Origin: Escherichia coli
GTDB lineage: Bacteria; Pseudomonadota; Gammaproteobacteria; Enterobacterales; Enterobacteriaceae
DNA: 40,001 nucleotides
Reading direction: 5' to 3' (one strand)
Assembly: GCA_011601165.1 (NCBI GenBank)
Contig: GCA_011601165.1_4547.1
Shown here: in pieces, positions 1 through 40,001 of the stretch
How positions within the stretch are numbered: position 1 is the stretch's first letter
Layout of the letters: each line of letters opens with the position of its first letter
Notes under the pieces: model-generated
Databases searched by the model: none
What the model was told of the DNA's origin: nothing
What the model saw: only the letters and a program-made list of their open reading frames with translations
Program-made: the position numbers and the translations under genes

Positions 1-1643
1 AGAATCTTATCAGCTTTAGGGAACTCCCAGTGCGACCAAGAGGCTTGAAGCTGTACGCCGTCCTTAAACAAGAACTTGTAGATGTAGATTCGGTTATATG
101 CACCTGTAGAGTTGACGCAGATGTAGTTCTCAGTACCTGTACCTTGAATGTCAAACACCCCGTTAGGGATATAGGACAGTACGTGGCCAGTGGTATCATC
201 GGCATCCTTCACGTCAGACACATCTGCTACAGCGAAGTATCGCTTAATGCTGGTGAATGACCCACGAGGCGCTGAGAAGAAGACTGAGCGTCCTACAGCG
301 AACGGTCTGGCATTATCGCCTAAGGCAAACTCTGAGCCTACATCAAGCTGGATAGACTTCGAGGTAAGGACCCCTGAGCTTGTCATCACGAACTGCACCT
401 CATCTGACCAAAGTAGTAGCTGCTCACTAAACGGAACGGCATACTTAAGGATTGAGATTCTAGGGTGACTTACAGCTACGTCAATAGGATCATCATCACT
501 CAGTGTCGCCACACTCTTAGGGAAGAACGAAAAGTAGTTTGCTGAACGGCTCATGATTACGTTCTCGCCTGACAAGAACCCCAGCCTATTCCTGTAGAAG
601 AACACATCGTTAATCGTGGCATCCACGAAGCTAGGCATAGGGTTTGTGTCATCATTACCAGCACCACGCTTAGACCAGTCCAGAGTCTTGAACTCAAAGG
701 AGCCGTCAGATTGTCTAACCAGAGCATGTGGCATTGTGGTGTTATCGAACCCAGTGACCACTCCCGGCTCTACTGTCTCCTTCCACGTCTTAGTGCTGGA
801 GTCATACATCACGTAATATTCATCGGCGCTACTGTTGGTCTCACCTTGAATCTTAATGATGTACCCATTTGGAGCTGCAAGAGGCAACTTAGAGATTGTT
901 TGCACCGTGTCGATTACTGGGCTGATTAGCTGGTTAGCGTAGCCATCCTCCGTCTCCACTGAGTTAATGTCAGTCCCTGAAGGGGCAGTGATTAACAGGA
1001 AGCCAGGCCCAAGGTCGAACGTGAAGGTAGGGTAAGCAGCAACAAGAAGGTCTCTCAGAGCTGCACCGATAGCCTGAGCATCAACCTTAGGAGGGTCATT
1101 CTCGGCATCATTACCTGCTGGCAACTTATGCTCTACCTTAACGCCCCCGTTGATTCCTACCTTAAGGGTGCGACCATACTGTCCACCACGCAGGTTAATT
1201 AAAGCACGAGCTTTACGATTATAACCAGAGTGTGACTTCTCGCTTCCACCTTTAATGAAAACCTTACGGTTCACGATGAACGTATAGTCTGCAACGGTAA
1301 CGACACGGATGTCATCTCGCGGGTTGGACGACTCAACGTAGTCTACCACACCGGAAACTGAGTATTGATTACCGCTCAAGTCAACTACCTGAATGTTGGA
1401 CCCGTTGAACACGATGTAATACTGCTCCTGCTCATCACGGTTAATCAGGTGGAACTTAGGGTTGCTCCCAACGTCGATGTTAAGACGTCGCTTGAAGACT
1501 GTAGGTGGGCGCTTCTGGAGGCCATCACTCTCTGATGACCAGCAGTTAACTTGCGACTCGCCTTGGTCTGAGAACCTCAGTATGTCAGGCTGTTGGCTAA
1601 TGCCACCTTTAAGGTTCTTGATTGATTGAGTAATTAGTGGCAT
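1..1643 (-). CDS. 12: tail tubular protein B (T7 gp12), N-terminal part; runs off window start
   Basis: ATG at 1643-1641 preceded by AAGGAGG; translation begins MPLITQSI and stays open to position 1; remainder of gene found at 39287-40001. Confidence 0.85.
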   Translation of the reverse strand, partial: MPLITQSIKNLKGGISQQPDILRFSDQGESQVNCWSSESDGLQKRPPTVFKRRLNIDVGSNPKFHLINRDEQEQYYIVFNGSNIQVVDLSGNQYSVSGVVDYVESSNPRDDIRVVTVADYTFIVNRKVFIKGGSEKSHSGYNRKARALINLRGGQYGRTLKVGINGGVKVEHKLPAGNDAENDPPKVDAQAIGAALRDLLVAAYPTFTFDLGPGFLLITAPSGTDINSVETEDGYANQLISPVIDTVQTISKLPLAAPNGYIIKIQGETNSSADEYYVMYDSSTKTWKETVEPGVVTGFDNTTMPHALVRQSDGSFEFKTLDWSKRGAGNDDTNPMPSFVDATINDVFFYRNRLGFLSGENVIMSRSANYFSFFPKSVATLSDDDPIDVAVSHPRISILKYAVPFSEQLLLWSDEVQFVMTSSGVLTSKSIQLDVGSEFALGDNARPFAVGRSVFFSAPRGSFTSIKRYFAVADVSDVKDADDTTGHVLSYIPNGVFDIQGTGTENYICVNSTGAYNRIYIYKFLFKDGVQLQASWSHWEFPKADKI

Positions 1644-1652
1644 AGGCCCTCC

Positions 1653-1880
1653 TTAAATCATACTCATTAGGACGTATCCCTCAGCGATGTCACCAACGTC
1701 AGCCACATGGACAACCTTACGTGCTACCTGTTGTCCAGTATATCCGTTGTCCCACTCGTTCAGGATAAGCCAGTCGCCAACCTTAAAGTCCCGGTCGTTA
1801 AGTCTCAGCTCTGCTGTCTTTAGACCTAGTTGTACTGGACCAAAGTGCTGGCGGTGAATCTTCAGGTTATGCGCTGCCAT
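1653..1880 (-). CDS. small ASCH/PUA-like (DUF3850-type) protein, 75 aa; not present at this position in T7
   Basis: ORF MAAHNLKIHRQHFGPVQLGLKTAELRLNDRDFKVGDWLILNEW...; ATG overlaps gp11 stop (TAATG); motif pattern recalled from DUF3850/ASCH family. Confidence 0.5.
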   Translation of the reverse strand: MAAHNLKIHRQHFGPVQLGLKTAELRLNDRDFKVGDWLILNEWDNGYTGQQVARKVVHVADVGDIAEGYVLMSMI

Positions 1881-2446
1881 TAGTCCCTCCCGATGTCGGA
1901 CATCATGTTGTAGCGACCAGTATCCATCTCGTATTCCATGACCTGCTGATAGAGTTCTGCTTCCTGCTCACGAAGGTACAGTTCAGACTCTTGGCTACCG
2001 AAGAACTTAGCGTTGAACTCACGGCTAGCCTTGGTAACGATGTAGTCCCTGAAGACCACTGGCATCTCAGAGAATGGTTTCATCTCAACAAGCTCTACCG
2101 TTATAGGGTCGGTGAAAGTTGTTGACTGAGTGGACAGGTCGTACAGGTATCCACCCATGTTGCTGTAGTAGCTGGTGGCCCCAGCAGTCATTACACGAAG
2201 GTATGACGGTAGGAATCGAATCCTGTTGTCTTGGACATCAGGTATCAGGACAGCAGCTTCGTTGATGTTAAAGTTCCAGCCTTTAGCTTGTACCTGACGA
2301 TTGACACGATGCAGGATACGTTGAGCGTTCGAGACGTCAGCGTTACCTTCGTCAAGCTGTAGGACTGCTGGTTCACCGATAGCAGCTAACATATCATTGA
2401 TGGCATCTAAGTCATCGTTAGCATTCAGTGGAATGTATTGAGCCAT
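1880..2446 (-). CDS. 11: tail tubular protein A (T7 gp11)
   Basis: 188 aa, resembles T7 gp11 as recalled (…LAAIGEP…GWNFNI…YIVTKASREFN…MEYEMD); SD GGAGGG upstream. Confidence 0.85.
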   Translation of the reverse strand: MAQYIPLNANDDLDAINDMLAAIGEPAVLQLDEGNADVSNAQRILHRVNRQVQAKGWNFNINEAAVLIPDVQDNRIRFLPSYLRVMTAGATSYYSNMGGYLYDLSTQSTTFTDPITVELVEMKPFSEMPVVFRDYIVTKASREFNAKFFGSQESELYLREQEAELYQQVMEYEMDTGRYNMMSDIGRD

Positions 2447-2460
2447 AGGCCCTCCTTAAG

Positions 2461-2499
2461 CAAAAAACCCCTCAAGCACCCGAAGGCACCCAAGGGGTT
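2461..2499 (-). terminator. Tphi-like intrinsic terminator for phage RNAP between genes 10 and 11
   Basis: mRNA sense CCCCTTGGGTGCC-TTCG-GGTGCTTGAGGGG followed by TTTTTTG; resembles T7 Tphi as recalled. Confidence 0.8.
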
Positions 2500-2503
2500 T
2501 CAA

Positions 2504-3816
2504 TTAGTTTGTGAAAGATACGTTGAAGGAACGCACAGGCGAACCGTCATACTCAACAATCACTAGACCTTCCACGCCAGAGGTGGCCTTGAAGTAGAGA
2601 CTGTTGGTTCTACGGGAGTAACTAACACCATCAGGCGTAGCAACATCAAGCAGCGACCAGTCGGTCACATCTGAAAGCTCAGGGAAGTCAACCTTCAAGC
2701 TGGTTCCCACCGTAGAACTATACGTCTCTAAGGTAGGACCCTCGGTAGAGAGGGCCTTAAAGGTCGTTAACCCGCTGACGCTGCTGTGAAAACCAGTGCG
2801 CCTGCTGCTTCTGGACGCAGCCCACCGTGACCCATAGCGTACTTACCAACAATCAGGTCGCCCTGAGCATCGACGTCACGGTCACGTTCCAGCGCCAAAT
2901 CACGCAGCTTAACAGTGCCTACGGCAGATCGGTGAGAGAACAGGCCCACAACGTTGTCCAGCGCAACTTTAACATCACCAGTAGCAGTAGCCGGGAAGGC
3001 GTGCTTCTGACCGGAAGCGATAGTGATACCATCATCACCACGAGTCTCACCAGCACCGCCCTGAGTCAAGTGTGGAACTTCAACAACCACGAAGCCCATT
3101 ACGTTACGGATGTTACCAGTCTCTGGATCAATCAGCGCAGCATAGTTAGCAGCGTTTGGCATCAGAGCCGCGAGGATCGCAGAGTAGTTATCAGGCGTGG
3201 TGTAGAAGTAACGGTCGCCAGCAGGAACGTAGTTGGAGGTCAGCTTCGCACGCGCAATGGTCAATTGACCGATGATTGCTTCACCCAGTTTAGCTGGGGT
3301 ATCGAGGGCAGCTTTCGTACCAACTTCCAGTACGGATGCGGTGCCTAGACCAGCAATGTTCTCGTTGGATGCGGACGGAAGGTTACACAGGATAGCCATT
3401 TCAGCTAAAACCGCACCATCGGCAGCGATAGCCAGAGCTTCACCTAGCTGGTTGGAATACTCACCGGCCACGTCATAGTGGTTCATCGCGTCTTCAATAT
3501 CGAAAATCATCACATCGGCAGTCAGCAGACCATCAATGGTAATCACTTTCTCGGTATGTTTGATACCTTTACGCTTATCGGACAGTCGCTCACCGGGAGC
3601 CAGATACACACCAGAGGTGCGACCCATGACCGGGAACTGAGCAGACTTACCGTTCTGAATGGTACGGACAATATGCTTGTCAGCCGTTACAGAGCGGCGA
3701 GTGAATGCGGTCAGGACTTCACCAGCAAAGACCTTCAGGAACAACGCCAGAGCGTCGGAACTAGATTTGCCTTTACCTTGGTCTGTACCAATTTTCTGAC
3801 CCGGAACGTTTGCCAT
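2504..3816 (-). CDS. 10B: minor capsid protein 10B by programmed -1 frameshift at GGTTTTC (2788-2794), extension ends at 2504
   Basis: -1 frame is open from 2842 to 2504 with no stop; slippery heptamer G GTT TTC sits 8 codons before the 10A stop; same heptamer is used by T7 gene 10 as recalled. Confidence 0.65.
2767..3816 (-). CDS. 10A: major capsid protein 10A
   Basis: 349 aa, resembles T7 gp10A as recalled (…KVITIDGLLTADV…EDAMNHYDV…KYAMGHGGLRPEAAGA…); SD AGGAGA 8 nt before ATG. Confidence 0.95.
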   Translation of the reverse strand: MANVPGQKIGTDQGKGKSSSDALALFLKVFAGEVLTAFTRRSVTADKHIVRTIQNGKSAQFPVMGRTSGVYLAPGERLSDKRKGIKHTEKVITIDGLLTADVMIFDIEDAMNHYDVAGEYSNQLGEALAIAADGAVLAEMAILCNLPSASNENIAGLGTASVLEVGTKAALDTPAKLGEAIIGQLTIARAKLTSNYVPAGDRYFYTTPDNYSAILAALMPNAANYAALIDPETGNIRNVMGFVVVEVPHLTQGGAGETRGDDGITIASGQKHAFPATATGDVKVALDNVVGLFSHRSAVGTVKLRDLALERDRDVDAQGDLIVGKYAMGHGGLRPEAAGALVFTAASAG

Positions 3817-3920
3817 ATGATAATTCTCCTATTCAATTGAAAGATAAAGTTTATTACTTACTGTACGCCCAATCCGTATGGACTGAAGTAATAGGGGAAA
3901 ACCTTGAGTCTGCCTCTTGG

Positions 3921-3943
3921 TCTCCCTATAGTGATAGTTTAGT
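3921..3943 (-). promoter_or_regulatory. phage RNAP promoter (phi10 equivalent)
   Basis: ACTAAACTATCACTATAGGGAGA on minus strand, +1 G near 3926, upstream of capsid gene. Confidence 0.85.
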
Positions 3944-3944
3944 C

Positions 3945-4832
3945 CTACAGACTTGATGCAGCTACCTTAGCGCGAACTTCCATCGTGTACTTAGCGTCGC
4001 GCAGGTATCGCGGGTCACTCATAGCCTTAATCATGTCAGCCTTAGAGCTGAATGCTTCGGTCTGAGGAGCCTTAGGTGCGACCACAGGTTTAGCCTGAGT
4101 GGTGATGGTACGCTGAGGTTTAACGCCTACAGCTTTACCAAGTGTCTTTCCAGCAAGATTCAGCAGAGCTTTGGTAGTCGCAATGTCCTTACGAACGATA
4201 GCAGCTTCCAGTGCTTCACGAGTTGACGGGTCGGTTGACTCAAGGTGGGACAGGATTCGATTAAACTGTTCAGCTCCACCAGCGTAGCGAACCACACCAG
4301 CAGCATACTGTTCAGCCAGAGCTTCCTGACCACGGACAAACGAATCTACGAAACGCTTGGTGTAACCTGCTTCCTGCAACTTAGCGTAGGATGCGTCAGA
4401 CAGCTTACCGTCCTTGGCGTATTCAGCCTTGATAGCGGTAATTTCATCAGCAGTGACCTTGCCAGCTTCCACAGCAGAAGACACCATGTCGTCGAATGCA
4501 GCTTCGTTTTCATCCAACGCGGTGACACTTTCAGTCAGCTCTTTCGGTGCATCGCCCAGTTCGATGAACTCAGGCTGCTCACCATCGGTCTCAGACTCTT
4601 CGTCATCGGACTCGTGGTCTTCTTCACCTTCAGTCTCTTCGACGTTCTCGTCTTCTTCTTCGGTAGCCTCTTCGTTTTCGGCTTCCAGTTGCTTGAAGGT
4701 AATAGCGTCGTCGCCATCACGAACAGCTACGTCCTGTTCAAGCATAGACTTCTGGTGTTCGTTCAGGTCCTCAACGGAACCAGTGATTGCATTAGAGCTA
4801 ACGCCAAACTCGGCATAAACTGATTGAGACAT
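3945..4832 (-). CDS. 9: scaffolding protein (T7 gp9)
   Basis: acidic protein resembling T7 gp9 as recalled; start reset to ATG 4832 (MSQSVYAEFGV) with SD AAGGAG; track start 4898 lies upstream of the promoter +1. Confidence 0.85.
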   Translation of the reverse strand: MSQSVYAEFGVSSNAITGSVEDLNEHQKSMLEQDVAVRDGDDAITFKQLEAENEEATEEEDENVEETEGEEDHESDDEESETDGEQPEFIELGDAPKELTESVTALDENEAAFDDMVSSAVEAGKVTADEITAIKAEYAKDGKLSDASYAKLQEAGYTKRFVDSFVRGQEALAEQYAAGVVRYAGGAEQFNRILSHLESTDPSTREALEAAIVRKDIATTKALLNLAGKTLGKAVGVKPQRTITTQAKPVVAPKAPQTEAFSSKADMIKAMSDPRYLRDAKYTMEVRAKVAASSL

Positions 4833-4920
4833 TGAGTCATTCTCCTTTAAGTCGTTAATAGGTAACGGGACAGAGTATGGTGGCTCCCAGTGGCACACTC
4901 TCGGTGAATGTGTGTCCCGT

Positions 4921-4943
4921 TGTTCCTATAGTGATAGTTTAGG
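4921..4943 (-). promoter_or_regulatory. phage RNAP promoter (phi9 equivalent)
   Basis: CCTAAACTATCACTATAGGAACA on minus strand. Confidence 0.8.
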
Positions 4944-6507
4944 CTTGAGCCATGTCCTCACCAGCTCCCTGACCTACAGCAGCGCCCATGTTAGCACCAG
5001 CAGCAGACGCACCGTTGACCACAGCTCCTTGAGCGGATTGTTCAGCCATACGTTGCAACTTCTCGTCCTGGGTCAGCAGTAGACCAGCGGTGTCAATACC
5101 TAAGGCATTCAGCAGTCGCAGCTTCAGGGTCGGCAAGTTAATGTCAGGGTCCTGAGAGAGCTGCTGAAGACCAGTCATCATGTTGATTGCCTGAGTCAGC
5201 TTCTCTAAGTCTTGACCACGACCTAACGCTTCCAGACCGGTGGAGACCGTAGGCTCTACCACTTCTTTCGGAAGGTCAGGAATCATGCCAGCAGACTGAA
5301 GCTGGTTCATCAGCACACGGACGATAGGTAACTGAAGCTCTTGTGACTGTACTGAGTACACGCCACCTAAGGTCGCCTCCAGTTCGCCAGCAACATAACG
5401 AATCTCTTCAGCAGTGACTCGCTCGGCATTACGCTGAACAGCACTATTAAGAAGGAAGGCCCATCCTAAACGTTGCTCGATAGCATCAGCCACCGACTTG
5501 GCAATCGTAAAGTCCTGACCTTTCGTCAGTTGCAGGAAGTTGATGTCCTCAACGCGACCAGCCACGAACTCACCTGTAGCCGCCTTGTTCAGACGTCGAG
5601 GTTGCGTGATACCGTTCGGGTTAACGAGGCCCACCACCTTGGAGGCTACCTTAGCCATTTTGGTGATAGCTTCTGTAATCGTCTCCAGCGAGTTGAGGTC
5701 GCCCAGATACTCCTCGCAGTAAGAACGACCGTAGTCTTCACCATCCAGTCGAACCATTCGTACCGGGATGTATGGACATGCAGTCAGCGGGTAGGAACCA
5801 TCGGTCCCTGCTACCTCAATGCCTTCCACTTCCTCGTAACGCAGGTACTCGTCGTCCTGACGGTAGATGTGCGTATACACTTCAAGCTCGGTGTCAGGCT
5901 CATAGTCGTCTGCGTTGAGTTGAGACTTCACGTCTTCTGGTAGAGCACTAAACGCTACCTTGTCGAGAGTCACAATCTGCAAGATGTTACCGAACGCATC
6001 ACGTTGAACAACGTAAGACACTAAGCGGTACATTCTCATGGGACTGTAGGTCCCCTGTTCAGGCTCTGGAATGTAGAGCAGACAGTTACCGGAGACGATA
6101 AGCTGCTTCAGAGCTTCGAACAATGGCACACGGAAACTGTTAGTCTCCATGTAAGCCATCAACACACGCTCGACCATAGCCAGCCCTTCGTCAACACGAG
6201 CAGCCGCCTCTGAGTCCTGACTCAAGGTCTTGGCCTCATATTCGGAGACCGTCAGTCGCATCCATGGTGACTGAGGGAATAACGCCAACATCAGCTTTGC
6301 AGCCAAGTTGTTCAAGCAGCGAGCACCTACAGCTTGCCATGGAGTGGTGTACTCAGTAGACGAGTTGTCGGACTCCTTGGGAAATAGCGAGGGGATGGTC
6401 ACGGCAGCGCAGTTCTGTGCGCGTGTCTCATACGGCTGTCTTCCGTTCTTCAGTCTATCATAAACTGACTTCGCGCCTTCAGCAGCAAATCCTTCACGTT
6501 CAGCCAT
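4939..6507 (-). CDS. 8: portal (head-tail connector) protein (T7 gp8)
   Basis: 522 aa; N-terminus MAEREGFAAEGAKSVYDRLKNGRQPYETRAQNCA matches T7 gp8 as recalled; SD GGAGG. Confidence 0.95.
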   Translation of the reverse strand: MAEREGFAAEGAKSVYDRLKNGRQPYETRAQNCAAVTIPSLFPKESDNSSTEYTTPWQAVGARCLNNLAAKLMLALFPQSPWMRLTVSEYEAKTLSQDSEAAARVDEGLAMVERVLMAYMETNSFRVPLFEALKQLIVSGNCLLYIPEPEQGTYSPMRMYRLVSYVVQRDAFGNILQIVTLDKVAFSALPEDVKSQLNADDYEPDTELEVYTHIYRQDDEYLRYEEVEGIEVAGTDGSYPLTACPYIPVRMVRLDGEDYGRSYCEEYLGDLNSLETITEAITKMAKVASKVVGLVNPNGITQPRRLNKAATGEFVAGRVEDINFLQLTKGQDFTIAKSVADAIEQRLGWAFLLNSAVQRNAERVTAEEIRYVAGELEATLGGVYSVQSQELQLPIVRVLMNQLQSAGMIPDLPKEVVEPTVSTGLEALGRGQDLEKLTQAINMMTGLQQLSQDPDINLPTLKLRLLNALGIDTAGLLLTQDEKLQRMAEQSAQGAVVNGASAAGANMGAAVGQGAGEDMAQA

Positions 6508-6916
6508 CTACGTGCCTCCATGTTTTACCTTGGCGAACACGCAAAACTGTAGACTTGCTAACGCCTAGCTCACGAGCCAGTGTTGTACAACCTACGGTTG
6601 ACTTGCGGATTTCTCGAACAAGGTCTTCTGTTAAAACCGATAACCCTTGGTCTTCACCTCTAGCCATTTTGGTTTTATTGATGCGACCACGCTTTGAGGC
6701 GTCCTGCATGTTATCACGCTGAGTTCCTAACTCTAAGTGGTTTACGTTGAAACACGCTGGATTATCACACTTATGACGGACGAGCATTCCGTCTGGTATT
6801 GGCCCATGCGCATCGGCGTAAGCGAGTCGGTGCATATACACTAACTTACCGTCTATACGCTTCTGCCCGTATCCTGCTGAGGATTTGGCCCACTTCCACT
6901 CGATGCACCCGGTCAA
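6500..6916 (-). CDS. HNH homing-type endonuclease with C-terminal HTH
   Basis: GCIEWKW…SAGYG…HRLAYADAHGPIPDGMLVRHKCDNPACFNVNHLELGT…; apparent TTG start overlapping gp7.3 stop (TTGA). Confidence 0.75.
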   Translation of the reverse strand: MTGCIEWKWAKSSAGYGQKRIDGKLVYMHRLAYADAHGPIPDGMLVRHKCDNPACFNVNHLELGTQRDNMQDASKRGRINKTKMARGEDQGLSVLTEDLVREIRKSTVGCTTLARELGVSKSTVLRVRQGKTWRHVDG

Positions 6917-7161
6917 ATAGAGATGCCTCCACCAGAGGTACGAGAGACCTGAAGGCTACGCTTACCGGAACGCTTCACTTTCTTCTCGTCAGATGCGGTT
7001 GCTTCAGTATCCACATCCTCCACTTTGTCGTTCGGTACTTCCACTGGTACTGCTGGGGTCTGAGCCTCAACAACCTTAGGTGCATCGCTAGAGCCAAGAC
7101 CCACTGTCCCTAACGTGCTTTTCACCACTTTCTTGAAAGCCTTACTGATTGATTTACCCAC
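6913..7161 (-). CDS. 7.3: tail/host-range protein gp7.3-like
   Basis: 82 aa, lysine-rich N-terminus and C-terminus …SGGGISI resembling T7 gp7.3 as recalled. Confidence 0.65.
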   Translation of the reverse strand: MGKSISKAFKKVVKSTLGTVGLGSSDAPKVVEAQTPAVPVEVPNDKVEDVDTEATASDEKKVKRSGKRSLQVSRTSGGGISI

Positions 7162-7576
7162 GGTTAATCTCCTTGTTCGTGCTAACGCACTTGGTTGTTA
7201 CGATGTCTACCGACCCTGAAACATGCTTGACACGAGAATACCAGCCAAGACCCCAACGCTTGCACTCTTCGTCTATGATGTGCCTGACAGTCTCAAGAAC
7301 CTTGCGGGAGGACTGCGAGTCATGACGAATAGCGACGATTGAAAGGTCAAGACCGGGAGTTGGTCGGTGCCAAGATGTGGTCGCCAGCATGTAGAGATAC
7401 GCTACTGGTTTACCTGAGACATCGTAGATTGTGTACTCTTCACCGTCGAACTCGTCAGCCATACGGTAAGTATGAGCCTTGAAGTCCTCGAATGACTTGA
7501 AGTTAGACTGCCCGTCTTCCCAGAGGCGACAGGCGCACATGTGGCGACCTTCGCGTGAGTTGAGATATGGTAGCAT
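7154..7576 (-). CDS. 7: gp7-like virion/host-range protein
   Basis: 140 aa ORF in the T7 gene 7 position. Confidence 0.55.
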   Translation of the reverse strand: MLPYLNSREGRHMCACRLWEDGQSNFKSFEDFKAHTYRMADEFDGEEYTIYDVSGKPVAYLYMLATTSWHRPTPGLDLSIVAIRHDSQSSRKVLETVRHIIDEECKRWGLGWYSRVKHVSGSVDIVTTKCVSTNKEINRG

Positions 7577-7580
7577 TGTC

Positions 7581-7805
7581 TTACCCCATGTTTACGCCAG
7601 AGGCCCGCATAGCGCGACTCACTGACGATTTATCTTTAGGTGCGGACTCCTTCTTAACCTTAAGGTCTTTGATACCTTTGGTCTCATTGGTGTCCACATC
7701 CGATTCAGCCCCGATGTCAACTGACGCAACTTCCTCACTCAGAGGTGCTGGTTCAGGTGCTTGGACCGAAGGCTTCGGAGTGCTAATCTTTGGACTGAAA
7801 CACAT
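7581..7805 (-). CDS. 6.7: gp6.7-like virion protein
   Basis: 74 aa beginning MCFSPKISTPK, as T7 gp6.7 as recalled. Confidence 0.7.
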   Translation of the reverse strand: MCFSPKISTPKPSVQAPEPAPLSEEVASVDIGAESDVDTNETKGIKDLKVKKESAPKDKSSVSRAMRASGVNMG

Positions 7806-7819
7806 AGTCCCTCCTACAG

Positions 7820-8092
7820 TTAATCGAACTGAACGGTATCTTTCAGCTCACGACGCATAGCAATCGCAGAGTCGAGAGTGTCAGAACAATACTGGAGACC
7901 CTTGATGAACCCGGCAATGAACGCATCGCTGTAGCCTTGCTGCTTGAGGAGGCTAATAGCTCCCATCTTCTCAGCGTAGCTTGCGTTGAACAGTACGTGC
8001 AGGAACTGGATGGCAGACTGGGAGATGTTAGGGACATCAAGTCTTTCTTCCTGTAACTGCTTAACAACGTTTTCAATAGCATTAAGCGCCAT
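7820..8092 (-). CDS. 6.5: gp6.5-like protein
   Basis: 90 aa ORF directly downstream of a phage promoter, at the T7 6.5 position. Confidence 0.5.
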   Translation of the reverse strand: MALNAIENVVKQLQEERLDVPNISQSAIQFLHVLFNASYAEKMGAISLLKQQGYSDAFIAGFIKGLQYCSDTLDSAIAMRRELKDTVQFD

Positions 8093-8153
8093 CTTGAATC
8101 TCCTCTTTAAGTTAAGACTAAAGTCTATCTTATAGTCATATCTTAGGTCCTAA

Positions 8154-8176
8154 AGTCCCTATAGTGATAGTTTAGT
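8154..8176 (-). promoter_or_regulatory. phage RNAP promoter (phi6.5 equivalent)
   Basis: ACTAAACTATCACTATAGGGACT on minus strand. Confidence 0.85.
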
Positions 8177-8302
8177 GTTTCACCTATGGATGACTGTTGG
8201 ATTGATAGGATATGACTATCGGTTAGACTCAGTGTTTAGGACGGTTGTTCGACCCGAACCACGTGTACATGCAGTAAAGGGCCAGAAGTCCGGCCCAGTA
8301 AA

Positions 8303-9172
8303 TTACATGGATGGTGTCCACAGGATGACCTCCTTGGACTTAGGGTCATAGTCAGAGGCTCGACAAATACGAGCGACCTGAGCTTGGACCAGAAGTTCCT
8401 CCTCGGTCATCCCAGCTTTAGCAGCCAGAGTCACCATGCAGTCCCACAGCGTCATGTCGTCACGCTTTGGATACTTCTTCCACTCAGTCTTAATCTGGCC
8501 TTTGTTCTTACCAGTCTTAAGCTCACGGCTCTCCTGAACGAAGTAGTACGGCTCATCCAGGAACGCACGAGTGGTATCCTCCCCCATCCCCGGAATGCCA
8601 CCGTAGCCATCTGTACTGTCACCCTTGATGGTTTGTTCCATGTGCCAGTAGTCTGCCTCAGCAGTAGTGTGGCTAAGGATTTCACCAGTGGTTAACCAGA
8701 AGAACTCACAGTTCGGGATGGTCTTGAAGTCCTTATCGCAGGATACCAAAACAGCATGGTCACAACCTACAATCTGAGGTCGTGTCCCGATGATACCCAT
8801 ACAGTCATCACCCTCAAGCGTTGGCCTCAGGAAGCTGTTGAACCGTGGGTCAGCCATAACTTCTGCTACGAACTTCTTGTATCCTACAGGCTTGCGAGAA
8901 CCTTTACGGTTGGCCTTATAGGTAGGCAGGACGTCCTTGCGCCAGTTATAATCATCAGTGAAGCACATCACAATCTTAGCGTCTTTCCACGCCTTTCGCT
9001 TCTTAATGATTTCAGCGATGGTGTTATCAAGGATACGACGAGCCTTCTCGTGGTCGCAGATAAGGGTCCAGATGTCATCACCCCAGTCTGTCTCGTCCTC
9101 GGCAGCAGCCATAGAAGAGAATACTAGGTAATCGCCATCAAGAACAAGAGCTATCTTCTTCTCAGCACCCAT
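8303..9172 (-). CDS. 6: 5'-3' exonuclease (T7 gp6)
   Basis: resembles T7 gp6 as recalled (…LVLDGDYLVF…DKDFKTIPNC…WDC…AKAGMTEEE…); start reset to ATG 9172 with SD AGGAGG. Confidence 0.9.
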   Translation of the reverse strand: MGAEKKIALVLDGDYLVFSSMAAAEDETDWGDDIWTLICDHEKARRILDNTIAEIIKKRKAWKDAKIVMCFTDDYNWRKDVLPTYKANRKGSRKPVGYKKFVAEVMADPRFNSFLRPTLEGDDCMGIIGTRPQIVGCDHAVLVSCDKDFKTIPNCEFFWLTTGEILSHTTAEADYWHMEQTIKGDSTDGYGGIPGMGEDTTRAFLDEPYYFVQESRELKTGKNKGQIKTEWKKYPKRDDMTLWDCMVTLAAKAGMTEEELLVQAQVARICRASDYDPKSKEVILWTPSM

Positions 9173-9611
9173 CGTCCAGACCTCCTGTAGCCATAGCGAC
9201 TGCATATGGCATCAAGGGAACTTTAGGCTCCTCAATACGTTCGAGAGTAACCTCAGGCTTCAGCCATTTGTTGGCGAACTCATGGGCCATGTCGTTGTCC
9301 TCTGAGTTTAGGTGTGACATCAAGCTCCAGAAGTTGGAAGACATTTCGGTCTCCTTCTCAACCGTGCGATACACGTCCCAGTCGTTTACCTCTGAGCCAT
9401 AGCTGTCATCCCACATACCACTAGCTACTATGGTCAGTCCAATGAATGGACGCCACTCATAAGCCTCAGAAGGAGACTCGGCGTAGGACTCCACGGCCTT
9501 CTCGGTCAGGGTGTAAGACCAAGATGCGTAGAACTCAGCGTACTTACGGTGCTCCCTCTCGCACTCACCCATTTCAAGGACCAGCTCTTTCAGACCTTCA
9601 GGTATCTTCAT
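9162..9611 (-). CDS. acidic hypothetical protein, 149 aa, in the gene 5.9 slot
   Basis: ORF coupled to gp5.7 (ATGA overlap); strongly acidic; no family recognised. Confidence 0.6.
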   Translation of the reverse strand: MKIPEGLKELVLEMGECEREHRKYAEFYASWSYTLTEKAVESYAESPSEAYEWRPFIGLTIVASGMWDDSYGSEVNDWDVYRTVEKETEMSSNFWSLMSHLNSEDNDMAHEFANKWLKPEVTLERIEEPKVPLMPYAVAMATGGLDDGC

Positions 9612-9817
9612 AGACAGCCTCCATGTTGATTTAGGAACTTGGTGCCTTCAGCGGTAATCTCCCACGCACCGTTGTTACGCCCGTCCATCGACAGGCAGCT
9701 CAGATGTCCACGACTCGCAGCCTCAGCCACAAGTGCAGCGTTGTTGCGCACATAGTTGGACTGGAAGGTCTTCGGGCAGGACTTAAGGGCCGCAAGGACC
9801 CGAAGGTATTCACTCAT
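9608..9817 (-). CDS. 5.7: gp5.7-like protein
   Basis: 69 aa; MSEYLRVLAALKSCPKTFQSNYVRNNAALVAEAASRGH resembles T7 gp5.7 as recalled. Confidence 0.65.
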   Translation of the reverse strand: MSEYLRVLAALKSCPKTFQSNYVRNNAALVAEAASRGHLSCLSMDGRNNGAWEITAEGTKFLNQHGGCL

Positions 9818-10113
9818 CGTTCGAACTCCACCCGGAAGTTACCAAAGCTCGGCTGGTCAGAGTAATTGCTCAGGTCTTCTTTCAGCCCATCGACGATACC
9901 TTTCTTGAAGACAAGTTCGATTACAGCTTCCAGACCTTCAGTCACGCCAACCTCTACCATCTTGCGCTCAAAACCAGTGGTCTTCTCTCCGTTGAGGACC
10001 TTACGGCTCAGCTCGCAGAGATCCTTCTTGAAGTTCTCCACGTTTTCAGTTGACAACACAGCACCCAGCGAGAACGAAACTCGCATACGTTTGGTCATAG
10101 CCATTAGTGACAC
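9814..10113 (-). CDS. 5.5: gp5.5-like protein
   Basis: 99 aa ORF at the T7 5.5 position, same length. Confidence 0.55.
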   Translation of the reverse strand: MSLMAMTKRMRVSFSLGAVLSTENVENFKKDLCELSRKVLNGEKTTGFERKMVEVGVTEGLEAVIELVFKKGIVDGLKEDLSNYSDQPSFGNFRVEFER

Positions 10114-10385
10114 TCCTTCTTGACAAGTTTGCGCTCGCGGTTCGTCTTAATAACGTGCTCACGCTTAGGAATACATTGCAGATGCTCAACGTTACAGCAC
10201 CCACGGTTCAAGCACAAATGGTCTATCTCGTAGCCATCTGGTATCGGTCCGCACTTCTGCTCCCAGACCCATCGGTGGAACATGAACGCGAACTTATTCC
10301 CCTTTCGGTAGCTTCCCATAGAGTACCGGAAGTACCCGTCATGGTTCCTCTTATGAGATACGCAGACAATACATCCGGTAGGCAT
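10104..10385 (-). CDS. HNH endonuclease (gp5.3-like position)
   Basis: Cys/His motifs …DHLCLNRGCCNVEHL…; start reset to ATG 10385 (MPTGCIV) downstream of the DNA polymerase stop. Confidence 0.7.
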   Translation of the reverse strand: MPTGCIVCVSHKRNHDGYFRYSMGSYRKGNKFAFMFHRWVWEQKCGPIPDGYEIDHLCLNRGCCNVEHLQCIPKREHVIKTNRERKLVKKECH

Positions 10386-10416
10386 GGTGTGAAACCTCAA
10401 GGTCTGAGTGCGTTGG

Positions 10417-12588
10417 TCAATGACACTCTTTCCACGTTGGTCCAATCTTACCCTCCGTATCAAGTTCACACTTGAAGTTATAGAAGCGCCCGACCTCACG
10501 CATTGCCTCTTGCGCAATACGGACGACATCTTCGGCTATCTTCTGAGTACGACACGCAATCTGTAATTCGTCGTGAATCCAAGCCATTAACGCAAAGTCA
10601 CCATCCCATCCGTTACCGTAGCCAGCTTCCTCAAGTTTCTTCTCCGTCAGCACCATCCAGTGCTTACATACTACCGCACCATCACCCTGAAGTAAGGCGT
10701 TCAGTGCTGAGTGTGGAGACCGGATGTGAATGCGGCGACCATCCAGACCTTTCAGCCAGCGACGTTTCCACTTCACGATATTCTCACCATCTACCCACTT
10801 CGATTCTGAGATGAGCGTGTTCTGCACAGCTTCCCTGAGGTCCTTGATAGCTGGTGTACCCTCAATGAATTTCTTCATCAGGGCCGCACCTTCCTTCTTA
10901 CCACCGCCAACTATCAGTCCAATCTTAGCGGCCCCTGCACCATACAGGAACGCATAGATGAACGTCTTAGCGTTGTTACGGAAAGCATCATGGTCGTGGT
11001 TCGACTTATCGCGTGGGACGTTAGGTGCTAACCCAGCGTTGACTGCGTTGGCCCAGTGGATATCACCTTCGACCACAGTCTTCGCATAGTCGCCACCATC
11101 AAACGGAGCAGCTCGGTTTCCCAGACAACGAAGCTCAAGACCTGAAGCATCCACGCCTACTTGAATCCAAGGGTCTGGCTTACCGTCCTTCTTGTTCCAC
11201 GCTGCACCGAAAGCACCACGGCAAGTCTCACCATACGGAGCACCGTTAGCCGGGACCTGAGCCATGTTTGGTGAACTATGGGTCGCACGTCCGGTTACTG
11301 CACCACATGGGTTGATTGAACCGTGCATACGTCCGTCTGGACCTACAAGTTTCAACCATGCGTTCTTACCTTCAGCAGCCTGACCTATGCGCTTCTGGAC
11401 CACCAGATACTCACGGACCAGCTCTACGCAAGCCTGAGCCTCTGCGTCTGGTAACTTAACGTGTTCTAACGTCTCGTCATCGACTACAGGTTTCCCGGTG
11501 TCAGTGAAGTCCACAGGCTCCCAGCCACGCTCCATCAGGACTTTCGCTAAGTGGTCTCCGCTTCCCGGATTAAACTCAACGTAAGTGATTGGCGTGAATG
11601 GCGCTCCCTCCATCGTGTCTCGCGTATCGCGTTCACGAGGTTCAAGACCTAAGCGTTGAGCTTTGTTCTTAGGCTTCTTAAAGATGCCACCGACCTTAGG
11701 ATACACGACTCTCGGATACTTCGGAAGGTCCTTACCTGTTCGTGGATGCCTGAAGAACTCCTTGCCTCCCTTTGGTGCATACCAGCTACCGAAAGTCGAG
11801 CGCAGCTTGTCAAGCAACTCCGCACGTTTGACAGTGAGTTCACGATATAAGCCTTCGACCATCTCGGTGTTCATCGGATAGCCGTTACGCTCCATCTTCG
11901 CACAGGTCCACGCAGCATCATGTTCCAGACGCAACGCATAAATCTGTTCGAAAGCGAACTGTTCAGACTGGAAGTAATACTTGTCAGTCAGGAACTTCTT
12001 GAACAACGCCAGTGTAACCACAACGTCTTGAACGTTATAGTCCAGCATCTCCTGAGACGGGAACAACCATTCGTCACCAGCCTTATATTCGATACCTTCG
12101 GCCTTGCACTTGGCAATGTAATCGTGTTTGTACTCACCCTTCATCTCACCTAGACGATAGCCCCAAGCCTCAAGAGACTGGCGTCCCATCAGCTTAGGAG
12201 GCAGACGACCAGCTTTCACTGCGCCCATGTCTGAGAACTTAATGTTGGGATACATCAAGCGGCCCAGAACCAAGGTATCAATCATCTTGTGTTTCGGGAA
12301 GTTAAATCGTTTCCCAAAGTACAGACGCTTCAGTTTGTCTATAGCTGGTACGTCATAGTTGATACCGTTATGGAAGACCAACATACCCGTAGGTGTTGCC
12401 GCGATCTCTTCCACCTTCTGTACATACTCTTTGAAGCCACCGACGATACCGACCATCGGCGCTACCCCATACTTAAGGGTCTCATTCGACTCGGCATTAA
12501 TCAGGACCCCACAATGGAACTGGGACACGGTGTCAAGGAGACCGTTGGTCTCGATGTCCGAACCCCAAATATCCTTAAGGTCAAACAT
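10417..12588 (-). CDS. 5: DNA polymerase (T7 gp5)
   Basis: 723 aa; exonuclease and polymerase motifs; resembles T7 gp5 as recalled (…DIETNGLL…FHNG..YDVPA…KLMERQSLEAWGYRLGEMKGEYK…). Confidence 0.95.
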   Translation of the reverse strand: MFDLKDIWGSDIETNGLLDTVSQFHCGVLINAESNETLKYGVAPMVGIVGGFKEYVQKVEEIAATPTGMLVFHNGINYDVPAIDKLKRLYFGKRFNFPKHKMIDTLVLGRLMYPNIKFSDMGAVKAGRLPPKLMGRQSLEAWGYRLGEMKGEYKHDYIAKCKAEGIEYKAGDEWLFPSQEMLDYNVQDVVVTLALFKKFLTDKYYFQSEQFAFEQIYALRLEHDAAWTCAKMERNGYPMNTEMVEGLYRELTVKRAELLDKLRSTFGSWYAPKGGKEFFRHPRTGKDLPKYPRVVYPKVGGIFKKPKNKAQRLGLEPRERDTRDTMEGAPFTPITYVEFNPGSGDHLAKVLMERGWEPVDFTDTGKPVVDDETLEHVKLPDAEAQACVELVREYLVVQKRIGQAAEGKNAWLKLVGPDGRMHGSINPCGAVTGRATHSSPNMAQVPANGAPYGETCRGAFGAAWNKKDGKPDPWIQVGVDASGLELRCLGNRAAPFDGGDYAKTVVEGDIHWANAVNAGLAPNVPRDKSNHDHDAFRNNAKTFIYAFLYGAGAAKIGLIVGGGKKEGAALMKKFIEGTPAIKDLREAVQNTLISESKWVDGENIVKWKRRWLKGLDGRRIHIRSPHSALNALLQGDGAVVCKHWMVLTEKKLEEAGYGNGWDGDFALMAWIHDELQIACRTQKIAEDVVRIAQEAMREVGRFYNFKCELDTEGKIGPTWKECH

Positions 12589-12604
12589 GGTTAATCCTCC
12601 GCTT

Positions 12605-12650
12605 TAGTCTAATCATAAAGGCCACTCGATGTGAATGACCTTGAGTCTAG
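12605..12650 (-). promoter_or_regulatory. conserved RNA hairpin, candidate RNase III site upstream of gene 5
   Basis: mRNA GACTCAAGGTCAT…GTGGCCTTTATGATTAGACT; one of four copies of the AAGGTCA/TGGCCTT stem. Confidence 0.5.
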
Positions 12651-12652
12651 AC

Positions 12653-12817
12653 CTAGAAGTCTGTACGCAAGAAGTGATACATGAACTTCCGGTTAGCTTT
12701 CTTCCATGCCTCAGAGTTGAACCGCTGGTCTCCCAGAATGTTCGACAGGCAGGTAGCTTCATCGCTCCACCATTTGTACATGAACCGATGGTATCGAGCT
12801 TTAAGTTTCTTAAACAC
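12653..12817 (-). CDS. small basic protein, 54 aa (gene 4.x region)
   Basis: GTG start 7 nt after GGAGG; MFKKLKARYHRFMYKWWSDEATCLS…; not in ORF track (under 60 aa). Confidence 0.4.
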   Translation of the reverse strand: MFKKLKARYHRFMYKWWSDEATCLSNILGDQRFNSEAWKKANRKFMYHFLRTDF

Positions 12818-12859
12818 TAACGGTCCTCCGTAAAATTCTTATAGTCAGCGATGTCCCGA

Positions 12860-14563
<1,704 letters not shown>

Positions 14564-14610
14564 TCACTCCTTAATCACAAATGCGAACAGAGGGACAGGA
14601 CTCACGGTCC

Positions 14611-14633
14611 CATCCCTAAGGTGATAGTTTAGG
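14611..14633 (-). promoter_or_regulatory. variant phage RNAP promoter upstream of gene 4
   Basis: CCTAAACTATCACCTTAGGGATG; differs from consensus at -3/-4, probably weaker. Confidence 0.55.
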
Positions 14634-14844
14634 CTTTGAAGAACTGAGATAACTGCTCAGCTTTGGTGTCAGCCTGACGCGCCTTCATGCCAGCTTCCAG
14701 TGACGCGATTCTCAGCTTGTCAGCCAGAGCAGCAGCATCAGCCGCACCGTCAGCAGTCTTCTTTGCTACCTTTCGTTCCATAACCGCAGCACGACGATAA
14801 CCACGCACCACCAGACGACCAAGAAATTCGATAAGTTTAATCAT
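14629..14844 (-). CDS. hypothetical protein, 71 aa
   Basis: ATG with SD AAGGAG spacing 8; alanine/lysine-rich, helical. Confidence 0.6.
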   Translation of the reverse strand: MIKLIEFLGRLVVRGYRRAAVMERKVAKKTADGAADAAALADKLRIASLEAGMKARQADTKAEQLSQFFKA

Positions 14845-14866
14845 TTAGTGTTCTCCTTGGAGTTTA

Positions 14867-15325
14867 TTAACCGTGGTCGGAAGTGACCAGTTCATCGGTA
14901 GATAGCCAGCGCTGTAAGTCAAAACTTGGACACGCCTTGGGTGCTACGTCATGGTGCGCTTTTATTTCTGCCTGAGGATACAGGACCTTCAGGTCAGCCA
15001 GCTTGTTGCGTAGGGATGTCATCTGGGCCTGAGTGAAGTTGGCTTCAAACTTGCCCTTAGCGTCAATTCCACCTACAAGGCAGACGCCTACAGACCGGGA
15101 GTTCCAATCTTTAACATGTGACCCTACGACATTGACCGGGCGGCCCTCTTCCACAGTCCCATCTCGCTTGATGATAAAGTGGTATCCTACGTCCAGCCAG
15201 CCCTGCTGCTTATGCCACATACGGATAGTCTCTACCCCGATGTCCATCTCTGGCTTGGTAGCCGAACAGTGAACGAAGATAGCGTCAGTCCGGGACCGTG
15301 GGTTGAACTTCACTTTACTCACCAT
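14867..15325 (-). CDS. 3.5: lysozyme / N-acetylmuramoyl-L-alanine amidase (T7 gp3.5)
   Basis: …DAIFVHCSATKP…GWLDVGYHFIIKRDGTVEEGR…HHDVAPKACPSFDL… closely resembles T7 lysozyme as recalled. Confidence 0.95.
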   Translation of the reverse strand: MVSKVKFNPRSRTDAIFVHCSATKPEMDIGVETIRMWHKQQGWLDVGYHFIIKRDGTVEEGRPVNVVGSHVKDWNSRSVGVCLVGGIDAKGKFEANFTQAQMTSLRNKLADLKVLYPQAEIKAHHDVAPKACPSFDLQRWLSTDELVTSDHG

Positions 15326-15539
15326 CGTACACCACCAGCTCTACAGCTACGAGGTTCAGATGACGTTGGAAGCGGGTAGCATCCGTGGTGTGCATCTGTA
15401 GTAACTTATGGTTGAAGACGTGAGAGTTACTAATCTTCACGTACACTTCACCCGGCTTACCGTGGATGATAAACGCATAGCCTACCGGGATTTTATCAAT
15501 GGTCAGACGCTTACGAACGACCTTAACTTCCTGAGTCAT
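15315..15539 (-). CDS. hypothetical protein, 74 aa, between genes 3 and 3.5
   Basis: ATG overlaps endonuclease I stop (TGATG); SD GGGAG. Confidence 0.5.
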   Translation of the reverse strand: MTQEVKVVRKRLTIDKIPVGYAFIIHGKPGEVYVKISNSHVFNHKLLQMHTTDATRFQRHLNLVAVELVVYDGE

Positions 15540-15991
15540 CACTTAACTCCTTTCTTCTTGGGGATGAGTATACCTGAAGGCAGACGTACAGTCGCCTCTC
15601 TAAGCCACTCAACCGGGATGAACTTATCGGCATATTTATAGCCGTTCTTTTCGCACCATGCGCCATACGTGGTCGGAGACCCTTTGTATAACTTGGAGCG
15701 GGAACTTGAGAACACGAACCGGATGTCTAACTCTGGGTACTGTTCTCGTACCAGAAGGTGCTTCTTACGGTCATCGCTATCGAAGATACCTTTGGTCTCA
15801 ACGATGATACCGTTAGGAAGGATAAAGTCTGGTGTGTACTTGTGGTCGGAAGCCGGAATCACATAGTTGATATAATGGCTTTCGTACTCCGCTTTGACGC
15901 CGTTCTGTTCCAGCCACTGCTGGTTCTTGGCTTCAAGTCCAGAGCGGTAGGCACCCACAGAGTGCCCCCGTTTTGCAGACCATTGGGCCAT
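15539..15991 (-). CDS. 3: endonuclease I (T7 gp3)
   Basis: 150 aa; …YVIPAS.HKYTPDF.LPNGI.VETKG….DDRKKHLL.REQ.PELDIR.VFSS… as T7 gp3 as recalled. Confidence 0.9.
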   Translation of the reverse strand: MAQWSAKRGHSVGAYRSGLEAKNQQWLEQNGVKAEYESHYINYVIPASDHKYTPDFILPNGIIVETKGIFDSDDRKKHLLVREQYPELDIRFVFSSSRSKLYKGSPTTYGAWCEKNGYKYADKFIPVEWLREATVRLPSGILIPKKKGVK

Positions 15992-16689
15992 TAGAAGTCG
16001 TAATCGCCACCAGAGCCAGAGTCGTCACCACCTTCGGAGCCATCGTCACCGAAGTCGTCAGACCCGAAGTCGCCATCGGTTGACGCTTTGTAGCCAGTAC
16101 CGAGGTCTTCATCATCACCCCAGCCACCATCACCACCAGCACCATCACCTTTCCACTCCTTCAGTTCTACCAGAAGGCAGGACTCAAGCTGGAGCTTAAC
16201 GCTTGCACCAGTCGCCGCGTTCCACTTAAACGGCAGGACTTTGAACTTGACCTTCAGCTTAGACCCAGCGCCAATATTCGGGACGTCACGGATGAGTTTA
16301 GCATCGGTGTCGTAGAACCGTAATATGATAGGCTCGGACTTGCCGTCTTTCAGGTAAGACGCAAAGCATTTAAACTTCAGGGTAACAGTACCGTCACCAT
16401 TCTCAATCCACGGCATATCGCCTTCACGCGGTTCGATAGGCTTCTTGCCACGCTGAACCTGAGGTGGGTTCTTCTCGTGGTCTGCGAGTGCTTTCGCATA
16501 CGCATCGTCGTGAATCTTCTGTAAGACATCAATCATCTTACGAACCTTCGGGTCATCCAGACTGAAAGTCAGGTTAACCTTATGCTCACCACGCTCATTA
16601 AACTTGGTGTCTGCTTTGTTCAGCCATGCGTAAGGCTCAACGATACCAGCTACCGGAGTGGTGAAAGTCTTCAGTTGCTCTTTAGCCAT
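15991..16689 (-). CDS. 2.5: single-stranded DNA-binding protein (T7 gp2.5)
   Basis: 232 aa; acidic C-terminal tail ending DYDF; …GASVKLQLES… as T7 gp2.5 as recalled. Confidence 0.9.
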   Translation of the reverse strand: MAKEQLKTFTTPVAGIVEPYAWLNKADTKFNERGEHKVNLTFSLDDPKVRKMIDVLQKIHDDAYAKALADHEKNPPQVQRGKKPIEPREGDMPWIENGDGTVTLKFKCFASYLKDGKSEPIILRFYDTDAKLIRDVPNIGAGSKLKVKFKVLPFKWNAATGASVKLQLESCLLVELKEWKGDGAGGDGGWGDDEDLGTGYKASTDGDFGSDDFGDDGSEGGDDSGSGGDYDF

Positions 16690-16728
16690 CAGTGTAAATC
16701 TCCTAATTTAAAGTTACGAACTGGACGT

Positions 16729-16751
16729 CTGTCCTACAGTGATAGTTTAGG
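16729..16751 (-). promoter_or_regulatory. phage RNAP promoter (phi2.5 equivalent), variant
   Basis: CCTAAACTATCACTGTAGGAC. Confidence 0.65.
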
Positions 16752-16905
16752 TCTCAGGACGAATCCGTCCGACCACAAACCCTGCATCCTCATACTCTTG
16801 GGACTTCAGGGTAGCCTCTTCAAGAGACTTTGCGTACACCGGAACCTCGAAGGATTGAACTCGACCCTCAAGCTCCACGATGTACTTCTTCTCAACCTCA
16901 GTCAT
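16747..16905 (-). CDS. 2: host RNA polymerase inhibitor (T7 gp2-like)
   Basis: 52 aa [52 protein letters not shown]; SFEVP.YA..L.EA…GF.V.R.RP matches T7 gp2 as recalled; SD AAGGAG. Confidence 0.75.
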
Positions 16906-16983
16906 AAACCTCGCTCCTTCCAATGGTTATATAACGTAATGTAGTCCGGGTTGAGAGTCTTCTCATACATCTCCCGGCACCAC

Positions 16984-17409
16984 TCACTCGGCAGCATAGC
17001 ATTTACCTTTATGTTGGTCGAACAGCTCCTGATAGAAGGCTGCTTTGTTCAGGTCCTTCTCCATAGTAGCCAGCTCTGACTTCTTACCAGCCCGGAGTCG
17101 ATACTTCAGGACGTTACCCATGCAGAAACCACGGAACTCACTCACAGTCATTGACCGTGCGATAATCTCAATGGATTCCACGCCATCAAAGACCTGATAG
17201 TGAGATGGCTTGCGCACACCATCATCTTCACTGCATATTCCCACAGAGGCCCGTAAGTCACGAAGGGTTTTGTACTCGCCATTACCCAATGGGCATTGGT
17301 CGCATGATACTCCCATGCAATACACACCGTTACCGCAGCTAGCTTCGTCTATTGCGTTAACGTTAAGTGCCAGAAGTTCTTTGGCAACAGTTGGTTTAAG
17401 GTTAGCCAT
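16984..17409 (-). CDS. 1.7: gp1.7-like protein (DUF3310-type, putative nucleotide kinase) with N-terminal Cys-rich zinc ribbon
   Basis: start reset to ATG 17409 (MANLK); …IEIIARSMTVSEFRGFCMGNVLKYRLRAGKK…; family assignment from memory. Confidence 0.6.
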   Translation of the reverse strand: MANLKPTVAKELLALNVNAIDEASCGNGVYCMGVSCDQCPLGNGEYKTLRDLRASVGICSEDDGVRKPSHYQVFDGVESIEIIARSMTVSEFRGFCMGNVLKYRLRAGKKSELATMEKDLNKAAFYQELFDQHKGKCYAAE

Positions 17410-17662
17410 TGACCACCTCCTTAACGAACTCAACGAACAGACGAACGCGGGGCCACTTAGTGTAGACCACGGGTACATTGGTCTCACGATTCTGGCGAGC
17501 CTCTTCAGCTTTGCCAGGAGTAATCAGAGCGAATACTGTAGGTGATAACTTAACGGCCTTCCCAAAGTATCCAAGCTTCTCGTTGCGCTTAATGCAAGCG
17601 AACGGGTTGTTGGACAGGTGGAAGGTATCGGTATAACGATTGAACATTAAGTTCTTAGACAT
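17402..17662 (-). CDS. hypothetical protein, 86 aa (gene 1.6 position)
   Basis: ATG with SD AAGGAG, 30 nt after promoter +1. Confidence 0.6.
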   Translation of the reverse strand: MSKNLMFNRYTDTFHLSNNPFACIKRNEKLGYFGKAVKLSPTVFALITPGKAEEARQNRETNVPVVYTKWPRVRLFVEFVKEVVNG

Positions 17663-17686
17663 AAAGTCTCCTTAGGTTGTTGATGG

Positions 17687-17709
17687 TTGTCCTATAGTGA
17701 TAGCTTAGG
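17687..17709 (-). promoter_or_regulatory. phage RNAP promoter (phi1.5/1.6 equivalent)
   Basis: CCTAAGCTATCACTATAGGACAA. Confidence 0.75.
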
Positions 17710-17720
17710 GTCTAGCTGGT

Positions 17721-17752
17721 GGTCCAGACGCAAAGAAACCCAGCAGTCCGAA
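17721..17752 (-). terminator. intrinsic terminator after ligase gene (early terminator TE equivalent)
   Basis: mRNA CCCAGTGGTC-TTCG-GACTGCTGGG then TTTCTTTG; 10-bp stem with two G-U pairs and a UUCG tetraloop. Confidence 0.7.
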
Positions 17753-17773
17753 GACCACTGGGTTGACGTTTAG

Positions 17774-18811
17774 TTAACTCTTAACGGTTGGATTGTCTTC
17801 CGTCCCACGCCAGCACTTGAAGCTTGGATGACGAAGGGAACCATCTGGGAACCGCTCCATGAAGAGGACTTCACACTGCCATCCTTCATAGGCGTGGTTG
17901 TCACCGTTTAGCTCCTGAGTCTTAACAGCTAGTGTGAACTCGTCCTTCTGTTCTTCAGTCAGACCGCAAGCGTTAACCACCATGCCATCTTCCAGTAGAA
18001 CCTCAAAGCCGATGATCTTACCTTCGTTAGCCTTACCCGGAGTCCCCCACACGAGTCCAACCACAGTACCATCAATGGTGTCTTCAGGCTTCATTTTCCA
18101 CATGCCTGACTTCTTGCCACGCTTCCACTTACCCAGTGGGTCCTTGACTACCAGACCCTCATGTCCTTCCAGACGCTTCTCTTCGTACAGGGAGTTGAGC
18201 GACTCAAGGTCATAGACCGTGTGTGACTCAGACAGAACCCAGTCGATTTCCGGGAAGTATTTCTGGAGGAGAGGGACGATAGCTTCGGCCTTCAGGCGTG
18301 TGACGCTATGAATAGGACCTTCTGCTTTCGGGTCAGCAATGGTTGTCATATCGACGACACCGTAAACCACAACCTTAAGTCGTGACCGGTCGACCCAGAA
18401 CGGGACCTTCTTGCCACGTCCCGGATAGCATTCAGCGAACTCCTCGTTGCTAGGCTTGAGCCACTTGGTTCGAATTAGACCTGAGGAGGTGTTGAAGTCT
18501 ACACCTTTGACCATGACCTCGCCATCAATCATCAAGCCTACCCCTTCGTAGCCAGCTTGACGCAGGAACCATCGCCAGCCAGCTTGGGTCCACGCATTCT
18601 CTAACTCAGAGTTCATCCACTCCAAAGCAGGCAGAGGTTTCGACTCACGGCTCAGCCAGTATGTCTCACCTTCACGAAGTACCATGAGGTTTAAACGCAC
18701 ACCGTCATACTTCACCTCAGCTTCCAGAGACCCGGCTGCCGCCAGTGCCTTCTTAATGCCAGACTCAGAGTAATCTACAGCGCGGTGTGGGTTAGTTTTG
18801 ATAGTTGTCAT
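17774..18811 (-). CDS. 1.3: ATP-dependent DNA ligase (T7 gp1.3)
   Basis: 345 aa; adenylation motif KYDGVR; resembles T7 ligase as recalled. Confidence 0.9.
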   Translation of the reverse strand: MTTIKTNPHRAVDYSESGIKKALAAAGSLEAEVKYDGVRLNLMVLREGETYWLSRESKPLPALEWMNSELENAWTQAGWRWFLRQAGYEGVGLMIDGEVMVKGVDFNTSSGLIRTKWLKPSNEEFAECYPGRGKKVPFWVDRSRLKVVVYGVVDMTTIADPKAEGPIHSVTRLKAEAIVPLLQKYFPEIDWVLSESHTVYDLESLNSLYEEKRLEGHEGLVVKDPLGKWKRGKKSGMWKMKPEDTIDGTVVGLVWGTPGKANEGKIIGFEVLLEDGMVVNACGLTEEQKDEFTLAVKTQELNGDNHAYEGWQCEVLFMERFPDGSLRHPSFKCWRGTEDNPTVKS

Positions 18812-19062
18812 TATTTCCAGCTCCTATAAGCGTTCAATTGTTGTAAGCACCATTGCTCACAGCTAAAGATTTCATCTTCGGTAAATTCGCGGGAGACCAG
18901 AAGACTCCCACCGTCTGCTTCAATGATTCGGACCAGAGTTTTTCCGGAGCACGGCGAGTCATCCATTAGGACATCAAGTCCTGCCTCACTCATCTCGCGG
19001 TGAGTCCGGCCTAGCGCTGACCACTGGCTCGTGGATGCGTCGAATAACCAACGTTTACTCAT
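18811..19062 (-). CDS. 1.2: gp1.2-like protein
   Basis: 83 aa ORF between 1.1 and ligase, ends …WK; position-based. Confidence 0.5.
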   Translation of the reverse strand: MSKRWLFDASTSQWSALGRTHREMSEAGLDVLMDDSPCSGKTLVRIIEADGGSLLVSREFTEDEIFSCEQWCLQQLNAYRSWK

Positions 19063-19065
19063 GGC

Positions 19066-19245
19066 TTATACTCCTACGAAGTATTTCTCTTGGTTGACCA
19101 GAGAGTCTTTGCCTTCAGCGTTACGGAAAGCGCCCTTTACACCACCACCACGTTTAGTCTTGTTCAGCTTGCGTCCCTTAGGAATGTAACCTTCAGTCTG
19201 CTGACGTTCACGGATGCGCTCAAAGTTGATAGTGTTCTGATACAT
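19066..19245 (-). CDS. 1.1: gp1.1-like basic protein, 59 aa
   Basis: MYQNTINFERIRERQQTEGYIPKGRKLNKTKRGGG…; KGRKLNKTKR matches T7 gp1.1 as recalled; missed by ORF track. Confidence 0.65.
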   Translation of the reverse strand: MYQNTINFERIRERQQTEGYIPKGRKLNKTKRGGGVKGAFRNAEGKDSLVNQEKYFVGV

Positions 19246-19279
19246 ATGGCTAAATCTCCAGTAGTGTTTATTTAGGGTT

Positions 19280-19320
19280 AATCATGAAGGCCACGACTTT
19301 TAGTCATGACCTTTAGTCTA
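19280..19320 (-). promoter_or_regulatory. conserved RNA hairpin, candidate RNase III site (R1.1 equivalent)
   Basis: mRNA AAGGTCATGACTAAAAGTCGTGGCCTT. Confidence 0.5.
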
Positions 19321-19341
19321 ATCCTATAGTGATAGTTTAGG
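19319..19341 (-). promoter_or_regulatory. phage RNAP promoter (phi1.1 equivalent)
   Basis: CCTAAACTATCACTATAGGAT. Confidence 0.8.
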
Positions 19342-19342
19342 G

Positions 19343-19420
19343 TTAACCTCTTCTGCGTTGGATTAAAGTGAATACTGCGAGTGCTCCCAGCCACAGGGCC
19401 AGCAACTGTAGGTCTGTCAT
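19343..19420 (-). CDS. 25-aa hydrophobic peptide
   Basis: MTDLQLLALWLGALAVFTLIQRRRG; SD AAGAGGAGG 8 nt upstream; ATG overlaps stop of preceding ORF (ATGA). Confidence 0.4.
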   Translation of the reverse strand: MTDLQLLALWLGALAVFTLIQRRRG

Positions 19421-19617
19421 TTGGTAGCCTCCTCTTTAAGAGCTTGCTCGTGTGTCTGCTTAACCAGCTTAACCAGCCACTTGAATGTTACGTTAAGCCG
19501 TTTTGACAGCTCTGTAGGGATGACCGTGGTCTTCACCAGACCCTTGCCGTTGTGTTCTGTTACAGTCACGATTTGAGTCCCACCATTAACGCCAGTCTGC
19601 GTGTGTGCAAATTTCAT
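19417..19617 (-). CDS. hypothetical protein, 66 aa, immediately after RNAP gene
   Basis: ATG with SD AGGAG spacing 8. Confidence 0.55.
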   Translation of the reverse strand: MKFAHTQTGVNGGTQIVTVTEHNGKGLVKTTVIPTELSKRLNVTFKWLVKLVKQTHEQALKEEATK

Positions 19618-19631
19618 AACTCTCTCTCCTG

Positions 19632-22313
19632 TTAAGCGAATGCAAAGTCTGAAGACAAGATGTCTTCGATATTCAGTTTACCTTTCTTCGGAAGCTCAGG
19701 CAGCTTGTCGCGTTGGCTCTCATGAAGTTGGTATTCAAACTGCTCGTAGAAGTCAAGCAGCACATCGTTGTCGCGGTAGGTCTCGACCATCGTCTCACGG
19801 ACACCCCGGAACAGATACTCAGCGTCAGCCGGGATGGTCCCGAAGCTATCGTGAATCACTGCGAACGACATCACGCCATACTTACGGTGAGTGTGGACTA
19901 CAGTCTTGCGGAGGTGGCTACCATCTTGTGAGTGGACGAAGTTCGGGCTAATGCCTGACTCCTGCTTGTGCTTATCCAGCTCTTTCTTCGTGCCTTTATT
20001 GACTGTAGGCTGAAGGTTGAATGACCCTAAGAACATCAGGTTCAGACGCGTGGTATCCTTCTTGCGGTATTCCTGCCATACCGGGAACCCATCAGGTGTG
20101 ATCCAGTGTACCGGAAGGCAAGGCTTCAGGATTTCGCCAGTCTTCTTGTCCTTCACTTCAGCAGCCAGCAGCTTGGCAGCACCTTGAAGCCACTTCATCG
20201 CGTCAACCGCAGCAACTACGGTCACGCTCACAGCTTCCCAAATCATCTTAGCCATGAAGCGAGACGCTTGGCTTGGCTCGGTGAACATAGCGCCAGACCC
20301 TGAGTCAATCGCTGGCATTACGATGTCCTCATAAACTTGGTCTGCGAAACCATACTCTTTCGACCCGTAGGCCAGAGTCATGACTGAACGCTTAGTGACC
20401 TTGCGTGACATGCCGTAAGTCAGCCACTGCCGGGCCAGCTCTCGTGTCCCCAGCTTGAGACGTTCGGTAATCTCACCAGTTTTCTTGTCCTCGTGAGTTA
20501 CCATCTCGTTGTCCGTGCCGTTAACCAGCAGGACTTTAAGCTTCTCCTCAATGCGGTCAGATACGATGCGGTAGATGTCTTGGACCTTACCGGAAGGCGT
20601 CAGGTTTACTGCATGTCCACCGATGTGATCACGCAGCATCGCGCTGAAGTGCTGAATCCCAGAGCAGGACCCATCGAATGCTATCGGCAGCGAGCAGGAG
20701 TAAGACAATCCGTGGTGCATTACGCCAGCATACTCGAAGCAGAACGCTAGGAAGCAGAACGGAGAGTCTAACTTGCCCCACCACTCAATGCTGTCCATCG
20801 GTGCCTTAGCAGTAGCCATGATGTTGTCGTGGTTGTCTTCCACCCACTTGATGCGCTCCTCGAAGGTGACTTTATCAATACCCGCACAGTTTGCACCGTG
20901 GACCTTCAGCCATTTGAAACCGTCAGCACCAATAGGCTTACCGACTGCCAGAGTAAGGAGACCCTTCTGCATGTCGTTACCCTGAGGGTTGAACATCGGC
21001 ACAGCGTAGACGCGACCGCGCCAGTCCATGTTGTACGGGAACCAGATGGCCTTGAACTGGGAGAACTTGTTCGCCTGGTTAACGATAAAGCTCAGTGACA
21101 ATCTGCGTGACTGCCGGGCCTTCTCTCGGCGGTAGATACCAGCAGCAGCCTTCTTCCATGCCTTCAGTTCTTCCTCGGTCTCACCCGCATAGTCTTCAGG
21201 CTTCAGCGGCTCCATCTGAGGGATGTCGTCAATAGGCGTGTTGTTTAGCTTCTCGACCGTGTTCACCACTTCCAGCACCTTCTTGTTTACCTTCCAAGGT
21301 GTATTCTGGATGATGTTCACAGCGTCATAGACTTCAGGCATGTACACGTCCTCGTAACGCGCCACCGCAGACTTAGACCCTAAGCGAATCAGTGGTAGCG
21401 GTCTGCGACCTTTGGCCCAGTACCCACCGCCTACAACACCAGTCCACGGCTTAGGTGGAACGACGCAAGGCTGGTATACTGGAGCGATGCCCGCAAGGCT
21501 GAAGCCTCGTTGTGCCATCTTCTTGACCCAGAAGTCTGACAGGTGGATCATCTCGACGTCAGCCGCTGCATTGCCAGCACCGTAACGCGTAAGCTCGACC
21601 AGTTGTGTAGACTGAATGACAATCTCAAGCATCTTGATTCCAACGTGGACAGCCTCGGTCGGACTCCAAGTCCCCCACGCATCTTCTAGTTGACCTTGCT
21701 CCAGCATGGACGTCTCAACCGCTTGCATGTAGGCTTTCTTGTAGGATGCCCCTGCTCGCTTGTTCAGGTTATCAGCTATCGCCTTCTTGAAGTGCTCCTT
21801 CTCCTTGTCACGAATGCGGCCGAATCGGATTTCATCCTCAAGTGTGCGGCCTATCGCGGAGGCCATCGGTGTAATCGGTATCCCTTCAGGCTTGATCAGC
21901 TTGGAGAGGATGACCTTCAGTATGATAACCGCAGCAGACTCACAGGAGATGCGCAGAGAGCGGTCCTTTACGGCCTTCTCTTCAGTGCTCAACATGGTGA
22001 ATGCTACGCTAGGACGAGAGGTTGACAGCTTCCCGTCTGGACCTTCATGCCACTCCTTGACAGCTTGCGCAATCTTAGGTACCAGAGTCTGCATCAAAGG
22101 CTTGGCGACCTGATTGTCTGCCAGTTCCCCGCGCTCAGTCTGTCGCTCAAGGTTCTTGATGAAACGTCGCTCGCCTTCAGTGTATGCCTCATGCTCAAGC
22201 TGAAGCTGTTTGACTGCAAGGTCTTGCCCGTAGTGGTCAGCCAGCAGGTTAAACGGCTCAATAGCGTTAGATACATCAGAGAAGTCGTGTTTGTCAATGG
22301 AGATGACGCTCAT
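19632..22313 (-). CDS. 1: single-subunit DNA-directed RNA polymerase (T7 gp1)
   Basis: 893 aa; …HDSFGT…, C-terminus …DFAFA; colinear with T7 RNAP as recalled; recognition loop region differs from T7. Confidence 0.97.
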   Translation of the reverse strand: MSVISIDKHDFSDVSNAIEPFNLLADHYGQDLAVKQLQLEHEAYTEGERRFIKNLERQTERGELADNQVAKPLMQTLVPKIAQAVKEWHEGPDGKLSTSRPSVAFTMLSTEEKAVKDRSLRISCESAAVIILKVILSKLIKPEGIPITPMASAIGRTLEDEIRFGRIRDKEKEHFKKAIADNLNKRAGASYKKAYMQAVETSMLEQGQLEDAWGTWSPTEAVHVGIKMLEIVIQSTQLVELTRYGAGNAAADVEMIHLSDFWVKKMAQRGFSLAGIAPVYQPCVVPPKPWTGVVGGGYWAKGRRPLPLIRLGSKSAVARYEDVYMPEVYDAVNIIQNTPWKVNKKVLEVVNTVEKLNNTPIDDIPQMEPLKPEDYAGETEEELKAWKKAAAGIYRREKARQSRRLSLSFIVNQANKFSQFKAIWFPYNMDWRGRVYAVPMFNPQGNDMQKGLLTLAVGKPIGADGFKWLKVHGANCAGIDKVTFEERIKWVEDNHDNIMATAKAPMDSIEWWGKLDSPFCFLAFCFEYAGVMHHGLSYSCSLPIAFDGSCSGIQHFSAMLRDHIGGHAVNLTPSGKVQDIYRIVSDRIEEKLKVLLVNGTDNEMVTHEDKKTGEITERLKLGTRELARQWLTYGMSRKVTKRSVMTLAYGSKEYGFADQVYEDIVMPAIDSGSGAMFTEPSQASRFMAKMIWEAVSVTVVAAVDAMKWLQGAAKLLAAEVKDKKTGEILKPCLPVHWITPDGFPVWQEYRKKDTTRLNLMFLGSFNLQPTVNKGTKKELDKHKQESGISPNFVHSQDGSHLRKTVVHTHRKYGVMSFAVIHDSFGTIPADAEYLFRGVRETMVETYRDNDVLLDFYEQFEYQLHESQRDKLPELPKKGKLNIEDILSSDFAFA

Positions 22314-22382
22314 ACTTAAAGTCCTTGTTATTAGTCTTTCACTTAAAGTCTCTTTGGTCTTTCACTTGGAGTCTTAGACCTT

Positions 22383-22405
22383 TAGTCCTATAGTGATAGT
22401 TAAGT
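22383..22405 (-). promoter_or_regulatory. phage RNAP promoter directly upstream of the RNAP gene
   Basis: ACTTAACTATCACTATAGGACTA; about 75 nt before the gene 1 ATG. Confidence 0.7.
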
Positions 22406-22671
22406 CAGAAACATTTACATATCAGTGGGTTAGCGTGAAGATGACTGAAGTCACCATGAGTCGTGTGCTTGATGGTTGATCGTTGGTCTATCGCCTTCCA
22501 GCCTGAGACCAGAAGTTTACCATCTTCGGTGATCGGTCGTCCACCATACGCCAGACGCAGCAGTTCGGACTTATGGCCCTCAGCTATCATGCGGCGCTGT
22601 AAGAACATGTCACGCTGCATCTGCTCCACACGGCTACGGCTAGATGGTTTGTTAGTGTATGCGGTTTTCAT
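22405..22671 (-). CDS. hypothetical early protein, 88 aa
   Basis: ORF coupled to upstream gene (ATGA overlap). Confidence 0.55.
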   Translation of the reverse strand: MKTAYTNKPSSRSRVEQMQRDMFLQRRMIAEGHKSELLRLAYGGRPITEDGKLLVSGWKAIDQRSTIKHTTHGDFSHLHANPLICKCF

Positions 22672-22868
22672 TTCAGTTTGCTCCCAAGAGTTGCTATATC
22701 CCAGACGTTCGCTAAGTTGCGCATGAATCGTCCGTTAGGTTGACGTACAGTCCAGCGGCCCAGACGTACATAGTTGAATTTGTAGACTTTACGCGCTTTG
22801 TTGATGTCTCTCACCAGCACGTAGGCGATAAGTCCATAGCCTATGGCTATCAATAGTGCAAGACTCAT
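22668..22868 (-). CDS. small membrane protein, 66 aa
   Basis: N-terminal hydrophobic helix MSLALLIAIGYGLIAYVLV then basic tail. Confidence 0.55.
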   Translation of the reverse strand: MSLALLIAIGYGLIAYVLVRDINKARKVYKFNYVRLGRWTVRQPNGRFMRNLANVWDIATLGSKLK

Positions 22869-22954
22869 AGTGATTTCCGTTTAATGCAGTCGTATAACCC
22901 ATAGCCTATCAGCCAAATAACTGGCGCTAGGCAGACCCAATATCCCACACTCAT
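22865..22954 (-). CDS. 29-aa membrane peptide, paralog-like of the 66-aa protein
   Basis: MSVGYWVCLAPVIWLIGYGLYDCIKRKSL; SD AGGAG; stop overlaps next ATG; shares IGYGL with neighbour. Confidence 0.45.
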   Translation of the reverse strand: MSVGYWVCLAPVIWLIGYGLYDCIKRKSL

Positions 22955-22984
22955 AGTTAACTCCTATTAATGCAAGTGGTAATC

Positions 22985-23018
22985 TTTGAGGCCACCTATC
23001 AGTCGATGACCTCTCGTC
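22985..23018 (-). promoter_or_regulatory. conserved RNA hairpin variant, candidate RNase III site
   Basis: mRNA GAGGTCATCGACTGATAGGTGGCCTC. Confidence 0.4.
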
Positions 23019-23028
23019 TATCACTCTC

Positions 23029-23400
23029 CTACACCTCCACCGCTACAGTGGTCATCTTGGTTACAGTCATCCCACCAGCAAGCTCAACCGCATAGCGTAT
23101 CGCCTCCTCTTTGGACTTGAAGTCCTTTCCTGCAAGGTGGTAAATGTCGCCATTAACTACTTTGTTTGGCCTGCGACTCACTGATACAGCGTTACTGAGG
23201 CAAAGCTCACCCTTTAACCACTGAGCGTGCCAGCGCATTACGCTCTTATCTGATACGCCGAAGTCCCTTGCCACCATCCCCACCATGGATTCAAGTCCGG
23301 AGGTACCGTATTGTGGCTGGCGAACTAAATCATACGCCTTCGCTACTCGGATTTTAAACTCGACTGTGTAGCTGTTGCGGGTTTTCGCGTTGGTGCTCAT
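23029..23400 (-). CDS. early DNA-binding protein with transposase-type helix-turn-helix, 123 aa
   Basis: …YTVEFKIRVAKAY…MVARDFGVSDKSVMRWHAQW… resembles IS3-family OrfA N-terminal HTH; no DDE domain. Confidence 0.6.
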   Translation of the reverse strand: MSTNAKTRNSYTVEFKIRVAKAYDLVRQPQYGTSGLESMVGMVARDFGVSDKSVMRWHAQWLKGELCLSNAVSVSRRPNKVVNGDIYHLAGKDFKSKEEAIRYAVELAGGMTVTKMTTVAVEV

Positions 23401-23434
23401 TAGTATATCCTCTGTTAGTTATATAAGTGACAAT

Positions 23435-23466
23435 CAGTCAGGCCCTTCAGTCAAAGGACCTGTAGT
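23435..23466 (-). promoter_or_regulatory. RNA hairpin, candidate RNase III site (R0.5-like)
   Basis: mRNA CAGGTCCTT-TGACTG-AAGGGCCTG; related copy upstream of gene 0.3. Confidence 0.45.
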
Positions 23467-23476
23467 CTGGCACTCG

Positions 23477-23632
23477 TTACTTATCCTCAGCGTGCAAACT
23501 GTCGTGTATACGCTTGCGGCGATTGTAGACCACTTTCAAGAGACGCATAGTCGCATCGTGGTTCAACTGCCTGGTCTTGACCATAAGCCGGGCGCTAGTG
23601 ACGTGTTGCTGGCAGAGACCATAAGCTATCAT
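23477..23632 (-). CDS. small basic protein, 51 aa
   Basis: ATG overlaps Ocr stop (TGATG); not in ORF track. Confidence 0.4.
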   Translation of the reverse strand: MIAYGLCQQHVTSARLMVKTRQLNHDATMRLLKVVYNRRKRIHDSLHAEDK

Positions 23633-24144
23633 CACTCGCAGTCCTCCTCGGTAGGGTCGAACACTACGTTATCGTTGATGTCTTCGACCTTCAGGTGGCG
23701 ACCTACCGCATAGTGGTCTTTAGCACATGCAATAGCCTCGTAAAGTGATACAGCTTGCTCAATGATTATACCAGTCTTAGCGTCAACTACCCAGTATTCG
23801 TCCTCCTCGTCCTCCTCGTCGCTCTCTTCAGGCTCGAACCAGACCACCTCAGAGCTATTAGACACGTCGTTATATAATGCCTCATAGATGCGAGCTTGCA
23901 GTATACGCGTCACGTCCTTGGTCTCAGGCATCAGCCCGGAGTCTTCAAACTCATGGTCGATACCATCAGCAGCCATCACCGTGAAAATCTCGTGGTAATA
24001 ATGCGGAACCATATCGTCTACGACTTCATGCAGCGCATCGTGGTAGTCATCACCTTCAGCTATTTCATCGTACTGAATGCGCTCGTTAAATGCTTCAACG
24101 GTTGCAGCCAGCAGCTCATAGTATGCATTATCGTTACGTTCCAT
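23632..24144 (-). CDS. 0.3: Ocr-like DNA-mimic anti-restriction protein (T7 gp0.3 family) with C-terminal extension
   Basis: …VPHYYHEIFTVMAADGIDHEFEDSGLMPETKDVTRILQARIYEAL… matches T7 Ocr as recalled; 170 aa against 117 in T7. Confidence 0.85.
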   Translation of the reverse strand: MERNDNAYYELLAATVEAFNERIQYDEIAEGDDYHDALHEVVDDMVPHYYHEIFTVMAADGIDHEFEDSGLMPETKDVTRILQARIYEALYNDVSNSSEVVWFEPEESDEEDEEDEYWVVDAKTGIIIEQAVSLYEAIACAKDHYAVGRHLKVEDINDNVVFDPTEEDCE

Positions 24145-24184
24145 AGTTATATCCTCTCAAAGTTAAGTGTATGTTAGTGACTAT

Positions 24185-24225
24185 CAGTCAGGGCCTTCAG
24201 ATGTAGACTCAAAGACCCTGTAGTT
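24185..24225 (-). promoter_or_regulatory. RNA hairpin, candidate RNase III site (R0.3-like)
   Basis: mRNA CAGGGTCTT…AAGGCCCTG, imperfect stem. Confidence 0.45.
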
Positions 24226-24343
24226 AGTCGCTATCGGCGCACATTAAGAGTTTATCCAGATTTTTAAAGAGCATTCGCATTGGCTGTCGTCGCCGTGCTA
24301 GCCTGTTTCAGTGTTAGGCTTCACCGTTGTTTCAGTGTGGTAC

Positions 24344-24372
24344 ATCGTACAGCTTTTAAAGGAGGCTGTCAA
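24344..24372 (-). promoter_or_regulatory. host sigma70 early promoter (T7 A3-like)
   Basis: TTGACA-17 nt-TACGAT then GTACCACA, matching T7 A3 as recalled. Confidence 0.65.
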
Positions 24373-24490
24373 CCTGTTATTCTTTTACGCGGTGAGTGAC
24401 CGAATTCGACTCACGGCTAGTGCCTTATCCTTGGCTGGTCTCGGGCAGGTTTCTCGGTTCCTATCCCTACGCCATCTTGCTACGTGGTAC

Positions 24491-24520
24491 ATACTACTTT
24501 AAGTCGGTACAGCTTGTCAA
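24491..24520 (-). promoter_or_regulatory. host sigma70 early promoter (A2-like)
   Basis: TTGACA-18 nt-TAGTAT then GTACCAC. Confidence 0.55.
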
Positions 24521-24631
24521 CTACTTTCTGTCATCTGCCTGGTTTTCGTATGACTTATCAGGCTGTCTACTTAACCGGGATGACCCGGCGTCTTCACTAT
24601 CCGGTTGTTGCCGTGTCGTGTTGACGGAAGC

Positions 24632-24661
24632 TATTAAGCCACAGTATGGACCCATAGTCAA
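24632..24661 (-). promoter_or_regulatory. candidate host sigma70 promoter (A1-like)
   Basis: TTGACT preceded by AT-rich tract; -10 element poor. Confidence 0.3.
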
Positions 24662-24780
24662 TAGGTAATTTGAAATAATATTGATTGAGCTATCGTCGGC
24701 CCCATGGTGTAAGAGGATATAGTCTTTGACTAACATGTATTAGACCTTAAGTCTATAGCCATTGTGTCTATTAACTGTAG

Positions 24781-24875
24781 GTCTCTGACTGTAGGTGTTG
24801 GTGTCTTATGGTTGAGACAGTAGGTTAGTGAGGCTGTAGGTTGTGACTTATGGTTGAGACTTATGGTTATACAGA
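24781..24875. repeat. left-end short direct repeat array
   Basis: CTTATGGTTGAGAC twice plus CTGTAGG units on plus strand. Confidence 0.6.
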
Positions 24876-24876
24876 T

Positions 24877-25076
24877 AGGGACTCGGAGAAGACCAATAGT
24901 CCCGACCTATCGTCCCGACCTCCAGCCATAGCCTCAACCTATCGTTGACCTGAAGGCTTGACAGCTGGTCAAACCTTATGATAGACTGGAGGTATAGACC
25001 GAAGGTCTAGGGGTAGGGCCTTTGGTCGGACTGAAGGAGGGCCTATGGGGAGACTTGAGGTTCTTGAACTGTGAGA
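24877..25076. repeat. candidate direct terminal repeat, single collapsed copy (T7-like genome terminus)
   Basis: minus strand TCTCACAGT…CCCCATAGG… and …TCCCTATCTGT resemble the T7 terminal-repeat start and end as recalled; boundaries inferred. Confidence 0.3.
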
Positions 25077-25331
25077 TGTGGTCTCAAACTTTTGGTCCAA
25101 AACTCATCGTCACTACTGTAGGCCACAGCTAGCTTGCTAGCCACAGCCACTGTAGGTCAAGGACCGTATGTCAGGCGACACTAGGATAGACCAATAAGTA
25201 GGATGACCCTAAGTGAGCTTCTCTTAAGGTGTTACCTAAAGTCCTTGACTACAGTAGCTAAGGTCAGTAGAGTAGCGTCAGCTATGAACTGACCTTAGGT
25301 CTTACTTTCGTTGATTGTTACCATTACGGCG

Positions 25332-25490
25332 TTAATTACACTGAGACACCAGAGAACATACGAGAGTCTCGACCCACCCGACCCACTGGCTTCCAGCAGT
25401 AACGCCAGCAGCAAGTAGAACAGCAGCAAGAAACCTGTATGTAGCTCGATTGGTCGCCAGAGCTTTAAGTACAGCTTTGGTCTTTGCCAT
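25332..25490 (-). CDS. 19.5: gp19.5-like small membrane protein, 52 aa
   Basis: MAKTKAVLKALATNRATYRFLAAVLLAAGV…; TYRFL hydrophobic core as in T7 gp19.5 as recalled; SD AGGAGG. Confidence 0.6.
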   Translation of the reverse strand: MAKTKAVLKALATNRATYRFLAAVLLAAGVTAGSQWVGWVETLVCSLVSQCN

Positions 25491-25670
25491 ATGCTACATA
25501 CCTCCTGTATCTATGGTCGGTGACTATCTGTATTGGAGGGATTATGATTAATATCACCCTCCTTCCATCTGTGCAAGCCTTAGGTAAGAACTCGGAGTCT
25601 GCCTCCTAAGGTCTTGCATAAAGTCTGCATATGTATATTCACTACAGTAATACTATAAGTAACCGGGGGT

Positions 25671-25693
25671 CTTCCCTATAGTGATAGTTAAGT
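25671..25693 (-). promoter_or_regulatory. phage RNAP promoter (phiOR equivalent)
   Basis: ACTTAACTATCACTATAGGGAAG, after gene 19. Confidence 0.8.
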
Positions 25694-25787
25694 CCAAACT
25701 CCTTGTAAAACAGTAGGTTAGACTGGTAGTAACTATAGGTTACTAACCGCGTATTCATGCAGCTTTCACCTATAGTTATTCATTCAG

Positions 25788-27551
25788 CTAGTGGAACGTA
25801 ACGTATGACCCTAGCCCAAGCTCGTCGTCCATATCGTGAGTTACCCGGACCCCATTGTCCCAGAACTCAGTGTGGATGGACTCGAAGCCTTTCCGTGGGT
25901 TCTCCATCTGTTCCTCCAACCACTCCTCAGTGACTTCACGTTCACCTTTGTTGGCATCCTTAGCCATAGACTCAACGAAGAACTGCACACCGATAGCCAG
26001 TGCATCAAGTCGGTCATCGTGTGCCAAGGCTCCACGTTCACGAGAGATACGTGTCATCTGGTAGAAGAGAGAGTAGATAGGGTTACGAACACCATCCTTA
26101 TCAGAGGCTGACTGGTAGTCTTGGACGATAGCAGCAGCGTTAACGATAAGTCGGTGAGACCCCATGATAGGCTCCAGAACGTCACAGATGCGGAGTTCTT
26201 TCTGACCCTTACTCTTCACTTCAGTTACAGCAGCAGGATGGATACGGGCCGCTACAGGCTTGAATAGCTCAAGGTACATACCATCCCCGAAGTTGCCCTC
26301 AATGACGTACTCGTTGACCTTCCACTTACGACCAATCTTAGCCAGTGCTTCAAGCGTAGAGTCTTCATAGCCACCACGCATGCCACCAACTTCCATAGCG
26401 AAGATGTAGCCGTTGAGCTGGTACAGTACCGCATAACCAGTTTCATCCTTACCGCGACCACTAGGGTCAATGACCAGAATCTTCTGGGTGTACGAACTGA
26501 AGGCAGAACCTACAGTCTGATACGTGTGGTATGAGTCACCCATGAGTCCAACGTTAGGAACGTCCTCACGCTTGTTCTGAGGGTTAGGCAGCCATTGGTA
26601 GACCATTGGGCTGGATGCTGGGTCCAAGTCTGCTACGATAAGGTCACGGAGCTTCAGAGGGTACTTCTCAGCATCACTTAGGTTCGGGTTAAGCATAAAC
26701 TGTAGAGCGAAACCAGCTTTACCGTATGACAGCTCGCGTTCCTTCAGGTCTGTATCATCGAAGCGTACTTCATCAGTCGGACGCCAGTAGAAGGACTCAG
26801 GGTCCTCTTCAAGCTCTGCCTGAAGCATCGGTGCTAGACGGTCGCCGTAAGACTGCCAGTCCTTCCTGTCGCGTGGATAACGAGCAGGCCAGATAGTAGT
26901 GGTGTACCCACGACCTTCCAACTCACGATACAGGGTCATCTCGTTCTGAGGAGTACCCAGATAGATGATTGTACCTCCCGGCTTCAGGATAGCGTCGAAC
27001 TCTTTCACAAGCTCTGACAGACGGTCTCGTGCGGCCTGAGTCGCTGAGTTGTTCGGAACCTCCACGTCATCGGCAATCAGGATGTCAGCACGACTACCAG
27101 TCAACTGACCAGTGATACCAACGGACTTAACCGAAGGTGAGTGGTCTGGCTTGGCTGGTCCAACGTCGAAGCTGATAACCGCATCTCGCTGCCCCTGCTT
27201 AGGTTTTAGTTCCTGAAGCTGAGGCATGAGGTCGATGATTCGCTTGATGAAGATGGAGTTAGCATCGGCTCGTTCCTTTGAGGCCGACACAATCATGAAC
27301 TTCAAGTCTGGGTTGTTCCATAGCTTCCAGACAACGAAGGCACACGTAATGAAGGACTTCCCTATACCACGGAACGCCTGTAGGATGAAGCGCCTGTTGT
27401 CCCCAGCCGATAGTTTCTTCGCCATGTCAATCTGACAGCGAGTCGGGACTGGGAGTGACAGAGCTTTCCACAGTACGAACAGGAAGAACACGAAGTCTGC
27501 CTTCATACGTGCAGTCATTAGCGCCTGACGCGCCACTAAGTCTTTACTCAA
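25788..27551 (-). CDS. 19: terminase large subunit (T7 gp19)
   Basis: 587 aa; …[24 protein letters not shown]…[10 protein letters not shown]… as T7 gp19 as recalled; apparent TTG start with SD GAGGTG. Confidence 0.95.
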
Positions 27552-27562
27552 TGCGTCACCTC

Positions 27563-28354
27563 TTAAGAGTTAAAGATGCGGTCAACGCGAACAGTCAGGG
27601 AGGTCAGAGTAAGGTCCTCAGACCCTGTAACTGCAATGCCAAGCATGATGCCAGTAGTAACGAACGAGTCGTCTGTATTAGCTATGTAGCTATGGATGGC
27701 TGCCTCACGAATGGTGAATAACTGCTGGTCATCTGTGTCCGTCACGGAAGACATGGTAGTGTTATCGGGTCTACGCAGCTGCACTCGCCACTTATGGGCT
27801 GAGGCTGTAGGGAACTCACCAGCGAACCGAACGACGAAGTTTACACCACTGAGTCCCTCTTTAGCTGGGAACATCATCTTTCCTTCGGAGATAGTAACGA
27901 CGCCGCTGTCCACTCTCTTCACTAAAGGTAGAGTCATTAGGTTAGTGAACTGACCAGCCGCACACACTTGGGTTCCTGACCAGTCGAAGGTATCCAGAGA
28001 ATACTCAGCGTGGGATACAGGACGTGACTCCCGATAAGTATACTCTACCTTAACAAGTCCGACGCCGCTGTTATTCAGCTTGGTGACTTTAAGAATCAGG
28101 AAGTCGTCTTCTGTGGTACCAACCGCTTCCAGACGTACACTGCCTGATTGTAGAGGCCAGCCGCCACCATCGGAGAAATTACCAGTAGCAGACGTACCGT
28201 CGCTTAGTGTAATCCTTGTAGACTCGGCGTTAGCTGGGACCTTCACGTATATTGTACCAGATAACAAGTGACCGGATGCGTTCTTCAGTCCAGATGGGGT
28301 ACCAGTAGCAAAATGCCAAACTACGTCAGTTCTCAAAGTAATAATATTACCCAT
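27563..28354 (-). CDS. hypothetical protein, 263 aa; no T7 counterpart at this position
   Basis: ORF starts 8 nt inside Rz 3' end; Gly/Ser/Thr/Val-rich, predicted beta-rich; no motif recognised. Confidence 0.6.
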
Positions 28355-28799
28355 TGTCTTTCTCCTTGTCTTGTTGAAGTTTTCGAATAGTATCCTGTAG
28401 TGCTTTAATCCAAGCGTCCCCTTTCAGTCCGATGGAGATAAGACGTTTAGCATCTCGTTCGTCAAGTTCGGCGTAACCATCAATGATGCATCGACCGTCA
28501 CTTTGCGGGGTTCCACTCGTAGGTTTGACTCGGATGCGCAACCGCTTATTGTCAGACTGAAGGTCAGCAATAATCCTATCAGTGCTACCTTCCAGCGAGG
28601 ACATTTCGTCCTGAAACCGTTTGGACACCTTGTTGACTTCAGCTTGGACAGCAAGTCTTGTATCCTCCGATGCCTTAAGATTCGAGGTGTATTCTGCATT
28701 GATCTTAGCCTCCCACTTGTTGTTAGCGGTGTGATAGCCACCAGCAAACATCACTGCTGCAAGTAACCACGGAGCCGCTCTCTTTAAAAAATCGAGCAT
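28347..28799 (-). CDS. 18.5: i-spanin Rz (gp18.5)
   Basis: 150 aa, N-terminal TM helix then coiled coil; Rz1 embedded. Confidence 0.8.
   Translation of the reverse strand: MLDFLKRAAPWLLAAVMFAGGYHTANNKWEAKINAEYTSNLKASEDTRLAVQAEVNKVSKRFQDEMSSLEGSTDRIIADLQSDNKRLRIRVKPTSGTPQSDGRCIIDGYAELDERDAKRLISIGLKGDAWIKALQDTIRKLQQDKEKDNG
28424..28699 (-). CDS. 18.7: o-spanin Rz1 (gp18.7), embedded in Rz in another frame
   Basis: lipobox LTISGC; C-terminus …LMVTPNLTNEMLNV… as T7 Rz1 as recalled; start set at ATG 28699 with SD GGGAGG. Confidence 0.7.
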   Translation of the reverse strand: MQNTPRILRHRRIQDLLSKLKSTRCPNGFRTKCPRWKVALIGLLLTFSLTISGCASESNLRVEPRKVTVDASLMVTPNLTNEMLNVLSPSD

Positions 28800-28854
28800 A
28801 GTTGCCCTCCCGGTTTATCAGATTTCACGTAGAGTCTCCTCCACTAGTTAGTGT

Positions 28855-28896
28855 TAACCATAAAGGCCACTACATATAGTAATGACCTTGAGTCTA
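28855..28896 (-). promoter_or_regulatory. conserved RNA hairpin, candidate RNase III site (R18.5 equivalent)
   Basis: mRNA GACTCAAGGTCATTACTATATGTAGTGGCCTTTATGG. Confidence 0.5.
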
Positions 28897-28900
28897 ACGC

Positions 28901-29164
28901 TTACTGCACTCCATATCCAGTGTCATTATCTTCCGTAGCGGATAGCACCTTATCGTACTCTGCGTTCAGGGCCTCCATATCAGCAAGCGTCTTCTCGTCA
29001 ACAGACACCTTGCTTAGCACGAAGTTGTGACGAGCCAGTAGCTTCTCAATGGCGTTGTAAAGCTGAGGTGAACGCTTAGAGTCATCCCGCAGGTCTTGCA
29101 GCATGAGTCGAGCACGTTCAGTATCTAGCATTAAGAGGAACTTCTCTAAGTCCATCTGCGTCAT
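28901..29164 (-). CDS. 18: terminase small subunit (gp18)
   Basis: 87 aa ORF at the T7 gene 18 position, coupled to holin (ATGA). Confidence 0.7.
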   Translation of the reverse strand: MTQMDLEKFLLMLDTERARLMLQDLRDDSKRSPQLYNAIEKLLARHNFVLSKVSVDEKTLADMEALNAEYDKVLSATEDNDTGYGVQ

Positions 29165-29358
29165 GTTTTACCACCCCCTCCTTTAATCGTTTTGTAGACT
29201 AGCACACCAATCTGGACAACGGTGTACGCGATAGCTGCAACGTAGAACCACTCGTTCAGTGTAAGTCCGAAGAAGAACCGACTGGCACCATCAGCCGCAG
29301 CGGTCCCGACGATAGGAGAGGCTTTAAGGACCTCATTCTTGAAGTCTAACTCAATCAT
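29161..29358 (-). CDS. 17.5: holin (gp17.5)
   Basis: …KASPIVGTAAADGASRFFFGLTLNEWFYVAAIAYTVVQIG… matches T7 gp17.5 as recalled. Confidence 0.85.
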   Translation of the reverse strand: MIELDFKNEVLKASPIVGTAAADGASRFFFGLTLNEWFYVAAIAYTVVQIGVLVYKTIKGGGGKT

Positions 29359-29472
29359 AAAACCTCCAGTTTAAAGCGGGTCGTCCGTGACCATAAGTTG
29401 TTACCATACGTTGGTCAGCGTGTAGTTAGCCTCTACCTCCACAACCTTCGATGACGACATTCCGCTCTAATT

Positions 29473-31917
29473 TTAATTGTACCAACTTGCCTGACTCTGG
29501 GACTTGCTATCACACCTTAATGCGAACGTGTAATACGCAGCCGCCCGCCCGGGGAACGTAAATACAATCCTTGCTGATTGTTTGTCACCAGGTAGAACAG
29601 GCTGCCAGTCAAATTCACCAAACAAGTTAGGGTTGTAGTCTGCGCTATGAATAGTTGCGGTGTCAGGTGCAATAATATCATCACCGTACATCTTTGTTAT
29701 CCGTAACGAACTAGAGCCATCGAATCTCTGCAGTACATACCGGGCGTGCCCGTTAGGATTTGTTCCGTTGTTTGTTGACCCCCTAACTGTAATGTCTAAA
29801 TACGCAACCTGAGTATCATAAAACGACGTTATTTGAGCCTGCCATGTCTGCATACCATCCGGCATAGGAACGGTGACCGTACCCAGTATAGCCGCAGCCG
29901 GAGTTCTTGATACATCAGAACCCTGAGGATACGGGACGTGGGTAATGAAACATTCAGTTTCTGCTGGTCTACCGTTGAACAACGCCGCTTGGATAACATC
30001 CTTCACCCGCGCTGGCTTAATCCGGATGCCTGAAACGTAGATGTTTGTAGCATTTGCTCCATAGGTACTTATGTAAATGGTTTTCCATCCAGCACCTACC
30101 AATGTACCCGCCCATGCGTCCAGTCCTTTTGAGTTTGTTCGACCGCCCTTGACCTGATAGCCGGAGGTTTCGGTAATGGCTTTACCCTGATTACGTTTTA
30201 GTGTGTCTCTGTTGCGCGCCGCTGGTACCCGTGCTGCATACTCAGGGAGCTTTTCGTTAGCCTCTTCAGCAATGGTTACATATGCACCGTCAAGGATCCC
30301 GACTATATCCAGCGTAGCCAGTTCACATCCTAGATAAAAACTGAATGAAATTCTGGCTGTGGAATTAGCGGCAAAATCAGCAACACCGCCATTGGTCAGG
30401 TACGAATTACGCGTATAGGCCATCGTGGCACCTTTATTCCAGAACCCAACTTTTGACGAGCTTCTGCCGACCTGCTGAGAATAAAGTCCGGTTACTGGGA
30501 CGATGTTTTGCACATAACCACCAGCCAATACGAATGAGGCCACTGCTCGACCGTATTTGAAATAACCCTGCTTATTGAAATGCGCCCCATCTGAGTATAT
30601 ACCAGCATATTCAGCATATTGCGTGACAATTTCTGATTCAAATACCGGGCACCCATAAACCTCGGCGATTGACTGTACAAACTGATAATATGGTGCATTA
30701 AAGTTATTACCGGAGTTAAATTGTAGTGCCGTTGTTGTGTGTAAAACTACGCCACAACCCCAATCAATGTATCTCTTTACTAGTTTCTCGATGTACTCAC
30801 AGAACTGTTCAAATGTTGAACCTAACTTACCCTCTGTGTCATTAATGCCGAGCATTATATGAGCGACATGTGCATTTGGGTTAGTTGTCCATCTATCAAA
30901 ACTTGCCTTTGCAGTGTCACCGGAGAAACCACGGTTAATAACAGTTACCGTCGAGTTGGTCATTGCATTTAAAGAATTTTGCAGTTGTTTAGGATATGTG
31001 ATAGGTGCATGAGTTGCCCAATCGCCGTTGTCTGCCGGTACTTTGTCCGCCGAGTTATTGTCATAGCCCGCCGTCAGGCTATCACCAACGCAGACTATTG
31101 TAAGTGGCTCGCCAGAGCGTAAACGTTTATTAGCCTGACCAAGTAACCTACGGTTTTTGTGCCGATATTTAGCTGACGCCAAGCGCTGAATCTCTGCCCC
31201 AATACTATCATCCTGATAAGACTTAGAGTCGTCATAACCCACCAGCCCAGCGCCAGTTCCTTCATTTAAAGCCGCTCTCAACGAGGCATCACCAACGCTA
31301 ACCCATGCACCCAAACCAACGCCGCCGGTTGAAGCTGGGGTTGAACCAGCAGGCACTGTTTTTGGTAGGCCACCATCCCAGCGGTAATACTCACCATCCG
31401 CTTCCCATAGCAGGACCTCGCTCCATGTTGTAACGTTGAAGCCTTTCTCGAAGGAGCGACGGGTAATATAGCCAAGTAGACCTGCCTTGACACTCGAAGA
31501 GATTCGTCGAGCTTCGTCCTCGCTATCCTTAGCGCTAGCAGCAGAGATACCAGCAGCATCGGCATACTCCTTCGCTAAGTCAACAGTTTGGTCTCGACCT
31601 TCTTCTGCAATATGGATAGCCTGAAGCTCTGCATTGGTCAGGTCACTAGCTGTCAACACTGAGCCATTCCTGAAGTCTACCACTAAGTCAGTCCCAGTCT
31701 GACGGTGAATACGAACGATGTCGAAACCTGATTGGTCAACCAACATCTCAATCATCGTTGGGTTAAGGAATCGGTAATCTCGACCAACTTCCAGTACACG
31801 GTTCAGGGTAGGGTTAGAGCTATTCACCAGCGTAACAACAACAAACGTTCTGGCTAGGTAGTCGAACTCAATCCTGTACTGAGTGTTTCCTGAAGGGAAT
31901 TGTGTAATCGTGGACAT
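29473..31917 (-). CDS. 17: tail fiber/tailspike: T7 gp17-type N-terminal anchor plus GDSL/SGNH esterase domain and C-terminal beta-rich region
   Basis: N-terminus …FDYLARTFVVVTL…LVVDFRNGSVL… as T7 gp17; SGNH blocks GDSLT (near 31069-31083), GINDT, DGAHF. Confidence 0.85.
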   Translation of the reverse strand: MSTITQFPSGNTQYRIEFDYLARTFVVVTLVNSSNPTLNRVLEVGRDYRFLNPTMIEMLVDQSGFDIVRIHRQTGTDLVVDFRNGSVLTASDLTNAELQAIHIAEEGRDQTVDLAKEYADAAGISAASAKDSEDEARRISSSVKAGLLGYITRRSFEKGFNVTTWSEVLLWEADGEYYRWDGGLPKTVPAGSTPASTGGVGLGAWVSVGDASLRAALNEGTGAGLVGYDDSKSYQDDSIGAEIQRLASAKYRHKNRRLLGQANKRLRSGEPLTIVCVGDSLTAGYDNNSADKVPADNGDWATHAPITYPKQLQNSLNAMTNSTVTVINRGFSGDTAKASFDRWTTNPNAHVAHIMLGINDTEGKLGSTFEQFCEYIEKLVKRYIDWGCGVVLHTTTALQFNSGNNFNAPYYQFVQSIAEVYGCPVFESEIVTQYAEYAGIYSDGAHFNKQGYFKYGRAVASFVLAGGYVQNIVPVTGLYSQQVGRSSSKVGFWNKGATMAYTRNSYLTNGGVADFAANSTARISFSFYLGCELATLDIVGILDGAYVTIAEEANEKLPEYAARVPAARNRDTLKRNQGKAITETSGYQVKGGRTNSKGLDAWAGTLVGAGWKTIYISTYGANATNIYVSGIRIKPARVKDVIQAALFNGRPAETECFITHVPYPQGSDVSRTPAAAILGTVTVPMPDGMQTWQAQITSFYDTQVAYLDITVRGSTNNGTNPNGHARYVLQRFDGSSSLRITKMYGDDIIAPDTATIHSADYNPNLFGEFDWQPVLPGDKQSARIVFTFPGRAAAYYTFALRCDSKSQSQASWYN

Positions 31918-31963
31918 TATGCCTCCTTTGTGATTTAAACGGAGACCTATGGTAGCGCCTCCA

Positions 31964-31986
31964 GTTTCCTATAGTGATAGTTTAGT
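31964..31986 (-). promoter_or_regulatory. phage RNAP promoter (phi17 equivalent)
   Basis: ACTAAACTATCACTATAGGAAAC. Confidence 0.8.
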
Positions 31987-34900
31987 CCTTGATGTGGATG
32001 CCTTGCTCCTCAAACGTTCCAAGCAACAGCTTCTGGGTAATGGGGTCGTTCGGAACCAGTTCACGGAACGTATTATACATCCCGGTCATGTAGTCACGCT
32101 CGTTGACACGAGTATCAGCCTTTAGGTAGCCAGCCAAGTTGTAAGCCGAAGCGCCAACGTTAGCAGCATATCCGAAAGCTGGAACCTGCTCCAAGAAGTT
32201 ACCAACAACATTCATCACAGGGTCACTTGTAGCTGCACCATACGTGATGGCACGTTCAGGCTTCTCTGTAGGTGAACGAGGTAGGATAGACGAACGGAGC
32301 ATCTTAGTGTCCTCGTACCCAGCGATACCACCCAGAATGTTAGCTACCCCAAGTGGTCCACCGAGATGTGAACTACGGGACAGAGCCGCATATCCAATCA
32401 TCGTCGGGTCCAGAGCTTGCTTGAGGTAGTCACGGTCACGACCATCCTGCATAGCGTAAGCCTTGATATGTGCCTGAGCCATGTAGTAGATACCAGCAAG
32501 ACCCATAGAGATCACAGTGGACAGAGCAGCATCCATCGCTCGGTTGTTCTTCGTGGCGTTATAGAAGGTTCGCATGGTACGCCCATTGATAGACTTGATG
32601 ACGAAGTTCTTAAACTGAAGGACAGCCTTAGCGCGAGGACCATAAGCCTTGGCGTCCATGTTTGACAGCTTGTGGGGCCGGAGTAACGTTTCGTCAGCGA
32701 TGGTGTCACCCATACGCCACAGGTCCATAGCCCTTGGGTCCTGACTGAACGCCTTCTTATCCTTGATGGTATACTTCCCGTCTGGACCACGAGTCACTGA
32801 CTCACGGATTAGGGACTTAATACCCTTCCACTGCTCGTCAGAGATACCAGCGGTCTTCAGCCAGCGGTCATCGAACTTACGCTTACTGCCAGTCAGACTA
32901 TGCTCCACGATGTCAGACAGGAAGCCTTGACGTCCAGCATCTAACAGGTAGTTTGTCGTACCGTTGAGGACTTTAGTGAACGGAGAGCGTACTGCAAGTT
33001 CACCAGTGTAATACTTGGCAGAGCCTAAAACCGTAGCCGTAGGTTTACTCAAGGCGCTGTAAGACCGCAGACGGTCAATGACATCCTGTTTAGACGGACG
33101 GATTGAGTCATCCAGTTCCTTACCGAAGATAACATTGTGCAGGTCCTTAATCTCTGAGGCCCCTACCTTCTTGTTACGGAATGCTAGGTCACGGAAAATC
33201 GGGACTCCATGCAGCATTGCACGGACGTTACCACGGGCCAGCATACCACCAATCTCCGTTAAGTTCTGAACACCCATGTAGGCATTCTTAGCGAAGAACG
33301 ATAGGTCTGTCATTGTGCGCATCACTGTAGCGAAGGCTGCATCATCAGCACCATCACGTCGAGCACGACCAGTGAGAATCTTCAAGGTGTCACGTAAGGT
33401 CGAGACCTCACCTTTCAACTTACCGTCATCCCCGGCCTTGTTCATCATGGTCTCAACCAAGTCCTTCATGTCCTTCGTGGTCTTTCCTGTACCAGCCATG
33501 ATAGCGATGTCCCCATTAACTCGACGGTTGTACGCCGGAACAATCTTGTCCATGTCCCACTCACGCAGGTTGTTGACACTGAAGGTCTGGCCGTTAGGCA
33601 GGACTATTGACATATCGCTATCGAACAGGTTACGAGCCTCAAGGAAGCTGTTGTTCTCCAGACCCACCAGACCGTTGATGTTCTCTTCCATTACGGAGGA
33701 GCGTTCGAACTGCTCGGTGTGAGAGATACCGTAAGCCTTATCATTGGCGTACTTATCGACCGCAGCCGCAAGTCCTTCTGGAGTCAACGTAGGGTCAGCC
33801 TCTAATAGTGCCTCGTCCACACGTTTCTTGACTTCAGGTCGAGACGCATAGCTGGTAAGCCATGACTTCTTGATTGCCTCCTGCAACGCCTCTGGACTCC
33901 CAAGCTCCTTGATGTACAGCTCCTTCATCTGGTGGCTATACACATGCGGGACGTAGGTTCCCTTGAAGCGGCTACCCGGAAAGATAGACTTAGCGTCTGG
34001 ACGCCCAAACATAGACGGGTTCTCCATCATCTCACGCTTGGCGTCAAACTGGTTCTTCAGCAGGTCATATACTTTCAGCTCTCCCGGAGTCAGTTCAGCC
34101 TTCAGGTTCCCACTACCATCTTCGATAGCCATAGACACGCGCTGATAGATGTCTTGACGGAATGCGCCAGAGTCTCGCCAGAATGCTGTCTGGAAGTAAG
34201 GGTCCTTGAGTGCCTCAGTAATAGCATCGTCGATGTCGTTGTAGAACCGATGGTCCACAGCACGAAGTCTCTCGAATACGTCTGACGCTGTGGTCCCGAT
34301 TTTACCTGAAGCCCCAGACTGCATACCAGTTGGTGAACGCACTAAGTCAGCAGCTACTCCCCGAATCTCAGGGTTCTCAGACCGAAGCAGCTTCAGGCCA
34401 ATCTCAGTCAGACCACCAAGGTTCACACCAGCAGCGGCACGTTCAGGCTCAATCACTTCGTCAAAGACCTTACGTGTCTTAGGGTTAAGAGGGTTCTCAC
34501 CAATCAGGATTGAACCATCTTCAAGTCGTACACTGCCCGGCTCATTCGGAACGTCAGCGAACTTAACGCCTTGATGACTAAAGGTCTGCTCACCTTCCTG
34601 AATGGGGAGACGAGACAGGTCTTGACCATCAACGTTACGAGCGGTCTCACGAGCTTCCAGACGTGTAGCTGGACCAGCGAACTCGTTAGTGTTTCGTCCT
34701 AAGGCTCTGCCTAGCCCATCAGCGATAGCAGTCATACCACCACCGAAGAGAGCACCACCAAGGATAGCTTCAGCCACATGAGCATCACCGCCAGCCACTG
34801 AGGTACGGGCCATCTCAGACACACCAGCCAGTGCCCCAGATTGAGCAGCCACGGTGAACATCTTGTTGACCAGCTTGCCACCTTTACCCACCTGTCCAGC

Positions 34901-35869
34901 GATAGGAACGTAAGTCAGAGGGTCCACGCCAGCGCCAATCACACCAGCCGCCAGTTGAGCGCCAGTCCCAGCCTTGGCCTTCTCTTGGTCCAACTTCTGG
35001 TTCTCAAGCGCCAAGTTAATAAGCTCGGTCAGGTTCTGAGGAGAGCCGCCAGTAATGACTCCGTAATACTGAGGCAGCACCCCAGCGTTACGAATCTGGT
35101 CCAGCTCCTCACGCGACCACTTATGGTTGTTCCATCTGGTCGGGTTGAACACATCACCAATGACATCCAGTGAATCCTCAGTCTGGCCAGCTCGGATAGC
35201 CACGCCGACCATAGAGTTCTTCACTTCAGCTTCTGTAGCCGCACCGAAACCGAACCACGTAGAGCGATCCTCTCGCTCCTGCAGGGTCTCTCCAGTAGCC
35301 TTATAGAACATCTCACCGAACGATTCGTTGGGAGCTTCAGGTGCTTGACCCTCAATGTTCAGACCAGCAGCGGTCGGAAGGTTCTCACCCAGAGCTACTT
35401 TAGGTTTAGCCTTGAGTCCTTCCGTGAGTGCGTCAAATACGTTAGCGCTTACTGGTGGAGTCTTTGGGCTGATACCGTTGAGTGCTCTTGCGACTCCCTG
35501 CTGATAGACTTCAGGGTTGTACCGGGAGCCTGTCTCATGGAAGCTGATAGCTTGCACCAGAGAAGACAGGGTGTCCGGGTTCGAGAGGTCGAGACTCTGG
35601 GTAGCTGGAATACCAGTCGCAGCCACCACTGAGTCAATATAAGCCTGAGTGTCGTTCTCATTAGGAGGTGCCCATCGGTTGATAATCTTCTCGATGGAGT
35701 CATAACCTTGGCGACCGTAGGACAGCAGGTTTTTACCTAAAGCTCGGACGCCAGACTCTGGACTATCGAAGGTGACGAATGCGCCATCATCTCCAGTCAT
35801 TCCTTCCCATTGGTCCTTACTTACCCGGATGTTCCCCGGATTGTTATTGCGAATACCTCGAGTCGCCAT
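31982..35869 (-). CDS. 16: internal virion protein D with N-terminal lytic transglycosylase domain (gp16)
   Basis: about 1295 aa; start reset to ATG 35869 (MATRG) with SD AAGGAG; size and position as T7 gp16. Confidence 0.9.
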   Translation of the reverse strand: MATRGIRNNNPGNIRVSKDQWEGMTGDDGAFVTFDSPESGVRALGKNLLSYGRQGYDSIEKIINRWAPPNENDTQAYIDSVVAATGIPATQSLDLSNPDTLSSLVQAISFHETGSRYNPEVYQQGVARALNGISPKTPPVSANVFDALTEGLKAKPKVALGENLPTAAGLNIEGQAPEAPNESFGEMFYKATGETLQEREDRSTWFGFGAATEAEVKNSMVGVAIRAGQTEDSLDVIGDVFNPTRWNNHKWSREELDQIRNAGVLPQYYGVITGGSPQNLTELINLALENQKLDQEKAKAGTGAQLAAGVIGAGVDPLTYVPIAGQVGKGGKLVNKMFTVAAQSGALAGVSEMARTSVAGGDAHVAEAILGGALFGGGMTAIADGLGRALGRNTNEFAGPATRLEARETARNVDGQDLSRLPIQEGEQTFSHQGVKFADVPNEPGSVRLEDGSILIGENPLNPKTRKVFDEVIEPERAAAGVNLGGLTEIGLKLLRSENPEIRGVAADLVRSPTGMQSGASGKIGTTASDVFERLRAVDHRFYNDIDDAITEALKDPYFQTAFWRDSGAFRQDIYQRVSMAIEDGSGNLKAELTPGELKVYDLLKNQFDAKREMMENPSMFGRPDAKSIFPGSRFKGTYVPHVYSHQMKELYIKELGSPEALQEAIKKSWLTSYASRPEVKKRVDEALLEADPTLTPEGLAAAVDKYANDKAYGISHTEQFERSSVMEENINGLVGLENNSFLEARNLFDSDMSIVLPNGQTFSVNNLREWDMDKIVPAYNRRVNGDIAIMAGTGKTTKDMKDLVETMMNKAGDDGKLKGEVSTLRDTLKILTGRARRDGADDAAFATVMRTMTDLSFFAKNAYMGVQNLTEIGGMLARGNVRAMLHGVPIFRDLAFRNKKVGASEIKDLHNVIFGKELDDSIRPSKQDVIDRLRSYSALSKPTATVLGSAKYYTGELAVRSPFTKVLNGTTNYLLDAGRQGFLSDIVEHSLTGSKRKFDDRWLKTAGISDEQWKGIKSLIRESVTRGPDGKYTIKDKKAFSQDPRAMDLWRMGDTIADETLLRPHKLSNMDAKAYGPRAKAVLQFKNFVIKSINGRTMRTFYNATKNNRAMDAALSTVISMGLAGIYYMAQAHIKAYAMQDGRDRDYLKQALDPTMIGYAALSRSSHLGGPLGVANILGGIAGYEDTKMLRSSILPRSPTEKPERAITYGAATSDPVMNVVGNFLEQVPAFGYAANVGASAYNLAGYLKADTRVNERDYMTGMYNTFRELVPNDPITQKLLLGTFEEQGIHIKD

Positions 35870-35873
35870 TATG

Positions 35874-38156
35874 TTACTCCTTACCAATTAGTACGTTTGC
35901 GATACCCTCCAGTGAGACGTCATTGTACATCCCACCGCGCTTCTCGATGTTGGCCTCTCGGTCAGCTCGACGTTTGTCACCAGCAGCTTTAGTCCCGACG
36001 ATACGCGCTCGCTTGTTAGCGTCACGTTCTGCCTGAGCATATGCGGCATCCTGTGCCTTCTGCTGTTGTTCACGGTACAGTTTACCAACCAGTTCTTTAT
36101 CGTATCGAATGCGTAGGGTTCCGTTAGCGCTCTGCAGGAAGACCGAGCCGTTCTGCTCAACTACAGAGAGCTGAGAGTTCACTACCCAAGGATTAGTCTT
36201 GATGAGCTGCTTGCGAGCTATGTCGATAATGTCTCGACCCACCTGCCAAGACTCAGGGTTATCCCCGACCATAAGTTGATGTTTGGACACCATGCCTATG
36301 GACTTACCATCCTGACCCTCATCGGTGAAAGTCACGGTGTTTTCATTCAACCACTTCTGGGTATTCTGAGTTGCAGCGTCAGCGTTACCTGTCCTGTAGT
36401 ACCATGAGTCCCATACTTTTCGTGCAGTCATCTTCAATTCAGTCGGTATCCGTGAGAGTTGAGTCTCCTTTGAGTCATTCGTCAGCTCTCTCCACTCCTT
36501 GTCTGCCTCACTTCGCATCTCACGCGATAAACTTGCAGCTTGCTTATCAGCTTCAATCAGCGTCTGAGTGTCCAGACCTATCTTGTCCATCTGATCGAAA
36601 GTCGTGAACAATTGGGCCTGCTCAGGGTAGAGGGCCGCGAAGCTGGAAGGGTCCTGAGTGTAGACACGACGAAGAGACTCGAAGCGTTTCATCTTGTCTG
36701 GGTCGTACTGTCCACGGATGACCGCAGCTTGCCACTCACCAGCAGCATCCTGAGTCAGCGTCTGGAAGGCATTACGGAAAGGACCATTGTTAGTATCAGC
36801 CCTCAACAATGCCACCTTCTGAGCGTCCTTAGCAGCCTCAGGGATGTCCATCTGGTCAATCTGCTGTAGCTTGGCAGACGCATAGTTGTTCATGTCTGAA
36901 CGCTTGAACTCTCCTGTAGCTTCAGAGACCGGAAGGTCCTCATAGTTGGTGGACACATTGTCCCCAGCCAGACGTCGCTGATACACTTGGTCAATGACCA
37001 GTTGCTTGTTCTGGGTCTGGATTAACTTCGTGTTCTCCTTCGCCTGTTCAGCAGACTTACGCTTGACCGCTTCCAGTAGTGTGGCTTCTGCGTTAATGAG
37101 CATCTGGCGCTGAGGAGTGAGTTCTTCACCGGGTTGAAGCTGGTTGTTCTGCTCCTTGAGTTTCTGAATCTGGGCAAGACCAATGGTTGGGTCATCCTGA
37201 AGAATTGCAGACTGAACGCCTAACGCCAAGTCTTCCTGATACTTAGCCACCAGTTTATACTCAGTACCTTGGGCCTCAACCATAGCAGCATTGAAGATGT
37301 CAGGTCCTACAATCTCTTCGATGGTAGCGTCAACACCATTAAGGGTGATACGCTCGCCACGGACTTGCTGTAGGAAGTTTGAGCCTCCTGACTTCTGGAT
37401 TGCGTCACGGACCGTCTGGGTGATGACCTCTCGTGCTCTCTGGTCCGAAGGTATAGCAGCAGTCGTCAATCCATCCCTAAGGTAGGCCATGAAGGTCTTT
37501 CCAGACTCAGGCGAACGCATCAGGTCCCCATCGTTAAGGAACGAGTTCATCTCAATACGAGTGTTCAACATTGCTGTCTCTTCAGACTGCTTGCTGAAAT
37601 ACTTATTGAAAGACCCATAGATGGCGATGTTTCGGTCTGTGATGTTATCGTTGAACCCGCGCTGGAAGAACTCATCTGTAGGGTTAATACCTGCCTCTTC
37701 AGCATAGGACTTAGCGGCGTCCTGAAGTCGCTGGTGGCGATACTCTTCCATCTCCTGACGTGTACGGAACTCACCGTTCTGAATCTTAACGTTAATCTCG
37801 TCATCCACAGCAAAGGCAGCGTTACGACCTGTCTTGACTCGAAGTGCTTCCATAGCGTAAGGGTCATCCTGATATAGCAGTGTGCCGTTCTGAATAGCCT
37901 CACGTCTTTGCTGAGGTGTCAGCTTACGGATAATCTCGTTAGACCGCTCGTCGGCCCGTGTCTTCTCCTCGTCTTTGAACTGCTTGTATAATCCAGTACC
38001 AGACTCAACGAAGTTGGTTAACGCCCTAGCCAGACCTGAGTCACCAGTTGGAGCCTGAACGCTGGCTGCTTGATAGTTGACGGCGATAGTTTTACCCGGC
38101 GCTCTGCCACGACCCATAGTCCGATTAGCCAGAGCTGATTCAATATTACTAGCCAT
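35874..38156 (-). CDS. 15: internal virion protein C (gp15)
   Basis: 760 aa ORF at the T7 gp15 position, similar length. Confidence 0.85.
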   Translation of the reverse strand: MASNIESALANRTMGRGRAPGKTIAVNYQAASVQAPTGDSGLARALTNFVESGTGLYKQFKDEEKTRADERSNEIIRKLTPQQRREAIQNGTLLYQDDPYAMEALRVKTGRNAAFAVDDEINVKIQNGEFRTRQEMEEYRHQRLQDAAKSYAEEAGINPTDEFFQRGFNDNITDRNIAIYGSFNKYFSKQSEETAMLNTRIEMNSFLNDGDLMRSPESGKTFMAYLRDGLTTAAIPSDQRAREVITQTVRDAIQKSGGSNFLQQVRGERITLNGVDATIEEIVGPDIFNAAMVEAQGTEYKLVAKYQEDLALGVQSAILQDDPTIGLAQIQKLKEQNNQLQPGEELTPQRQMLINAEATLLEAVKRKSAEQAKENTKLIQTQNKQLVIDQVYQRRLAGDNVSTNYEDLPVSEATGEFKRSDMNNYASAKLQQIDQMDIPEAAKDAQKVALLRADTNNGPFRNAFQTLTQDAAGEWQAAVIRGQYDPDKMKRFESLRRVYTQDPSSFAALYPEQAQLFTTFDQMDKIGLDTQTLIEADKQAASLSREMRSEADKEWRELTNDSKETQLSRIPTELKMTARKVWDSWYYRTGNADAATQNTQKWLNENTVTFTDEGQDGKSIGMVSKHQLMVGDNPESWQVGRDIIDIARKQLIKTNPWVVNSQLSVVEQNGSVFLQSANGTLRIRYDKELVGKLYREQQQKAQDAAYAQAERDANKRARIVGTKAAGDKRRADREANIEKRGGMYNDVSLEGIANVLIGKE

Positions 38157-38167
38157 TAGTCCTCCTC

Positions 38168-38755
38168 TTAGCTATGACCTGTAGGTGTGCCTTTGGCAGC
38201 ACTAATTGGTGCAGCACCGCCAGAGCTGGACGCTCCAGAGATAGATTTACCAGCAGCGTACCCTTGCATCCCGGCGTTAGCAACATTAAGTGCATGAGCT
38301 AGTGGGCTGGTCTTGATGATTTTACCTTGACCACGGATAGCAGACTTGGTGTTCTCAATGTTGGCGATACGGTTCCCGAAGATAGCCGCATAGTCACGGT
38401 TGTAGCTTTCGGTAATCCCGGCCCTCTCCTTGACTGTGTCTCCCGCGACCTGACGTTCAATCCTGTCCATAGAGTTACCTTCCAGACCTGACTCAGCTAC
38501 CGCAGCTCGGACCATGCCCTGATTGCGGATACCGTTCAACGTGGTCTCTGTCAGTTCAGCCATCTGCTGTTCCTTCAGGTCTCGCTCCTGCATCTTCAGG
38601 TTGGCGTCAGAGTAGTTCATCTGCTTAACCATCTCCTGAGCCTGACGGTTCTGAGCGTCGATAGCAGCACCCTCAGCTTTGGCCTGACTAGAAGCTGACA
38701 TAGTGGCACCAGCTACAGCCATAATACCCATGCCGATACTTACTGGCTCGCACAT
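38168..38755 (-). CDS. 14: internal virion protein B (gp14)
   Basis: 195 aa, starts MC…, resembles T7 gp14 as recalled. Confidence 0.85.
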   Translation of the reverse strand: MCEPVSIGMGIMAVAGATMSASSQAKAEGAAIDAQNRQAQEMVKQMNYSDANLKMQERDLKEQQMAELTETTLNGIRNQGMVRAAVAESGLEGNSMDRIERQVAGDTVKERAGITESYNRDYAAIFGNRIANIENTKSAIRGQGKIIKTSPLAHALNVANAGMQGYAAGKSISGASSSGGAAPISAAKGTPTGHS

Positions 38756-39210
38756 ACGTCCTCCTTAGAGATAGTGAATAGTTGAAAACGCTCACCAGTT
38801 ACCGGGCTTACAGTCCACTCATCATGGAACTTAGCGCCAAGCAACTTCAAGAATTTAATGTGAGACTTATTGCCTGACCACACGTAGTTCCAGATGGTCC
38901 CGTATTGGTCTAACATTAAGTCCCTGTACTCAGAGATACACTTTATGAACTCTCTCTTCTCTTTAGGTCTCAGCTTGTAGACCAGACCTGAAGTCAAGAA
39001 CCATACGTTATCCCCTTGGTTTCCACCATAGGCAAACACTTCACCTACACCGTTCGTTAAAACCACAGATGATGGGGATAGGTGCTTAAGCAGTCTCTCA
39101 GAGAGACCCACGGTTGACCCGTAGTTTGCTTTGCACTCATTAACATCATCTGCTGAAAGATGCCGCATAAAGTAGTGGACATCTGGTTCCGTAGCCTTGC
39201 GAATATACAT
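38740..39210 (-). CDS. 13: internal virion protein A (gp13)
   Basis: 156 aa ORF directly downstream of a phage promoter, at the T7 gene 13 position. Confidence 0.75.
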   Translation of the reverse strand: MYIRKATEPDVHYFMRHLSADDVNECKANYGSTVGLSERLLKHLSPSSVVLTNGVGEVFAYGGNQGDNVWFLTSGLVYKLRPKEKREFIKCISEYRDLMLDQYGTIWNYVWSGNKSHIKFLKLLGAKFHDEWTVSPVTGERFQLFTISKEDVCASQ

Positions 39211-39239
39211 AAAGTCTCCTTATAACCTTAAGGGCCTAT

Positions 39240-39262
39240 AGTCCCTATAGTGATAGTTAAGG
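39240..39262 (-). promoter_or_regulatory. phage RNAP promoter (phi13 equivalent)
   Basis: CCTTAACTATCACTATAGGGACT. Confidence 0.8.
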
Positions 39263-39286
39263 TAAATCTATAGGCCCTTCAATAAG

Positions 39287-40001
39287 TTAGACGGAACGAG
39301 CTTTCTTAGCGTATGACGCCTCCCAGCCACAGCCAACGATGGACACTGGGGTAGGATAATCTGACTCTAAGGTTAGACTCGTGGTTAATGCGTTACCATT
39401 CATAGCGAAGCGATACTGACCATCCCCAATGTTGGTAGTCCCGATGGTTTGCTGACCAAGGGTGTACCCATTAAAGGTGTTCACGAACTCCCGCTCACCG
39501 TTTCTGACAATGAGCCTAAGAGCGCCAGTGTCCTTGTAGTTGACCCACGCCCGACGAAGCTGTAGGCGTCCAGTGTCTTCAGACTGAGTGCCGCTATCGT
39601 CTTCAATCTTAATCAGGAACCGTGAGAACTTGTAGGACATCTGATAAGACCGTCCGATGAACACTGTACGTCCTGACCAATCGCCATTGAGTATAGCCAC
39701 AGTTGAGATGTTGGTCAGTTCACCAAGGTCCACATAGGCACCCTGACTGTCAATCAGATAGTACCGACCGGGAGACGGAGCGTTTCCACCATAAGCAGAA
39801 CCAATATCGACCGTAGTCTTATAGGTGTCAGCGTTGTATGAGCCAATTGGTATTACCATAGACACCTTGGAGTCAACGTGGAGTCTATACGGCTCTAATG
39901 GAAAGTCAGTTGCCTCCTTGATGAACTTAAGGTGCTCAAGGTCCACGCCGCCTTGGTGCTGACGAACAATGAACATGGTAGAGCCAATCGACGCAGACGC
40001 C
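39287..40001 (-). CDS. 12: tail tubular protein B (gp12), C-terminal part; 5' end beyond window end
   Basis: frame open from window end to TAA at 39287-39289; lengths of the two gp12 pieces sum to about 786 codons against about 794 in T7. Confidence 0.85.
   Translation of the reverse strand, partial: ASASIGSTMFIVRQHQGGVDLEHLKFIKEATDFPLEPYRLHVDSKVSMVIPIGSYNADTYKTTVDIGSAYGGNAPSPGRYYLIDSQGAYVDLGELTNISTVAILNGDWSGRTVFIGRSYQMSYKFSRFLIKIEDDSGTQSEDTGRLQLRRAWVNYKDTGALRLIVRNGEREFVNTFNGYTLGQQTIGTTNIGDGQYRFAMNGNALTTSLTLESDYPTPVSIVGCGWEASYAKKARSV

What the first reader, a model, noticed from the sequence alone, without database searches (positions are those of the whole stretch)
22405..23632. Early module with no recognisable 0.7 kinase; HTH protein and paralogous membrane peptides instead
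Between Ocr and the RNAP gene, T7 carries 0.4-0.7 including the 359-aa protein kinase. Here no ORF is long enough to be a kinase. Instead there is a 51-aa basic protein, a 123-aa protein with a transposase-type HTH, a 29-aa and a 66-aa membrane peptide sharing the IGYGL core, and an 88-aa protein, all translationally coupled. This is a distinct host-takeover cassette.
Basis: partly seen in the sequence, partly recalled or inferred. Interest (0 to 1): 0.6.

Follow-up and report, generated by a model that had tools for sequence, protein, structure and literature searches.

The report
Ordinary K1F-like phage early gene block
This is the normal early-gene region of a K1F-like (Kayfunavirus) relative of phage T7: it lacks the T7 kinase, as most of its genus does, but it still carries diverged copies of two known T7-group early genes (0.4 and T3-type 0.6), so it is not a new host-takeover cassette.

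Summary
No kinase is encoded here or anywhere else in the window.

- **51-aa protein:** a diverged gp0.4, the T7 FtsZ inhibitor. Evidence: hhalign 95.8%, PHROG cross-hits, and a Pfam Phage_T7_GP04 hit on an 80%-identical relative.
- **66-aa membrane protein:** the homologue of T3 gp0.6 and K11 gp0.6A.
- **29-aa, 66-aa and 88-aa genes:** widespread Kayfunavirus genes, found in 94 to more than 200 phage records.
- **Kinase:** absent from the type phage K1F and from about 80% of relatives. About 20% carry a short 244-aa kinase in the same slot.
- **123-aa HTH protein:** the only uncommon part. It is an accessory gene (24 records) sitting between two RNase III-type hairpins. Relatives carry it next to a kinase, so it is not a substitute for one.
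- **"IGYGL" paralogy:** not supported statistically.
- **Translational coupling:** holds at three of five junctions.

One useful by-product: a published paper says K1F lacks gene 0.4 and that its FtsZ inhibitor is unknown. This gene family is the obvious candidate.

The parts
24344..24520 (-). Two sigma-70-type promoter-like sites (TTGACA-18-TAGTAT at 24520-24491; TTGACA-17-TACGAT at 24372-24344) upstream of ocr. They are probably the host-RNAP early promoters, equivalent to T7 A1-A3.
   Evidence: Consensus scan, 10 of 12 matches each. The position matches the annotated A promoters of T7 and T3. Function is inferred.
24175..24233 (-). Irregular hairpin upstream of ocr, probably an RNase III processing site (R0.3 equivalent).
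   Evidence: Fold -24.1 kcal/mol, z -2.6. Its sequence is shared with the hairpin upstream of the 123-aa gene and it resembles the annotated T3 R0.3 site.
23632..24144 (-). ocr (gene 0.3), 170 aa, with a C-terminal extension of about 55 aa as in K1F.
   Evidence: Pfam ocr E 1.6e-31, phrog_2568 E 7e-55, 85% identity to K1F 0.3.
23477..23632 (-). 51-aa basic protein; a diverged gp0.4 (K1F gp0.35). Its start overlaps the ocr stop (TGATG).
   Evidence: hhalign against the T7 gp0.4 family gives 95.8% probability, E 7.6e-9, over 40 columns. It is in phrog_5058 together with K11 gp0.4, and T7 gp0.4 hits phrog_5058 at E 9e-5. The 80%-identical protein in L032 carries Pfam PF26807 Phage_T7_GP04.
23426..23474 (-). 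Hairpin A in the 76-nt gap before the 123-aa gene. It resembles the ocr-upstream hairpin and is probably an RNase III site belonging to the inserted cassette.
   Evidence: 10-bp GC-rich upper stem and alignment with the upstream-ocr hairpin. It is absent from relatives that lack the 123-aa gene.
23029..23400 (-). 123-aa accessory early protein. Residues about 10-65 form a homeodomain/transposase-type HTH; residues about 66-123 form a nearly invariant C-terminal domain of unknown fold.
22969..23035 (-). Hairpin B, the genus-wide RNase III-type site that precedes the 29-aa gene (or the gp3-like gene) in all Kayfunavirus loci examined.
   Evidence: Fold -24.9 kcal/mol, z -2.7. The 9-bp stem is kept in 14 of 14 loci, and all 6 one-sided changes keep pairing. 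The core AGGTCATC...GGTGGCCT is as in the annotated T3 R0.5 and R1 sites.
22865..22954 (-). 29-aa single-pass membrane peptide. It carries the strong Shine-Dalgarno sequence (AGGAG) of the third translational unit.
   Evidence: Full-length conservation in 94 phage records, pN/pS 0.27 in this frame, hydrophobic segment.
22668..22868 (-). 66-aa protein with an N-terminal membrane anchor and a basic tail. It is the homologue of T3 gp0.6, K11 gp0.6A, K1F '0.6' and gp0.37. ATGA-coupled to the 29-aa gene.
   Evidence: phrog_2385 E 1.8e-32; K11 gp0.6A is in the same PHROG; 40% identity to T3 gp0.6, E 8e-10; 97% identity to K1F 0.6.
22405..22671 (-). 88-aa basic protein, a genus-core early gene (gp0.38 of K1F, EcoDS1 and Dev2). 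ATGA-coupled to the 66-aa gene. Function unknown.
   Evidence: phrog_7066 E 8.6e-40; 224 phage records; 133 protein clusters, all on phage-size contigs. The AlphaFold2 model is unusable, pLDDT 47.
22385..22410 (-). Phage-RNAP promoter (CTTAACTATCACTATAGGAC) between the 88-aa gene and gene 1.
   Evidence: The core motif occurs 13 times in the window against 2.5 expected, nearly all on the coding strand. Full-site comparison. The site is conserved at this position in 20 related loci.
19632..22313 (-). Gene 1, the T7-type single-subunit RNA polymerase (893 aa). It marks the end of the early block.
   Evidence: 98% identity to K1F RNAP over the first 247 aa.

Best explanation
The region is the class I (early) gene block of a Kayfunavirus, the K1F-like branch of the T7 group. 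The window holds the genome circularly permuted and on the minus strand.

**How the block is most likely expressed**
- Host RNA polymerase starts at sigma-70-type promoters upstream of ocr and reads through to gene 1 (inferred).
- The transcript is most likely cut at RNase III-type hairpins into translational units: (i) ocr plus the 51-aa gene, (ii) the 123-aa gene alone, and (iii) the 29-aa, 66-aa and 88-aa genes. A phage promoter and gene 1 follow (inferred).
- Within units (i) and (iii) translation is coupled through overlapping stop and start codons (shown by the sequence).

**What the products are**
- The 51-aa product is a diverged gp0.4 (shown). It most likely binds monomeric FtsZ and blocks cell division as T7 gp0.4 does (inferred). 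K1F infection is reported to block division.
- The 66-aa product is the T3-type gp0.6, a membrane-anchored basic protein (shown). Its target is unknown.
- The 29-aa membrane peptide supplies the ribosome entry for that unit (inferred).
- The 88-aa protein (gp0.38) is a genus-core gene of unknown function.
- The 123-aa protein is an optional cassette (hairpin plus gene) inserted into a recombination-prone slot between gene 0.4 and hairpin B. In other members the slot is empty or holds a 41-aa ORF, a 55-aa membrane protein or a 244-aa kinase. I take it to be a small DNA-binding early protein whose conserved C-terminal domain carries the main activity, either dimerisation or binding of a host target. 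That function is inferred and uncertain.

**The kinase**
The lack of a gp0.7 kinase is the usual state of the genus, not a replacement event.
For: - **Identity and synteny.** 237 phage records match the region, nearly all Kayfunavirus or enterobacterial T7-like phages, with the same gene order.
- **gp0.4.** T7 gp0.4 hits phrog_5058 at E 9e-5, and the 51-aa protein hits the T7 gp0.4 family phrog_7202 at E 0.059. K11 gp0.4 is in phrog_5058 at E 5e-25. hhalign gives 95.8%, E 7.6e-9, with controls below 8%. Pfam Phage_T7_GP04 hits the 80%-identical L032 protein and the fusion protein P0029. The FtsZ-critical residue L35 of T7 gp0.4 aligns with a conserved Leu (PMC13423816). K1F mislocalises FtsZ and blocks division (PMC9372555).
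- **gp0.6.**
- **Core genes.**
- **Kinase.** None in the window. K1F has none between 0.3 and 1.0. The 244-aa kinase type is in 44 records, against 224 for the core 88-aa gene. It sits in the variable slot in GW1, Dev2 and EP1.
- **Hairpins.**
- **HTH cassette.** 24 records and 29 protein clusters, all on phage contigs. The C-terminal 58 codons show many synonymous but few replacement changes. The domain is kept in in-frame fusions to Ocr, gp0.4, a SAM-lyase fragment and the 41-aa ORF. Distant homologues with the same two-domain build lie in the early regions of other T7-like contigs, next to full kinases.
Against: - No experiment bears on this phage.
- W28 of T7 gp0.4, the second residue shown to be needed for FtsZ binding, is His in this protein. 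FtsZ binding is therefore plausible but not assured.
- The window's own 51-aa sequence got no hit in the local, older Pfam copy. The Pfam evidence rests on relatives.
- The RNase III sites are inferred from shape and from likeness to annotated T3 sites. Rfam has no model for them, covariation is limited to one-sided changes, and another annotator called the same hairpins rho-independent terminators.
- No hairpin of significant stability was found just upstream of gene 1 (z 0.16).
- The fold of the C-terminal domain of the 123-aa protein could not be predicted (pLDDT below 50 for residues 73-83 and 110-123), and no structure match was significant.
Confidence: 0.85

Rival explanations
1. One reading: the five ORFs form a distinct host-takeover cassette, unrelated to T7 genes 0.4-0.7, that functionally replaces them, the kinase included.
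For: There is no kinase. The 29-aa, 88-aa and 123-aa proteins show no detectable similarity to T7 0.5 or 0.6 or to T3 0.65. The 66-aa protein is not detectably related to T7 gp0.6A/B.
Against: Two of the five are members of known T7-group early families, gp0.4 and T3/K11 gp0.6. The layout is shared by hundreds of sequenced phages. The HTH gene and a kinase co-occur in GW1 and in L026/L029.
Confidence: 0.07
2. The 123-aa gene is a remnant or passenger of a mobile element, an IS3/IS66-type OrfA (TnpA-like HTH protein), with no role in infection.
For: Its best family matches are transposase HTH models: HTH_Tnp_1, IS66 accessory TnpA at E 6e-4, and PHROG 'transposase' families. Databases label relatives 'Transposase'. 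It has a patchy distribution in a variable slot.
Against: There is no transposase catalytic ORF, inverted repeats or target duplication next to it. The flanks are phage hairpins. All homologues found are on T7-like phage contigs and always in the early region. The non-HTH C-terminal domain is the best-conserved part and is under purifying selection.
Confidence: 0.06
3. The 29-aa and 66-aa membrane proteins are paralogues that arose by duplication, and they act as a pair through the shared IGYGL helix motif.
For: They share an IGYGL 5-mer, are adjacent and are translationally coupled. Both are single-pass with basic residues after the helix.
Against: hhalign probability is 2% and the shuffle test gives p of 0.04-0.07. 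The motif varies within the 29-aa family (IAWGL, IAFGL, IGYGI) and is absent from the T3 and K11 gp0.6 orthologues (VYLCI, VYALI). K1F has the 66-aa gene without the 29-aa gene.
Confidence: 0.1

Closest known systems
Early (class I) region of Escherichia phage K1F and other Kayfunavirus members (genes 0.3, 0.35, 0.37/'0.6', 0.38, 1)
   Same: Same gene order, same hairpins, same phage promoter before gene 1, and no kinase. Protein identities to K1F are 85% (Ocr), 80% (51-aa), 97% (66-aa) and 81% over the full length (88-aa).
   Different: K1F has a 55-aa membrane protein (gp3) in the variable slot and lacks both the 29-aa gene and the 123-aa HTH gene. The closest HTH gene in a named phage is 77% identical (pO2) and the closest in a metagenome contig is 94%.
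T7 gp0.4 (Pfam PF26807 Phage_T7_GP04), an inhibitor of FtsZ polymerisation
   Same: About 51 aa. It lies directly after gene 0.3 with a one-base stop/start overlap. The profile match runs over 40 of 51 residues. The YGL motif, M21/V22, M32, L35, K36 and Y39 are conserved.
   Different: About 34% identity to T7 gp0.4. W28 is replaced by His. The protein is much more basic (pI 10.3). FtsZ binding is untested.
T3 gp0.6 / Klebsiella phage K11 gp0.6A (phrog_2385)
   Same: 65-66 aa, with an N-terminal transmembrane helix followed by VRD..K..KV.K and the TVR.PNGRF motif. 40-43% identity.
   Different: In T3 and K11 it lies just upstream of the kinase gene (T3 has gene 0.65 in between); here it is followed by the 88-aa gene. 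It is not detectably related to T7 gp0.6A/B, the reported MreB inhibitor, so that function cannot be transferred.
T7 gp0.7 protein kinase (Pfam PF27024 Phage_T7_kinase)
   Same: Only the genomic neighbourhood. The variable slot holding the 123-aa gene is where some Kayfunavirus members carry a 244-aa kinase that is 32% identical to T7 gp0.7 residues 27-219.
   Different: Nothing in this window resembles a kinase.
IS3/IS66-type transposase HTH proteins (Pfam HTH_Tnp_1) and the Brinker-type homeodomain-like DNA-binding domain
   Same: The three-helix HTH at residues about 10-65. Family members pass the Pfam cut-offs. The top structural neighbours are TnpE, homeodomains and transposase DNA-binding domains, although none is significant.
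   Different: There is no transposase catalytic partner and no IS ends. A phage-specific C-terminal domain is attached. The window protein itself is below the Pfam cut-off.

Membership tests
Phage_T7_GP04 (gp0.4) family | Sequence profile match over the two-helix, roughly 50-aa protein | tested here: met
   hhalign gives 95.8%, E 7.6e-9, over 40 columns, with controls below 8%. Reciprocal PHROG cross-hits. Pfam PF26807 hits the 80%-identical L032 protein and P0029. The local, older Pfam copy gave no hit for the window protein itself.
Phage_T7_GP04 (gp0.4) family | Position immediately downstream of gene 0.3, with overlapping stop and start codons | tested here: met
   TGATG overlap at 23630-23634. 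T7 0.3 and 0.4 share base 1278.
Phage_T7_GP04 (gp0.4) family | FtsZ-contact residues W28 and L35, shown by mutation in T7 (PMC13423816) | tested here: inconclusive
   The L35 equivalent is conserved, while the W28 equivalent is His.
Phage_T7_GP04 (gp0.4) family | Binds FtsZ and blocks cell division | not testable with these tools
   The only indirect evidence is that K1F infection mislocalises FtsZ (PMC9372555).
T3 gp0.6 / K11 gp0.6A family (phrog_2385) | Profile match, an N-terminal transmembrane helix and the TVR.PNGRF motif | tested here: met
   E 1.8e-32 to phrog_2385. K11 gp0.6A matches the same PHROG at E 1.5e-29. T3 gp0.6 is 40% identical, E 8e-10. Alignment.
T7 gp0.6A/B (reported MreB inhibitor) | Sequence similarity to T7 gp0.6 | tested here: not met
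   No BLAST, PHROG or hhalign signal for any of the window ORFs.
T7 gp0.5 | Sequence similarity to the 47-aa T7 membrane protein | tested here: not met
   hhalign probability at most 0.4% for the 29-aa and 66-aa families. The only resemblance is positional: a small membrane peptide coupled to the next gene.
T7 gp0.7 kinase (Phage_T7_kinase) | An ORF with the kinase domain between gene 0.3 and gene 1 | tested here: not met
   The longest ORF on the coding strand in this interval is 123 aa. tblastn with the T7, K11, GW1 and Dev2 kinases gives a best E of 1.4 anywhere in the window.
HTH_Tnp_1 (PF01527) DNA-binding domain | Score above the Pfam gathering threshold, and a three-helix HTH fold | tested here: inconclusive
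   The window protein scores 20.3 bits against a 24.1 cut-off. Homologues P0023 (27.6), P0198 (34.1) and P0201 (25.0) pass. AlphaFold2 gives three helices at pLDDT 80-89.
Transposase / insertion sequence | A DDE or other catalytic domain, terminal inverted repeats and bacterial IS copies | tested here: not met
   The protein has only an HTH and a 58-aa domain. The flanks are phage hairpins. All homologues are on T7-like phage contigs.
Kayfunavirus early region | The synteny 0.3 - 0.35 - variable slot - (29 aa) - 0.37 - 0.38 - phage promoter - gene 1 | tested here: met
   Gene maps of 20 or more loci, the promoter and hairpin B.
T7/T3 RNase III processing sites (R0.3, R0.5, R1) | An irregular hairpin with upper and lower stems in the intergenic gaps, cleaved by RNase III | tested here: inconclusive
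   The shape and the sequence likeness to annotated T3 sites are met for three gaps. Cleavage cannot be tested, there is no Rfam model, and the gap before gene 1 does not fold significantly.

The most novel reading that the evidence does not exclude
The 123-aa protein represents an uncharacterised family of early effectors restricted to T7-like phages. It joins an N-terminal homeodomain-like HTH to a nearly invariant 58-aa C-terminal domain of unknown fold. The C-terminal domain is the selected part, since it survives in-frame fusions to Ocr, gp0.4 and other N-termini. It would act on a host target, for example as an anti-defence or host-shutoff factor. Separately, the 51-aa gp0.4-like protein (K1F gp0.35) would be the 'unknown' FtsZ inhibitor of K1F.
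Probability: 0.3. Interest if true: 0.45.

Novelty: new member of a known kind. Interest (0 to 1): 0.22.

Why it matters
As posed, the finding matters little. A T7 relative without gp0.7 is the normal condition of the K1F-like genus, and the small ORFs are its standard early genes. Two points have some practical value.

1. A 2022 paper states that K1F lacks gene 0.4 although it blocks FtsZ, and that the peptide responsible is unknown (PMC9372555). The profile evidence here identifies the gene right after ocr (K1F gp0.35, this window's 51-aa gene) as a diverged gp0.4. That makes the question testable with one deletion or one expression construct.

2. The slot between gene 0.4 and the next RNase III-type hairpin is a hot spot for accessory early genes. 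Depending on the phage it holds the HTH protein, a short kinase, a membrane protein or a 41-aa ORF. Such slots are where host-range and anti-defence functions of therapeutic K1-type and other coliphages are likely to be found.

Tried and rejected
- **AlphaFold2 model of the 88-aa protein.** Mean pLDDT 47, so it is unusable, and no fold search was run on it.
- **AlphaFold2 model of the 123-aa protein.** Only the HTH is confident. Foldseek against the PDB gave no hit with E below 0.7. A PDB sequence-profile search gave only Brinker at E 0.35. BFVD returned a family member and one 26%-identical 'transposase' of Pectobacterium phage Phoria.
- **Exhaustive HMMER search with the C-terminal 58 aa.** The top hits to proteins of 442-3313 aa, with 4-24 matched stretches each, looked exciting. 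For the three I checked, they are short repeat motifs in BNR or beta-roll repeat proteins, such as VTGDIQHLAG and IAVSGNNVHVAW. I rejected them as spurious. P0193 and P0197 were not inspected individually.
- **Weak Pfam LysM3 hit on the C-terminal domain.** E 0.24 and 0.04, too weak to use.
- **Rfam scan of 19000-26000.** Nothing found.
- **NCBIfam.** Nothing useful.
- **Homology of the 29-aa, 66-aa and 88-aa proteins to T7 0.5 or 0.6B, or to T3 0.65.** None.
- **The 'protein kinase' label on CY1 and ZH4 records.** The CY1 CDS I checked is the 169-aa Ocr gene, misannotated; ZH4 was not opened.
- **The K1F genome paper (Scholl and Merril 2005).** It could not be retrieved. That K1F lacks a kinase therefore rests on the RefSeq annotation and my gene maps.
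- **Exact-sequence look-up of the window's 66-aa protein.** Not on record.
Full report
**What the window is**

The genes around the finding lie on the minus strand. In order they are a T7-type terminase large subunit (25788-27551), a non-coding stretch of about 1.5 kb, ocr (23632-24144), five small ORFs, and a T7-type RNA polymerase gene (19632-22313).

A megablast of 22300-24200 finds 237 phage records. Almost all are Kayfunavirus (K1F-like Studiervirinae) or close enterobacterial relatives, at 85-91% identity. The best coverage is 93%, in Escherichia phage pO2. The window is therefore a circularly permuted genome of a K1F-like phage, and the finding is its early (class I) region.

**Check of the observation**

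All five ORFs are present at the stated coordinates.
- The first is 51 aa from the ATG at 23632. That ATG overlaps the ocr stop as TGATG, exactly as T7 genes 0.3 and 0.4 share one base.
- The 29/66 and 66/88 junctions are ATGA overlaps.
- The 123-aa gene is separated from its neighbours by gaps of 76 and 74 nt. Each gap holds a hairpin and its own Shine-Dalgarno sequence. 'All translationally coupled' is therefore only partly right.
- No kinase is encoded. The longest coding-strand ORF in the interval is 123 aa. tblastn with the T7, K11, GW1 and Dev2 kinases finds nothing in the whole 40 kb (best E 1.4).
- The ORFs are real genes. Each is conserved in related phages. For the shortest one, the 29-aa frame shows pN/pS 0.27, against 1.2-1.3 in the other frames.

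**The 51-aa protein is a diverged gp0.4**
- Pairwise identity to T7 gp0.4 is only 34% over 41 residues.
- It belongs to phrog_5058 (E 4e-25) and weakly hits phrog_7202, the T7 gp0.4 family (E 0.059). T7 gp0.4 in turn hits phrog_5058 at E 9e-5 over its full length.
- The protein that the Klebsiella phage K11 annotators named gp0.4 is a full member of phrog_5058 (E 4.8e-25) and also hits phrog_7202 (E 2e-4).
- A profile-profile comparison of 17 Kayfunavirus/K11 sequences against 40 or so T7-type gp0.4 sequences gives 95.8% probability, E 7.6e-9, over 40 aligned columns. With Kayfunavirus sequences alone it still gives 88.7%. Reversed-sequence and unrelated-family controls give less than 8%.
- The precomputed Pfam annotation of the large protein collection assigns PF26807, named Phage_T7_GP04, to the 51-aa gene after ocr in contig L032. 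That protein is 80% identical to the window protein. The same family is assigned to P0029, a fusion carrying this N-terminus. The local, older Pfam copy lacks this hit.

T7 gp0.4 sequesters monomeric FtsZ, and W28 and L35 are required for this (PMC13423816). In the alignment, L35 is conserved and W28 is His.

Dhanoa et al. 2022 showed that K1F infection mislocalises FtsZ and blocks division. They also stated that K1F 'lacks the 0.4 genes', had no BLAST similarity to gp0.4, and that the inhibitory peptide is unknown (PMC9372555). K1F's 49-aa gene after ocr (gp0.35) is 80% identical to the window protein. This family is therefore the obvious candidate.

**The 66-aa protein is the T3-type gp0.6**

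It is 97% identical to the K1F gene annotated '0.6', 43% identical to K11 gp0.6A and 40% identical to T3 gp0.6 (E 8e-10). K11 gp0.6A falls in the same PHROG (phrog_2385). All of these share an N-terminal transmembrane helix and the motif TVR.PNGRF.

It shows no detectable relation to T7 gp0.6A/B. The MreB-inhibitor function reported for T7 gp0.6 therefore cannot be transferred.

**The 29-aa and 88-aa genes**

The 29-aa peptide is conserved at full length in 94 records, at 55-97% identity. The 88-aa protein is gp0.38 of K1F, EcoDS1 and Dev2. It is found in 224 phage records and 133 protein clusters, all on phage-size contigs, and it has an optional N-terminal extension. Its AlphaFold2 model is unusable (pLDDT 47).

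The proposed paralogy of the 29-aa and 66-aa peptides is not supported.
- hhalign probability is 2%.
- A Smith-Waterman shuffle test gives p of 0.04-0.07.
- The motif varies in the 29-aa family (IAWGL, IAFGL, IGYGI).
- It is absent from the T3 and K11 gp0.6 orthologues.

**The 123-aa protein**

This is the only uncommon element.
- *Distribution.* tblastn finds it in 24 of 50,697 phage records, best 77% identity. The 5.8-billion-protein collection holds 29 clusters, best 94%.
- *N-terminal half.* It is a homeodomain/transposase-type HTH. The window protein is below the Pfam cut-off, but homologues pass HTH_Tnp_1 or BrkDBD. AlphaFold2 gives three helices at pLDDT 80-89. The nearest structures are transposase and homeodomain DNA-binding domains, though none is significant.
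- *C-terminal 58 residues.* They are nearly invariant across the family, while the HTH halves diverge to about 35% identity. They carry many synonymous differences (for example 18 synonymous against 9 replacement codons between the window and pO2), so the protein sequence is under purifying selection.
- *Fusions.* The domain also occurs fused in frame to Ocr (IMEP24), to a gp0.4 N-terminus (P0029), to a SAM-lyase N-terminal fragment (Dev2 gp0.2) and to the 41-aa slot ORF (P0027). Ascertainment favours in-frame cases, so I treat this as suggestive only.
- *Exhaustive search.* A search with the domain finds 13 representatives among 1.84 billion. The real ones are 109-118-aa proteins with the same HTH-plus-domain build. 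The hits to large repeat proteins are short-motif artefacts.
- *Context of distant homologues.* Two of them lie in the early regions of other T7-like contigs of about 40 kb. Both contigs encode full-length kinases of 343 and 408 aa (Pfam Phage_T7_kinase). In Cronobacter phage GW1 the HTH gene abuts a 244-aa kinase. The HTH protein is therefore not a substitute for the kinase.

**The variable slot and the kinase**

Gene maps of more than 20 loci and the intergenic sequences show an invariant frame: [ocr or SAM lyase] - gp0.4-like - SLOT - hairpin B - [29 aa] - gp0.6 (T3-type) - gp0.38 - phage promoter - gene 1.

The slot is either empty or holds one or more of the following:
- a 41-aa ORF;
- a second hairpin plus the HTH gene;
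- a 244-aa kinase that is 32% identical to T7 gp0.7 residues 27-219 (phrog_15752).

In K1F-type loci a 55-aa membrane protein follows hairpin B, where the 29-aa gene otherwise begins.

The short kinase (80% identity or more) occurs in 44 records, against 224 for the core 88-aa gene. Roughly four in five members, including K1F itself, have no kinase.

**Transcript architecture (inferred)**
- Two sigma-70-type promoter-like sites lie upstream of ocr.
- Three intergenic hairpins, upstream of ocr, of the HTH gene and of the 29-aa gene, fold better than shuffles (z -2.6, -1.6 and -2.7).
- They resemble each other and the annotated RNase III sites R0.3, R0.5 and R1 of T3. The core AGGTCATC...GGTGGCCT of hairpin B is nearly identical to those sites.
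- The 9-bp stem of hairpin B is kept in 14 of 14 loci, and all six one-sided substitutions preserve pairing.
- Rfam has no matching family. One GenBank annotator called these hairpins terminators.
- I conclude they are most likely RNase III sites that cut the early transcript into ocr plus 0.4, the HTH gene alone, and 29+66+88. This step is inferred.
- A phage-RNAP promoter (core TCACTATAGG, 13 sites against 2.5 expected) sits between the 88-aa gene and gene 1 and is conserved in 20 related loci.

**Verdict**

This is the ordinary early region of a Kayfunavirus, with diverged gp0.4 and T3-type gp0.6 homologues, two genus-typical genes of unknown function, and one accessory HTH gene in a known-variable slot. 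It is a new member of a known kind.

The residual interest lies in two things. One is the uncharacterised HTH/C-terminal-domain family. The other is the link between the gp0.4-like gene and the unexplained FtsZ phenotype of K1F.

Noticed in passing
window 22385-22410 (-), and L006 2478-2492 and others: A full phage-RNAP promoter (CTTAACTATCACTATAGGAC) lies directly upstream of the RNAP gene itself and overlaps the stop codon of the 88-aa gene. It is conserved at this place in 20 Kayfunavirus loci. T7's annotation shows no phage promoter before gene 1. This suggests self-amplifying expression of the polymerase.
   Followed up: partly
window 23632-23800 (-), residues about 118-170 of Ocr: Ocr here is 170 aa, against 117 in T7 and 110-114 in many Kayfunavirus relatives. 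It carries a C-terminal extension of about 55 aa (EYWVVDAKTG...), shared with K1F but missing in others. Its function is unknown.
   Followed up: no
L024 1275-1835 (IMEP24); L033 781-1041 (P0029); L023 759-1076 (Dev2 gp0.2): Deletion fusions join the conserved C-terminal domain of the HTH protein in frame to Ocr, to gp0.4 or to a SAM-lyase N-terminal fragment. The IMEP24 junction lies at a short shared 'AIA' stretch. The domain seems to be retained when its HTH is lost.
   Followed up: partly
L003 1047-1556 (CY1); L004 1567-1725 (CHX131); RefSeq records of K1F, SH3 and Dev2: Misleading public annotations. The CY1 Ocr CDS is labelled 'protein kinase' (ZH4 carries the same label in the hit list). 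The gp0.4-like gene is labelled 'NinH'. The T7-type RNAP is labelled 'N4-like RNA polymerase'. Dev2 gp0.2 is labelled 'SAM-dependent methyltransferase'. The HTH protein of SFPH2 is labelled 'Transposase'.
   Followed up: partly
L002 1614-1815, L003 1711-1913, L032 1237-1362 and others: A conserved 41-aa ORF (MYQITYSSEQAFYDGCYEMMKRGACYV...) occupies the variable slot in many relatives. It is absent from this window.
   Followed up: no
window 24145-25787: A non-coding stretch of about 1.6 kb lies between the terminase gene and ocr. It contains a phage promoter-like site at 25675-25684 (-), probably the phiOL equivalent, and the sigma-70-type sites. It presumably spans the genome ends and the terminal repeat, so the window is a permuted whole genome.
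   Followed up: no
window 22405-22470 (-), residues 69-87 of the 88-aa protein: A conserved His-rich C-terminal motif (IKHTTHGDFSHLHANPLICK; H69, H77 and H79 are nearly invariant and C85 is mostly kept) might bind a metal.
   Followed up: no

What the first reader, a model, noticed from the sequence alone, without database searches (positions are those of the whole stretch)
22383..22405. Phage promoter directly upstream of the RNA polymerase gene
A near-consensus phage promoter sits about 75 nt before the gene 1 start codon. In T7, gene 1 is transcribed only by host RNAP from the early promoters. A cognate promoter in front of its own polymerase implies positive autoregulation, or replaces a missing left-end phiOL.
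Basis: partly seen in the sequence, partly recalled or inferred. Interest (0 to 1): 0.5.

Follow-up and report, generated by a model that had tools for sequence, protein, structure and literature searches.

The report
Phage promoter upstream of polymerase gene
A genuine promoter for the phage's own RNA polymerase sits 75 bases in front of that polymerase's gene, but every relative sampled from this phage genus has it and a 2008 database record already annotates it, so it is ordinary.

Summary
On the minus strand, 22405..22383 reads ACTTAACTATCACTATAGGACTA. It is one of 11 same-strand copies of this phage's 23-bp promoter family. It scores 31.5 bits with a matrix built from the other ten copies; the best unrelated site scores 17.7 bits. 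The predicted start, G at 22388, lies 75 nt before the gene 1 ATG at 22313.

The window is a Kayfunavirus (K1F/EcoDS1 group). The site is present at the same place in all 33 relatives sampled. Its specificity bases follow the polymerase. Lineages whose polymerase carries T3-like loop residues (D748/R756, T7 numbering) have ACCCTCACT here and at their other promoters. The rest (N748/N756) have ACTATCACT. This argues that the site is kept for recognition by its own polymerase.

EcoDS1's GenBank record (EU734172) already annotates the orthologous site as a phage promoter, so it is not new. The T7, T3, K11 and BA14 records show none here but carry phiOL at the left end. This genus lacks phiOL.

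Gene 1 lies in the host-transcribed early unit, and no terminator separates the promoter from it. Self-transcription of the polymerase gene is therefore the straightforward inference, but it is untested. The same wiring has been proposed for phages LUZ100 and phiA318. Interest is low.

The parts
22383..22405 (-). Phage RNA polymerase promoter 'phi1' (-17..+6), ACTTAACTATCACTATAGGACTA. Predicted start is G at 22388.
   Evidence: 31.5 bits. It is orthologous to the EcoDS1 'promoter phi' at 2244-2266. It is conserved in 33 of 33 relatives.
22314..22388 (-). 75-nt leader of phage-made gene 1 mRNA. It is 36% G+C and built of ~23-nt direct repeats (AGACTNNAAGTGAAAGAC, two copies plus degenerate copies). 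It ends in AAGGAC-N7-ATG, which I read as a ribosome-binding site.
   Evidence: There is no terminator-like hairpin with a U run, and it folds no better than shuffles (z = 0.40).
19632..22313 (-). Gene 1, a T7-type single-subunit RNA polymerase of 893 aa. Its specificity loop is TRLNLMFLGSFNLQPT (N748/N756 in T7 numbering).
   Evidence: PHROG 414, E = 0.
22405..22671 (-). Upstream early ORF (88 aa), aligned by BLAST over EcoDS1 and K1F gene 0.38. Its TGA stop (22407..22405) abuts or overlaps position -17 of the promoter.
   Evidence: PHROG 7066.
24632..24661 (-). First sigma-70-type early promoter, read by eye from the sequence (TTGACT, 17-18 nt, TTAATA). It corresponds to EcoDS1's 'host RNAP promoter' at 469-505.
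24491..24520 (-). Second sigma-70-type early promoter (TTGACA, 18 nt, TAGTAT).
24344..24372 (-). Third sigma-70-type early promoter (TTGACA, 17 nt, TACGAT).
17732..17764 (-). Early terminator TE-like hairpin (AACCCAG...CTGGGTT followed by TCTTT) just after the ligase gene. It marks the end of the host-polymerase early unit that contains gene 1. The hairpin was read by eye; the terminator scan did not list it.
   Evidence: EcoDS1 annotates TE at the orthologous place.
19319..19341 (-). Next phage promoter downstream of gene 1 (+1 at 19324). It is followed by a stable hairpin (AAGGTCATGACT...AGTCGTGGCCTT) that resembles the RNase III sites annotated in T3.
25671..25693 (-). phiOR-type promoter after the terminase gene (+1 at 25676). 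Reading up the window from phi1, it is the next family member, and no phiOL lies between the two.
16747..16923 (-). gp2-like inhibitor of host RNA polymerase. In T7, gp2 ends host transcription of the early genes.
   Evidence: PHROG 1307, E = 7e-24.
14867..15325 (-). gp3.5-like amidase/lysozyme. In T7 this protein binds and damps the phage polymerase.
   Evidence: PHROG 822, E = 5e-79.

Best explanation
The site is a working promoter for the phage's own T7-type RNA polymerase. It is the leftmost of 11 such promoters and is the ortholog of the promoter annotated in front of gene 1 in EcoDS1.

Proposed sequence of events:
1. After infection, host RNA polymerase starts at three sigma-70 promoters near the left end (about 24.66-24.34 kb).
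2. It reads through the early genes and gene 1 to the TE terminator at about 17.74 kb. This yields the first polymerase molecules.
3. The new polymerase binds the promoter at 22405..22383 and starts at G 22388.
4. It transcribes a 75-nt leader, its own gene and the downstream middle genes.

Gene 1 thus becomes both an early and a middle gene. Its transcription is reinforced by its own product and can continue after gp2 shuts off the host polymerase. The start sequence GGACTA (not GGGAGA, as at the capsid-gene promoter) resembles the weaker T7 class II promoters. By analogy with T7, the loop would be held in check by the gp3.5 lysozyme.

Shown here: family membership, position, conservation across the genus, co-variation with the polymerase's specificity loop, and absence of a terminator. 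Inferred: actual initiation at 22388, promoter strength, and any physiological benefit.
For: - Family membership: the site scores 31.5 bits with a matrix that excludes it, against 17.7 bits for the best non-family site. All 11 copies are on the coding strand, where 0.01 matches are expected by chance.
- One-to-one correspondence: the window's 11 sites match the 11 phage promoters annotated in EcoDS1, including 'phi' at 2244-2266, about 70 nt before gene 1.
- Conservation: the promoter lies 75-81 nt before the gene 1 ATG in 12 of 12 divergent GenBank Kayfunavirus genomes and 21 of 21 IMG/VR loci.
- Co-variation with the enzyme: GW1's genome-wide promoters are AACCCTCACTATAGG, and its gene 1 site carries the same CC at -10/-9. 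The GW1 polymerase has D748/R756, as T3 does. The window, Dev2 and Kc166A polymerases have N748/N756 with ACTATCACT promoters. In the IMG/VR loci, 18 pair N/N with TA and 1 pairs D/R with CC, with no exceptions.
- Experimental support for the promoter class: a T7 polymerase carrying the K1F specificity loop drives a promoter whose -12..-7 bases are the K1F-subfamily consensus, orthogonally to the T7 and T3 promoters (PMC3458549).
- No terminator-like site lies between +1 and the ATG. Gene 1 lies inside the host early unit, between the sigma-70 promoters and TE.
- gp2-like and gp3.5-like genes are present.
- Precedent for the same wiring: LUZ100 has a phage-specific promoter directly upstream of its RNAP, identified from ONT-cappable-seq transcription-start data, with a positive-feedback model (PMC10134795). 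phiA318 has a comparable proposal (PMC4099482).
Against: - I found no transcript mapping or in vitro transcription for any Kayfunavirus in the held literature, so initiation at 22388 is unproven.
- The site departs from the most common family sequence at -14 (T instead of A) and in +3..+6, so it may be weak.
- In the Dev2 lineage the orthologous site is off that genome's own consensus at -2 (TAAAGG versus TATAGG). This hints at selection for something besides maximal promoter strength.
- From my own knowledge, not verified here: engineered T7 variants that place gene 1 under its own promoter were hard to clone or grew more slowly. A benefit from feedback cannot be assumed.
Confidence: 0.85

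Rival explanations
1. The promoter's main role is at the DNA level. As the leftmost phage promoter in a genus without phiOL, it would supply the transcript that primes or activates DNA replication, or serve in concatemer processing. That is the role of phi1.1A/B (primary origin) and phiOL/phiOR in T7. On this view, transcription of gene 1 is incidental.
For: - No phiOL-like site lies between the terminal repeat and the early promoters, and EcoDS1 annotates none.
- The 75 nt after the start are the most A+T-rich of all 11 promoter-downstream stretches: 36% G+C against 50% for the window.
- One TGGTC lies on the template strand of the leader. From memory, this matches a T7 primase recognition site.
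- T3's annotated primary origin is a promoter followed by an A+T-rich stretch.
Against: - The position that corresponds to the T7/T3 primary origin, just downstream of gene 1, has its own promoter at +1 19324 with an equally A+T-rich downstream stretch (37% G+C).
- A single 5-mer primase site is expected by chance.
- The site is 2.7 kb from the left end, not in phiOL's place.
- JELG-KS1 and PFP1 have both a left-end promoter and a gene 1 promoter.
- This role would not exclude transcription of gene 1.
Confidence: 0.1
2. The promoter is active, but its transcripts add little polymerase protein. The promoter core forms the 5' arm of an RNA hairpin present only in host-made read-through RNA, possibly an RNase III site like T7/T3 R1. 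Phage-made RNA starts inside that hairpin, folds differently and may be poorly translated. The promoter would then mainly feed the genes downstream of gene 1.
For: - In read-through RNA, the core UCACU pairs with AGUGA about 45-52 nt downstream in all four lineages folded.
- The Dev2 lineage has a perfect 11-bp stem, UAUCACUAAAG/CUUUAGUGAUA, made possible by its off-consensus A at -2.
- T3 annotates RNase III site R1 in the equivalent spot before gene 1.
- The consensus fold of the leader pairs +3..+12 with the GACUUUAAGU just before the ATG.
Against: - The folds are not significantly more stable than shuffles: z = -0.7 to -2.0 and 0.4.
- None of the 9 consensus pairs shows a compensatory change, and the consensus energy is only -4.4 kcal/mol.
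- The hairpin (-15 kcal/mol) is much weaker than the annotated T3 RNase III sites (-21 to -22.5) and the hairpin after the 19324 promoter in this window (-22.1).
- No Rfam family matches.
Confidence: 0.04
3. The match is a chance or decaying copy of the promoter sequence with no function.
For: There is no direct transcription evidence for this site.
Against: - Shuffles give 0.01 expected matches.
- The site is conserved in 33 of 33 relatives.
- Its specificity bases switch together with the polymerase loop and the rest of the genome's promoters in the GW1 lineage.
Confidence: 0.01

Closest known systems
EcoDS1 'promoter phi' at 2244-2266 (GenBank EU734172) and the same, unannotated, site in K1F (AM084414)
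   Same: It is the orthologous site. It begins at the last base of the upstream gene (annotated gp0.38), lies about 70-75 nt before gene 1 and has the same core, TTAACTATCACTATAGGACT. All 11 promoters correspond one to one.
   Different: The differences are trivial (A rather than C at +6). The window's genome is only about 92% identical to the nearest database record over the early region.
T7/T3/K11/BA14 phiOL (left-end phage promoter)
   Same: It is the leftmost phage promoter and lies upstream of gene 1, so the phage polymerase can in principle read into its own gene.
   Different: phiOL lies between the terminal repeat and the host early promoters, 2.5-2.8 kb before gene 1. The window's site lies after the early genes, 75 nt before gene 1 and 2,689 bp from the left end. 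At that spot T7 and T3 instead have the minor E. coli promoter C, and T3 also annotates RNase III site R1.
LUZ100 phi1 (Pseudomonas T7-like phage; PMC10134795)
   Same: A phage-specific promoter lies directly upstream of the phage RNAP gene, and a positive-feedback model has been proposed.
   Different: LUZ100's promoters were identified from ONT-cappable-seq transcription-start data. LUZ100 is a distant, temperate-like phage with a MarR-type regulator thought to gate the promoter. I made no search for such a regulator here.
Vibrio phage phiA318 promoter phi-A8 (PMC4099482); Aeromonas phage JELG-KS1 and Pseudomonas phage PFP1 (this analysis)
   Same: A copy of the phage's own promoter family lies upstream of gene 1. 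It is about 90-110 nt before the ATG in JELG-KS1 and PFP1. In phiA318 it lies before the kinase and RNAP genes, with autoregulation suggested.
   Different: They belong to different genera with different promoter sequences. JELG-KS1 and PFP1 also keep a left-end promoter.
Engineered T7 'autogene' and ectopic gene 1 phages (Dubendorff & Studier 1991; Endy et al. 2000; cited from my own knowledge, not retrieved)
   Same: The polymerase gene is placed under its cognate promoter, which gives a self-amplifying loop.
   Different: Those are artificial constructs. Here the arrangement is natural and was found in every genus member sampled.

Membership tests
T7-group (Studiervirinae) phage RNA polymerase promoter, K1F/Kayfunavirus specificity class | A 23-bp match (-17..+6) to the genome's own repeated promoter family, on the coding strand and between genes | tested here: met
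   The site scores 31.5 bits with a leave-one-out matrix, against 17.7 bits for the best non-family site. All 11 copies are on the minus strand. The site lies between the stop of the gene 0.38-like ORF and gene 1.
T7-group (Studiervirinae) phage RNA polymerase promoter, K1F/Kayfunavirus specificity class | Invariant core CACTATAGG with an initiating G | tested here: met
   TCACTATAGGA matches exactly at 22396..22386.
T7-group (Studiervirinae) phage RNA polymerase promoter, K1F/Kayfunavirus specificity class | A cognate single-subunit polymerase is encoded in the same genome, and its specificity loop fits the -12..-8 bases | tested here: met
   N748/N756 loops pair with ACTAT promoters. D748/R756 loops (GW1, L035) pair with ACCCT promoters, including the gene 1 site.
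T7-group (Studiervirinae) phage RNA polymerase promoter, K1F/Kayfunavirus specificity class | Transcription by the phage polymerase starts at +1 | not testable with these tools
   This needs 5'-end mapping or in vitro transcription. The only indirect evidence is the K1F-loop T7 polymerase acting on a K1F-type promoter (PMC3458549).
Self-transcribed polymerase gene (positive autoregulatory loop) | A promoter recognised by the gene's own product lies upstream of the gene, on the same strand, with no terminator between | tested here: met
   The leader is 75 nt with no terminator-like site and no ATCTGTT pause signal.
Self-transcribed polymerase gene (positive autoregulatory loop) | Gene 1 mRNA initiated at this promoter accumulates and raises polymerase levels | not testable with these tools
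   No transcriptome or proteome data for any Kayfunavirus were found in the library.
phiOL (T7-type left-end promoter) | Located between the left terminal repeat and the host early promoters | tested here: not met
   The genome's left end maps to 25076 and the host promoters to 24661-24344. The site lies at 22405-22383, downstream of five early ORFs. It is therefore not phiOL.
T7/T3-type primary replication origin | Phage promoter(s) followed by an A+T-rich stretch with primase sites, where replication starts | tested here: inconclusive
   The leader is 36% G+C and has one TGGTC on the template strand. The 19324 promoter, at the position matching the T7/T3 origin, is equally A+T-rich downstream.
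T7-type RNase III processing site (R1) | A stable, irregular hairpin of about 50-60 nt just upstream of gene 1, conserved in structure | tested here: inconclusive
   A hairpin closed by UCACU/AGUGA recurs in four lineages. It is weak (-15 to -20 kcal/mol, z = -0.7 to -2.0), and the consensus fold of the leader showed no compensatory changes.

The most novel reading that the evidence does not exclude
The promoter is embedded in the 5' arm of a conserved RNA hairpin, a degenerate R1-like RNase III site. Host-made and phage-made gene 1 mRNAs would then have different 5' structures, processing and translation. That would act as a built-in brake, or timing switch, on the polymerase's self-amplifying loop. 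It would also explain why the Dev2 lineage keeps an off-consensus A at -2, which completes an 11-bp stem.
Probability: 0.1. Interest if true: 0.45.

Novelty: already known. Interest (0 to 1): 0.15.

Why it matters
The site shows that T7's textbook separation, in which the host polymerase makes the phage polymerase and the phage polymerase makes the rest, does not hold across the T7 group. A whole genus, and at least three other lineages, place a cognate promoter directly before the polymerase gene.

This matters for modelling infection timing, for predicting how such phages respond to inhibition of the host polymerase, and for engineering K1F-type phages and orthogonal polymerase circuits.

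The feature itself is already annotated in EcoDS1, and the idea has been published for other phages. What this analysis adds is comparative evidence of function: the site co-varies with the polymerase's specificity loop.

Tried and rejected
- Rfam scan of 21800-25800 at E <= 1: no family matched.
- Folding of the leader alone and with 90 nt upstream: no better than shuffles, z about 0.4.
- RNAalifold on 12 orthologous leaders: 9 invariant pairs, no compensatory change, -4.4 kcal/mol. No structured RNA element can be claimed.
- Literature: the K1F genome paper (Scholl & Merril 2005) and Chen & Schneider 2005 are not held. I could not check whether they discuss this promoter. Searches for Kayfunavirus, K1F or EcoDS1 promoter papers found no transcript mapping.
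- A fixed regular expression for the T7-group promoter core was too strict for T3, BA14, JELG-KS1 and PFP1. I replaced it with a de novo repeated-16-mer search. For T7, T3 and K11 that search picked other repeats, so I relied on those records' own annotation.
- phiOL as the identity of the site: rejected on position.
- A strict 'either phiOL or a gene 1 promoter' rule: rejected, because JELG-KS1 and PFP1 have both.
- A check for a long self-overlap of the window (25-mers): none found.

Full report
**What is at the coordinates**

The genes of this window run on the minus strand. Read on that strand, 22405..22383 is ACTTAACTATCACTATAGGACTA. An 893-aa ORF at 19632..22313 matches the PHROG 'RNA polymerase' family with E = 0. 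In an alignment built from the T7 and T3 gene 1 regions it is 63.6% identical to T7 RNA polymerase and 63.4% to T3's. With the G at 22388 as +1, the 23-mer spans -17..+6 in T7 numbering.

**Is it more than chance?**

- TCACTATAGGA with up to 1 mismatch occurs 10 times, all on the minus strand. Shuffles give 0.73.
- The 19-mer CTAAACTATCACTATAGGA with up to 3 mismatches occurs 11 times, all on the minus strand. Shuffles give 0.01.
- A weight matrix built from the other ten sites scores this one at 31.5 bits. The family spans 29.8-35.8 bits, and the best non-family site in either strand scores 17.7 bits.
- Its only departure from the most common 19-mer is T for A at -14. The promoters with +1 at 25676 and 39245 share this.

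**What the window is**

BLAST places the window in the genus Kayfunavirus (K1F/EcoDS1 group of the T7-like Studiervirinae), about 92% identical to the nearest records over the early region.

EcoDS1's left end aligns to window 25076 and its right end runs to about 24877. The window therefore carries the genome junction with a single copy of the terminal repeat.

Reading leftward on the minus strand from that end, the features are:
- three sigma-70-type promoters (about 24661-24632, 24520-24491 and 24372-24344);
- an ocr-like gene and four small early ORFs;
- the promoter in question;
- gene 1;
- a second phage promoter (+1 at 19324), followed by a stable hairpin that resembles the RNase III sites annotated in T3;
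- genes similar to 1.2 (dGTPase inhibitor) and 1.3 (ligase);
- a TE-like hairpin with a U run at 17764-17732.

Gene 1 therefore sits inside the host-transcribed early unit, as in T7. The phage promoter is embedded in that unit, 2,689 bp from the left end.

**Already annotated**

EcoDS1's GenBank record (EU734172) carries a 'regulatory/promoter, phi' feature at 2244-2266. It begins at the last base of gene 0.38 and ends about 70 nt before gene 1. That record annotates 11 phage promoters, which correspond one to one with the 11 sites in the window. It annotates three host promoters and no phiOL.

**Conservation**

I aligned the gene 0.38-gene 1 spacer from 12 divergent Kayfunavirus genomes whose recorded hosts or names include Escherichia, Salmonella, Cronobacter, Klebsiella, Enterobacter and Kosakonia. 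The promoter is present in all, 75-81 nt before the ATG. All 21 IMG/VR loci recovered with the polymerase N-terminus also have it, at 75-81 nt.

**Evidence of function from co-variation**

The specificity positions differ between lineages, and they follow the enzyme.
- In GW1, genome-wide scanning shows that nearly all its promoters carry CCCTCACT, the bases T3 promoters have at -11..-9. The gene 1 site has the same bases.
- The GW1 polymerase has D and R at the positions equivalent to T7 N748 and R756, as T3 does.
- The window, Dev2 and Kc166A polymerases have N and N there, with ACTATCACT promoters.
- Among the IMG/VR loci, 18 combine N/N with TA and one combines D/R with CC. There are no mixed cases.

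A site that changes its recognition bases together with the polymerase and with every other promoter of its genome is being kept recognisable by that polymerase.

Independent experimental support for the promoter class comes from Temme et al. A T7 polymerase carrying the K1F specificity loop activates a promoter whose -12..-7 bases are the K1F-subfamily consensus, orthogonally to the T7 and T3 promoters (PMC3458549).

**Comparison with other T7-group phages**

| Phage | Left-end promoter | Promoter directly before gene 1 |
|---|---|---|
| T7, T3, K11, BA14 (annotated records) | phiOL present | none; first later promoter follows gene 1 |
| SALSA, Leclercia 10164-302 (Teetrevirus; de novo search) | one family copy 3.0-3.2 kb before gene 1 | none |
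| Vibrio phage Rostov-1 (de novo search) | nearest upstream family copy is 1.5 kb before gene 1 | none |
| Aeromonas phage JELG-KS1 | present | about 90-105 nt before the ATG |
| Pseudomonas phage PFP1 | present | about 95-110 nt before the ATG |
| Window, Dev2, Kc166A, GW1 (Kayfunavirus) | none found | present |

In the 0.7-1 spacer, T7 and T3 instead have the minor E. coli promoter C, and T3 also annotates RNase III site R1. In the window the best minus-strand hit between 22405 and 25674 is 10.9 bits.

Two of its statements need adjusting:
- 'Only host RNAP' overlooks that phiOL lies upstream of the whole early region.
- 'Replaces phiOL' is only loosely true. The position differs, and some phages have both.

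**Literature**
- LUZ100 has a phage-specific promoter directly upstream of its RNAP, found from ONT-cappable-seq data, with an explicit positive-feedback model (PMC10134795).
- phiA318 has a phage promoter before the kinase and polymerase genes, 'suggesting autoregulation' (PMC4099482).
- I found no transcript mapping for any Kayfunavirus.
- The K1F genome paper and Chen & Schneider 2005 are not held.

**Mechanism I commit to**

Host polymerase makes the first gene 1 mRNA. The new phage polymerase then starts at 22388 and transcribes its own gene and the downstream middle genes.

No terminator-like hairpin or ATCTGTT pause signal lies in the 75-nt leader. A gp2-like inhibitor of host polymerase and a gp3.5-like lysozyme are encoded. 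By analogy with T7 (established knowledge, not tested here), host transcription of gene 1 would stop within minutes, and transcription from weaker promoters would be damped later.

The start sequence GGACTA differs from the GGGAGA of the capsid-gene promoter at +1 3926. This suggests a middle-class, moderate promoter.

Confidence that the site is a functional phage promoter that transcribes gene 1 is about 0.85. The size of any benefit is unknown.

**Rivals**
1. A DNA-level role (replication priming, or a phiOL substitute). The leader is the most A+T-rich promoter-downstream stretch (36% G+C) and has one TGGTC on the template strand. The 19324 promoter, at the position matching the T7/T3 origin, is equally A+T-rich (37%).
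2. Different fates for long and short leaders. In read-through RNA the promoter core UCACU pairs with a downstream AGUGA in all four lineages folded, and the Dev2 lineage has a perfect 11-bp stem that depends on its off-consensus A at -2. However, z-scores are only -0.7 to -2.0, no compensatory change was seen in the consensus fold, and the hairpin is much weaker than the annotated T3 RNase III sites.
3. Chance. Excluded by the counts and the comparative data.

**Verdict**

It is a conserved feature found in every sampled member of a well-sampled phage genus, already annotated in 2008, and the same wiring is known or proposed in other T7-like phages. Novelty: already known. Interest: low (0.15). 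The residual open question is how gene 1 expression is shaped by having two kinds of transcript. It is testable with standard 5'-end mapping.

Noticed in passing
window 24877-25076 (minus strand): The window contains the genome junction. EcoDS1's left end aligns to 25076 and its right-end terminal repeat runs to about 24877, with a CTATCTGT concatemer-junction motif near 24880. Only one repeat copy is present, so the source is a circularised or permuted assembly.
   Followed up: partly
window 22314-22388 (minus strand): The gene 1 leader is built of ~23-nt direct repeats (AGACTCCAAGTGAAAGACCAA and AGACTTTAAGTGAAAGACTAA, plus two degenerate copies). An exact AAGTGAAAGAC occurs only at these two places in the window. 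Variants of the pair persist in the Dev2, GW1 and Kc166A lineages. Their function is unknown.
   Followed up: partly
window 22336-22397 (minus strand); L003 (Dev2) 2385-2450: In host read-through RNA the promoter core (UCACU) can pair with AGUGA about 45-52 nt downstream in all four lineages. The Dev2 lineage has a perfect 11-bp stem that uses its off-consensus A at -2. This may be a degenerate RNase III R1-like site that phage-made transcripts would lack. It is not statistically significant.
   Followed up: partly
L012 (GW1) whole genome; L035; L007; L010: One Kayfunavirus lineage (GW1; L035 shows the same pairing, and Eclo_IJM and Ro103C3lw share the CC promoter type) has switched to T3-type promoter bases (AACCCTCACTATAGG). 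Where the polymerase loop could be read (GW1, L035), it has T3-type residues (D748/R756). This is a natural case of polymerase and promoters changing together within a genus.
   Followed up: partly
L043 (JELG-KS1) about 2054-2075; L044 (PFP1) about 5190-5212: Aeromonas phage JELG-KS1 and Pseudomonas phage PFP1 each have a copy of their own promoter family about 90-110 nt before gene 1, in addition to a left-end copy. Promoters in front of gene 1 therefore recur in several Studiervirinae lineages.
   Followed up: partly
window 12589-12860 (minus strand): The window, like EcoDS1, has no promoter before the DNA polymerase gene. Dev2, GW1 and Kc166A have one there (TTAACTATCACTGTAGGATAGACTCAAGGT type).
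   Followed up: no
window 19240-19324 (minus strand): The promoter after gene 1 is followed by a stable hairpin (AAGGTCATGACT...AGTCGTGGCCTT, -22 kcal/mol for the folded stretch) that closely resembles T3's annotated R1.1 and R1.3 RNase III sites.
   Followed up: partly
window 22405-24144 (minus strand): The early region has an ocr-like gene and four small ORFs but no ORF of the size of T7's gene 0.7 kinase. Dev2 and GW1 carry a kinase gene there.
   Followed up: no

Follow-up and report, generated by a model that had tools for sequence, protein, structure and literature searches.

Two genes of a K1F-like phage genome, the large terminase gene (gene 19) and an HNH endonuclease gene situated between genes 7.3 and 8, open with TTG, and both codons are very probably genuine translation starts. 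Comparison with the sequences of related phages establishes the identity of the start codons, and we infer that the weak codons throttle synthesis of the two proteins and that each start is coupled to termination on the gene upstream.

The phage genome and its gene layout

The window, a stretch of 40,001 nucleotides (40 kb) from an Escherichia coli assembly (GCA_011601165.1), represents the almost complete genome of a K1F-like phage in the genus Kayfunavirus (Autographiviridae, T7 family). Its terminase region is 94%–97% identical to those of Escherichia phages Bas105, CLB_P1, EcoDS1, K1F, and many others. The order of its open reading frames (ORFs) agrees with that of K1F, EcoDS1, CLB_P1, and T7, with gene 19 following genes 17.5, 18, and 18.5 at the right-hand end of the T7-like map. 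The whole gene set lies on the minus strand; the plus strand reads CAA at 27549–27551, and the coding direction reads TTG.

Gene 19 is preceded by an accessory gene, 18.8, which is also found in CLB_P1 and annotated there as a 'putative protease'. The product of gene 18.8 matches phrog_17779, a family of unknown function, and a Pfam search with it returned no hit. Gene 7.3, upstream of the HNH gene, itself uses a non-ATG start; its GTG is served by a Shine–Dalgarno (SD) sequence of −8.5 kcal/mol and is annotated in CLB_P1 as well. The features discussed here are collected in Table 1.

Table 1. Start sites and associated features in the window
Feature	Position	Strand	Evidence
Gene 19 CDS, large terminase, 587 aa	25788..27551	−	Pfam and PDB matches
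Gene 19 TTG, very probable initiation codon	27549..27551	−	First start candidate; invariance in Kayfunavirus; annotation in relatives
Gene 19 SD, GAGGTGA	27556..27562	−	Seven contiguous pairs with the 16S rRNA 3′ end
Gene 18.8, accessory, 263 aa, ATG start	27563..28354	−	ORF list
Gene 19 rejected starts: ATG codon 12 (27516–27518) and ATG codon 16 (27504–27506)	27504..27518	−	
HNH endonuclease CDS, 138 aa, T7 gp7.7 ortholog	6500..6916	−	Pfam HNH_3; identity to T7 gp7.7
HNH gene TTG, very probable initiation codon	6914..6916	−	Only start candidate after the in-frame stop
HNH gene SD, GGTGGAGG	6926..6933	−	GGAGG with a 9-nt spacer
Gene 7.3, 82 aa, GTG start (7159–7161)	6913..7161	−	Pfam VirionAssem_T7
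Gene-5.3-position HNH CDS, 113 aa	10104–10445	−	Probable TTG start at 10443..10445

The start site of gene 19

The minus strand leading into gene 19 reads TAA CTC TTA AGA GGT GAC GCA TTG AGT AAA GAC. An in-frame TAA occupies 27572–27570, the TTG occupies 27551–27549, and no ATG, GTG, or TTG falls between the two; reading of this strand thus bears out the preliminary description, in which the TTG was taken as the first in-frame start past the TAA. The same description placed an SD element, GAGGTG, 7 nt upstream of the TTG, which is correct when GAGG is taken as the core; measured after GAGGTG or GAGGTGA, the distance is 5 nt or 4 nt, respectively. The stop codon of gene 18.8 (TAA, 27565–27563) directly adjoins this SD element and lies 11 nt ahead of the TTG.

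The gene product is a T7-type large terminase. It matches the Pfam family Terminase-T7_RNaseH-like (PF22530; E = 6e-38) and PF03237 (E = 3e-5), along with the PDB chains 8dgc_E (E = 7e-247) and 4bij_A (E = 1e-216), and both the RNase H-like nuclease domain and the N-terminal ATPase region are present. When initiated at the TTG, gp19 aligns from residue 1 with 8dgc_E, a T7-like terminase of 586 aa, and the two proteins share Ser2, Ala7, Ala10, and Leu11, all of which lie upstream of the first methionine.

In all 12 distinct Kayfunavirus sequences compared, the TTG and its SD sequence are invariant and held at a fixed spacing. A scan of all IMG/VR contigs, with a pattern whose start codon could begin with A, G, or T, recovered only TTG among its terminase hits (15/15, in 12 distinct contexts). 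The DNA upstream of the SD sequence is unrelated between Kayfunavirus phages because different accessory genes, or none, occupy the interval between genes 18.5 and 19.

EcoDS1 (NC_011042), CLB_P1 (KC109329), and Bas105 (PQ850601), which diverge from the window by about 3%–4% of nucleotides in gene 19, have the identical start, TTG AGT AAA GAC TTA, and their records annotate this TTG as the beginning of a 587-aa product. The SD sequence of the relatives is (A)AGGAGGTGA, at a distance from the TTG equal to that in the window, and the window version is shorter by one base than that of most relatives (GAGGTGA versus GGAGGTGA). CLB_P1 shares both gene 18.8 and the shortened SD sequence, TAAGAGGTGA; EcoDS1 and Bas105 carry, in place of gene 18.8, a small upstream ORF whose TGA overlaps the gene 19 TTG (TTGA).

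The orthologous gene 19 of T7 (NC_001604) occupies the same map position and likewise pairs a strong SD sequence with a non-ATG start, being annotated from a GTG (37370) at the equivalent position with TAAGGAGG ahead of it. The two N termini are homologous up to the start. The equality of N-terminal length with T7 gp19 that was initially described holds only to within one residue: the window protein has 587 aa and T7 gp19 has 586 aa, with 17 and 16 residues, respectively, ahead of the conserved K-x-D-F(-V) motif. The two loci differ further in the start codon itself, GTG in T7 versus TTG in the window, and in the insertion of gene 18.8 upstream in the window.

Codons 2–11 of gene 19 keep the reading frame among relatives and show silent changes (TTA/CTA, GCG/GCA, CTA/CTT, and CGT/AGA). 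Roughly equal numbers of nonsynonymous and synonymous changes occur there, which makes this a weak test on its own; purifying selection is therefore weak in this segment, and the changes alone do not prove translation.

The HNH gene between genes 7.3 and 8

The HNH gene was initially described as apparently starting at a TTG that overlaps the preceding stop, and this is the arrangement found: its TTG and the TGA of gene 7.3 (6915–6913) are merged in a TTGA at 6916–6913. A GGAGG lies at 6930–6926, giving a spacer of 9 nt, and there is no start candidate between the in-frame stop and the TTG, which leaves the TTG as the only one. At its 3′ end, the gene shares 8 nt with the beginning of gene 8 (ATG, 6505–6507).

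The predicted protein contains a Pfam HNH_3 domain (PF13392) at residues 26–71 (E = 1e-15, above the gathering score) and matches PHROG HNH families with E values down to 3e-37, these profiles aligning from residue 2. It is 47% identical over its full length to T7 gp7.7 (E = 7e-42). The alignment begins at Cys4 in both proteins, each of which has exactly three residues ahead of this conserved cysteine; T7 gp7.7 begins V-E-D-C from its GTG, and N termini of the form M-x-x-C-[ILW]-x-W (the M-x-x-C-I-E-W type) are common across the wider HNH family. T7 gene 7.7 also lies between genes 7.3 and 8 and has a non-ATG start; its GTG begins 13 nt past the end of gene 7.3, whereas the TTG in the window overlaps the stop. 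Gene 7.7 of Citrobacter phage CR44b (NC_023576), annotated as an HNH endonuclease with a TTG start, is 99.5% identical and retains the TTGA overlap, and thus shows essentially no difference from the window gene: one allele in two phages.

A comparable arrangement is known from T4, in which free-standing homing endonuclease genes (mobA, mobE, segC, and segF) often overlap the upstream ORF at their start; mobA has a predicted GUG start within a 23-bp overlap, and the arrangement has been interpreted as limiting translation of the endonuclease (PMC2988022). The start-stop overlap is common to these genes and the HNH gene of the window, although they belong to other endonuclease families and another phage.

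When the segment from gene 7.3 through the HNH gene to gene 8 is used as a query, 188 phage records match, of which only 6 reach a coverage of 80% or more. Most of the other records match only the two flanks (about 52%–56% coverage, in two pieces), and some hold a different HNH allele between genes 7.3 and 8. The gene is missing from most Kayfunaviruses and is present patchily, at a fixed site in otherwise colinear genomes, a distribution as expected of a putative free-standing (mobile) homing endonuclease gene.

Eight intact alleles, of 96%–99.5% identity, could be compared. At the same codon, five have TTG (the window, CR44b, RDN8.1, L109, and L110) and three have ATG (EFA-1, KKP_3263, and vB_EcoP-R1); the different allele found at the same site in Pipis and GA2A also has ATG here. 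In the overlapping gene 7.3, the codons with A and T are ATA and ATT, both of which encode isoleucine, and the difference is therefore silent there. The weak codon is hence not obligatory, and to regard it as a throttle may be to over-read neutral drift in a selfish gene. A rather unlikely but still sizeable alternative is that the HNH TTG, while functional, is non-adaptive, having arisen by neutral or mildly degenerative change from ATG and been tolerated since it is silent in gene 7.3. The occurrence of both codons among closely similar alleles, the synonymy in gene 7.3, and the absence of the gene from most Kayfunaviruses, which fits a mobile element, all favour this explanation. Against it, the ORF is intact in 8 of 8 alleles, the related HNH genes of T7 (2.8 and 7.7) both start with GTG, and the second HNH gene of the window also appears to be TTG-started. 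The repeated occurrence of non-ATG starts in HNH genes gives a hint that weak starts may be preferred.

A probable third TTG start

This second HNH gene, at the gene 5.3 position, probably begins at the TTG at 10445, which falls within the DNA polymerase gene, 28 nt short of its 3′ end (stop at 10417–10419). An SD element, GGAGGG, lies at 10451–10456 and scores −10.0 kcal/mol. In the stretch from the polymerase stop to the next ATG, nearly all changes among relatives are synonymous in the reading frame of the HNH gene; the orthologous proteins open with MGGVATLRFH, encoded from an ATG that lies upstream of the methionine of 'MPTGC'; and phrog_1872 aligns with the product from residue 2. These three observations were also set against the possibility that the start is a by-product of polymerase coding, in which D-T-E-G-K would generate the GGAGGG, and that candidate explanation was rejected. 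Relatives carry three different annotated starts for this gene, and the TTG version, which the MopsHU1 record annotates at the site equivalent to 10445, is the best supported.

Shine–Dalgarno strength relative to background

The strength of SD sequences was scored as pairing with the full 16S rRNA 3′ tail (probe GAUCACCUCCUUA). The gene 19 site scores −11.5 kcal/mol and the HNH site −9.9 kcal/mol; both TTGs thus have SD complementarity at a spacing of 4–10 nt that stands above background. A shorter anti-SD probe, ACCUCCUUA, gave only −7.1 kcal/mol for gene 19, an underscoring that arises because GAGGTGA pairs deeper into the 16S tail. Confidently assigned ATG starts in the window (n = 37) have a median of −9.2 kcal/mol, and the gene 19 site outranks 81% of this set. 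Among the 499 TTG codons on the minus strand, only 0.8% have an SD sequence as strong as that of gene 19, and 2.6% have one as strong as that of the HNH gene. Furthermore, of 23 TTGs with an SD sequence of −7 kcal/mol or better by the short probe, only those of gene 19 and the HNH gene open a long ORF that has no upstream in-frame start.

Improbable alternatives: initiation at downstream codons and sequencing error

Initiation at the TTG might be accompanied by internal initiation, so that the TTG would yield the complete protein and a second start within the ORF, at an ATG or GTG, would yield an N-terminally shorter isoform as well. Gene 19 has in-frame ATGs 11 and 15 codons downstream of the TTG, both kept in most relatives, and T7-like phages use internal starts elsewhere, as in gene 4A/4B. 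The internal ATGs of gene 19 nevertheless stand without an SD sequence, conservation of Met12 is not universal, its counterpart in L204 being valine, and a shorter isoform is not known to have been reported. The alternative ATG is therefore not a conserved feature of gene 19, and dual initiation appears improbable.

Slightly less probable again is that a downstream ATG is the true start in each gene (codon 12 or 16 of the terminase gene; codon 28 of the HNH gene) and that the TTGs belong to untranslated leaders. ATG is by far the commonest start, found at about 90% of the genes annotated in T7 and CLB_P1, and the K1F RefSeq record (NC_007456) places the terminase start at the ATG of codon 12, for a product of 575 aa. 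The energies at the downstream candidates in gene 19 (GTG codon 6 and ATG codons 12 and 16) are only −2 to −4 kcal/mol, with −4.0 kcal/mol at ATG codon 12 and −2.0 kcal/mol at ATG codon 16. The residues ahead of Met12 are homologous to those of T7-like terminases, and T7 gene 19 has no in-frame ATG in this N-terminal region, with no methionine at the positions of codons 12 and 16; the valine of L204 at position 12 points the same way. In the HNH gene, the first ATG (Met28) falls within the HNH_3 domain, and a start there would remove the C-I-E-W...G-Y-G segment shared with T7 gp7.7; moreover, the ATG of relatives sits precisely at the TTG codon. The TTG thus remains the preferred start in both genes. 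In K1F, the same TTG and SD sequence are present, yet the terminase is annotated from codon 12; this start has probably been called too late, cutting the protein short by 12 codons.

A sequencing or assembly error that turned ATG into TTG in this genome has nothing in its favour beyond the rarity of TTG starts, and its probability is negligible: it is ruled out by the comparative data, since TTG stands at this position of gene 19 in over 15 genomes sequenced independently of one another and in the HNH gene of four others.

Initiation from UUG and its probable effect on expression

Initiation at GUG and UUG in E. coli proceeds at approximately 10%–100% of the level at AUG, and about 3% of genes in this species begin with UUG (bioRxiv 10.1101/063800). 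In both genes described here, the UUG would be read as fMet by the initiator tRNA, with the ribosome placed by a good SD sequence. For gene 19, the 30S subunit is predicted to bind the GAGGTGA immediately ahead of the TTG, and ribosomes ending gene 18.8, 11 nt upstream, may re-initiate at the gene 19 start. For the HNH gene, the overlap of its TTG with the gene 7.3 stop, together with the GGAGG, would permit coupling of termination to re-initiation. The geometry that such coupling calls for is present at both sites, in the TTGA of the HNH gene and in the short distance between the gene 18.8 stop and the gene 19 TTG. UUG is a weaker initiator than AUG, and the likely effect is therefore low synthesis of both proteins. 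The weak codon probably serves to limit output: the packaging ATPase-nuclease is needed in small amounts, and a free-standing HNH nuclease is potentially harmful.

Non-AUG starts across T7-like phages

Annotated non-ATG starts number 6 of 57 genes in T7, all of them GTG (genes 2.8, 6.3, 7.7, 17.5, 19, and 19.2), and 5 of 58 in CLB_P1. A survey of gene 19 across the Autographiviridae covered 66 distinct N termini, for which start calls were heuristic (some of them uncertain) and lineages were not independent; the start with the best SD sequence was ATG in 44, TTG in 13, and GTG in 8, with no candidate in 1. Within the subset having an SD sequence of −7 kcal/mol or better, 14 starts were ATG, 10 TTG, and 4 GTG, such that 14 of 28 strong-SD starts are non-ATG versus about 9%–10% of annotated genes in T7 and CLB_P1. 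Several environmental clades of Autographiviridae have TTG or GTG at gene 19, and within the strong-SD subset L036 and L037 form a pair with GTG and ATG at one and the same gene 19 codon.

We tentatively propose that T7-like phages use non-AUG starts as a selected, lineage-spanning translational throttle on their large terminase genes and free-standing HNH genes, a reading that is plausible but somewhat short of probable. No paper stating such a pattern for T7-like terminase or HNH genes was found in the literature, and searches on Kayfunavirus and on T7 gene 19 likewise brought up nothing specific on N termini or start codons, and no N-terminal proteomics or ribosome profiling.

Significance

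The TTG starts themselves are already known, being annotated in EcoDS1, CLB_P1, and Bas105 for gene 19 and in CR44b and RDN8.1 for the HNH gene. T7 is already non-ATG, with GTG, at both equivalent genes, 19 and 7.7, and the case of the window is in this respect ordinary. The main value of the result lies in annotation quality, and the TTG calls are worth keeping for this genome. Anyone recoding, refactoring, or over-expressing these genes should bear in mind that the native starts are weak, whether by design or by drift. For the T7-like phages more broadly, the mechanism is not new, and a possible preference of terminase and HNH genes for non-AUG starts offers a small, testable hint as to how their expression may be tuned.

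Start codons of gene 19 and of the second HNH gene

The large terminase (gene 19) of phage K1F is annotated in RefSeq (L003, NC_007456, 1511-1547) as starting at the ATG of codon 12, giving a protein of 575 aa; a conserved Shine-Dalgarno (SD) sequence and TTG are nevertheless present 33 nt upstream of this ATG, and the RefSeq start site is probably mis-annotated. Among the terminases of a more distantly related Autographiviridae clade, which share the N terminus x-W-T-x-E-Q, the codon at the homologous start position varies: it is GTG in two comparison sequences (L036 and L060), ATG in two (L037 and L091), and TTG in four (L047, L048, L064, and L090). In a further member, L039, the translation opens I-N-W-T and ATG, GTG, and TTG are all absent; this terminase may therefore use a rarer codon, e.g., ATT or ATA.

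A further TTG start in the window is probable for the second HNH gene, which occupies the gene 5.3 position. This codon lies inside the DNA polymerase gene, 28 nt before its end, and is preceded by the SD GGAGGG (−10.0 kcal/mol). In the stretch that separates the polymerase stop from the next ATG, nearly all changes among relatives are synonymous; orthologs start at an ATG and have the N terminus MGGVATLRFH, and the alignment of phrog_1872 to the HNH protein begins at residue 2. GenBank relatives carry three different start annotations for this gene, which yield proteins of 71, 93, and 113 aa. Four further non-ATG starts, all GTG and all on the minus strand, are likely in the window (see table).

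Features of the window and of related contigs (SD energies in kcal/mol)
Feature	Position	Strand	Remarks
Second HNH gene (gene 5.3 position), probable TTG start	10104-10529; TTG 10443-10445	−	SD and comparison with relatives
Gene 7.3, likely GTG start	7159-7161	−	SD −8.5; GTG in CLB_P1 too
Gene 4.3-like 54-aa ORF, likely GTG start	12815-12817	−	SD −9.5; GTG in CLB_P1
47-aa early ORF, likely GTG start	23022-23024	−	SD −10.6
Gene 10.1-like ORF, likely GTG start	2708-2710	−	Weak SD
Gene 12 (tail tubular protein B), split	1-1650 and 39287-40001	−	ORF parts at both window ends
263-aa accessory gene, 18.5–19 slot	27563-28354	−	Also in CLB_P1
HNH_3 endonuclease gene directly 5′ of gene 19	L012 1059-1505; L013 1050-1496		HNH_3, E 7e-21

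Genome layout

The annotation of the DNA polymerase gene in the relative CLB_P1 (L093 13022-15788) joins two pieces and has the HNH homing endonuclease gene 5.3 inside it, whereas the polymerase ORF of the window (10417-12588, 723 aa) is unbroken and the HNH gene follows it. The window boundaries fall within gene 12: its 5′ part extends past coordinate 1, and its 3′ part continues from 40001. Compared with the standard T7-like map, the window is thus circularly permuted. Comparison of the two window ends found no 40-nt overlap; the interval from about 24740 to about 25330 must contain the genome ends or terminal-repeat region.

The interval between genes 18.5 and 19

Comparison of the region upstream of gene 19 in the window and four related sequences (L001, L004, L012, and L013) identifies the interval between genes 18.5 and 19 as an accessory-gene hot spot. 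The 263-aa gene occupying it in the window is labelled 'putative protease' in CLB_P1, and a Pfam search of the window's product returned no hit. EcoDS1 and Bas105 carry small ORFs here, with a TGA overlapping the gp19 TTG, and the slot is empty in K1F. In two IMG/VR Kayfunavirus contigs (L012 and L013), an HNH_3 gene adjoins gene 19, an arrangement similar to the homing-endonuclease insertion described in Hafnia phage Ca (PMC8861465). Gene 19 of both contigs begins with ATG and carries a divergent version (MSKKTPAERQAEM...) in place of the first ~17 codons, which suggests that the insert came with its own gene 19 5′ end.

Follow-up and report, generated by a model that had tools for sequence, protein, structure and literature searches.

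Gene 18.8 of a T7-like Kayfunavirus, a late and dispensable gene between the spanin and large terminase genes, probably encodes an optional surface adhesin

Gene 18.8 of a T7-like phage probably encodes an optional surface adhesin, and is neither an orphan nor a protease gene. The window, a stretch of 40,001 nucleotides from an Escherichia coli assembly (GCA_011601165.1), carries a T7-like (Kayfunavirus) genome with its genes on the minus strand. Gene 18.8 is genuine, late and selected, a knob fold is predicted for its product, its relatives are modular, its alleles turn over fast, and it is dispensable. Our best explanation, which we hold tentatively and at slightly less than an even chance, is that the product is an accessory, virion-displayed trimeric adhesin. 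Made late and dispensable, 18.8 would form a homotrimer that sits on the outside of the virion as a short fibre or decoration. Its N-terminal beta-sandwich, specific to T7-like phages, may dock it to the particle, on the capsid or the tail. The knob, facing away from the particle, would recognise a surface ligand, probably a glycan of the host envelope or its surroundings. 18.8 could thereby add reversible adhesion independent of the gp17 tailspike.

The gene and its immediate neighbours are arranged as follows.

27563..28354, minus strand: gene 18.8, 263-aa ORF (from the ORF list; ATG at 28352-28354, TAA at 27563-27565)
28362-28367, minus strand: Shine-Dalgarno AAGGAG of gene 18.8 (read from the sequence; 7 nt upstream of the ATG, within the last Rz codons)
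28347..28799, minus strand: Rz-like i-spanin (gene 18.5), the upstream neighbour (PF03245, phrog_1327)
about 28424-28699, minus strand: o-spanin gene 18.7, embedded in the Rz-like gene (CLB_P1 annotation)
25788..27551, minus strand: T7-type large terminase (TerL, gene 19), the downstream neighbour (PF22530, E 6e-38)

The 263-aa ORF is uninterrupted at exactly 27563..28354, on the minus strand like all phage genes in the window, and its flanks comprise a holin, the small terminase (TerS), Rz with embedded Rz1, and the T7-type TerL. Its ATG lies inside the 3ʹ end of the Rz-like gene with an overlap of 8 nt, and its Shine-Dalgarno sequence was rated strong. An 11-nt spacer, GAGGTGACGCA, which has its own GAGGTGA, separates the TAA from the TTG start of TerL at 27551. 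An earlier note on this DNA had named both flanks, the spanin cassette and the large terminase, as found here, and had placed the start of the ORF within the Rz 3ʹ end and its stop just ahead of the terminase start, in agreement with the overlap and the spacer. The Gly/Ser/Thr/Val richness that it described was also seen (T 11.8, V 9.5, S 9.5 and G 9.1%, together 40% of residues). The GC content of the gene was 0.49, against 0.50 for the genome, and the protein sequence had no signal peptide or membrane segment. Comparison with the orthologue of phage P762 gave a dN/dS of 0.09-0.10 (0.096) at a dS of 0.87, with about 0.09-0.10 for both domains of the protein. The gene is therefore under purifying selection, far beyond a chance ORF. 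Intact, preceded by a Shine-Dalgarno sequence, selected, and with homologues in several phage lineages, the ORF is a real gene, as the earlier note had taken it to be.

Expression of 18.8 was assessed from the promoter map. The pattern of the annotated EcoDS1 phiOR promoter, with the core AACTATCACTATAGGGA, was scanned over the window. The core of this phage RNA-polymerase promoter had 11 matches, all on the minus strand, against a chance expectation of 0.09; they lie at 3923, 4923, 8156, 14613, 16731, 17689, 19321, 22385, 25673, 31966 and 39242, and give a promoter map of the genome. The two on either side of 18.8 are:

31966..31982, minus strand: phage RNA-polymerase promoter before gene 17, the nearest upstream of 18.8 (EcoDS1 phiOR pattern)
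25673..25689, minus strand: phiOR-type promoter after gene 19, the next one downstream (EcoDS1 phiOR pattern)

No match to the pattern was found between them. Since promoters were present only before gene 17 and after gene 19, genes 17, 17.5, 18, 18.5/18.7, 18.8 and 19 form one late transcription unit, and the late expression proposed in the earlier note is supported by the place of 18.8 within this unit. Scans for sigma-70 promoters and terminators gave counts at or below chance. The late co-transcription with structural and packaging genes, together with the strong Shine-Dalgarno sequence, counts for the adhesin reading. Around 24200-25700 of the window, the late genes, gene 19 and the phiOR promoter pass straight into early genes, with the RNA polymerase gene at 19632-22313. 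Because late genes run directly into early genes, the assembly is circularly permuted or of concatemer type, and contains the genome end region.

Structure prediction resolved the protein into two domains.

28019..28354, minus strand: N-terminal domain, aa 1-112, a nine-strand beta-sandwich (AF2 model, pLDDT about 90)
27566..28003, minus strand: C-terminal domain, aa 118-263, a TNF/C1q-like jelly-roll knob (phrog_17779 core; motifs W..Q.RRP and DPF..G)

A first AF2 model, made with a knob-rich alignment, resolved the C-domain only, the pLDDT of the N-domain being 37-69. In a second model (mf36a8afa423a), for which distant two-domain relatives were added to the alignment, the mean pLDDT was 88.6, both domains reached about 90, and a flexible linker was placed around residues 110-118. 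Residues 117-262 gave a significant profile match to phrog_17779 (E 2e-22), a family of unknown function to which 18.8 thus belongs, as reciprocal family searches also indicated, while the protein had no match in Pfam (E<=0.1), NCBIfam, PADLOC (E<=1) or PDB sequences.

The C-domain, as modelled, is a TNF/C1q-like knob: it was predicted as a compact ten-strand jelly-roll superimposable on the TNF, C1q or Sf6 knob domains, consistent with 'TNF-like' in ECOD. Its fold matches were the tail-needle knobs of Sf6 and HS1, the PRD1 vertex spike P5, BclA, C1q, TNF and cyanophage tail-fibre tips. Foldseek on the C-domain gave the same picture and extended it to ExsFA/BxpB, the TNF-like lectins BC2L-C and PLTL, and the central-spike knob of phi812. 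Matches in BFVD included the CLB_P1 protein, a homologue from FBKp16, and numerous phage proteins whose names say tail fibre, minor tail, C1q-domain or collagen-repeat. The structure prediction and fold search that the earlier note had proposed as a check therefore returned a TNF/C1q-like knob plus a beta-sandwich. That note had recognised no catalytic motif; none was found in Pfam or NCBIfam, and the fold is non-enzymatic. TNF-like knobs on phage appendages are of a known kind and, to our knowledge, the TNF/C1q-like knob fold is trimeric wherever it has been solved. A recent preprint counts it as one of the carbohydrate-binding receptor modules that recur at the C-terminus of phage receptor-binding proteins (bioRxiv 10.64898/2026.05.12.724579).

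Within the family, only T7-like members have the N-domain, which is conserved in the relatives P0049, P0072, P0078 and P0080. The N-domain had no Pfam or PDB sequence match, a profile search of the PDB returned noise, and it was not assigned to a known fold or family, the fold searches with the whole model being dominated by the knob. It is no copy of the knob domain (hhalign probability 0.6%), no paralogue was present among the other proteins of the phage in the window, and comparison with the N-terminal anchors of the phage B2 and S16c homologues described below, or with neighbouring small proteins, revealed no relation. The N-domain also had no match to PF03906, the tail-docking domain of T7 gp17 (Pfam, E<=0.1), which counts against the adhesin reading. 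Since the N-domain is unrelated to PF03906, to the B2 and S16c anchors and to other proteins of the phage, it does not point to a docking site on the particle.

The C-terminal 145 residues are common, at about 30% identity, to small late proteins of several phage groups, as found by tblastn and profile searches. These groups are N4-like phages (Ithacavirus), Chaseviridae, epsilon15-like phages, E217/PB1-like myoviruses, a Klebsiella podovirus group and prophages. In the relatives the knob is always C-terminal, and it follows collagen repeats (PF01391), tail-fibre repeats (PF22337) or a GDSL esterase domain. The position of the gene varies. The homologue ends the tail-fibre cluster in Chaseviridae, and in Aeromonas phage ZPAH14 the knob gene comes after four tail-fibre genes. 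In epsilon15-like and E217/PB1-like phages it lies between the portal (or MuF) gene and the scaffold and capsid genes, and by analogy such head-module positions count for the adhesin reading. In N4-like and T7-like phages it comes straight after the spanin genes. In one P22-like prophage its position is moron-like, and such family members outside structural modules count against the adhesin reading. The motifs RRP(D/N)G and DPF count against it as well: they are the most conserved and are common to phages of very different hosts, unlike hypervariable receptor-binding loops.

Two of these relatives link the knob to decoration-type anchors. In Shigella phage B2 (L023; 3456-4468), the homologue gp46 is encoded directly after gp45, a homotrimeric decoration protein seen on the capsid hexons by cryo-EM (PDB 9d82; Subramanian et al., Sci Adv 2024, PMC11654681). 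The first 45 residues of gp45 and gp46 are 49% identical (BLASTP E 8e-14; PDB chain 9d82_J, E 1.3e-7), and the proteins differ in their C-termini, which are phi29-head-fibre-like (PF11133) in gp45 and the knob in gp46. This shared N-terminus, of which the parts of PMC11654681 that we consulted make no mention, suggests that the capsid site of gp45 could also serve gp46. In Klebsiella phage S16c (L008; 3628-5450), four tandem genes have a common 85-aa N-terminal module, which stands alone in two of them, and is joined to an Ig domain matching Hoc-like head-decoration PHROGs in another and to a TNF-like knob in the last. The PHROG of this module, phrog_2725, bears the name 'acetyl-CoA acetyltransferase', apparently a misnomer. 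The picture suggested by these sequences is that the knob is a portable display domain placed on lineage-specific anchors, several of them decoration-type.

The B2 virion is at the same time the strongest counter-evidence to the adhesin reading: gp46 alone among the homologues has virion proteomics and cryo-EM in print, and the mass-spectrometry table of the virion in PMC11654681 has gp45 and lacks gp46, and gp46 is absent from the modelled density too. The earlier note's candidate of an extra virion or receptor-binding component stands insofar as it fits the knob fold, the fibre- or decoration-type N-termini of the homologues and an evolution of the host-interaction type (below); it is weakened by the missing gp46.

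The absence of gp46 from that table would be expected if 18.8 were instead a soluble, late, non-virion TNF-like lectin, which is released at lysis and binds envelope glycans or debris, for example to mask receptors and so keep progeny from being lost on lysed cells, or to alter neighbouring cells. The place of the gene directly after the spanin genes in T7-like and N4-like phages, the lectins BC2L-C and PLTL among the fold matches, and the moron-like position in the P22-like prophage fit this explanation as well. Against it, 18.8 has no signal peptide or membrane segment, the N-termini in B2 and S16c are common to decoration or Hoc-like proteins, relatives have collagen and tail-fibre stalks, which imply attachment to a particle, and no precedent was found in the searches made. 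We consider a soluble lectin unlikely.

The earlier note had called 18.8 an orphan, which proved incorrect: the gene had already been deposited as CLBP1_18.8, it matches phrog_17779, and a small family exists. Gp18.8 of CLB_P1 (AGD81082.1, 'putative protease'; Escherichia phage, Kayfunavirus) lies at the same locus and is 94% identical in amino acids, the DNA of the region being 96.7% identical between the two phages. The orthologues QUR34673.1 of P762 (85%) and EPr2_0060 of Providencia phage EPr2 (46-48%) also occupy this locus. EPr2_0060 (L003, OM256482; about 2351-3136) was given 207 aa in its annotation, with an internal Met as start, which is too far downstream; the real ORF begins MGLIITTETDVVWHY..., has 261 aa, and adjoins the spanin gene, like 18.8 in the window. 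The CLB_P1, P762 and EPr2 proteins are orthologues that do not differ in kind from 18.8, and their database names are uninformative or wrong. What is new here is the structural assignment of 18.8, the N-domain without a fold match and the link to the B2 and S16c decoration anchors; the gene itself was already in GenBank.

A word-indexed homology search with the single 18.8 protein found just four close relatives. The wider family was reached with a profile built from tblastn-derived homologues, and an exhaustive search of 1.84 billion representatives gave 47 cluster representatives at E<=1e-3. Scans of IMG/VR with the 18.8 protein and with P0078 found no relatives, and complete E. coli genomes had no match to the gene at the DNA level. 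In the literature, no functional data on gp18.8 or on its CLB_P1, EPr2 and N4-like homologues were found beyond the B2 paper.

Phage records were searched with positions 27000-29200 of the window, flanks included, and only 4 of the 666 matching records covered at least 80% of this query. The segment that is exchanged is nearly the ORF itself:

27563..28360, minus strand: exchangeable cassette without a counterpart in EcoDS1-type genomes (blastn breakpoints against EcoDS1, Bas105 and EPr2, and annotations)

In EcoDS1-type genomes a 53-aa ORF takes the place of 18.8. To call the gene an insertion, as the earlier note did, was therefore fair. Its proposed comparison with related genomes came out in two ways: few of the phage records with its flanks cover the whole stretch, and distant relatives keep the same slot in other T7-like contigs. 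The distant full-length relatives P0072, P0078 and P0080 are 24-27% identical to 18.8 over both domains, and on their contigs each copy lies between an Rz-like spanin and a T7-type TerL. One such contig, L014 (Logan, SRR4201716; 251-1907), has tandem paralogues of 271 and 273 aa, 28% identical to each other, between spanin and TerL.

The identity of 18.8 to its counterparts was compared with that of the flanking proteins.

EPr2: 18.8, 46-48%; holin 100%, TerS 98.9%, Rz 93.8%, TerL 99.7%
P762: 18.8, 85.5%; flanks 95-100%
L015: 18.8, 25%; TerL 62%
L013 and L014: 18.8, 27%; TerL 71-74%

Against P762, dS was 0.87 in 18.8 and 0.13-0.29 in Rz, TerS and TerL, about 4-fold above the flanks (window 25788-29164). 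Because their dS is four times that of the flanks, the 18.8 alleles are older than their surroundings. This excess indicates recombination breakpoints at the gene borders and points to cassette exchange. 18.8 thus evolves like a host-interaction cassette, since the EPr2 allele, from a phage with a Providencia host, is only 46-48% identical against 94-100% in its flanks, the relatives are at 25-27%, and a tandem pair occurs. The slot between Rz and TerL (18.5/19) is a conserved but hypervariable locus across T7-like phages, and its recognition is new here.

Two copies of the gene are damaged. Bas105_0004 of phage Bas105 (L002, PQ850601; 1002-1424) has 140 aa and an in-frame deletion of aa 42-154, which joins residues 1-41 to 155-263; such a fusion would break both folds. 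Bas105 is a viable O16-dependent phage (bioRxiv 10.1101/2024.09.12.612763). Its gene is followed, before TerL, by the 56-aa ORF Bas105_0005, and both this ORF and the 53-aa ORF in the same slot of EcoDS1 end in KEVKH. In the 39.8-kb metagenomic contig L017 (Logan, SRR10902856; about 3894-4684), 18.8 has a frameshift near codon 9 (MGNIITLKQT*, with the rest in another frame). The 227-aa product of L017, with a late start due to the frameshift, was also called in the contig of a second run (L018), and the frameshift is either pseudogenisation or a shared assembly error. From the Bas105 deletion and the L017 frameshift, gene 18.8 is dispensable, at least in laboratory propagation. These two cases and the 4 of 666 records show it to be accessory and sporadic among close relatives, as decoration and head-fibre proteins are, and by that analogy its dispensability is what one expects of a decoration or an accessory fibre.

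A patchy distribution, fast divergence and dispensability would also fit a counter-defence gene, and EPr2, whose allele is divergent, infects another host genus. The other candidate of the earlier note, a late factor acting inside the cell in anti-defence or superinfection exclusion, is nevertheless quite improbable in our judgement. Nothing was found in its support: PADLOC (E<=1), Pfam and NCBIfam gave no match, the fold is that of an extracellular or structural knob without a known anti-defence member, class III timing is late for counter-defence, and homologues are fused to collagen or tail-fibre stalks.

The tailspike of the phage was considered separately. Gp17 (29473-31917, minus strand, 814 aa) consists of PF03906, a TSP1/gp66-type N domain (PF18668) and a GDSL/SGNH esterase domain, and is probably a spike of the O-antigen deacetylase type. 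No record of the phage collection covered at least 80% of window positions 27400-32000; the phage of the window is absent from the collection because its tailspike differs. The gp17 proteins of the window and P762 have only their N-terminal 214 residues in common, and CLB_P1 has a different arrangement. Since the tailspike heads of its carriers differ, 18.8 does not track the tailspike, which counts against the adhesin reading. That 18.8 itself is a fibre of the T7 gp17 type was rejected: PF03906, present in the phage's own gp17, is absent from it, and BLASTP against gp17 showed no relation.

A role as tailspike accessory, either an assembly chaperone or a tip adhesin capping gp17 in the manner of T2 gp38, would agree with the frequent nucleation of trimer folding by knob-type domains and with the presence of 18.8 and gp17 in one late operon. 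We regard it as very unlikely, since the holin, TerS and spanin genes separate 18.8 from gene 17, an 18.8 allele of 85-94% identity accompanies unrelated tailspike heads, and the gene is absent from most Kayfunaviruses with similar spikes. The protease of the GenBank and NCBI names ('putative protease', 'protease') is hardly credible: inherited names alone speak for it, no peptidase family or catalytic motif was found in Pfam, NCBIfam or PDB sequences, the predicted TNF-like jelly roll plus beta-sandwich is non-enzymatic, and a neighbouring gene in epsilon15-like phages carries the label 'endoprotease', which suggests a mislabel.

The virion of T7-like phages is generally seen as minimal and well catalogued, with only one receptor-binding protein, and CLB_P1 and its relatives serve as model phages for the gut and for therapy. 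A wider proposal, which we find possible but doubtful, goes beyond the adhesin reading of 18.8 itself. T7-like phages may have an unrecognised, hypervariable and dispensable locus between spanin and terminase, whose product would be a two-domain trimeric fibre decorating the particle, with a novel beta-sandwich as anchor and a TNF-like knob. Exchanged as a cassette, it might provide a second, tailspike-independent layer of adhesion, for example to gut mucus or O-antigen, and might be part of a wider podovirus system in which decoration-type anchors carry interchangeable display domains (Ig-like, phi29-fibre-like and TNF-like). An optional surface protein with a knob would be a factor in adsorption, host range or gut persistence that has gone unnoticed, and a natural display scaffold. 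At the least, a structural assignment replaces the misleading 'protease' or 'hypothetical' label, and a small family is defined whose locus in T7-like phages is conserved.

Among known systems, the tail-needle knob of Sf6 and HS1 (gp9 C-terminal domain; PDB 3rwn, 4k6b) resembles the 18.8 C-domain in fold, at 13-14% sequence identity and without a Pfam-level relation. It caps a long coiled-coil needle that plugs the tail, whereas the knob of 18.8 follows a 110-aa beta-sandwich in a free-standing 263-aa protein, and the T7-like phage of the window, unlike Sf6 and HS1, has no needle. Membership of 18.8 in the Sf6-type tail-needle knob family was rejected, as it had no Pfam or PDB sequence match and its N-part is a beta-sandwich, not a coiled coil. 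PRD1 P5 (PDB 1yq5, 1yq8), which has no sequence relation to 18.8, has a collagen-like or Gly-rich shaft and stands at the penton of a membrane-containing double-jelly-roll capsid. BclA and the C1q-type collagen-knob proteins carry a collagen repeat that 18.8 lacks. B2 gp46/gp45 and the S16c array differ from 18.8 in their N-terminal anchors (45 and 85 aa), which are unrelated to its 110-aa N-domain; like 18.8 they are small late proteins whose genes come right after those for lysis or packaging, and their knobs are true sequence homologues of the 18.8 knob, at about 30% identity.

What the first reader, a model, noticed from the sequence alone, without database searches (positions are those of the whole stretch)
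29473..31917. Tail fiber carrying a GDSL/SGNH esterase domain
The N-terminal 150 residues are the T7 gp17 anchor, but the rest is unrelated to the T7 fiber. It contains the SGNH blocks GDSLT, GINDT and DGAHF, followed by a roughly 350-aa beta-rich region. This suggests a receptor-modifying enzyme such as a polysaccharide deacetylase, as described for tailspikes of capsule-specific phages (for example Vi-specific phages, from memory).
Basis: partly seen in the sequence, partly recalled or inferred. Interest (0 to 1): 0.5.

Follow-up and report, generated by a model that had tools for sequence, protein, structure and literature searches.

The report
Phage tail fibre with acetyl-esterase domain
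This is the tail fibre of a T7-like E. coli phage whose outer part is an intact SGNH acetyl-esterase that most likely strips acetyl groups from the host's surface sugar chains during attachment; this kind of fibre is already well characterised in related phages, so the finding is correct but ordinary.

Summary
ORF 29473..31917 (minus strand, 814 aa) is gene 17 of a Kayfunavirus (K1F-group, T7-like) genome, and GDSLT, GINDT and DGAHF sit at residues 278, 357 and 443. The catalytic residues Ser280, Gly333, Asn359, Asp443 and His446 are invariant in 41 homologues down to 23% identity. Sequence and predicted fold match solved esterase fibres: Kayfunavirus SFP21A Gp09 (9LNA), Shigella phage B2 Gp48 and Moo19 Gp82, and G7C gp63.1. 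Moo19 and B2 spikes hydrolyse p-nitrophenyl acetate, and G7C gp63.1 deacetylates O-antigen. The last 349 residues are carbohydrate-binding-module-like beta-sandwiches. The esterase cassette is 82-92% identical to spikes on a siphovirus-like contig and on P22-like E. coli prophages next to gtr O-antigen genes, so O-antigen is more likely than capsule as substrate. The Vi-phage analogy is functional only, because Vi06 carries a different esterase family (SASA). The exact protein is already in NCBI under a generic name. Verdict: a new member of a known kind, of low interest. The substrate glycan remains unidentified.

The parts
31968..31980 (-). Phage-RNAP (T7-group) late promoter core CTATCACTATAGG directly upstream of gene 17
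   Evidence: There are 11 matches in the window, all on the minus strand, against 0.8 expected by chance.
31922..31928 (-). Ribosome-binding site AAGGAGG, 4 nt before the ATG
   Evidence: Read directly from the sequence.
29473..31917 (-). Gene 17: tail fibre/tailspike, 814 aa plus stop codon
   Evidence: ORF listing. phrog_8460 tail fiber, E 4e-124. The exact protein is WP_166429070.1 'phage tail fiber protein [Escherichia coli]'.
31573..31917 (-). aa 1-115: T7 gp17-type N-terminal adaptor that anchors the fibre to the tail
   Evidence: PF03906 covers 10-114, E 1.2e-15. T7 gp17 chains 7boz/8dsp match 6-115. The stretch is 92-96% nt identical to many Kayfunavirus fibres.
31471..31572 (-). aa 116-149: predicted alpha-helical linker (probable coiled-coil neck)
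   Evidence: Helices 111-148 in the model, at low pLDDT. This is an inference.
31288..31470 (-). aa 150-210: Tail_spike_N (CBA120 TSP1 / G7C gp66-type) domain. The recombination junction lies at its C-terminal end, at about aa 200-215.
   Evidence: PF18668 covers 154-210, E 1.9e-19, with pLDDT 84-89. Kayfunavirus DNA identity stops at gene nt 633-648. Identity to P0001 rises from 53% to 93% across aa 151-240.
31108..31287 (-). aa 211-270: linker plus a long helix (239-267) leading into the esterase domain. The second junction, against P22-type spikes, is at about aa 262-270.
   Evidence: Model secondary structure. Windowed identity to P0003 jumps from 53% to 87-97% at aa ~270.
30523..31107 (-). 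aa 271-465: SGNH/GDSL hydrolase (acetyl-esterase) domain. Ser280 (31078-31080), Gly333 (30919-30921), Asn359 (30841-30843), Asp443 (30589-30591), His446 (30580-30582).
   Evidence: PF13472 and PF00657 both score above their gathering thresholds. The catalytic residues are invariant in 41 sequences. pLDDT is above 90. Foldseek matches TesA, Axe2 and sialate O-acetylesterases with TMt 0.6-0.79. Codons were checked.
29476..30522 (-). aa 466-814: two predicted beta-sandwich (CBM35/CBM6-like) domains, probably for glycan binding and/or trimer packing

Best explanation
Gene 17 encodes the receptor-binding tail fibre of a lytic Kayfunavirus (T7-like) phage of E. coli. It is presumably trimeric. The N-terminal ~115 aa dock it to the tail, followed by a helical neck and a Tail_spike_N domain. 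The distal 600 aa are a horizontally acquired cassette made of an SGNH acetyl-esterase and two CBM-like beta-sandwich domains. The cassette binds an O-acetylated surface polysaccharide of the host, most likely the LPS O-antigen. It hydrolyses the O-acetyl esters using Ser280 as nucleophile, His446/Asp443 as base, and Gly333/Asn359 as the oxyanion hole. The sugar backbone is not cut. By analogy with G7C gp63.1, this bind, deacetylate and release cycle gives specific, directional movement of the virion through the O-antigen layer to the outer membrane. Infection should therefore depend on the acetylation state of the receptor. Shown here: domain architecture, conservation of the catalytic residues, fold, homology to active esterase spikes, and the mosaic origin. 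Inferred: enzymatic activity of this particular protein, trimeric state, substrate identity, and the processive role.
For: Pfam finds SGNH/GDSL domains above threshold. Ser280, Gly333, Asn359, Asp443 and His446 are invariant in 41 homologues down to 23% identity. HMMER matches solved fibres across the esterase and beyond: 9lna_A (SFP21A Gp09) over aa 2-689 at E 5e-138, 9d84_A (B2 Gp48) over 154-696, and 9d80_D over 154-678, with GDS, ND and DGxH aligned. Foldseek top hits are B2 Gp48, Moo19 Gp82, SFP21A Gp09 and G7C gp63.1. Moo19 and B2 spikes hydrolyse 4-nitrophenyl acetate, and infection fails on hosts lacking O-antigen O-acetylation (PMC11654681). G7C gp63.1 deacetylates the O-antigen, its activity is essential, and non-acetylated mutants are resistant (PMC10743462). 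Gp55 of PP99, a podovirus related to SP6 (genus Zindervirus), deacetylates O-polysaccharide (PMC6989608). The Lederbergvirus g341c spike of Salmonella Anatum is 38% identical over 99% of the cassette, and phage c341 is the classical O-antigen deacetylase (PMC5380687). The closest cassette copies (82-92%) sit on P22-type E. coli prophage spikes between mnt/arc and gtr O-antigen glucosylation genes. The C-terminal domains resemble carbohydrate-binding modules. The gene has its own late promoter and RBS.
Against: No activity or substrate data exist for this protein. Identity to the experimentally tested spikes is only about 25-38% in the distal part. The trimer was not modelled, and active-site geometry could not be inspected. 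Kayfunaviruses often target capsules (K1F-type endosialidases appear among the matches), and SGNH receptor-binding proteins associated with capsule types exist in Klebsiella prophages (PMC13123978). O-antigen versus capsule is therefore not settled. The only serogroup hint, one prophage copy labelled O28/42:H37, is anecdotal, and I could not retrieve that O-antigen's acetylation status.
Confidence: 0.72

Rival explanations
1. The enzyme and architecture are the same, but the substrate is a capsular K-antigen or another exopolysaccharide (colanic acid, ECA or similar), not the O-antigen. This is what the first reader suggested with the Vi-phage analogy.
For: Kayfunavirus fibres with the same adaptor carry capsule enzymes such as endosialidases and lyases (annotations). 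Vi phages deacetylate the Vi capsule (PMC5380687; Vi06 fibre with a SASA esterase). SGNH receptor-binding proteins of Klebsiella prophages correlate with K-loci, and two of them are active esterases (PMC13123978).
Against: Every characterised homologue detectable by sequence or fold acts on O-antigen (G7C, Moo19, B2; g341c if it is the c341 of the 1976 study). The nearest copies lie in P22-type prophages beside gtr or O-polysaccharide acetyltransferase genes. The Vi06 esterase belongs to a different family and shows no detectable similarity.
Confidence: 0.2
2. The SGNH domain is a catalytically inactive, lectin-like binding module, so the fibre only binds its receptor.
For: There is no direct evidence. 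Enzymatically dead receptor-binding domains do exist in other phage families (general knowledge).
Against: All five catalytic and oxyanion residues are present and invariant across the family. Homologues are active.
Confidence: 0.03
3. The domain acts as a lipase, phospholipase or thioesterase on outer-membrane lipids or on lipid A acyl chains, or as a peptidoglycan O-acetylesterase, and not on a surface polysaccharide.
Against: Those matches reflect only the shared SGNH fold (18-25% identity). The specific relatives are polysaccharide deacetylases. The domain sits at the distal end of a fibre and is fused to CBM-like domains. Peptidoglycan is handled by the transglycosylase-type N-terminal domain of gp16, encoded next door (the homologous gene is annotated so).
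Confidence: 0.03

Closest known systems
Shigella phage SFP21A tail fibre Gp09 (PDB 9LNA; Kayfunavirus)
Shigella phages B2 Gp48/Gp49 and Moo19 Gp82 tailspikes (PDB 9D84, 9D80/9D81; N4-like Schitoviridae)
   Same: They share the Tail_spike_N, SGNH and beta-domain core. They have demonstrated 4-nitrophenyl acetate esterase activity and depend on O-antigen O-acetylation (PMC11654681).
   Different: The virion platform and N-terminal attachment differ. B2 uses a two-protein spike complex. Identity is about 25-30%.
E. coli phage G7C gp63.1 (PDB 4QNL)
   Same: This is the founding SGNH esterase tailspike. It deacetylates the O-antigen without cutting it, and the activity is essential for infection (PMC10743462). 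Foldseek gives E 6e-21.
   Different: By sequence only the Tail_spike_N domain is detected (aa 154-221). Structural identity is 15%. It is part of a branched gp63.1/gp66 fibre on an N4-like phage.
Salmonella phage g341c tail spike (Lederbergvirus; probably the phage c341 of Iwashita & Kanegasaki 1976) and P22-type E. coli prophage spikes (P0003 cluster)
   Same: The g341c spike is 38% identical over 99% of the distal cassette. The E. coli prophage spikes are 82-86% identical from aa ~265 to the C-terminus. Phage c341 base-plate parts deacetylate Salmonella Anatum O-antigen (PMC5380687).
   Different: They use a P22 head-binding N-terminal domain (PF09008) in place of the T7 adaptor. They are temperate phages with adjacent O-antigen-modifying genes. 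That g341c and c341 are the same phage is my inference from the names and the host.
Vi-capsule acetyl-esterase fibres of Typhi phages (e.g. Vi06)
   Same: They are T7-like phages with a T7-type adaptor fused to a carbohydrate acetyl-esterase, and they use the same strategy of deacetylating without depolymerising.
   Different: The esterase family is SASA/PF03629, not GDSL/PF13472. No pairwise similarity exists beyond the adaptor. The substrate is a capsule.

Membership tests
SGNH/GDSL hydrolase superfamily | Block I GDS(L) with the nucleophilic Ser | tested here: met
   G278-D279-S280-L-T is present. G278, D279 and S280 are invariant in 41 sequences.
SGNH/GDSL hydrolase superfamily | Block II Gly (oxyanion hole) | tested here: met
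   S332 and G333 are invariant.
SGNH/GDSL hydrolase superfamily | Block III GxND with the oxyanion Asn | tested here: met
   G357-I-N359-D360 is present. N359 and D360 are invariant, and G357 is at least 90% conserved.
SGNH/GDSL hydrolase superfamily | Block V DxxH (catalytic Asp and His) | tested here: met
   D443-G-A-H446 is present, and both D443 and H446 are invariant.
SGNH/GDSL hydrolase superfamily | Profile match above the curated threshold, and an alpha/beta/alpha fold | tested here: met
   PF13472 scores 50.8 bits against 32.9 and PF00657 scores 28.5 against 23.6. Foldseek matches TesA, Axe2 and other GDSL enzymes with TMt 0.6-0.79.
SGNH/GDSL hydrolase superfamily | Esterase activity | not testable with these tools
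   This needs a p-nitrophenyl acetate assay. Homologues are active.
G7C gp63.1 / Moo19 / B2 / SFP21A-type esterase tailspikes | Virion-attachment module followed by Tail_spike_N, an SGNH domain and distal beta-sandwich domains in one chain | tested here: met
   Pfam architecture. Full-length sequence and fold matches.
G7C gp63.1 / Moo19 / B2 / SFP21A-type esterase tailspikes | Homotrimeric assembly | not tested
   Only monomer models were made. The PDB homologues are deposited as multi-chain entries (3 chains for 9lna).
G7C gp63.1 / Moo19 / B2 / SFP21A-type esterase tailspikes | Deacetylation of the host O-antigen, and dependence of infection on receptor acetylation | not testable with these tools
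   This needs host, LPS and NMR work. Context supports O-antigen.
T7 gp17-type tail fibre (Autographiviridae) | N-terminal gp17 adaptor domain, and gene position between gp16 and the holin/gp18 | tested here: met
   PF03906 covers 10-114. The gene order is gp16, gp17, holin, small terminase, Rz.
T7 gp17-type tail fibre (Autographiviridae) | T7-like coiled-coil shaft and C-terminal tip domain | tested here: not met
   T7 gp17 matches stop at aa ~115. The remainder is the esterase cassette.
Vi-phage SASA-type acetyl-esterase fibres | SASA (PF03629) esterase domain | tested here: not met
   The window protein has no PF03629 hit. Vi06 has one. BLASTP similarity is confined to aa 1-113.

The most novel reading that the evidence does not exclude
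The 600-aa esterase plus CBM cassette is a recently mobile host-range module. Near-identical copies (82-92%) are plugged into three unrelated virion platforms: a lytic T7-like Kayfunavirus, a siphovirus-like phage and P22-like prophages. It may recognise a so far uncharacterised O-acetylated E. coli O-antigen, possibly O28ac/O42, so that this phage's host range is switched by the acetylation state of the receptor, including acetylation conferred by prophage-encoded acyltransferases.
Probability: 0.4. Interest if true: 0.3.

Novelty: new member of a known kind. Interest (0 to 1): 0.2.

Why it matters
It gives a precise functional annotation to a protein that public databases call only 'phage tail fiber protein'. 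It predicts that this phage's host range depends on O-acetylation of a surface glycan and not on backbone cleavage. It is also a clean example of one receptor-binding cassette exchanged between lytic podoviruses, siphovirus-like phages and P22-like prophages. That is useful for host-range prediction and for engineering receptor-binding proteins, but it does not open a new question, because esterase tailspikes are biochemically and structurally established.

Tried and rejected
(1) Searching papers by PDB code (9LNA, 9VVR, 9D84, 9D80) returned only unrelated text. A search for SFP21A found only a taxonomy summary.

(2) I tried to infer the receptor serogroup from complete E. coli genomes. Megablast and blastn of the cassette found a single IS-truncated remnant in strain CUPF12, which was uninformative. 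The O28ac/O42 O-antigen structure and its acetylation could not be retrieved from the held literature.

(3) Homology to the Vi-phage esterase was tested and rejected.

(4) I tested whether the neighbouring 263-aa ORF (27563..28354) is an accessory of esterase fibres. Its homologues lie near the esterase fibre genes in B2 and UTK0001. However, Kayfunaviruses CLB_P1 and EPr2 carry the ORF with fibres that have no SGNH domain, so this was rejected. The ORF has no Pfam or PDB sequence match.

(5) The epsilon15 esterase-tailspike preprint could not be opened.

(6) The N-terminal 150 aa of the AlphaFold model have low confidence, because the alignment I used lacked T7-type adaptors. I relied on Pfam and PDB sequence matches for that part.

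(7) A check for overlapping contig ends found none.

Full report
**Observation**

The window carries an 814-codon ORF at 29473..31917 on the minus strand. It starts at an ATG four bases after AAGGAGG. About 50 nt further upstream is the motif CTATCACTATAGG. That motif occurs 11 times in the window, always on the minus strand, against 0.8 expected by chance. It is therefore the phage-RNA-polymerase promoter family of this genome, and gene 17 has its own copy at 31968-31980.

**Genomic context**

The window is a circularly permuted, essentially complete Kayfunavirus (K1F-group, T7-like) genome, with all genes on the minus strand. Its first 25 kb are 92-94% identical over about 90% of their length to many E. 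coli Kayfunaviruses. The local gene order is:
- gp16, the internal virion protein (31982..35887)
- this gene
- holin (29161..29358)
- small terminase (28901..29164)
- Rz-like spanin (28347..28799)
- an extra 263-aa ORF (27563..28354)
- large terminase (25788..27551)

**Anatomy of the protein**

- **Adaptor.** Pfam finds Phage_T7_tail over residues 10-114. T7 gp17 chains match 6-115. The anchor homology is therefore about 115 residues, not 150.
- **Neck.** Residues 116-149 are predicted helices.
- **Tail_spike_N.** PF18668 covers 154-210, E 1.9e-19.
- **Esterase.** Lipase_GDSL_2 covers 276-452 (E 3.8e-13) and Lipase_GDSL also matches. Both score above their gathering thresholds.
- **Distal region.** Residues 466-814 are almost entirely beta strand.

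In an alignment of 41 homologues with identity to the query down to 23%, these columns are invariant: G278-D279-S280 (block I), S332-G333 (block II), N359-D360 (block III) and D443 and H446 (block V). The same motifs align residue for residue with those of solved esterase fibres. The catalytic machinery is therefore intact and under constraint.

**Relatives with solved structures**

phmmer against PDB sequences gave the following:
- 9lna_A aligns over residues 2-689 at E 5e-138.
- 9d84_A aligns over 154-696 at E 1e-78.
- 9d80_D aligns over 154-678 at E 7e-75.
- 4qnl (G7C gp63.1) matches only the Tail_spike_N domain.
- 9vvr_A, a spike with a different distal part, shares only the near-identical first 225 residues.

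The full-length AlphaFold model has mean pLDDT 78.6 and exceeds 90 over most of 250-550. By Foldseek it matches B2 Gp48 (E 2e-53), Moo19 Gp82 (2e-43), SFP21A Gp09 (2e-42) and G7C gp63.1 (6e-21). Classical SGNH enzymes follow: TesA, acetylxylan esterase Axe2 and sialate O-acetylesterases. SFP21A is itself a Kayfunavirus, with its fibre gene at the same genome position.

**The C-terminal half**

**What homologues do (from papers)**

- Purified Moo19 and B2 spikes hydrolyse 4-nitrophenyl acetate. Both phages fail on a host mutant that lacks the enzyme adding the O-acetyl group to GlcNAc and also lacks the gtr locus (PMC11654681).
- G7C gp63.1 deacetylates the O-antigen of E. coli 4s without cutting it. 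The activity is essential, appears processive, and non-acetylated mutants are resistant (PMC10743462).
- Gp55 of PP99, a podovirus related to SP6 (genus Zindervirus), deacetylates its host O-polysaccharide (PMC6989608).
- Base-plate parts of Salmonella Anatum phage c341 deacetylate the O-antigen, according to Iwashita and Kanegasaki 1976 as cited in PMC5380687.
- The tail spike of Lederbergvirus g341c (host S. Anatum) is the closest annotated phage homologue of the distal cassette, at 38% identity over 99%. That g341c is the c341 of the 1976 work is my inference.

**Mosaic origin**

DNA identity to other Kayfunavirus fibres (92-96%) stops at gene nucleotide 633-648, about residue 213. No phage record in the collection matches the remainder at the DNA level. 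In the 5.8-billion-cluster protein database the distal 600 residues have four close relatives:
- P0001, 92% identical
- P0002, 87%
- P0003, 86%
- P0004, 82%

P0001 lies on a 46-kb contig with a tape-measure gene, so it is siphovirus-like. P0003 has a P22 head-binding domain and lies between mnt/arc and gtr O-antigen glucosylation genes in E. coli prophages. Windowed identity places the junctions at about residue 200-215 against P0001 and about residue 262-270 against P0003. One esterase cassette is therefore mounted on three virion platforms.

**Substrate**

Several observations favour O-antigen: the prophage context (gtr genes, and an O-polysaccharide acetyltransferase next to the g341c spike), and the fact that every characterised homologue acts on O-antigen. 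Capsule is not excluded. Kayfunaviruses often carry capsule enzymes, and SGNH receptor-binding proteins linked to capsule types exist in Klebsiella prophages (PMC13123978). One prophage copy is labelled E. coli O28/42:H37. I could not obtain that O-antigen's acetylation status, so this remains a lead only.

**The Vi-phage analogy**

The Vi06 fibre consists of a T7 adaptor plus a SASA (PF03629) esterase. BLASTP similarity to the window protein is confined to residues 1-113. The analogy holds for strategy but not for family.

**Novelty and verdict**

The exact 814-aa sequence is already in NCBI as WP_166429070.1 / NHQ98147.1, 'phage tail fiber protein [Escherichia coli]', on a contig recorded as 40,001 bp. 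Its family has solved structures and published biochemistry, including a member of the same genus.

It is a new member of a known kind. The only open points are the substrate glycan and the recent cross-platform transfer of the cassette. I put 0.72 on an O-antigen-type surface-glycan deacetylase fibre, 0.2 on a capsule or other exopolysaccharide substrate, and a few percent each on an inactive binder or a lipid-directed enzyme.

Noticed in passing
window 27563..28354 (-): A 263-aa ORF sits between the Rz-like spanin and the large terminase. It matches only phrog_17779 (unknown function) and has no Pfam or PDB sequence match. Only a few Kayfunaviruses carry it: CLB_P1 gene 18.8, annotated 'putative protease' (94%), P762 (85%), Bas105 (partial) and Providencia EPr2 (48%). 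Its C-terminal ~145 aa are 30-36% identical to small ORFs in N4-like phages (B2, UTK0001, pSb-1) and in Aeromonas phages. It does not co-occur specifically with esterase fibres.
   Followed up: partly
window 1..40001, e.g. 3925, 4925, 8158, 17691, 19323, 22387, 25675, 31968, 39244 (-): The window is a circularly permuted, near-complete Kayfunavirus genome deposited as a contig of an E. coli assembly. All genes are on the minus strand. There are 11 copies of the phage-RNAP promoter core CTATCACTATAGG (9 exact). The contig break appears to fall inside the tail tubular protein B gene, and the two ends do not overlap exactly.
   Followed up: partly
L009 (g341c) 5108-7030; L002/L003 2762-4231; L005 10136-11167: In temperate relatives the esterase tailspike gene lies beside O-antigen-modifying genes. 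In g341c it is an O-polysaccharide acetyltransferase, in E. coli P22-like prophages gtr glucosyltransferase genes, and in a decayed CUPF12 prophage an acyltransferase lies about 2.3 kb downstream of the spike remnant. A phage that removes acetyl groups to infect while also carrying an acetyltransferase for lysogenic conversion is a pairing worth examining.
   Followed up: no
L005 6974-7843 (E. coli CUPF12 chromosome NZ_CP182159.1): This is the only match among 5,426 complete E. coli genomes. It is an IS3-truncated fragment encoding just the C-terminal beta-domains of a related spike (77% nt identity), annotated as a hypothetical protein, inside a degraded prophage between yciA and yciB.
   Followed up: partly
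window 28424..28747 (-): An ORF lies nested in a different frame inside the Rz-like spanin gene (28347..28799). It is probably the embedded Rz1-type outer-membrane spanin, which CLB_P1 and Vi06 annotate as gene 18.7.
   Followed up: no
L006 1062-3340 (Escherichia phage CLB_P1): In CLB_P1 the fibre is split in two. A 325-aa gp17 carries only the adaptor and the Tail_spike_N domain. It is followed by a separate 430-aa gp17.1 with no Pfam domain. This suggests that in this genus the distal receptor-binding part can be a separate polypeptide docked on the adaptor.
   Followed up: no
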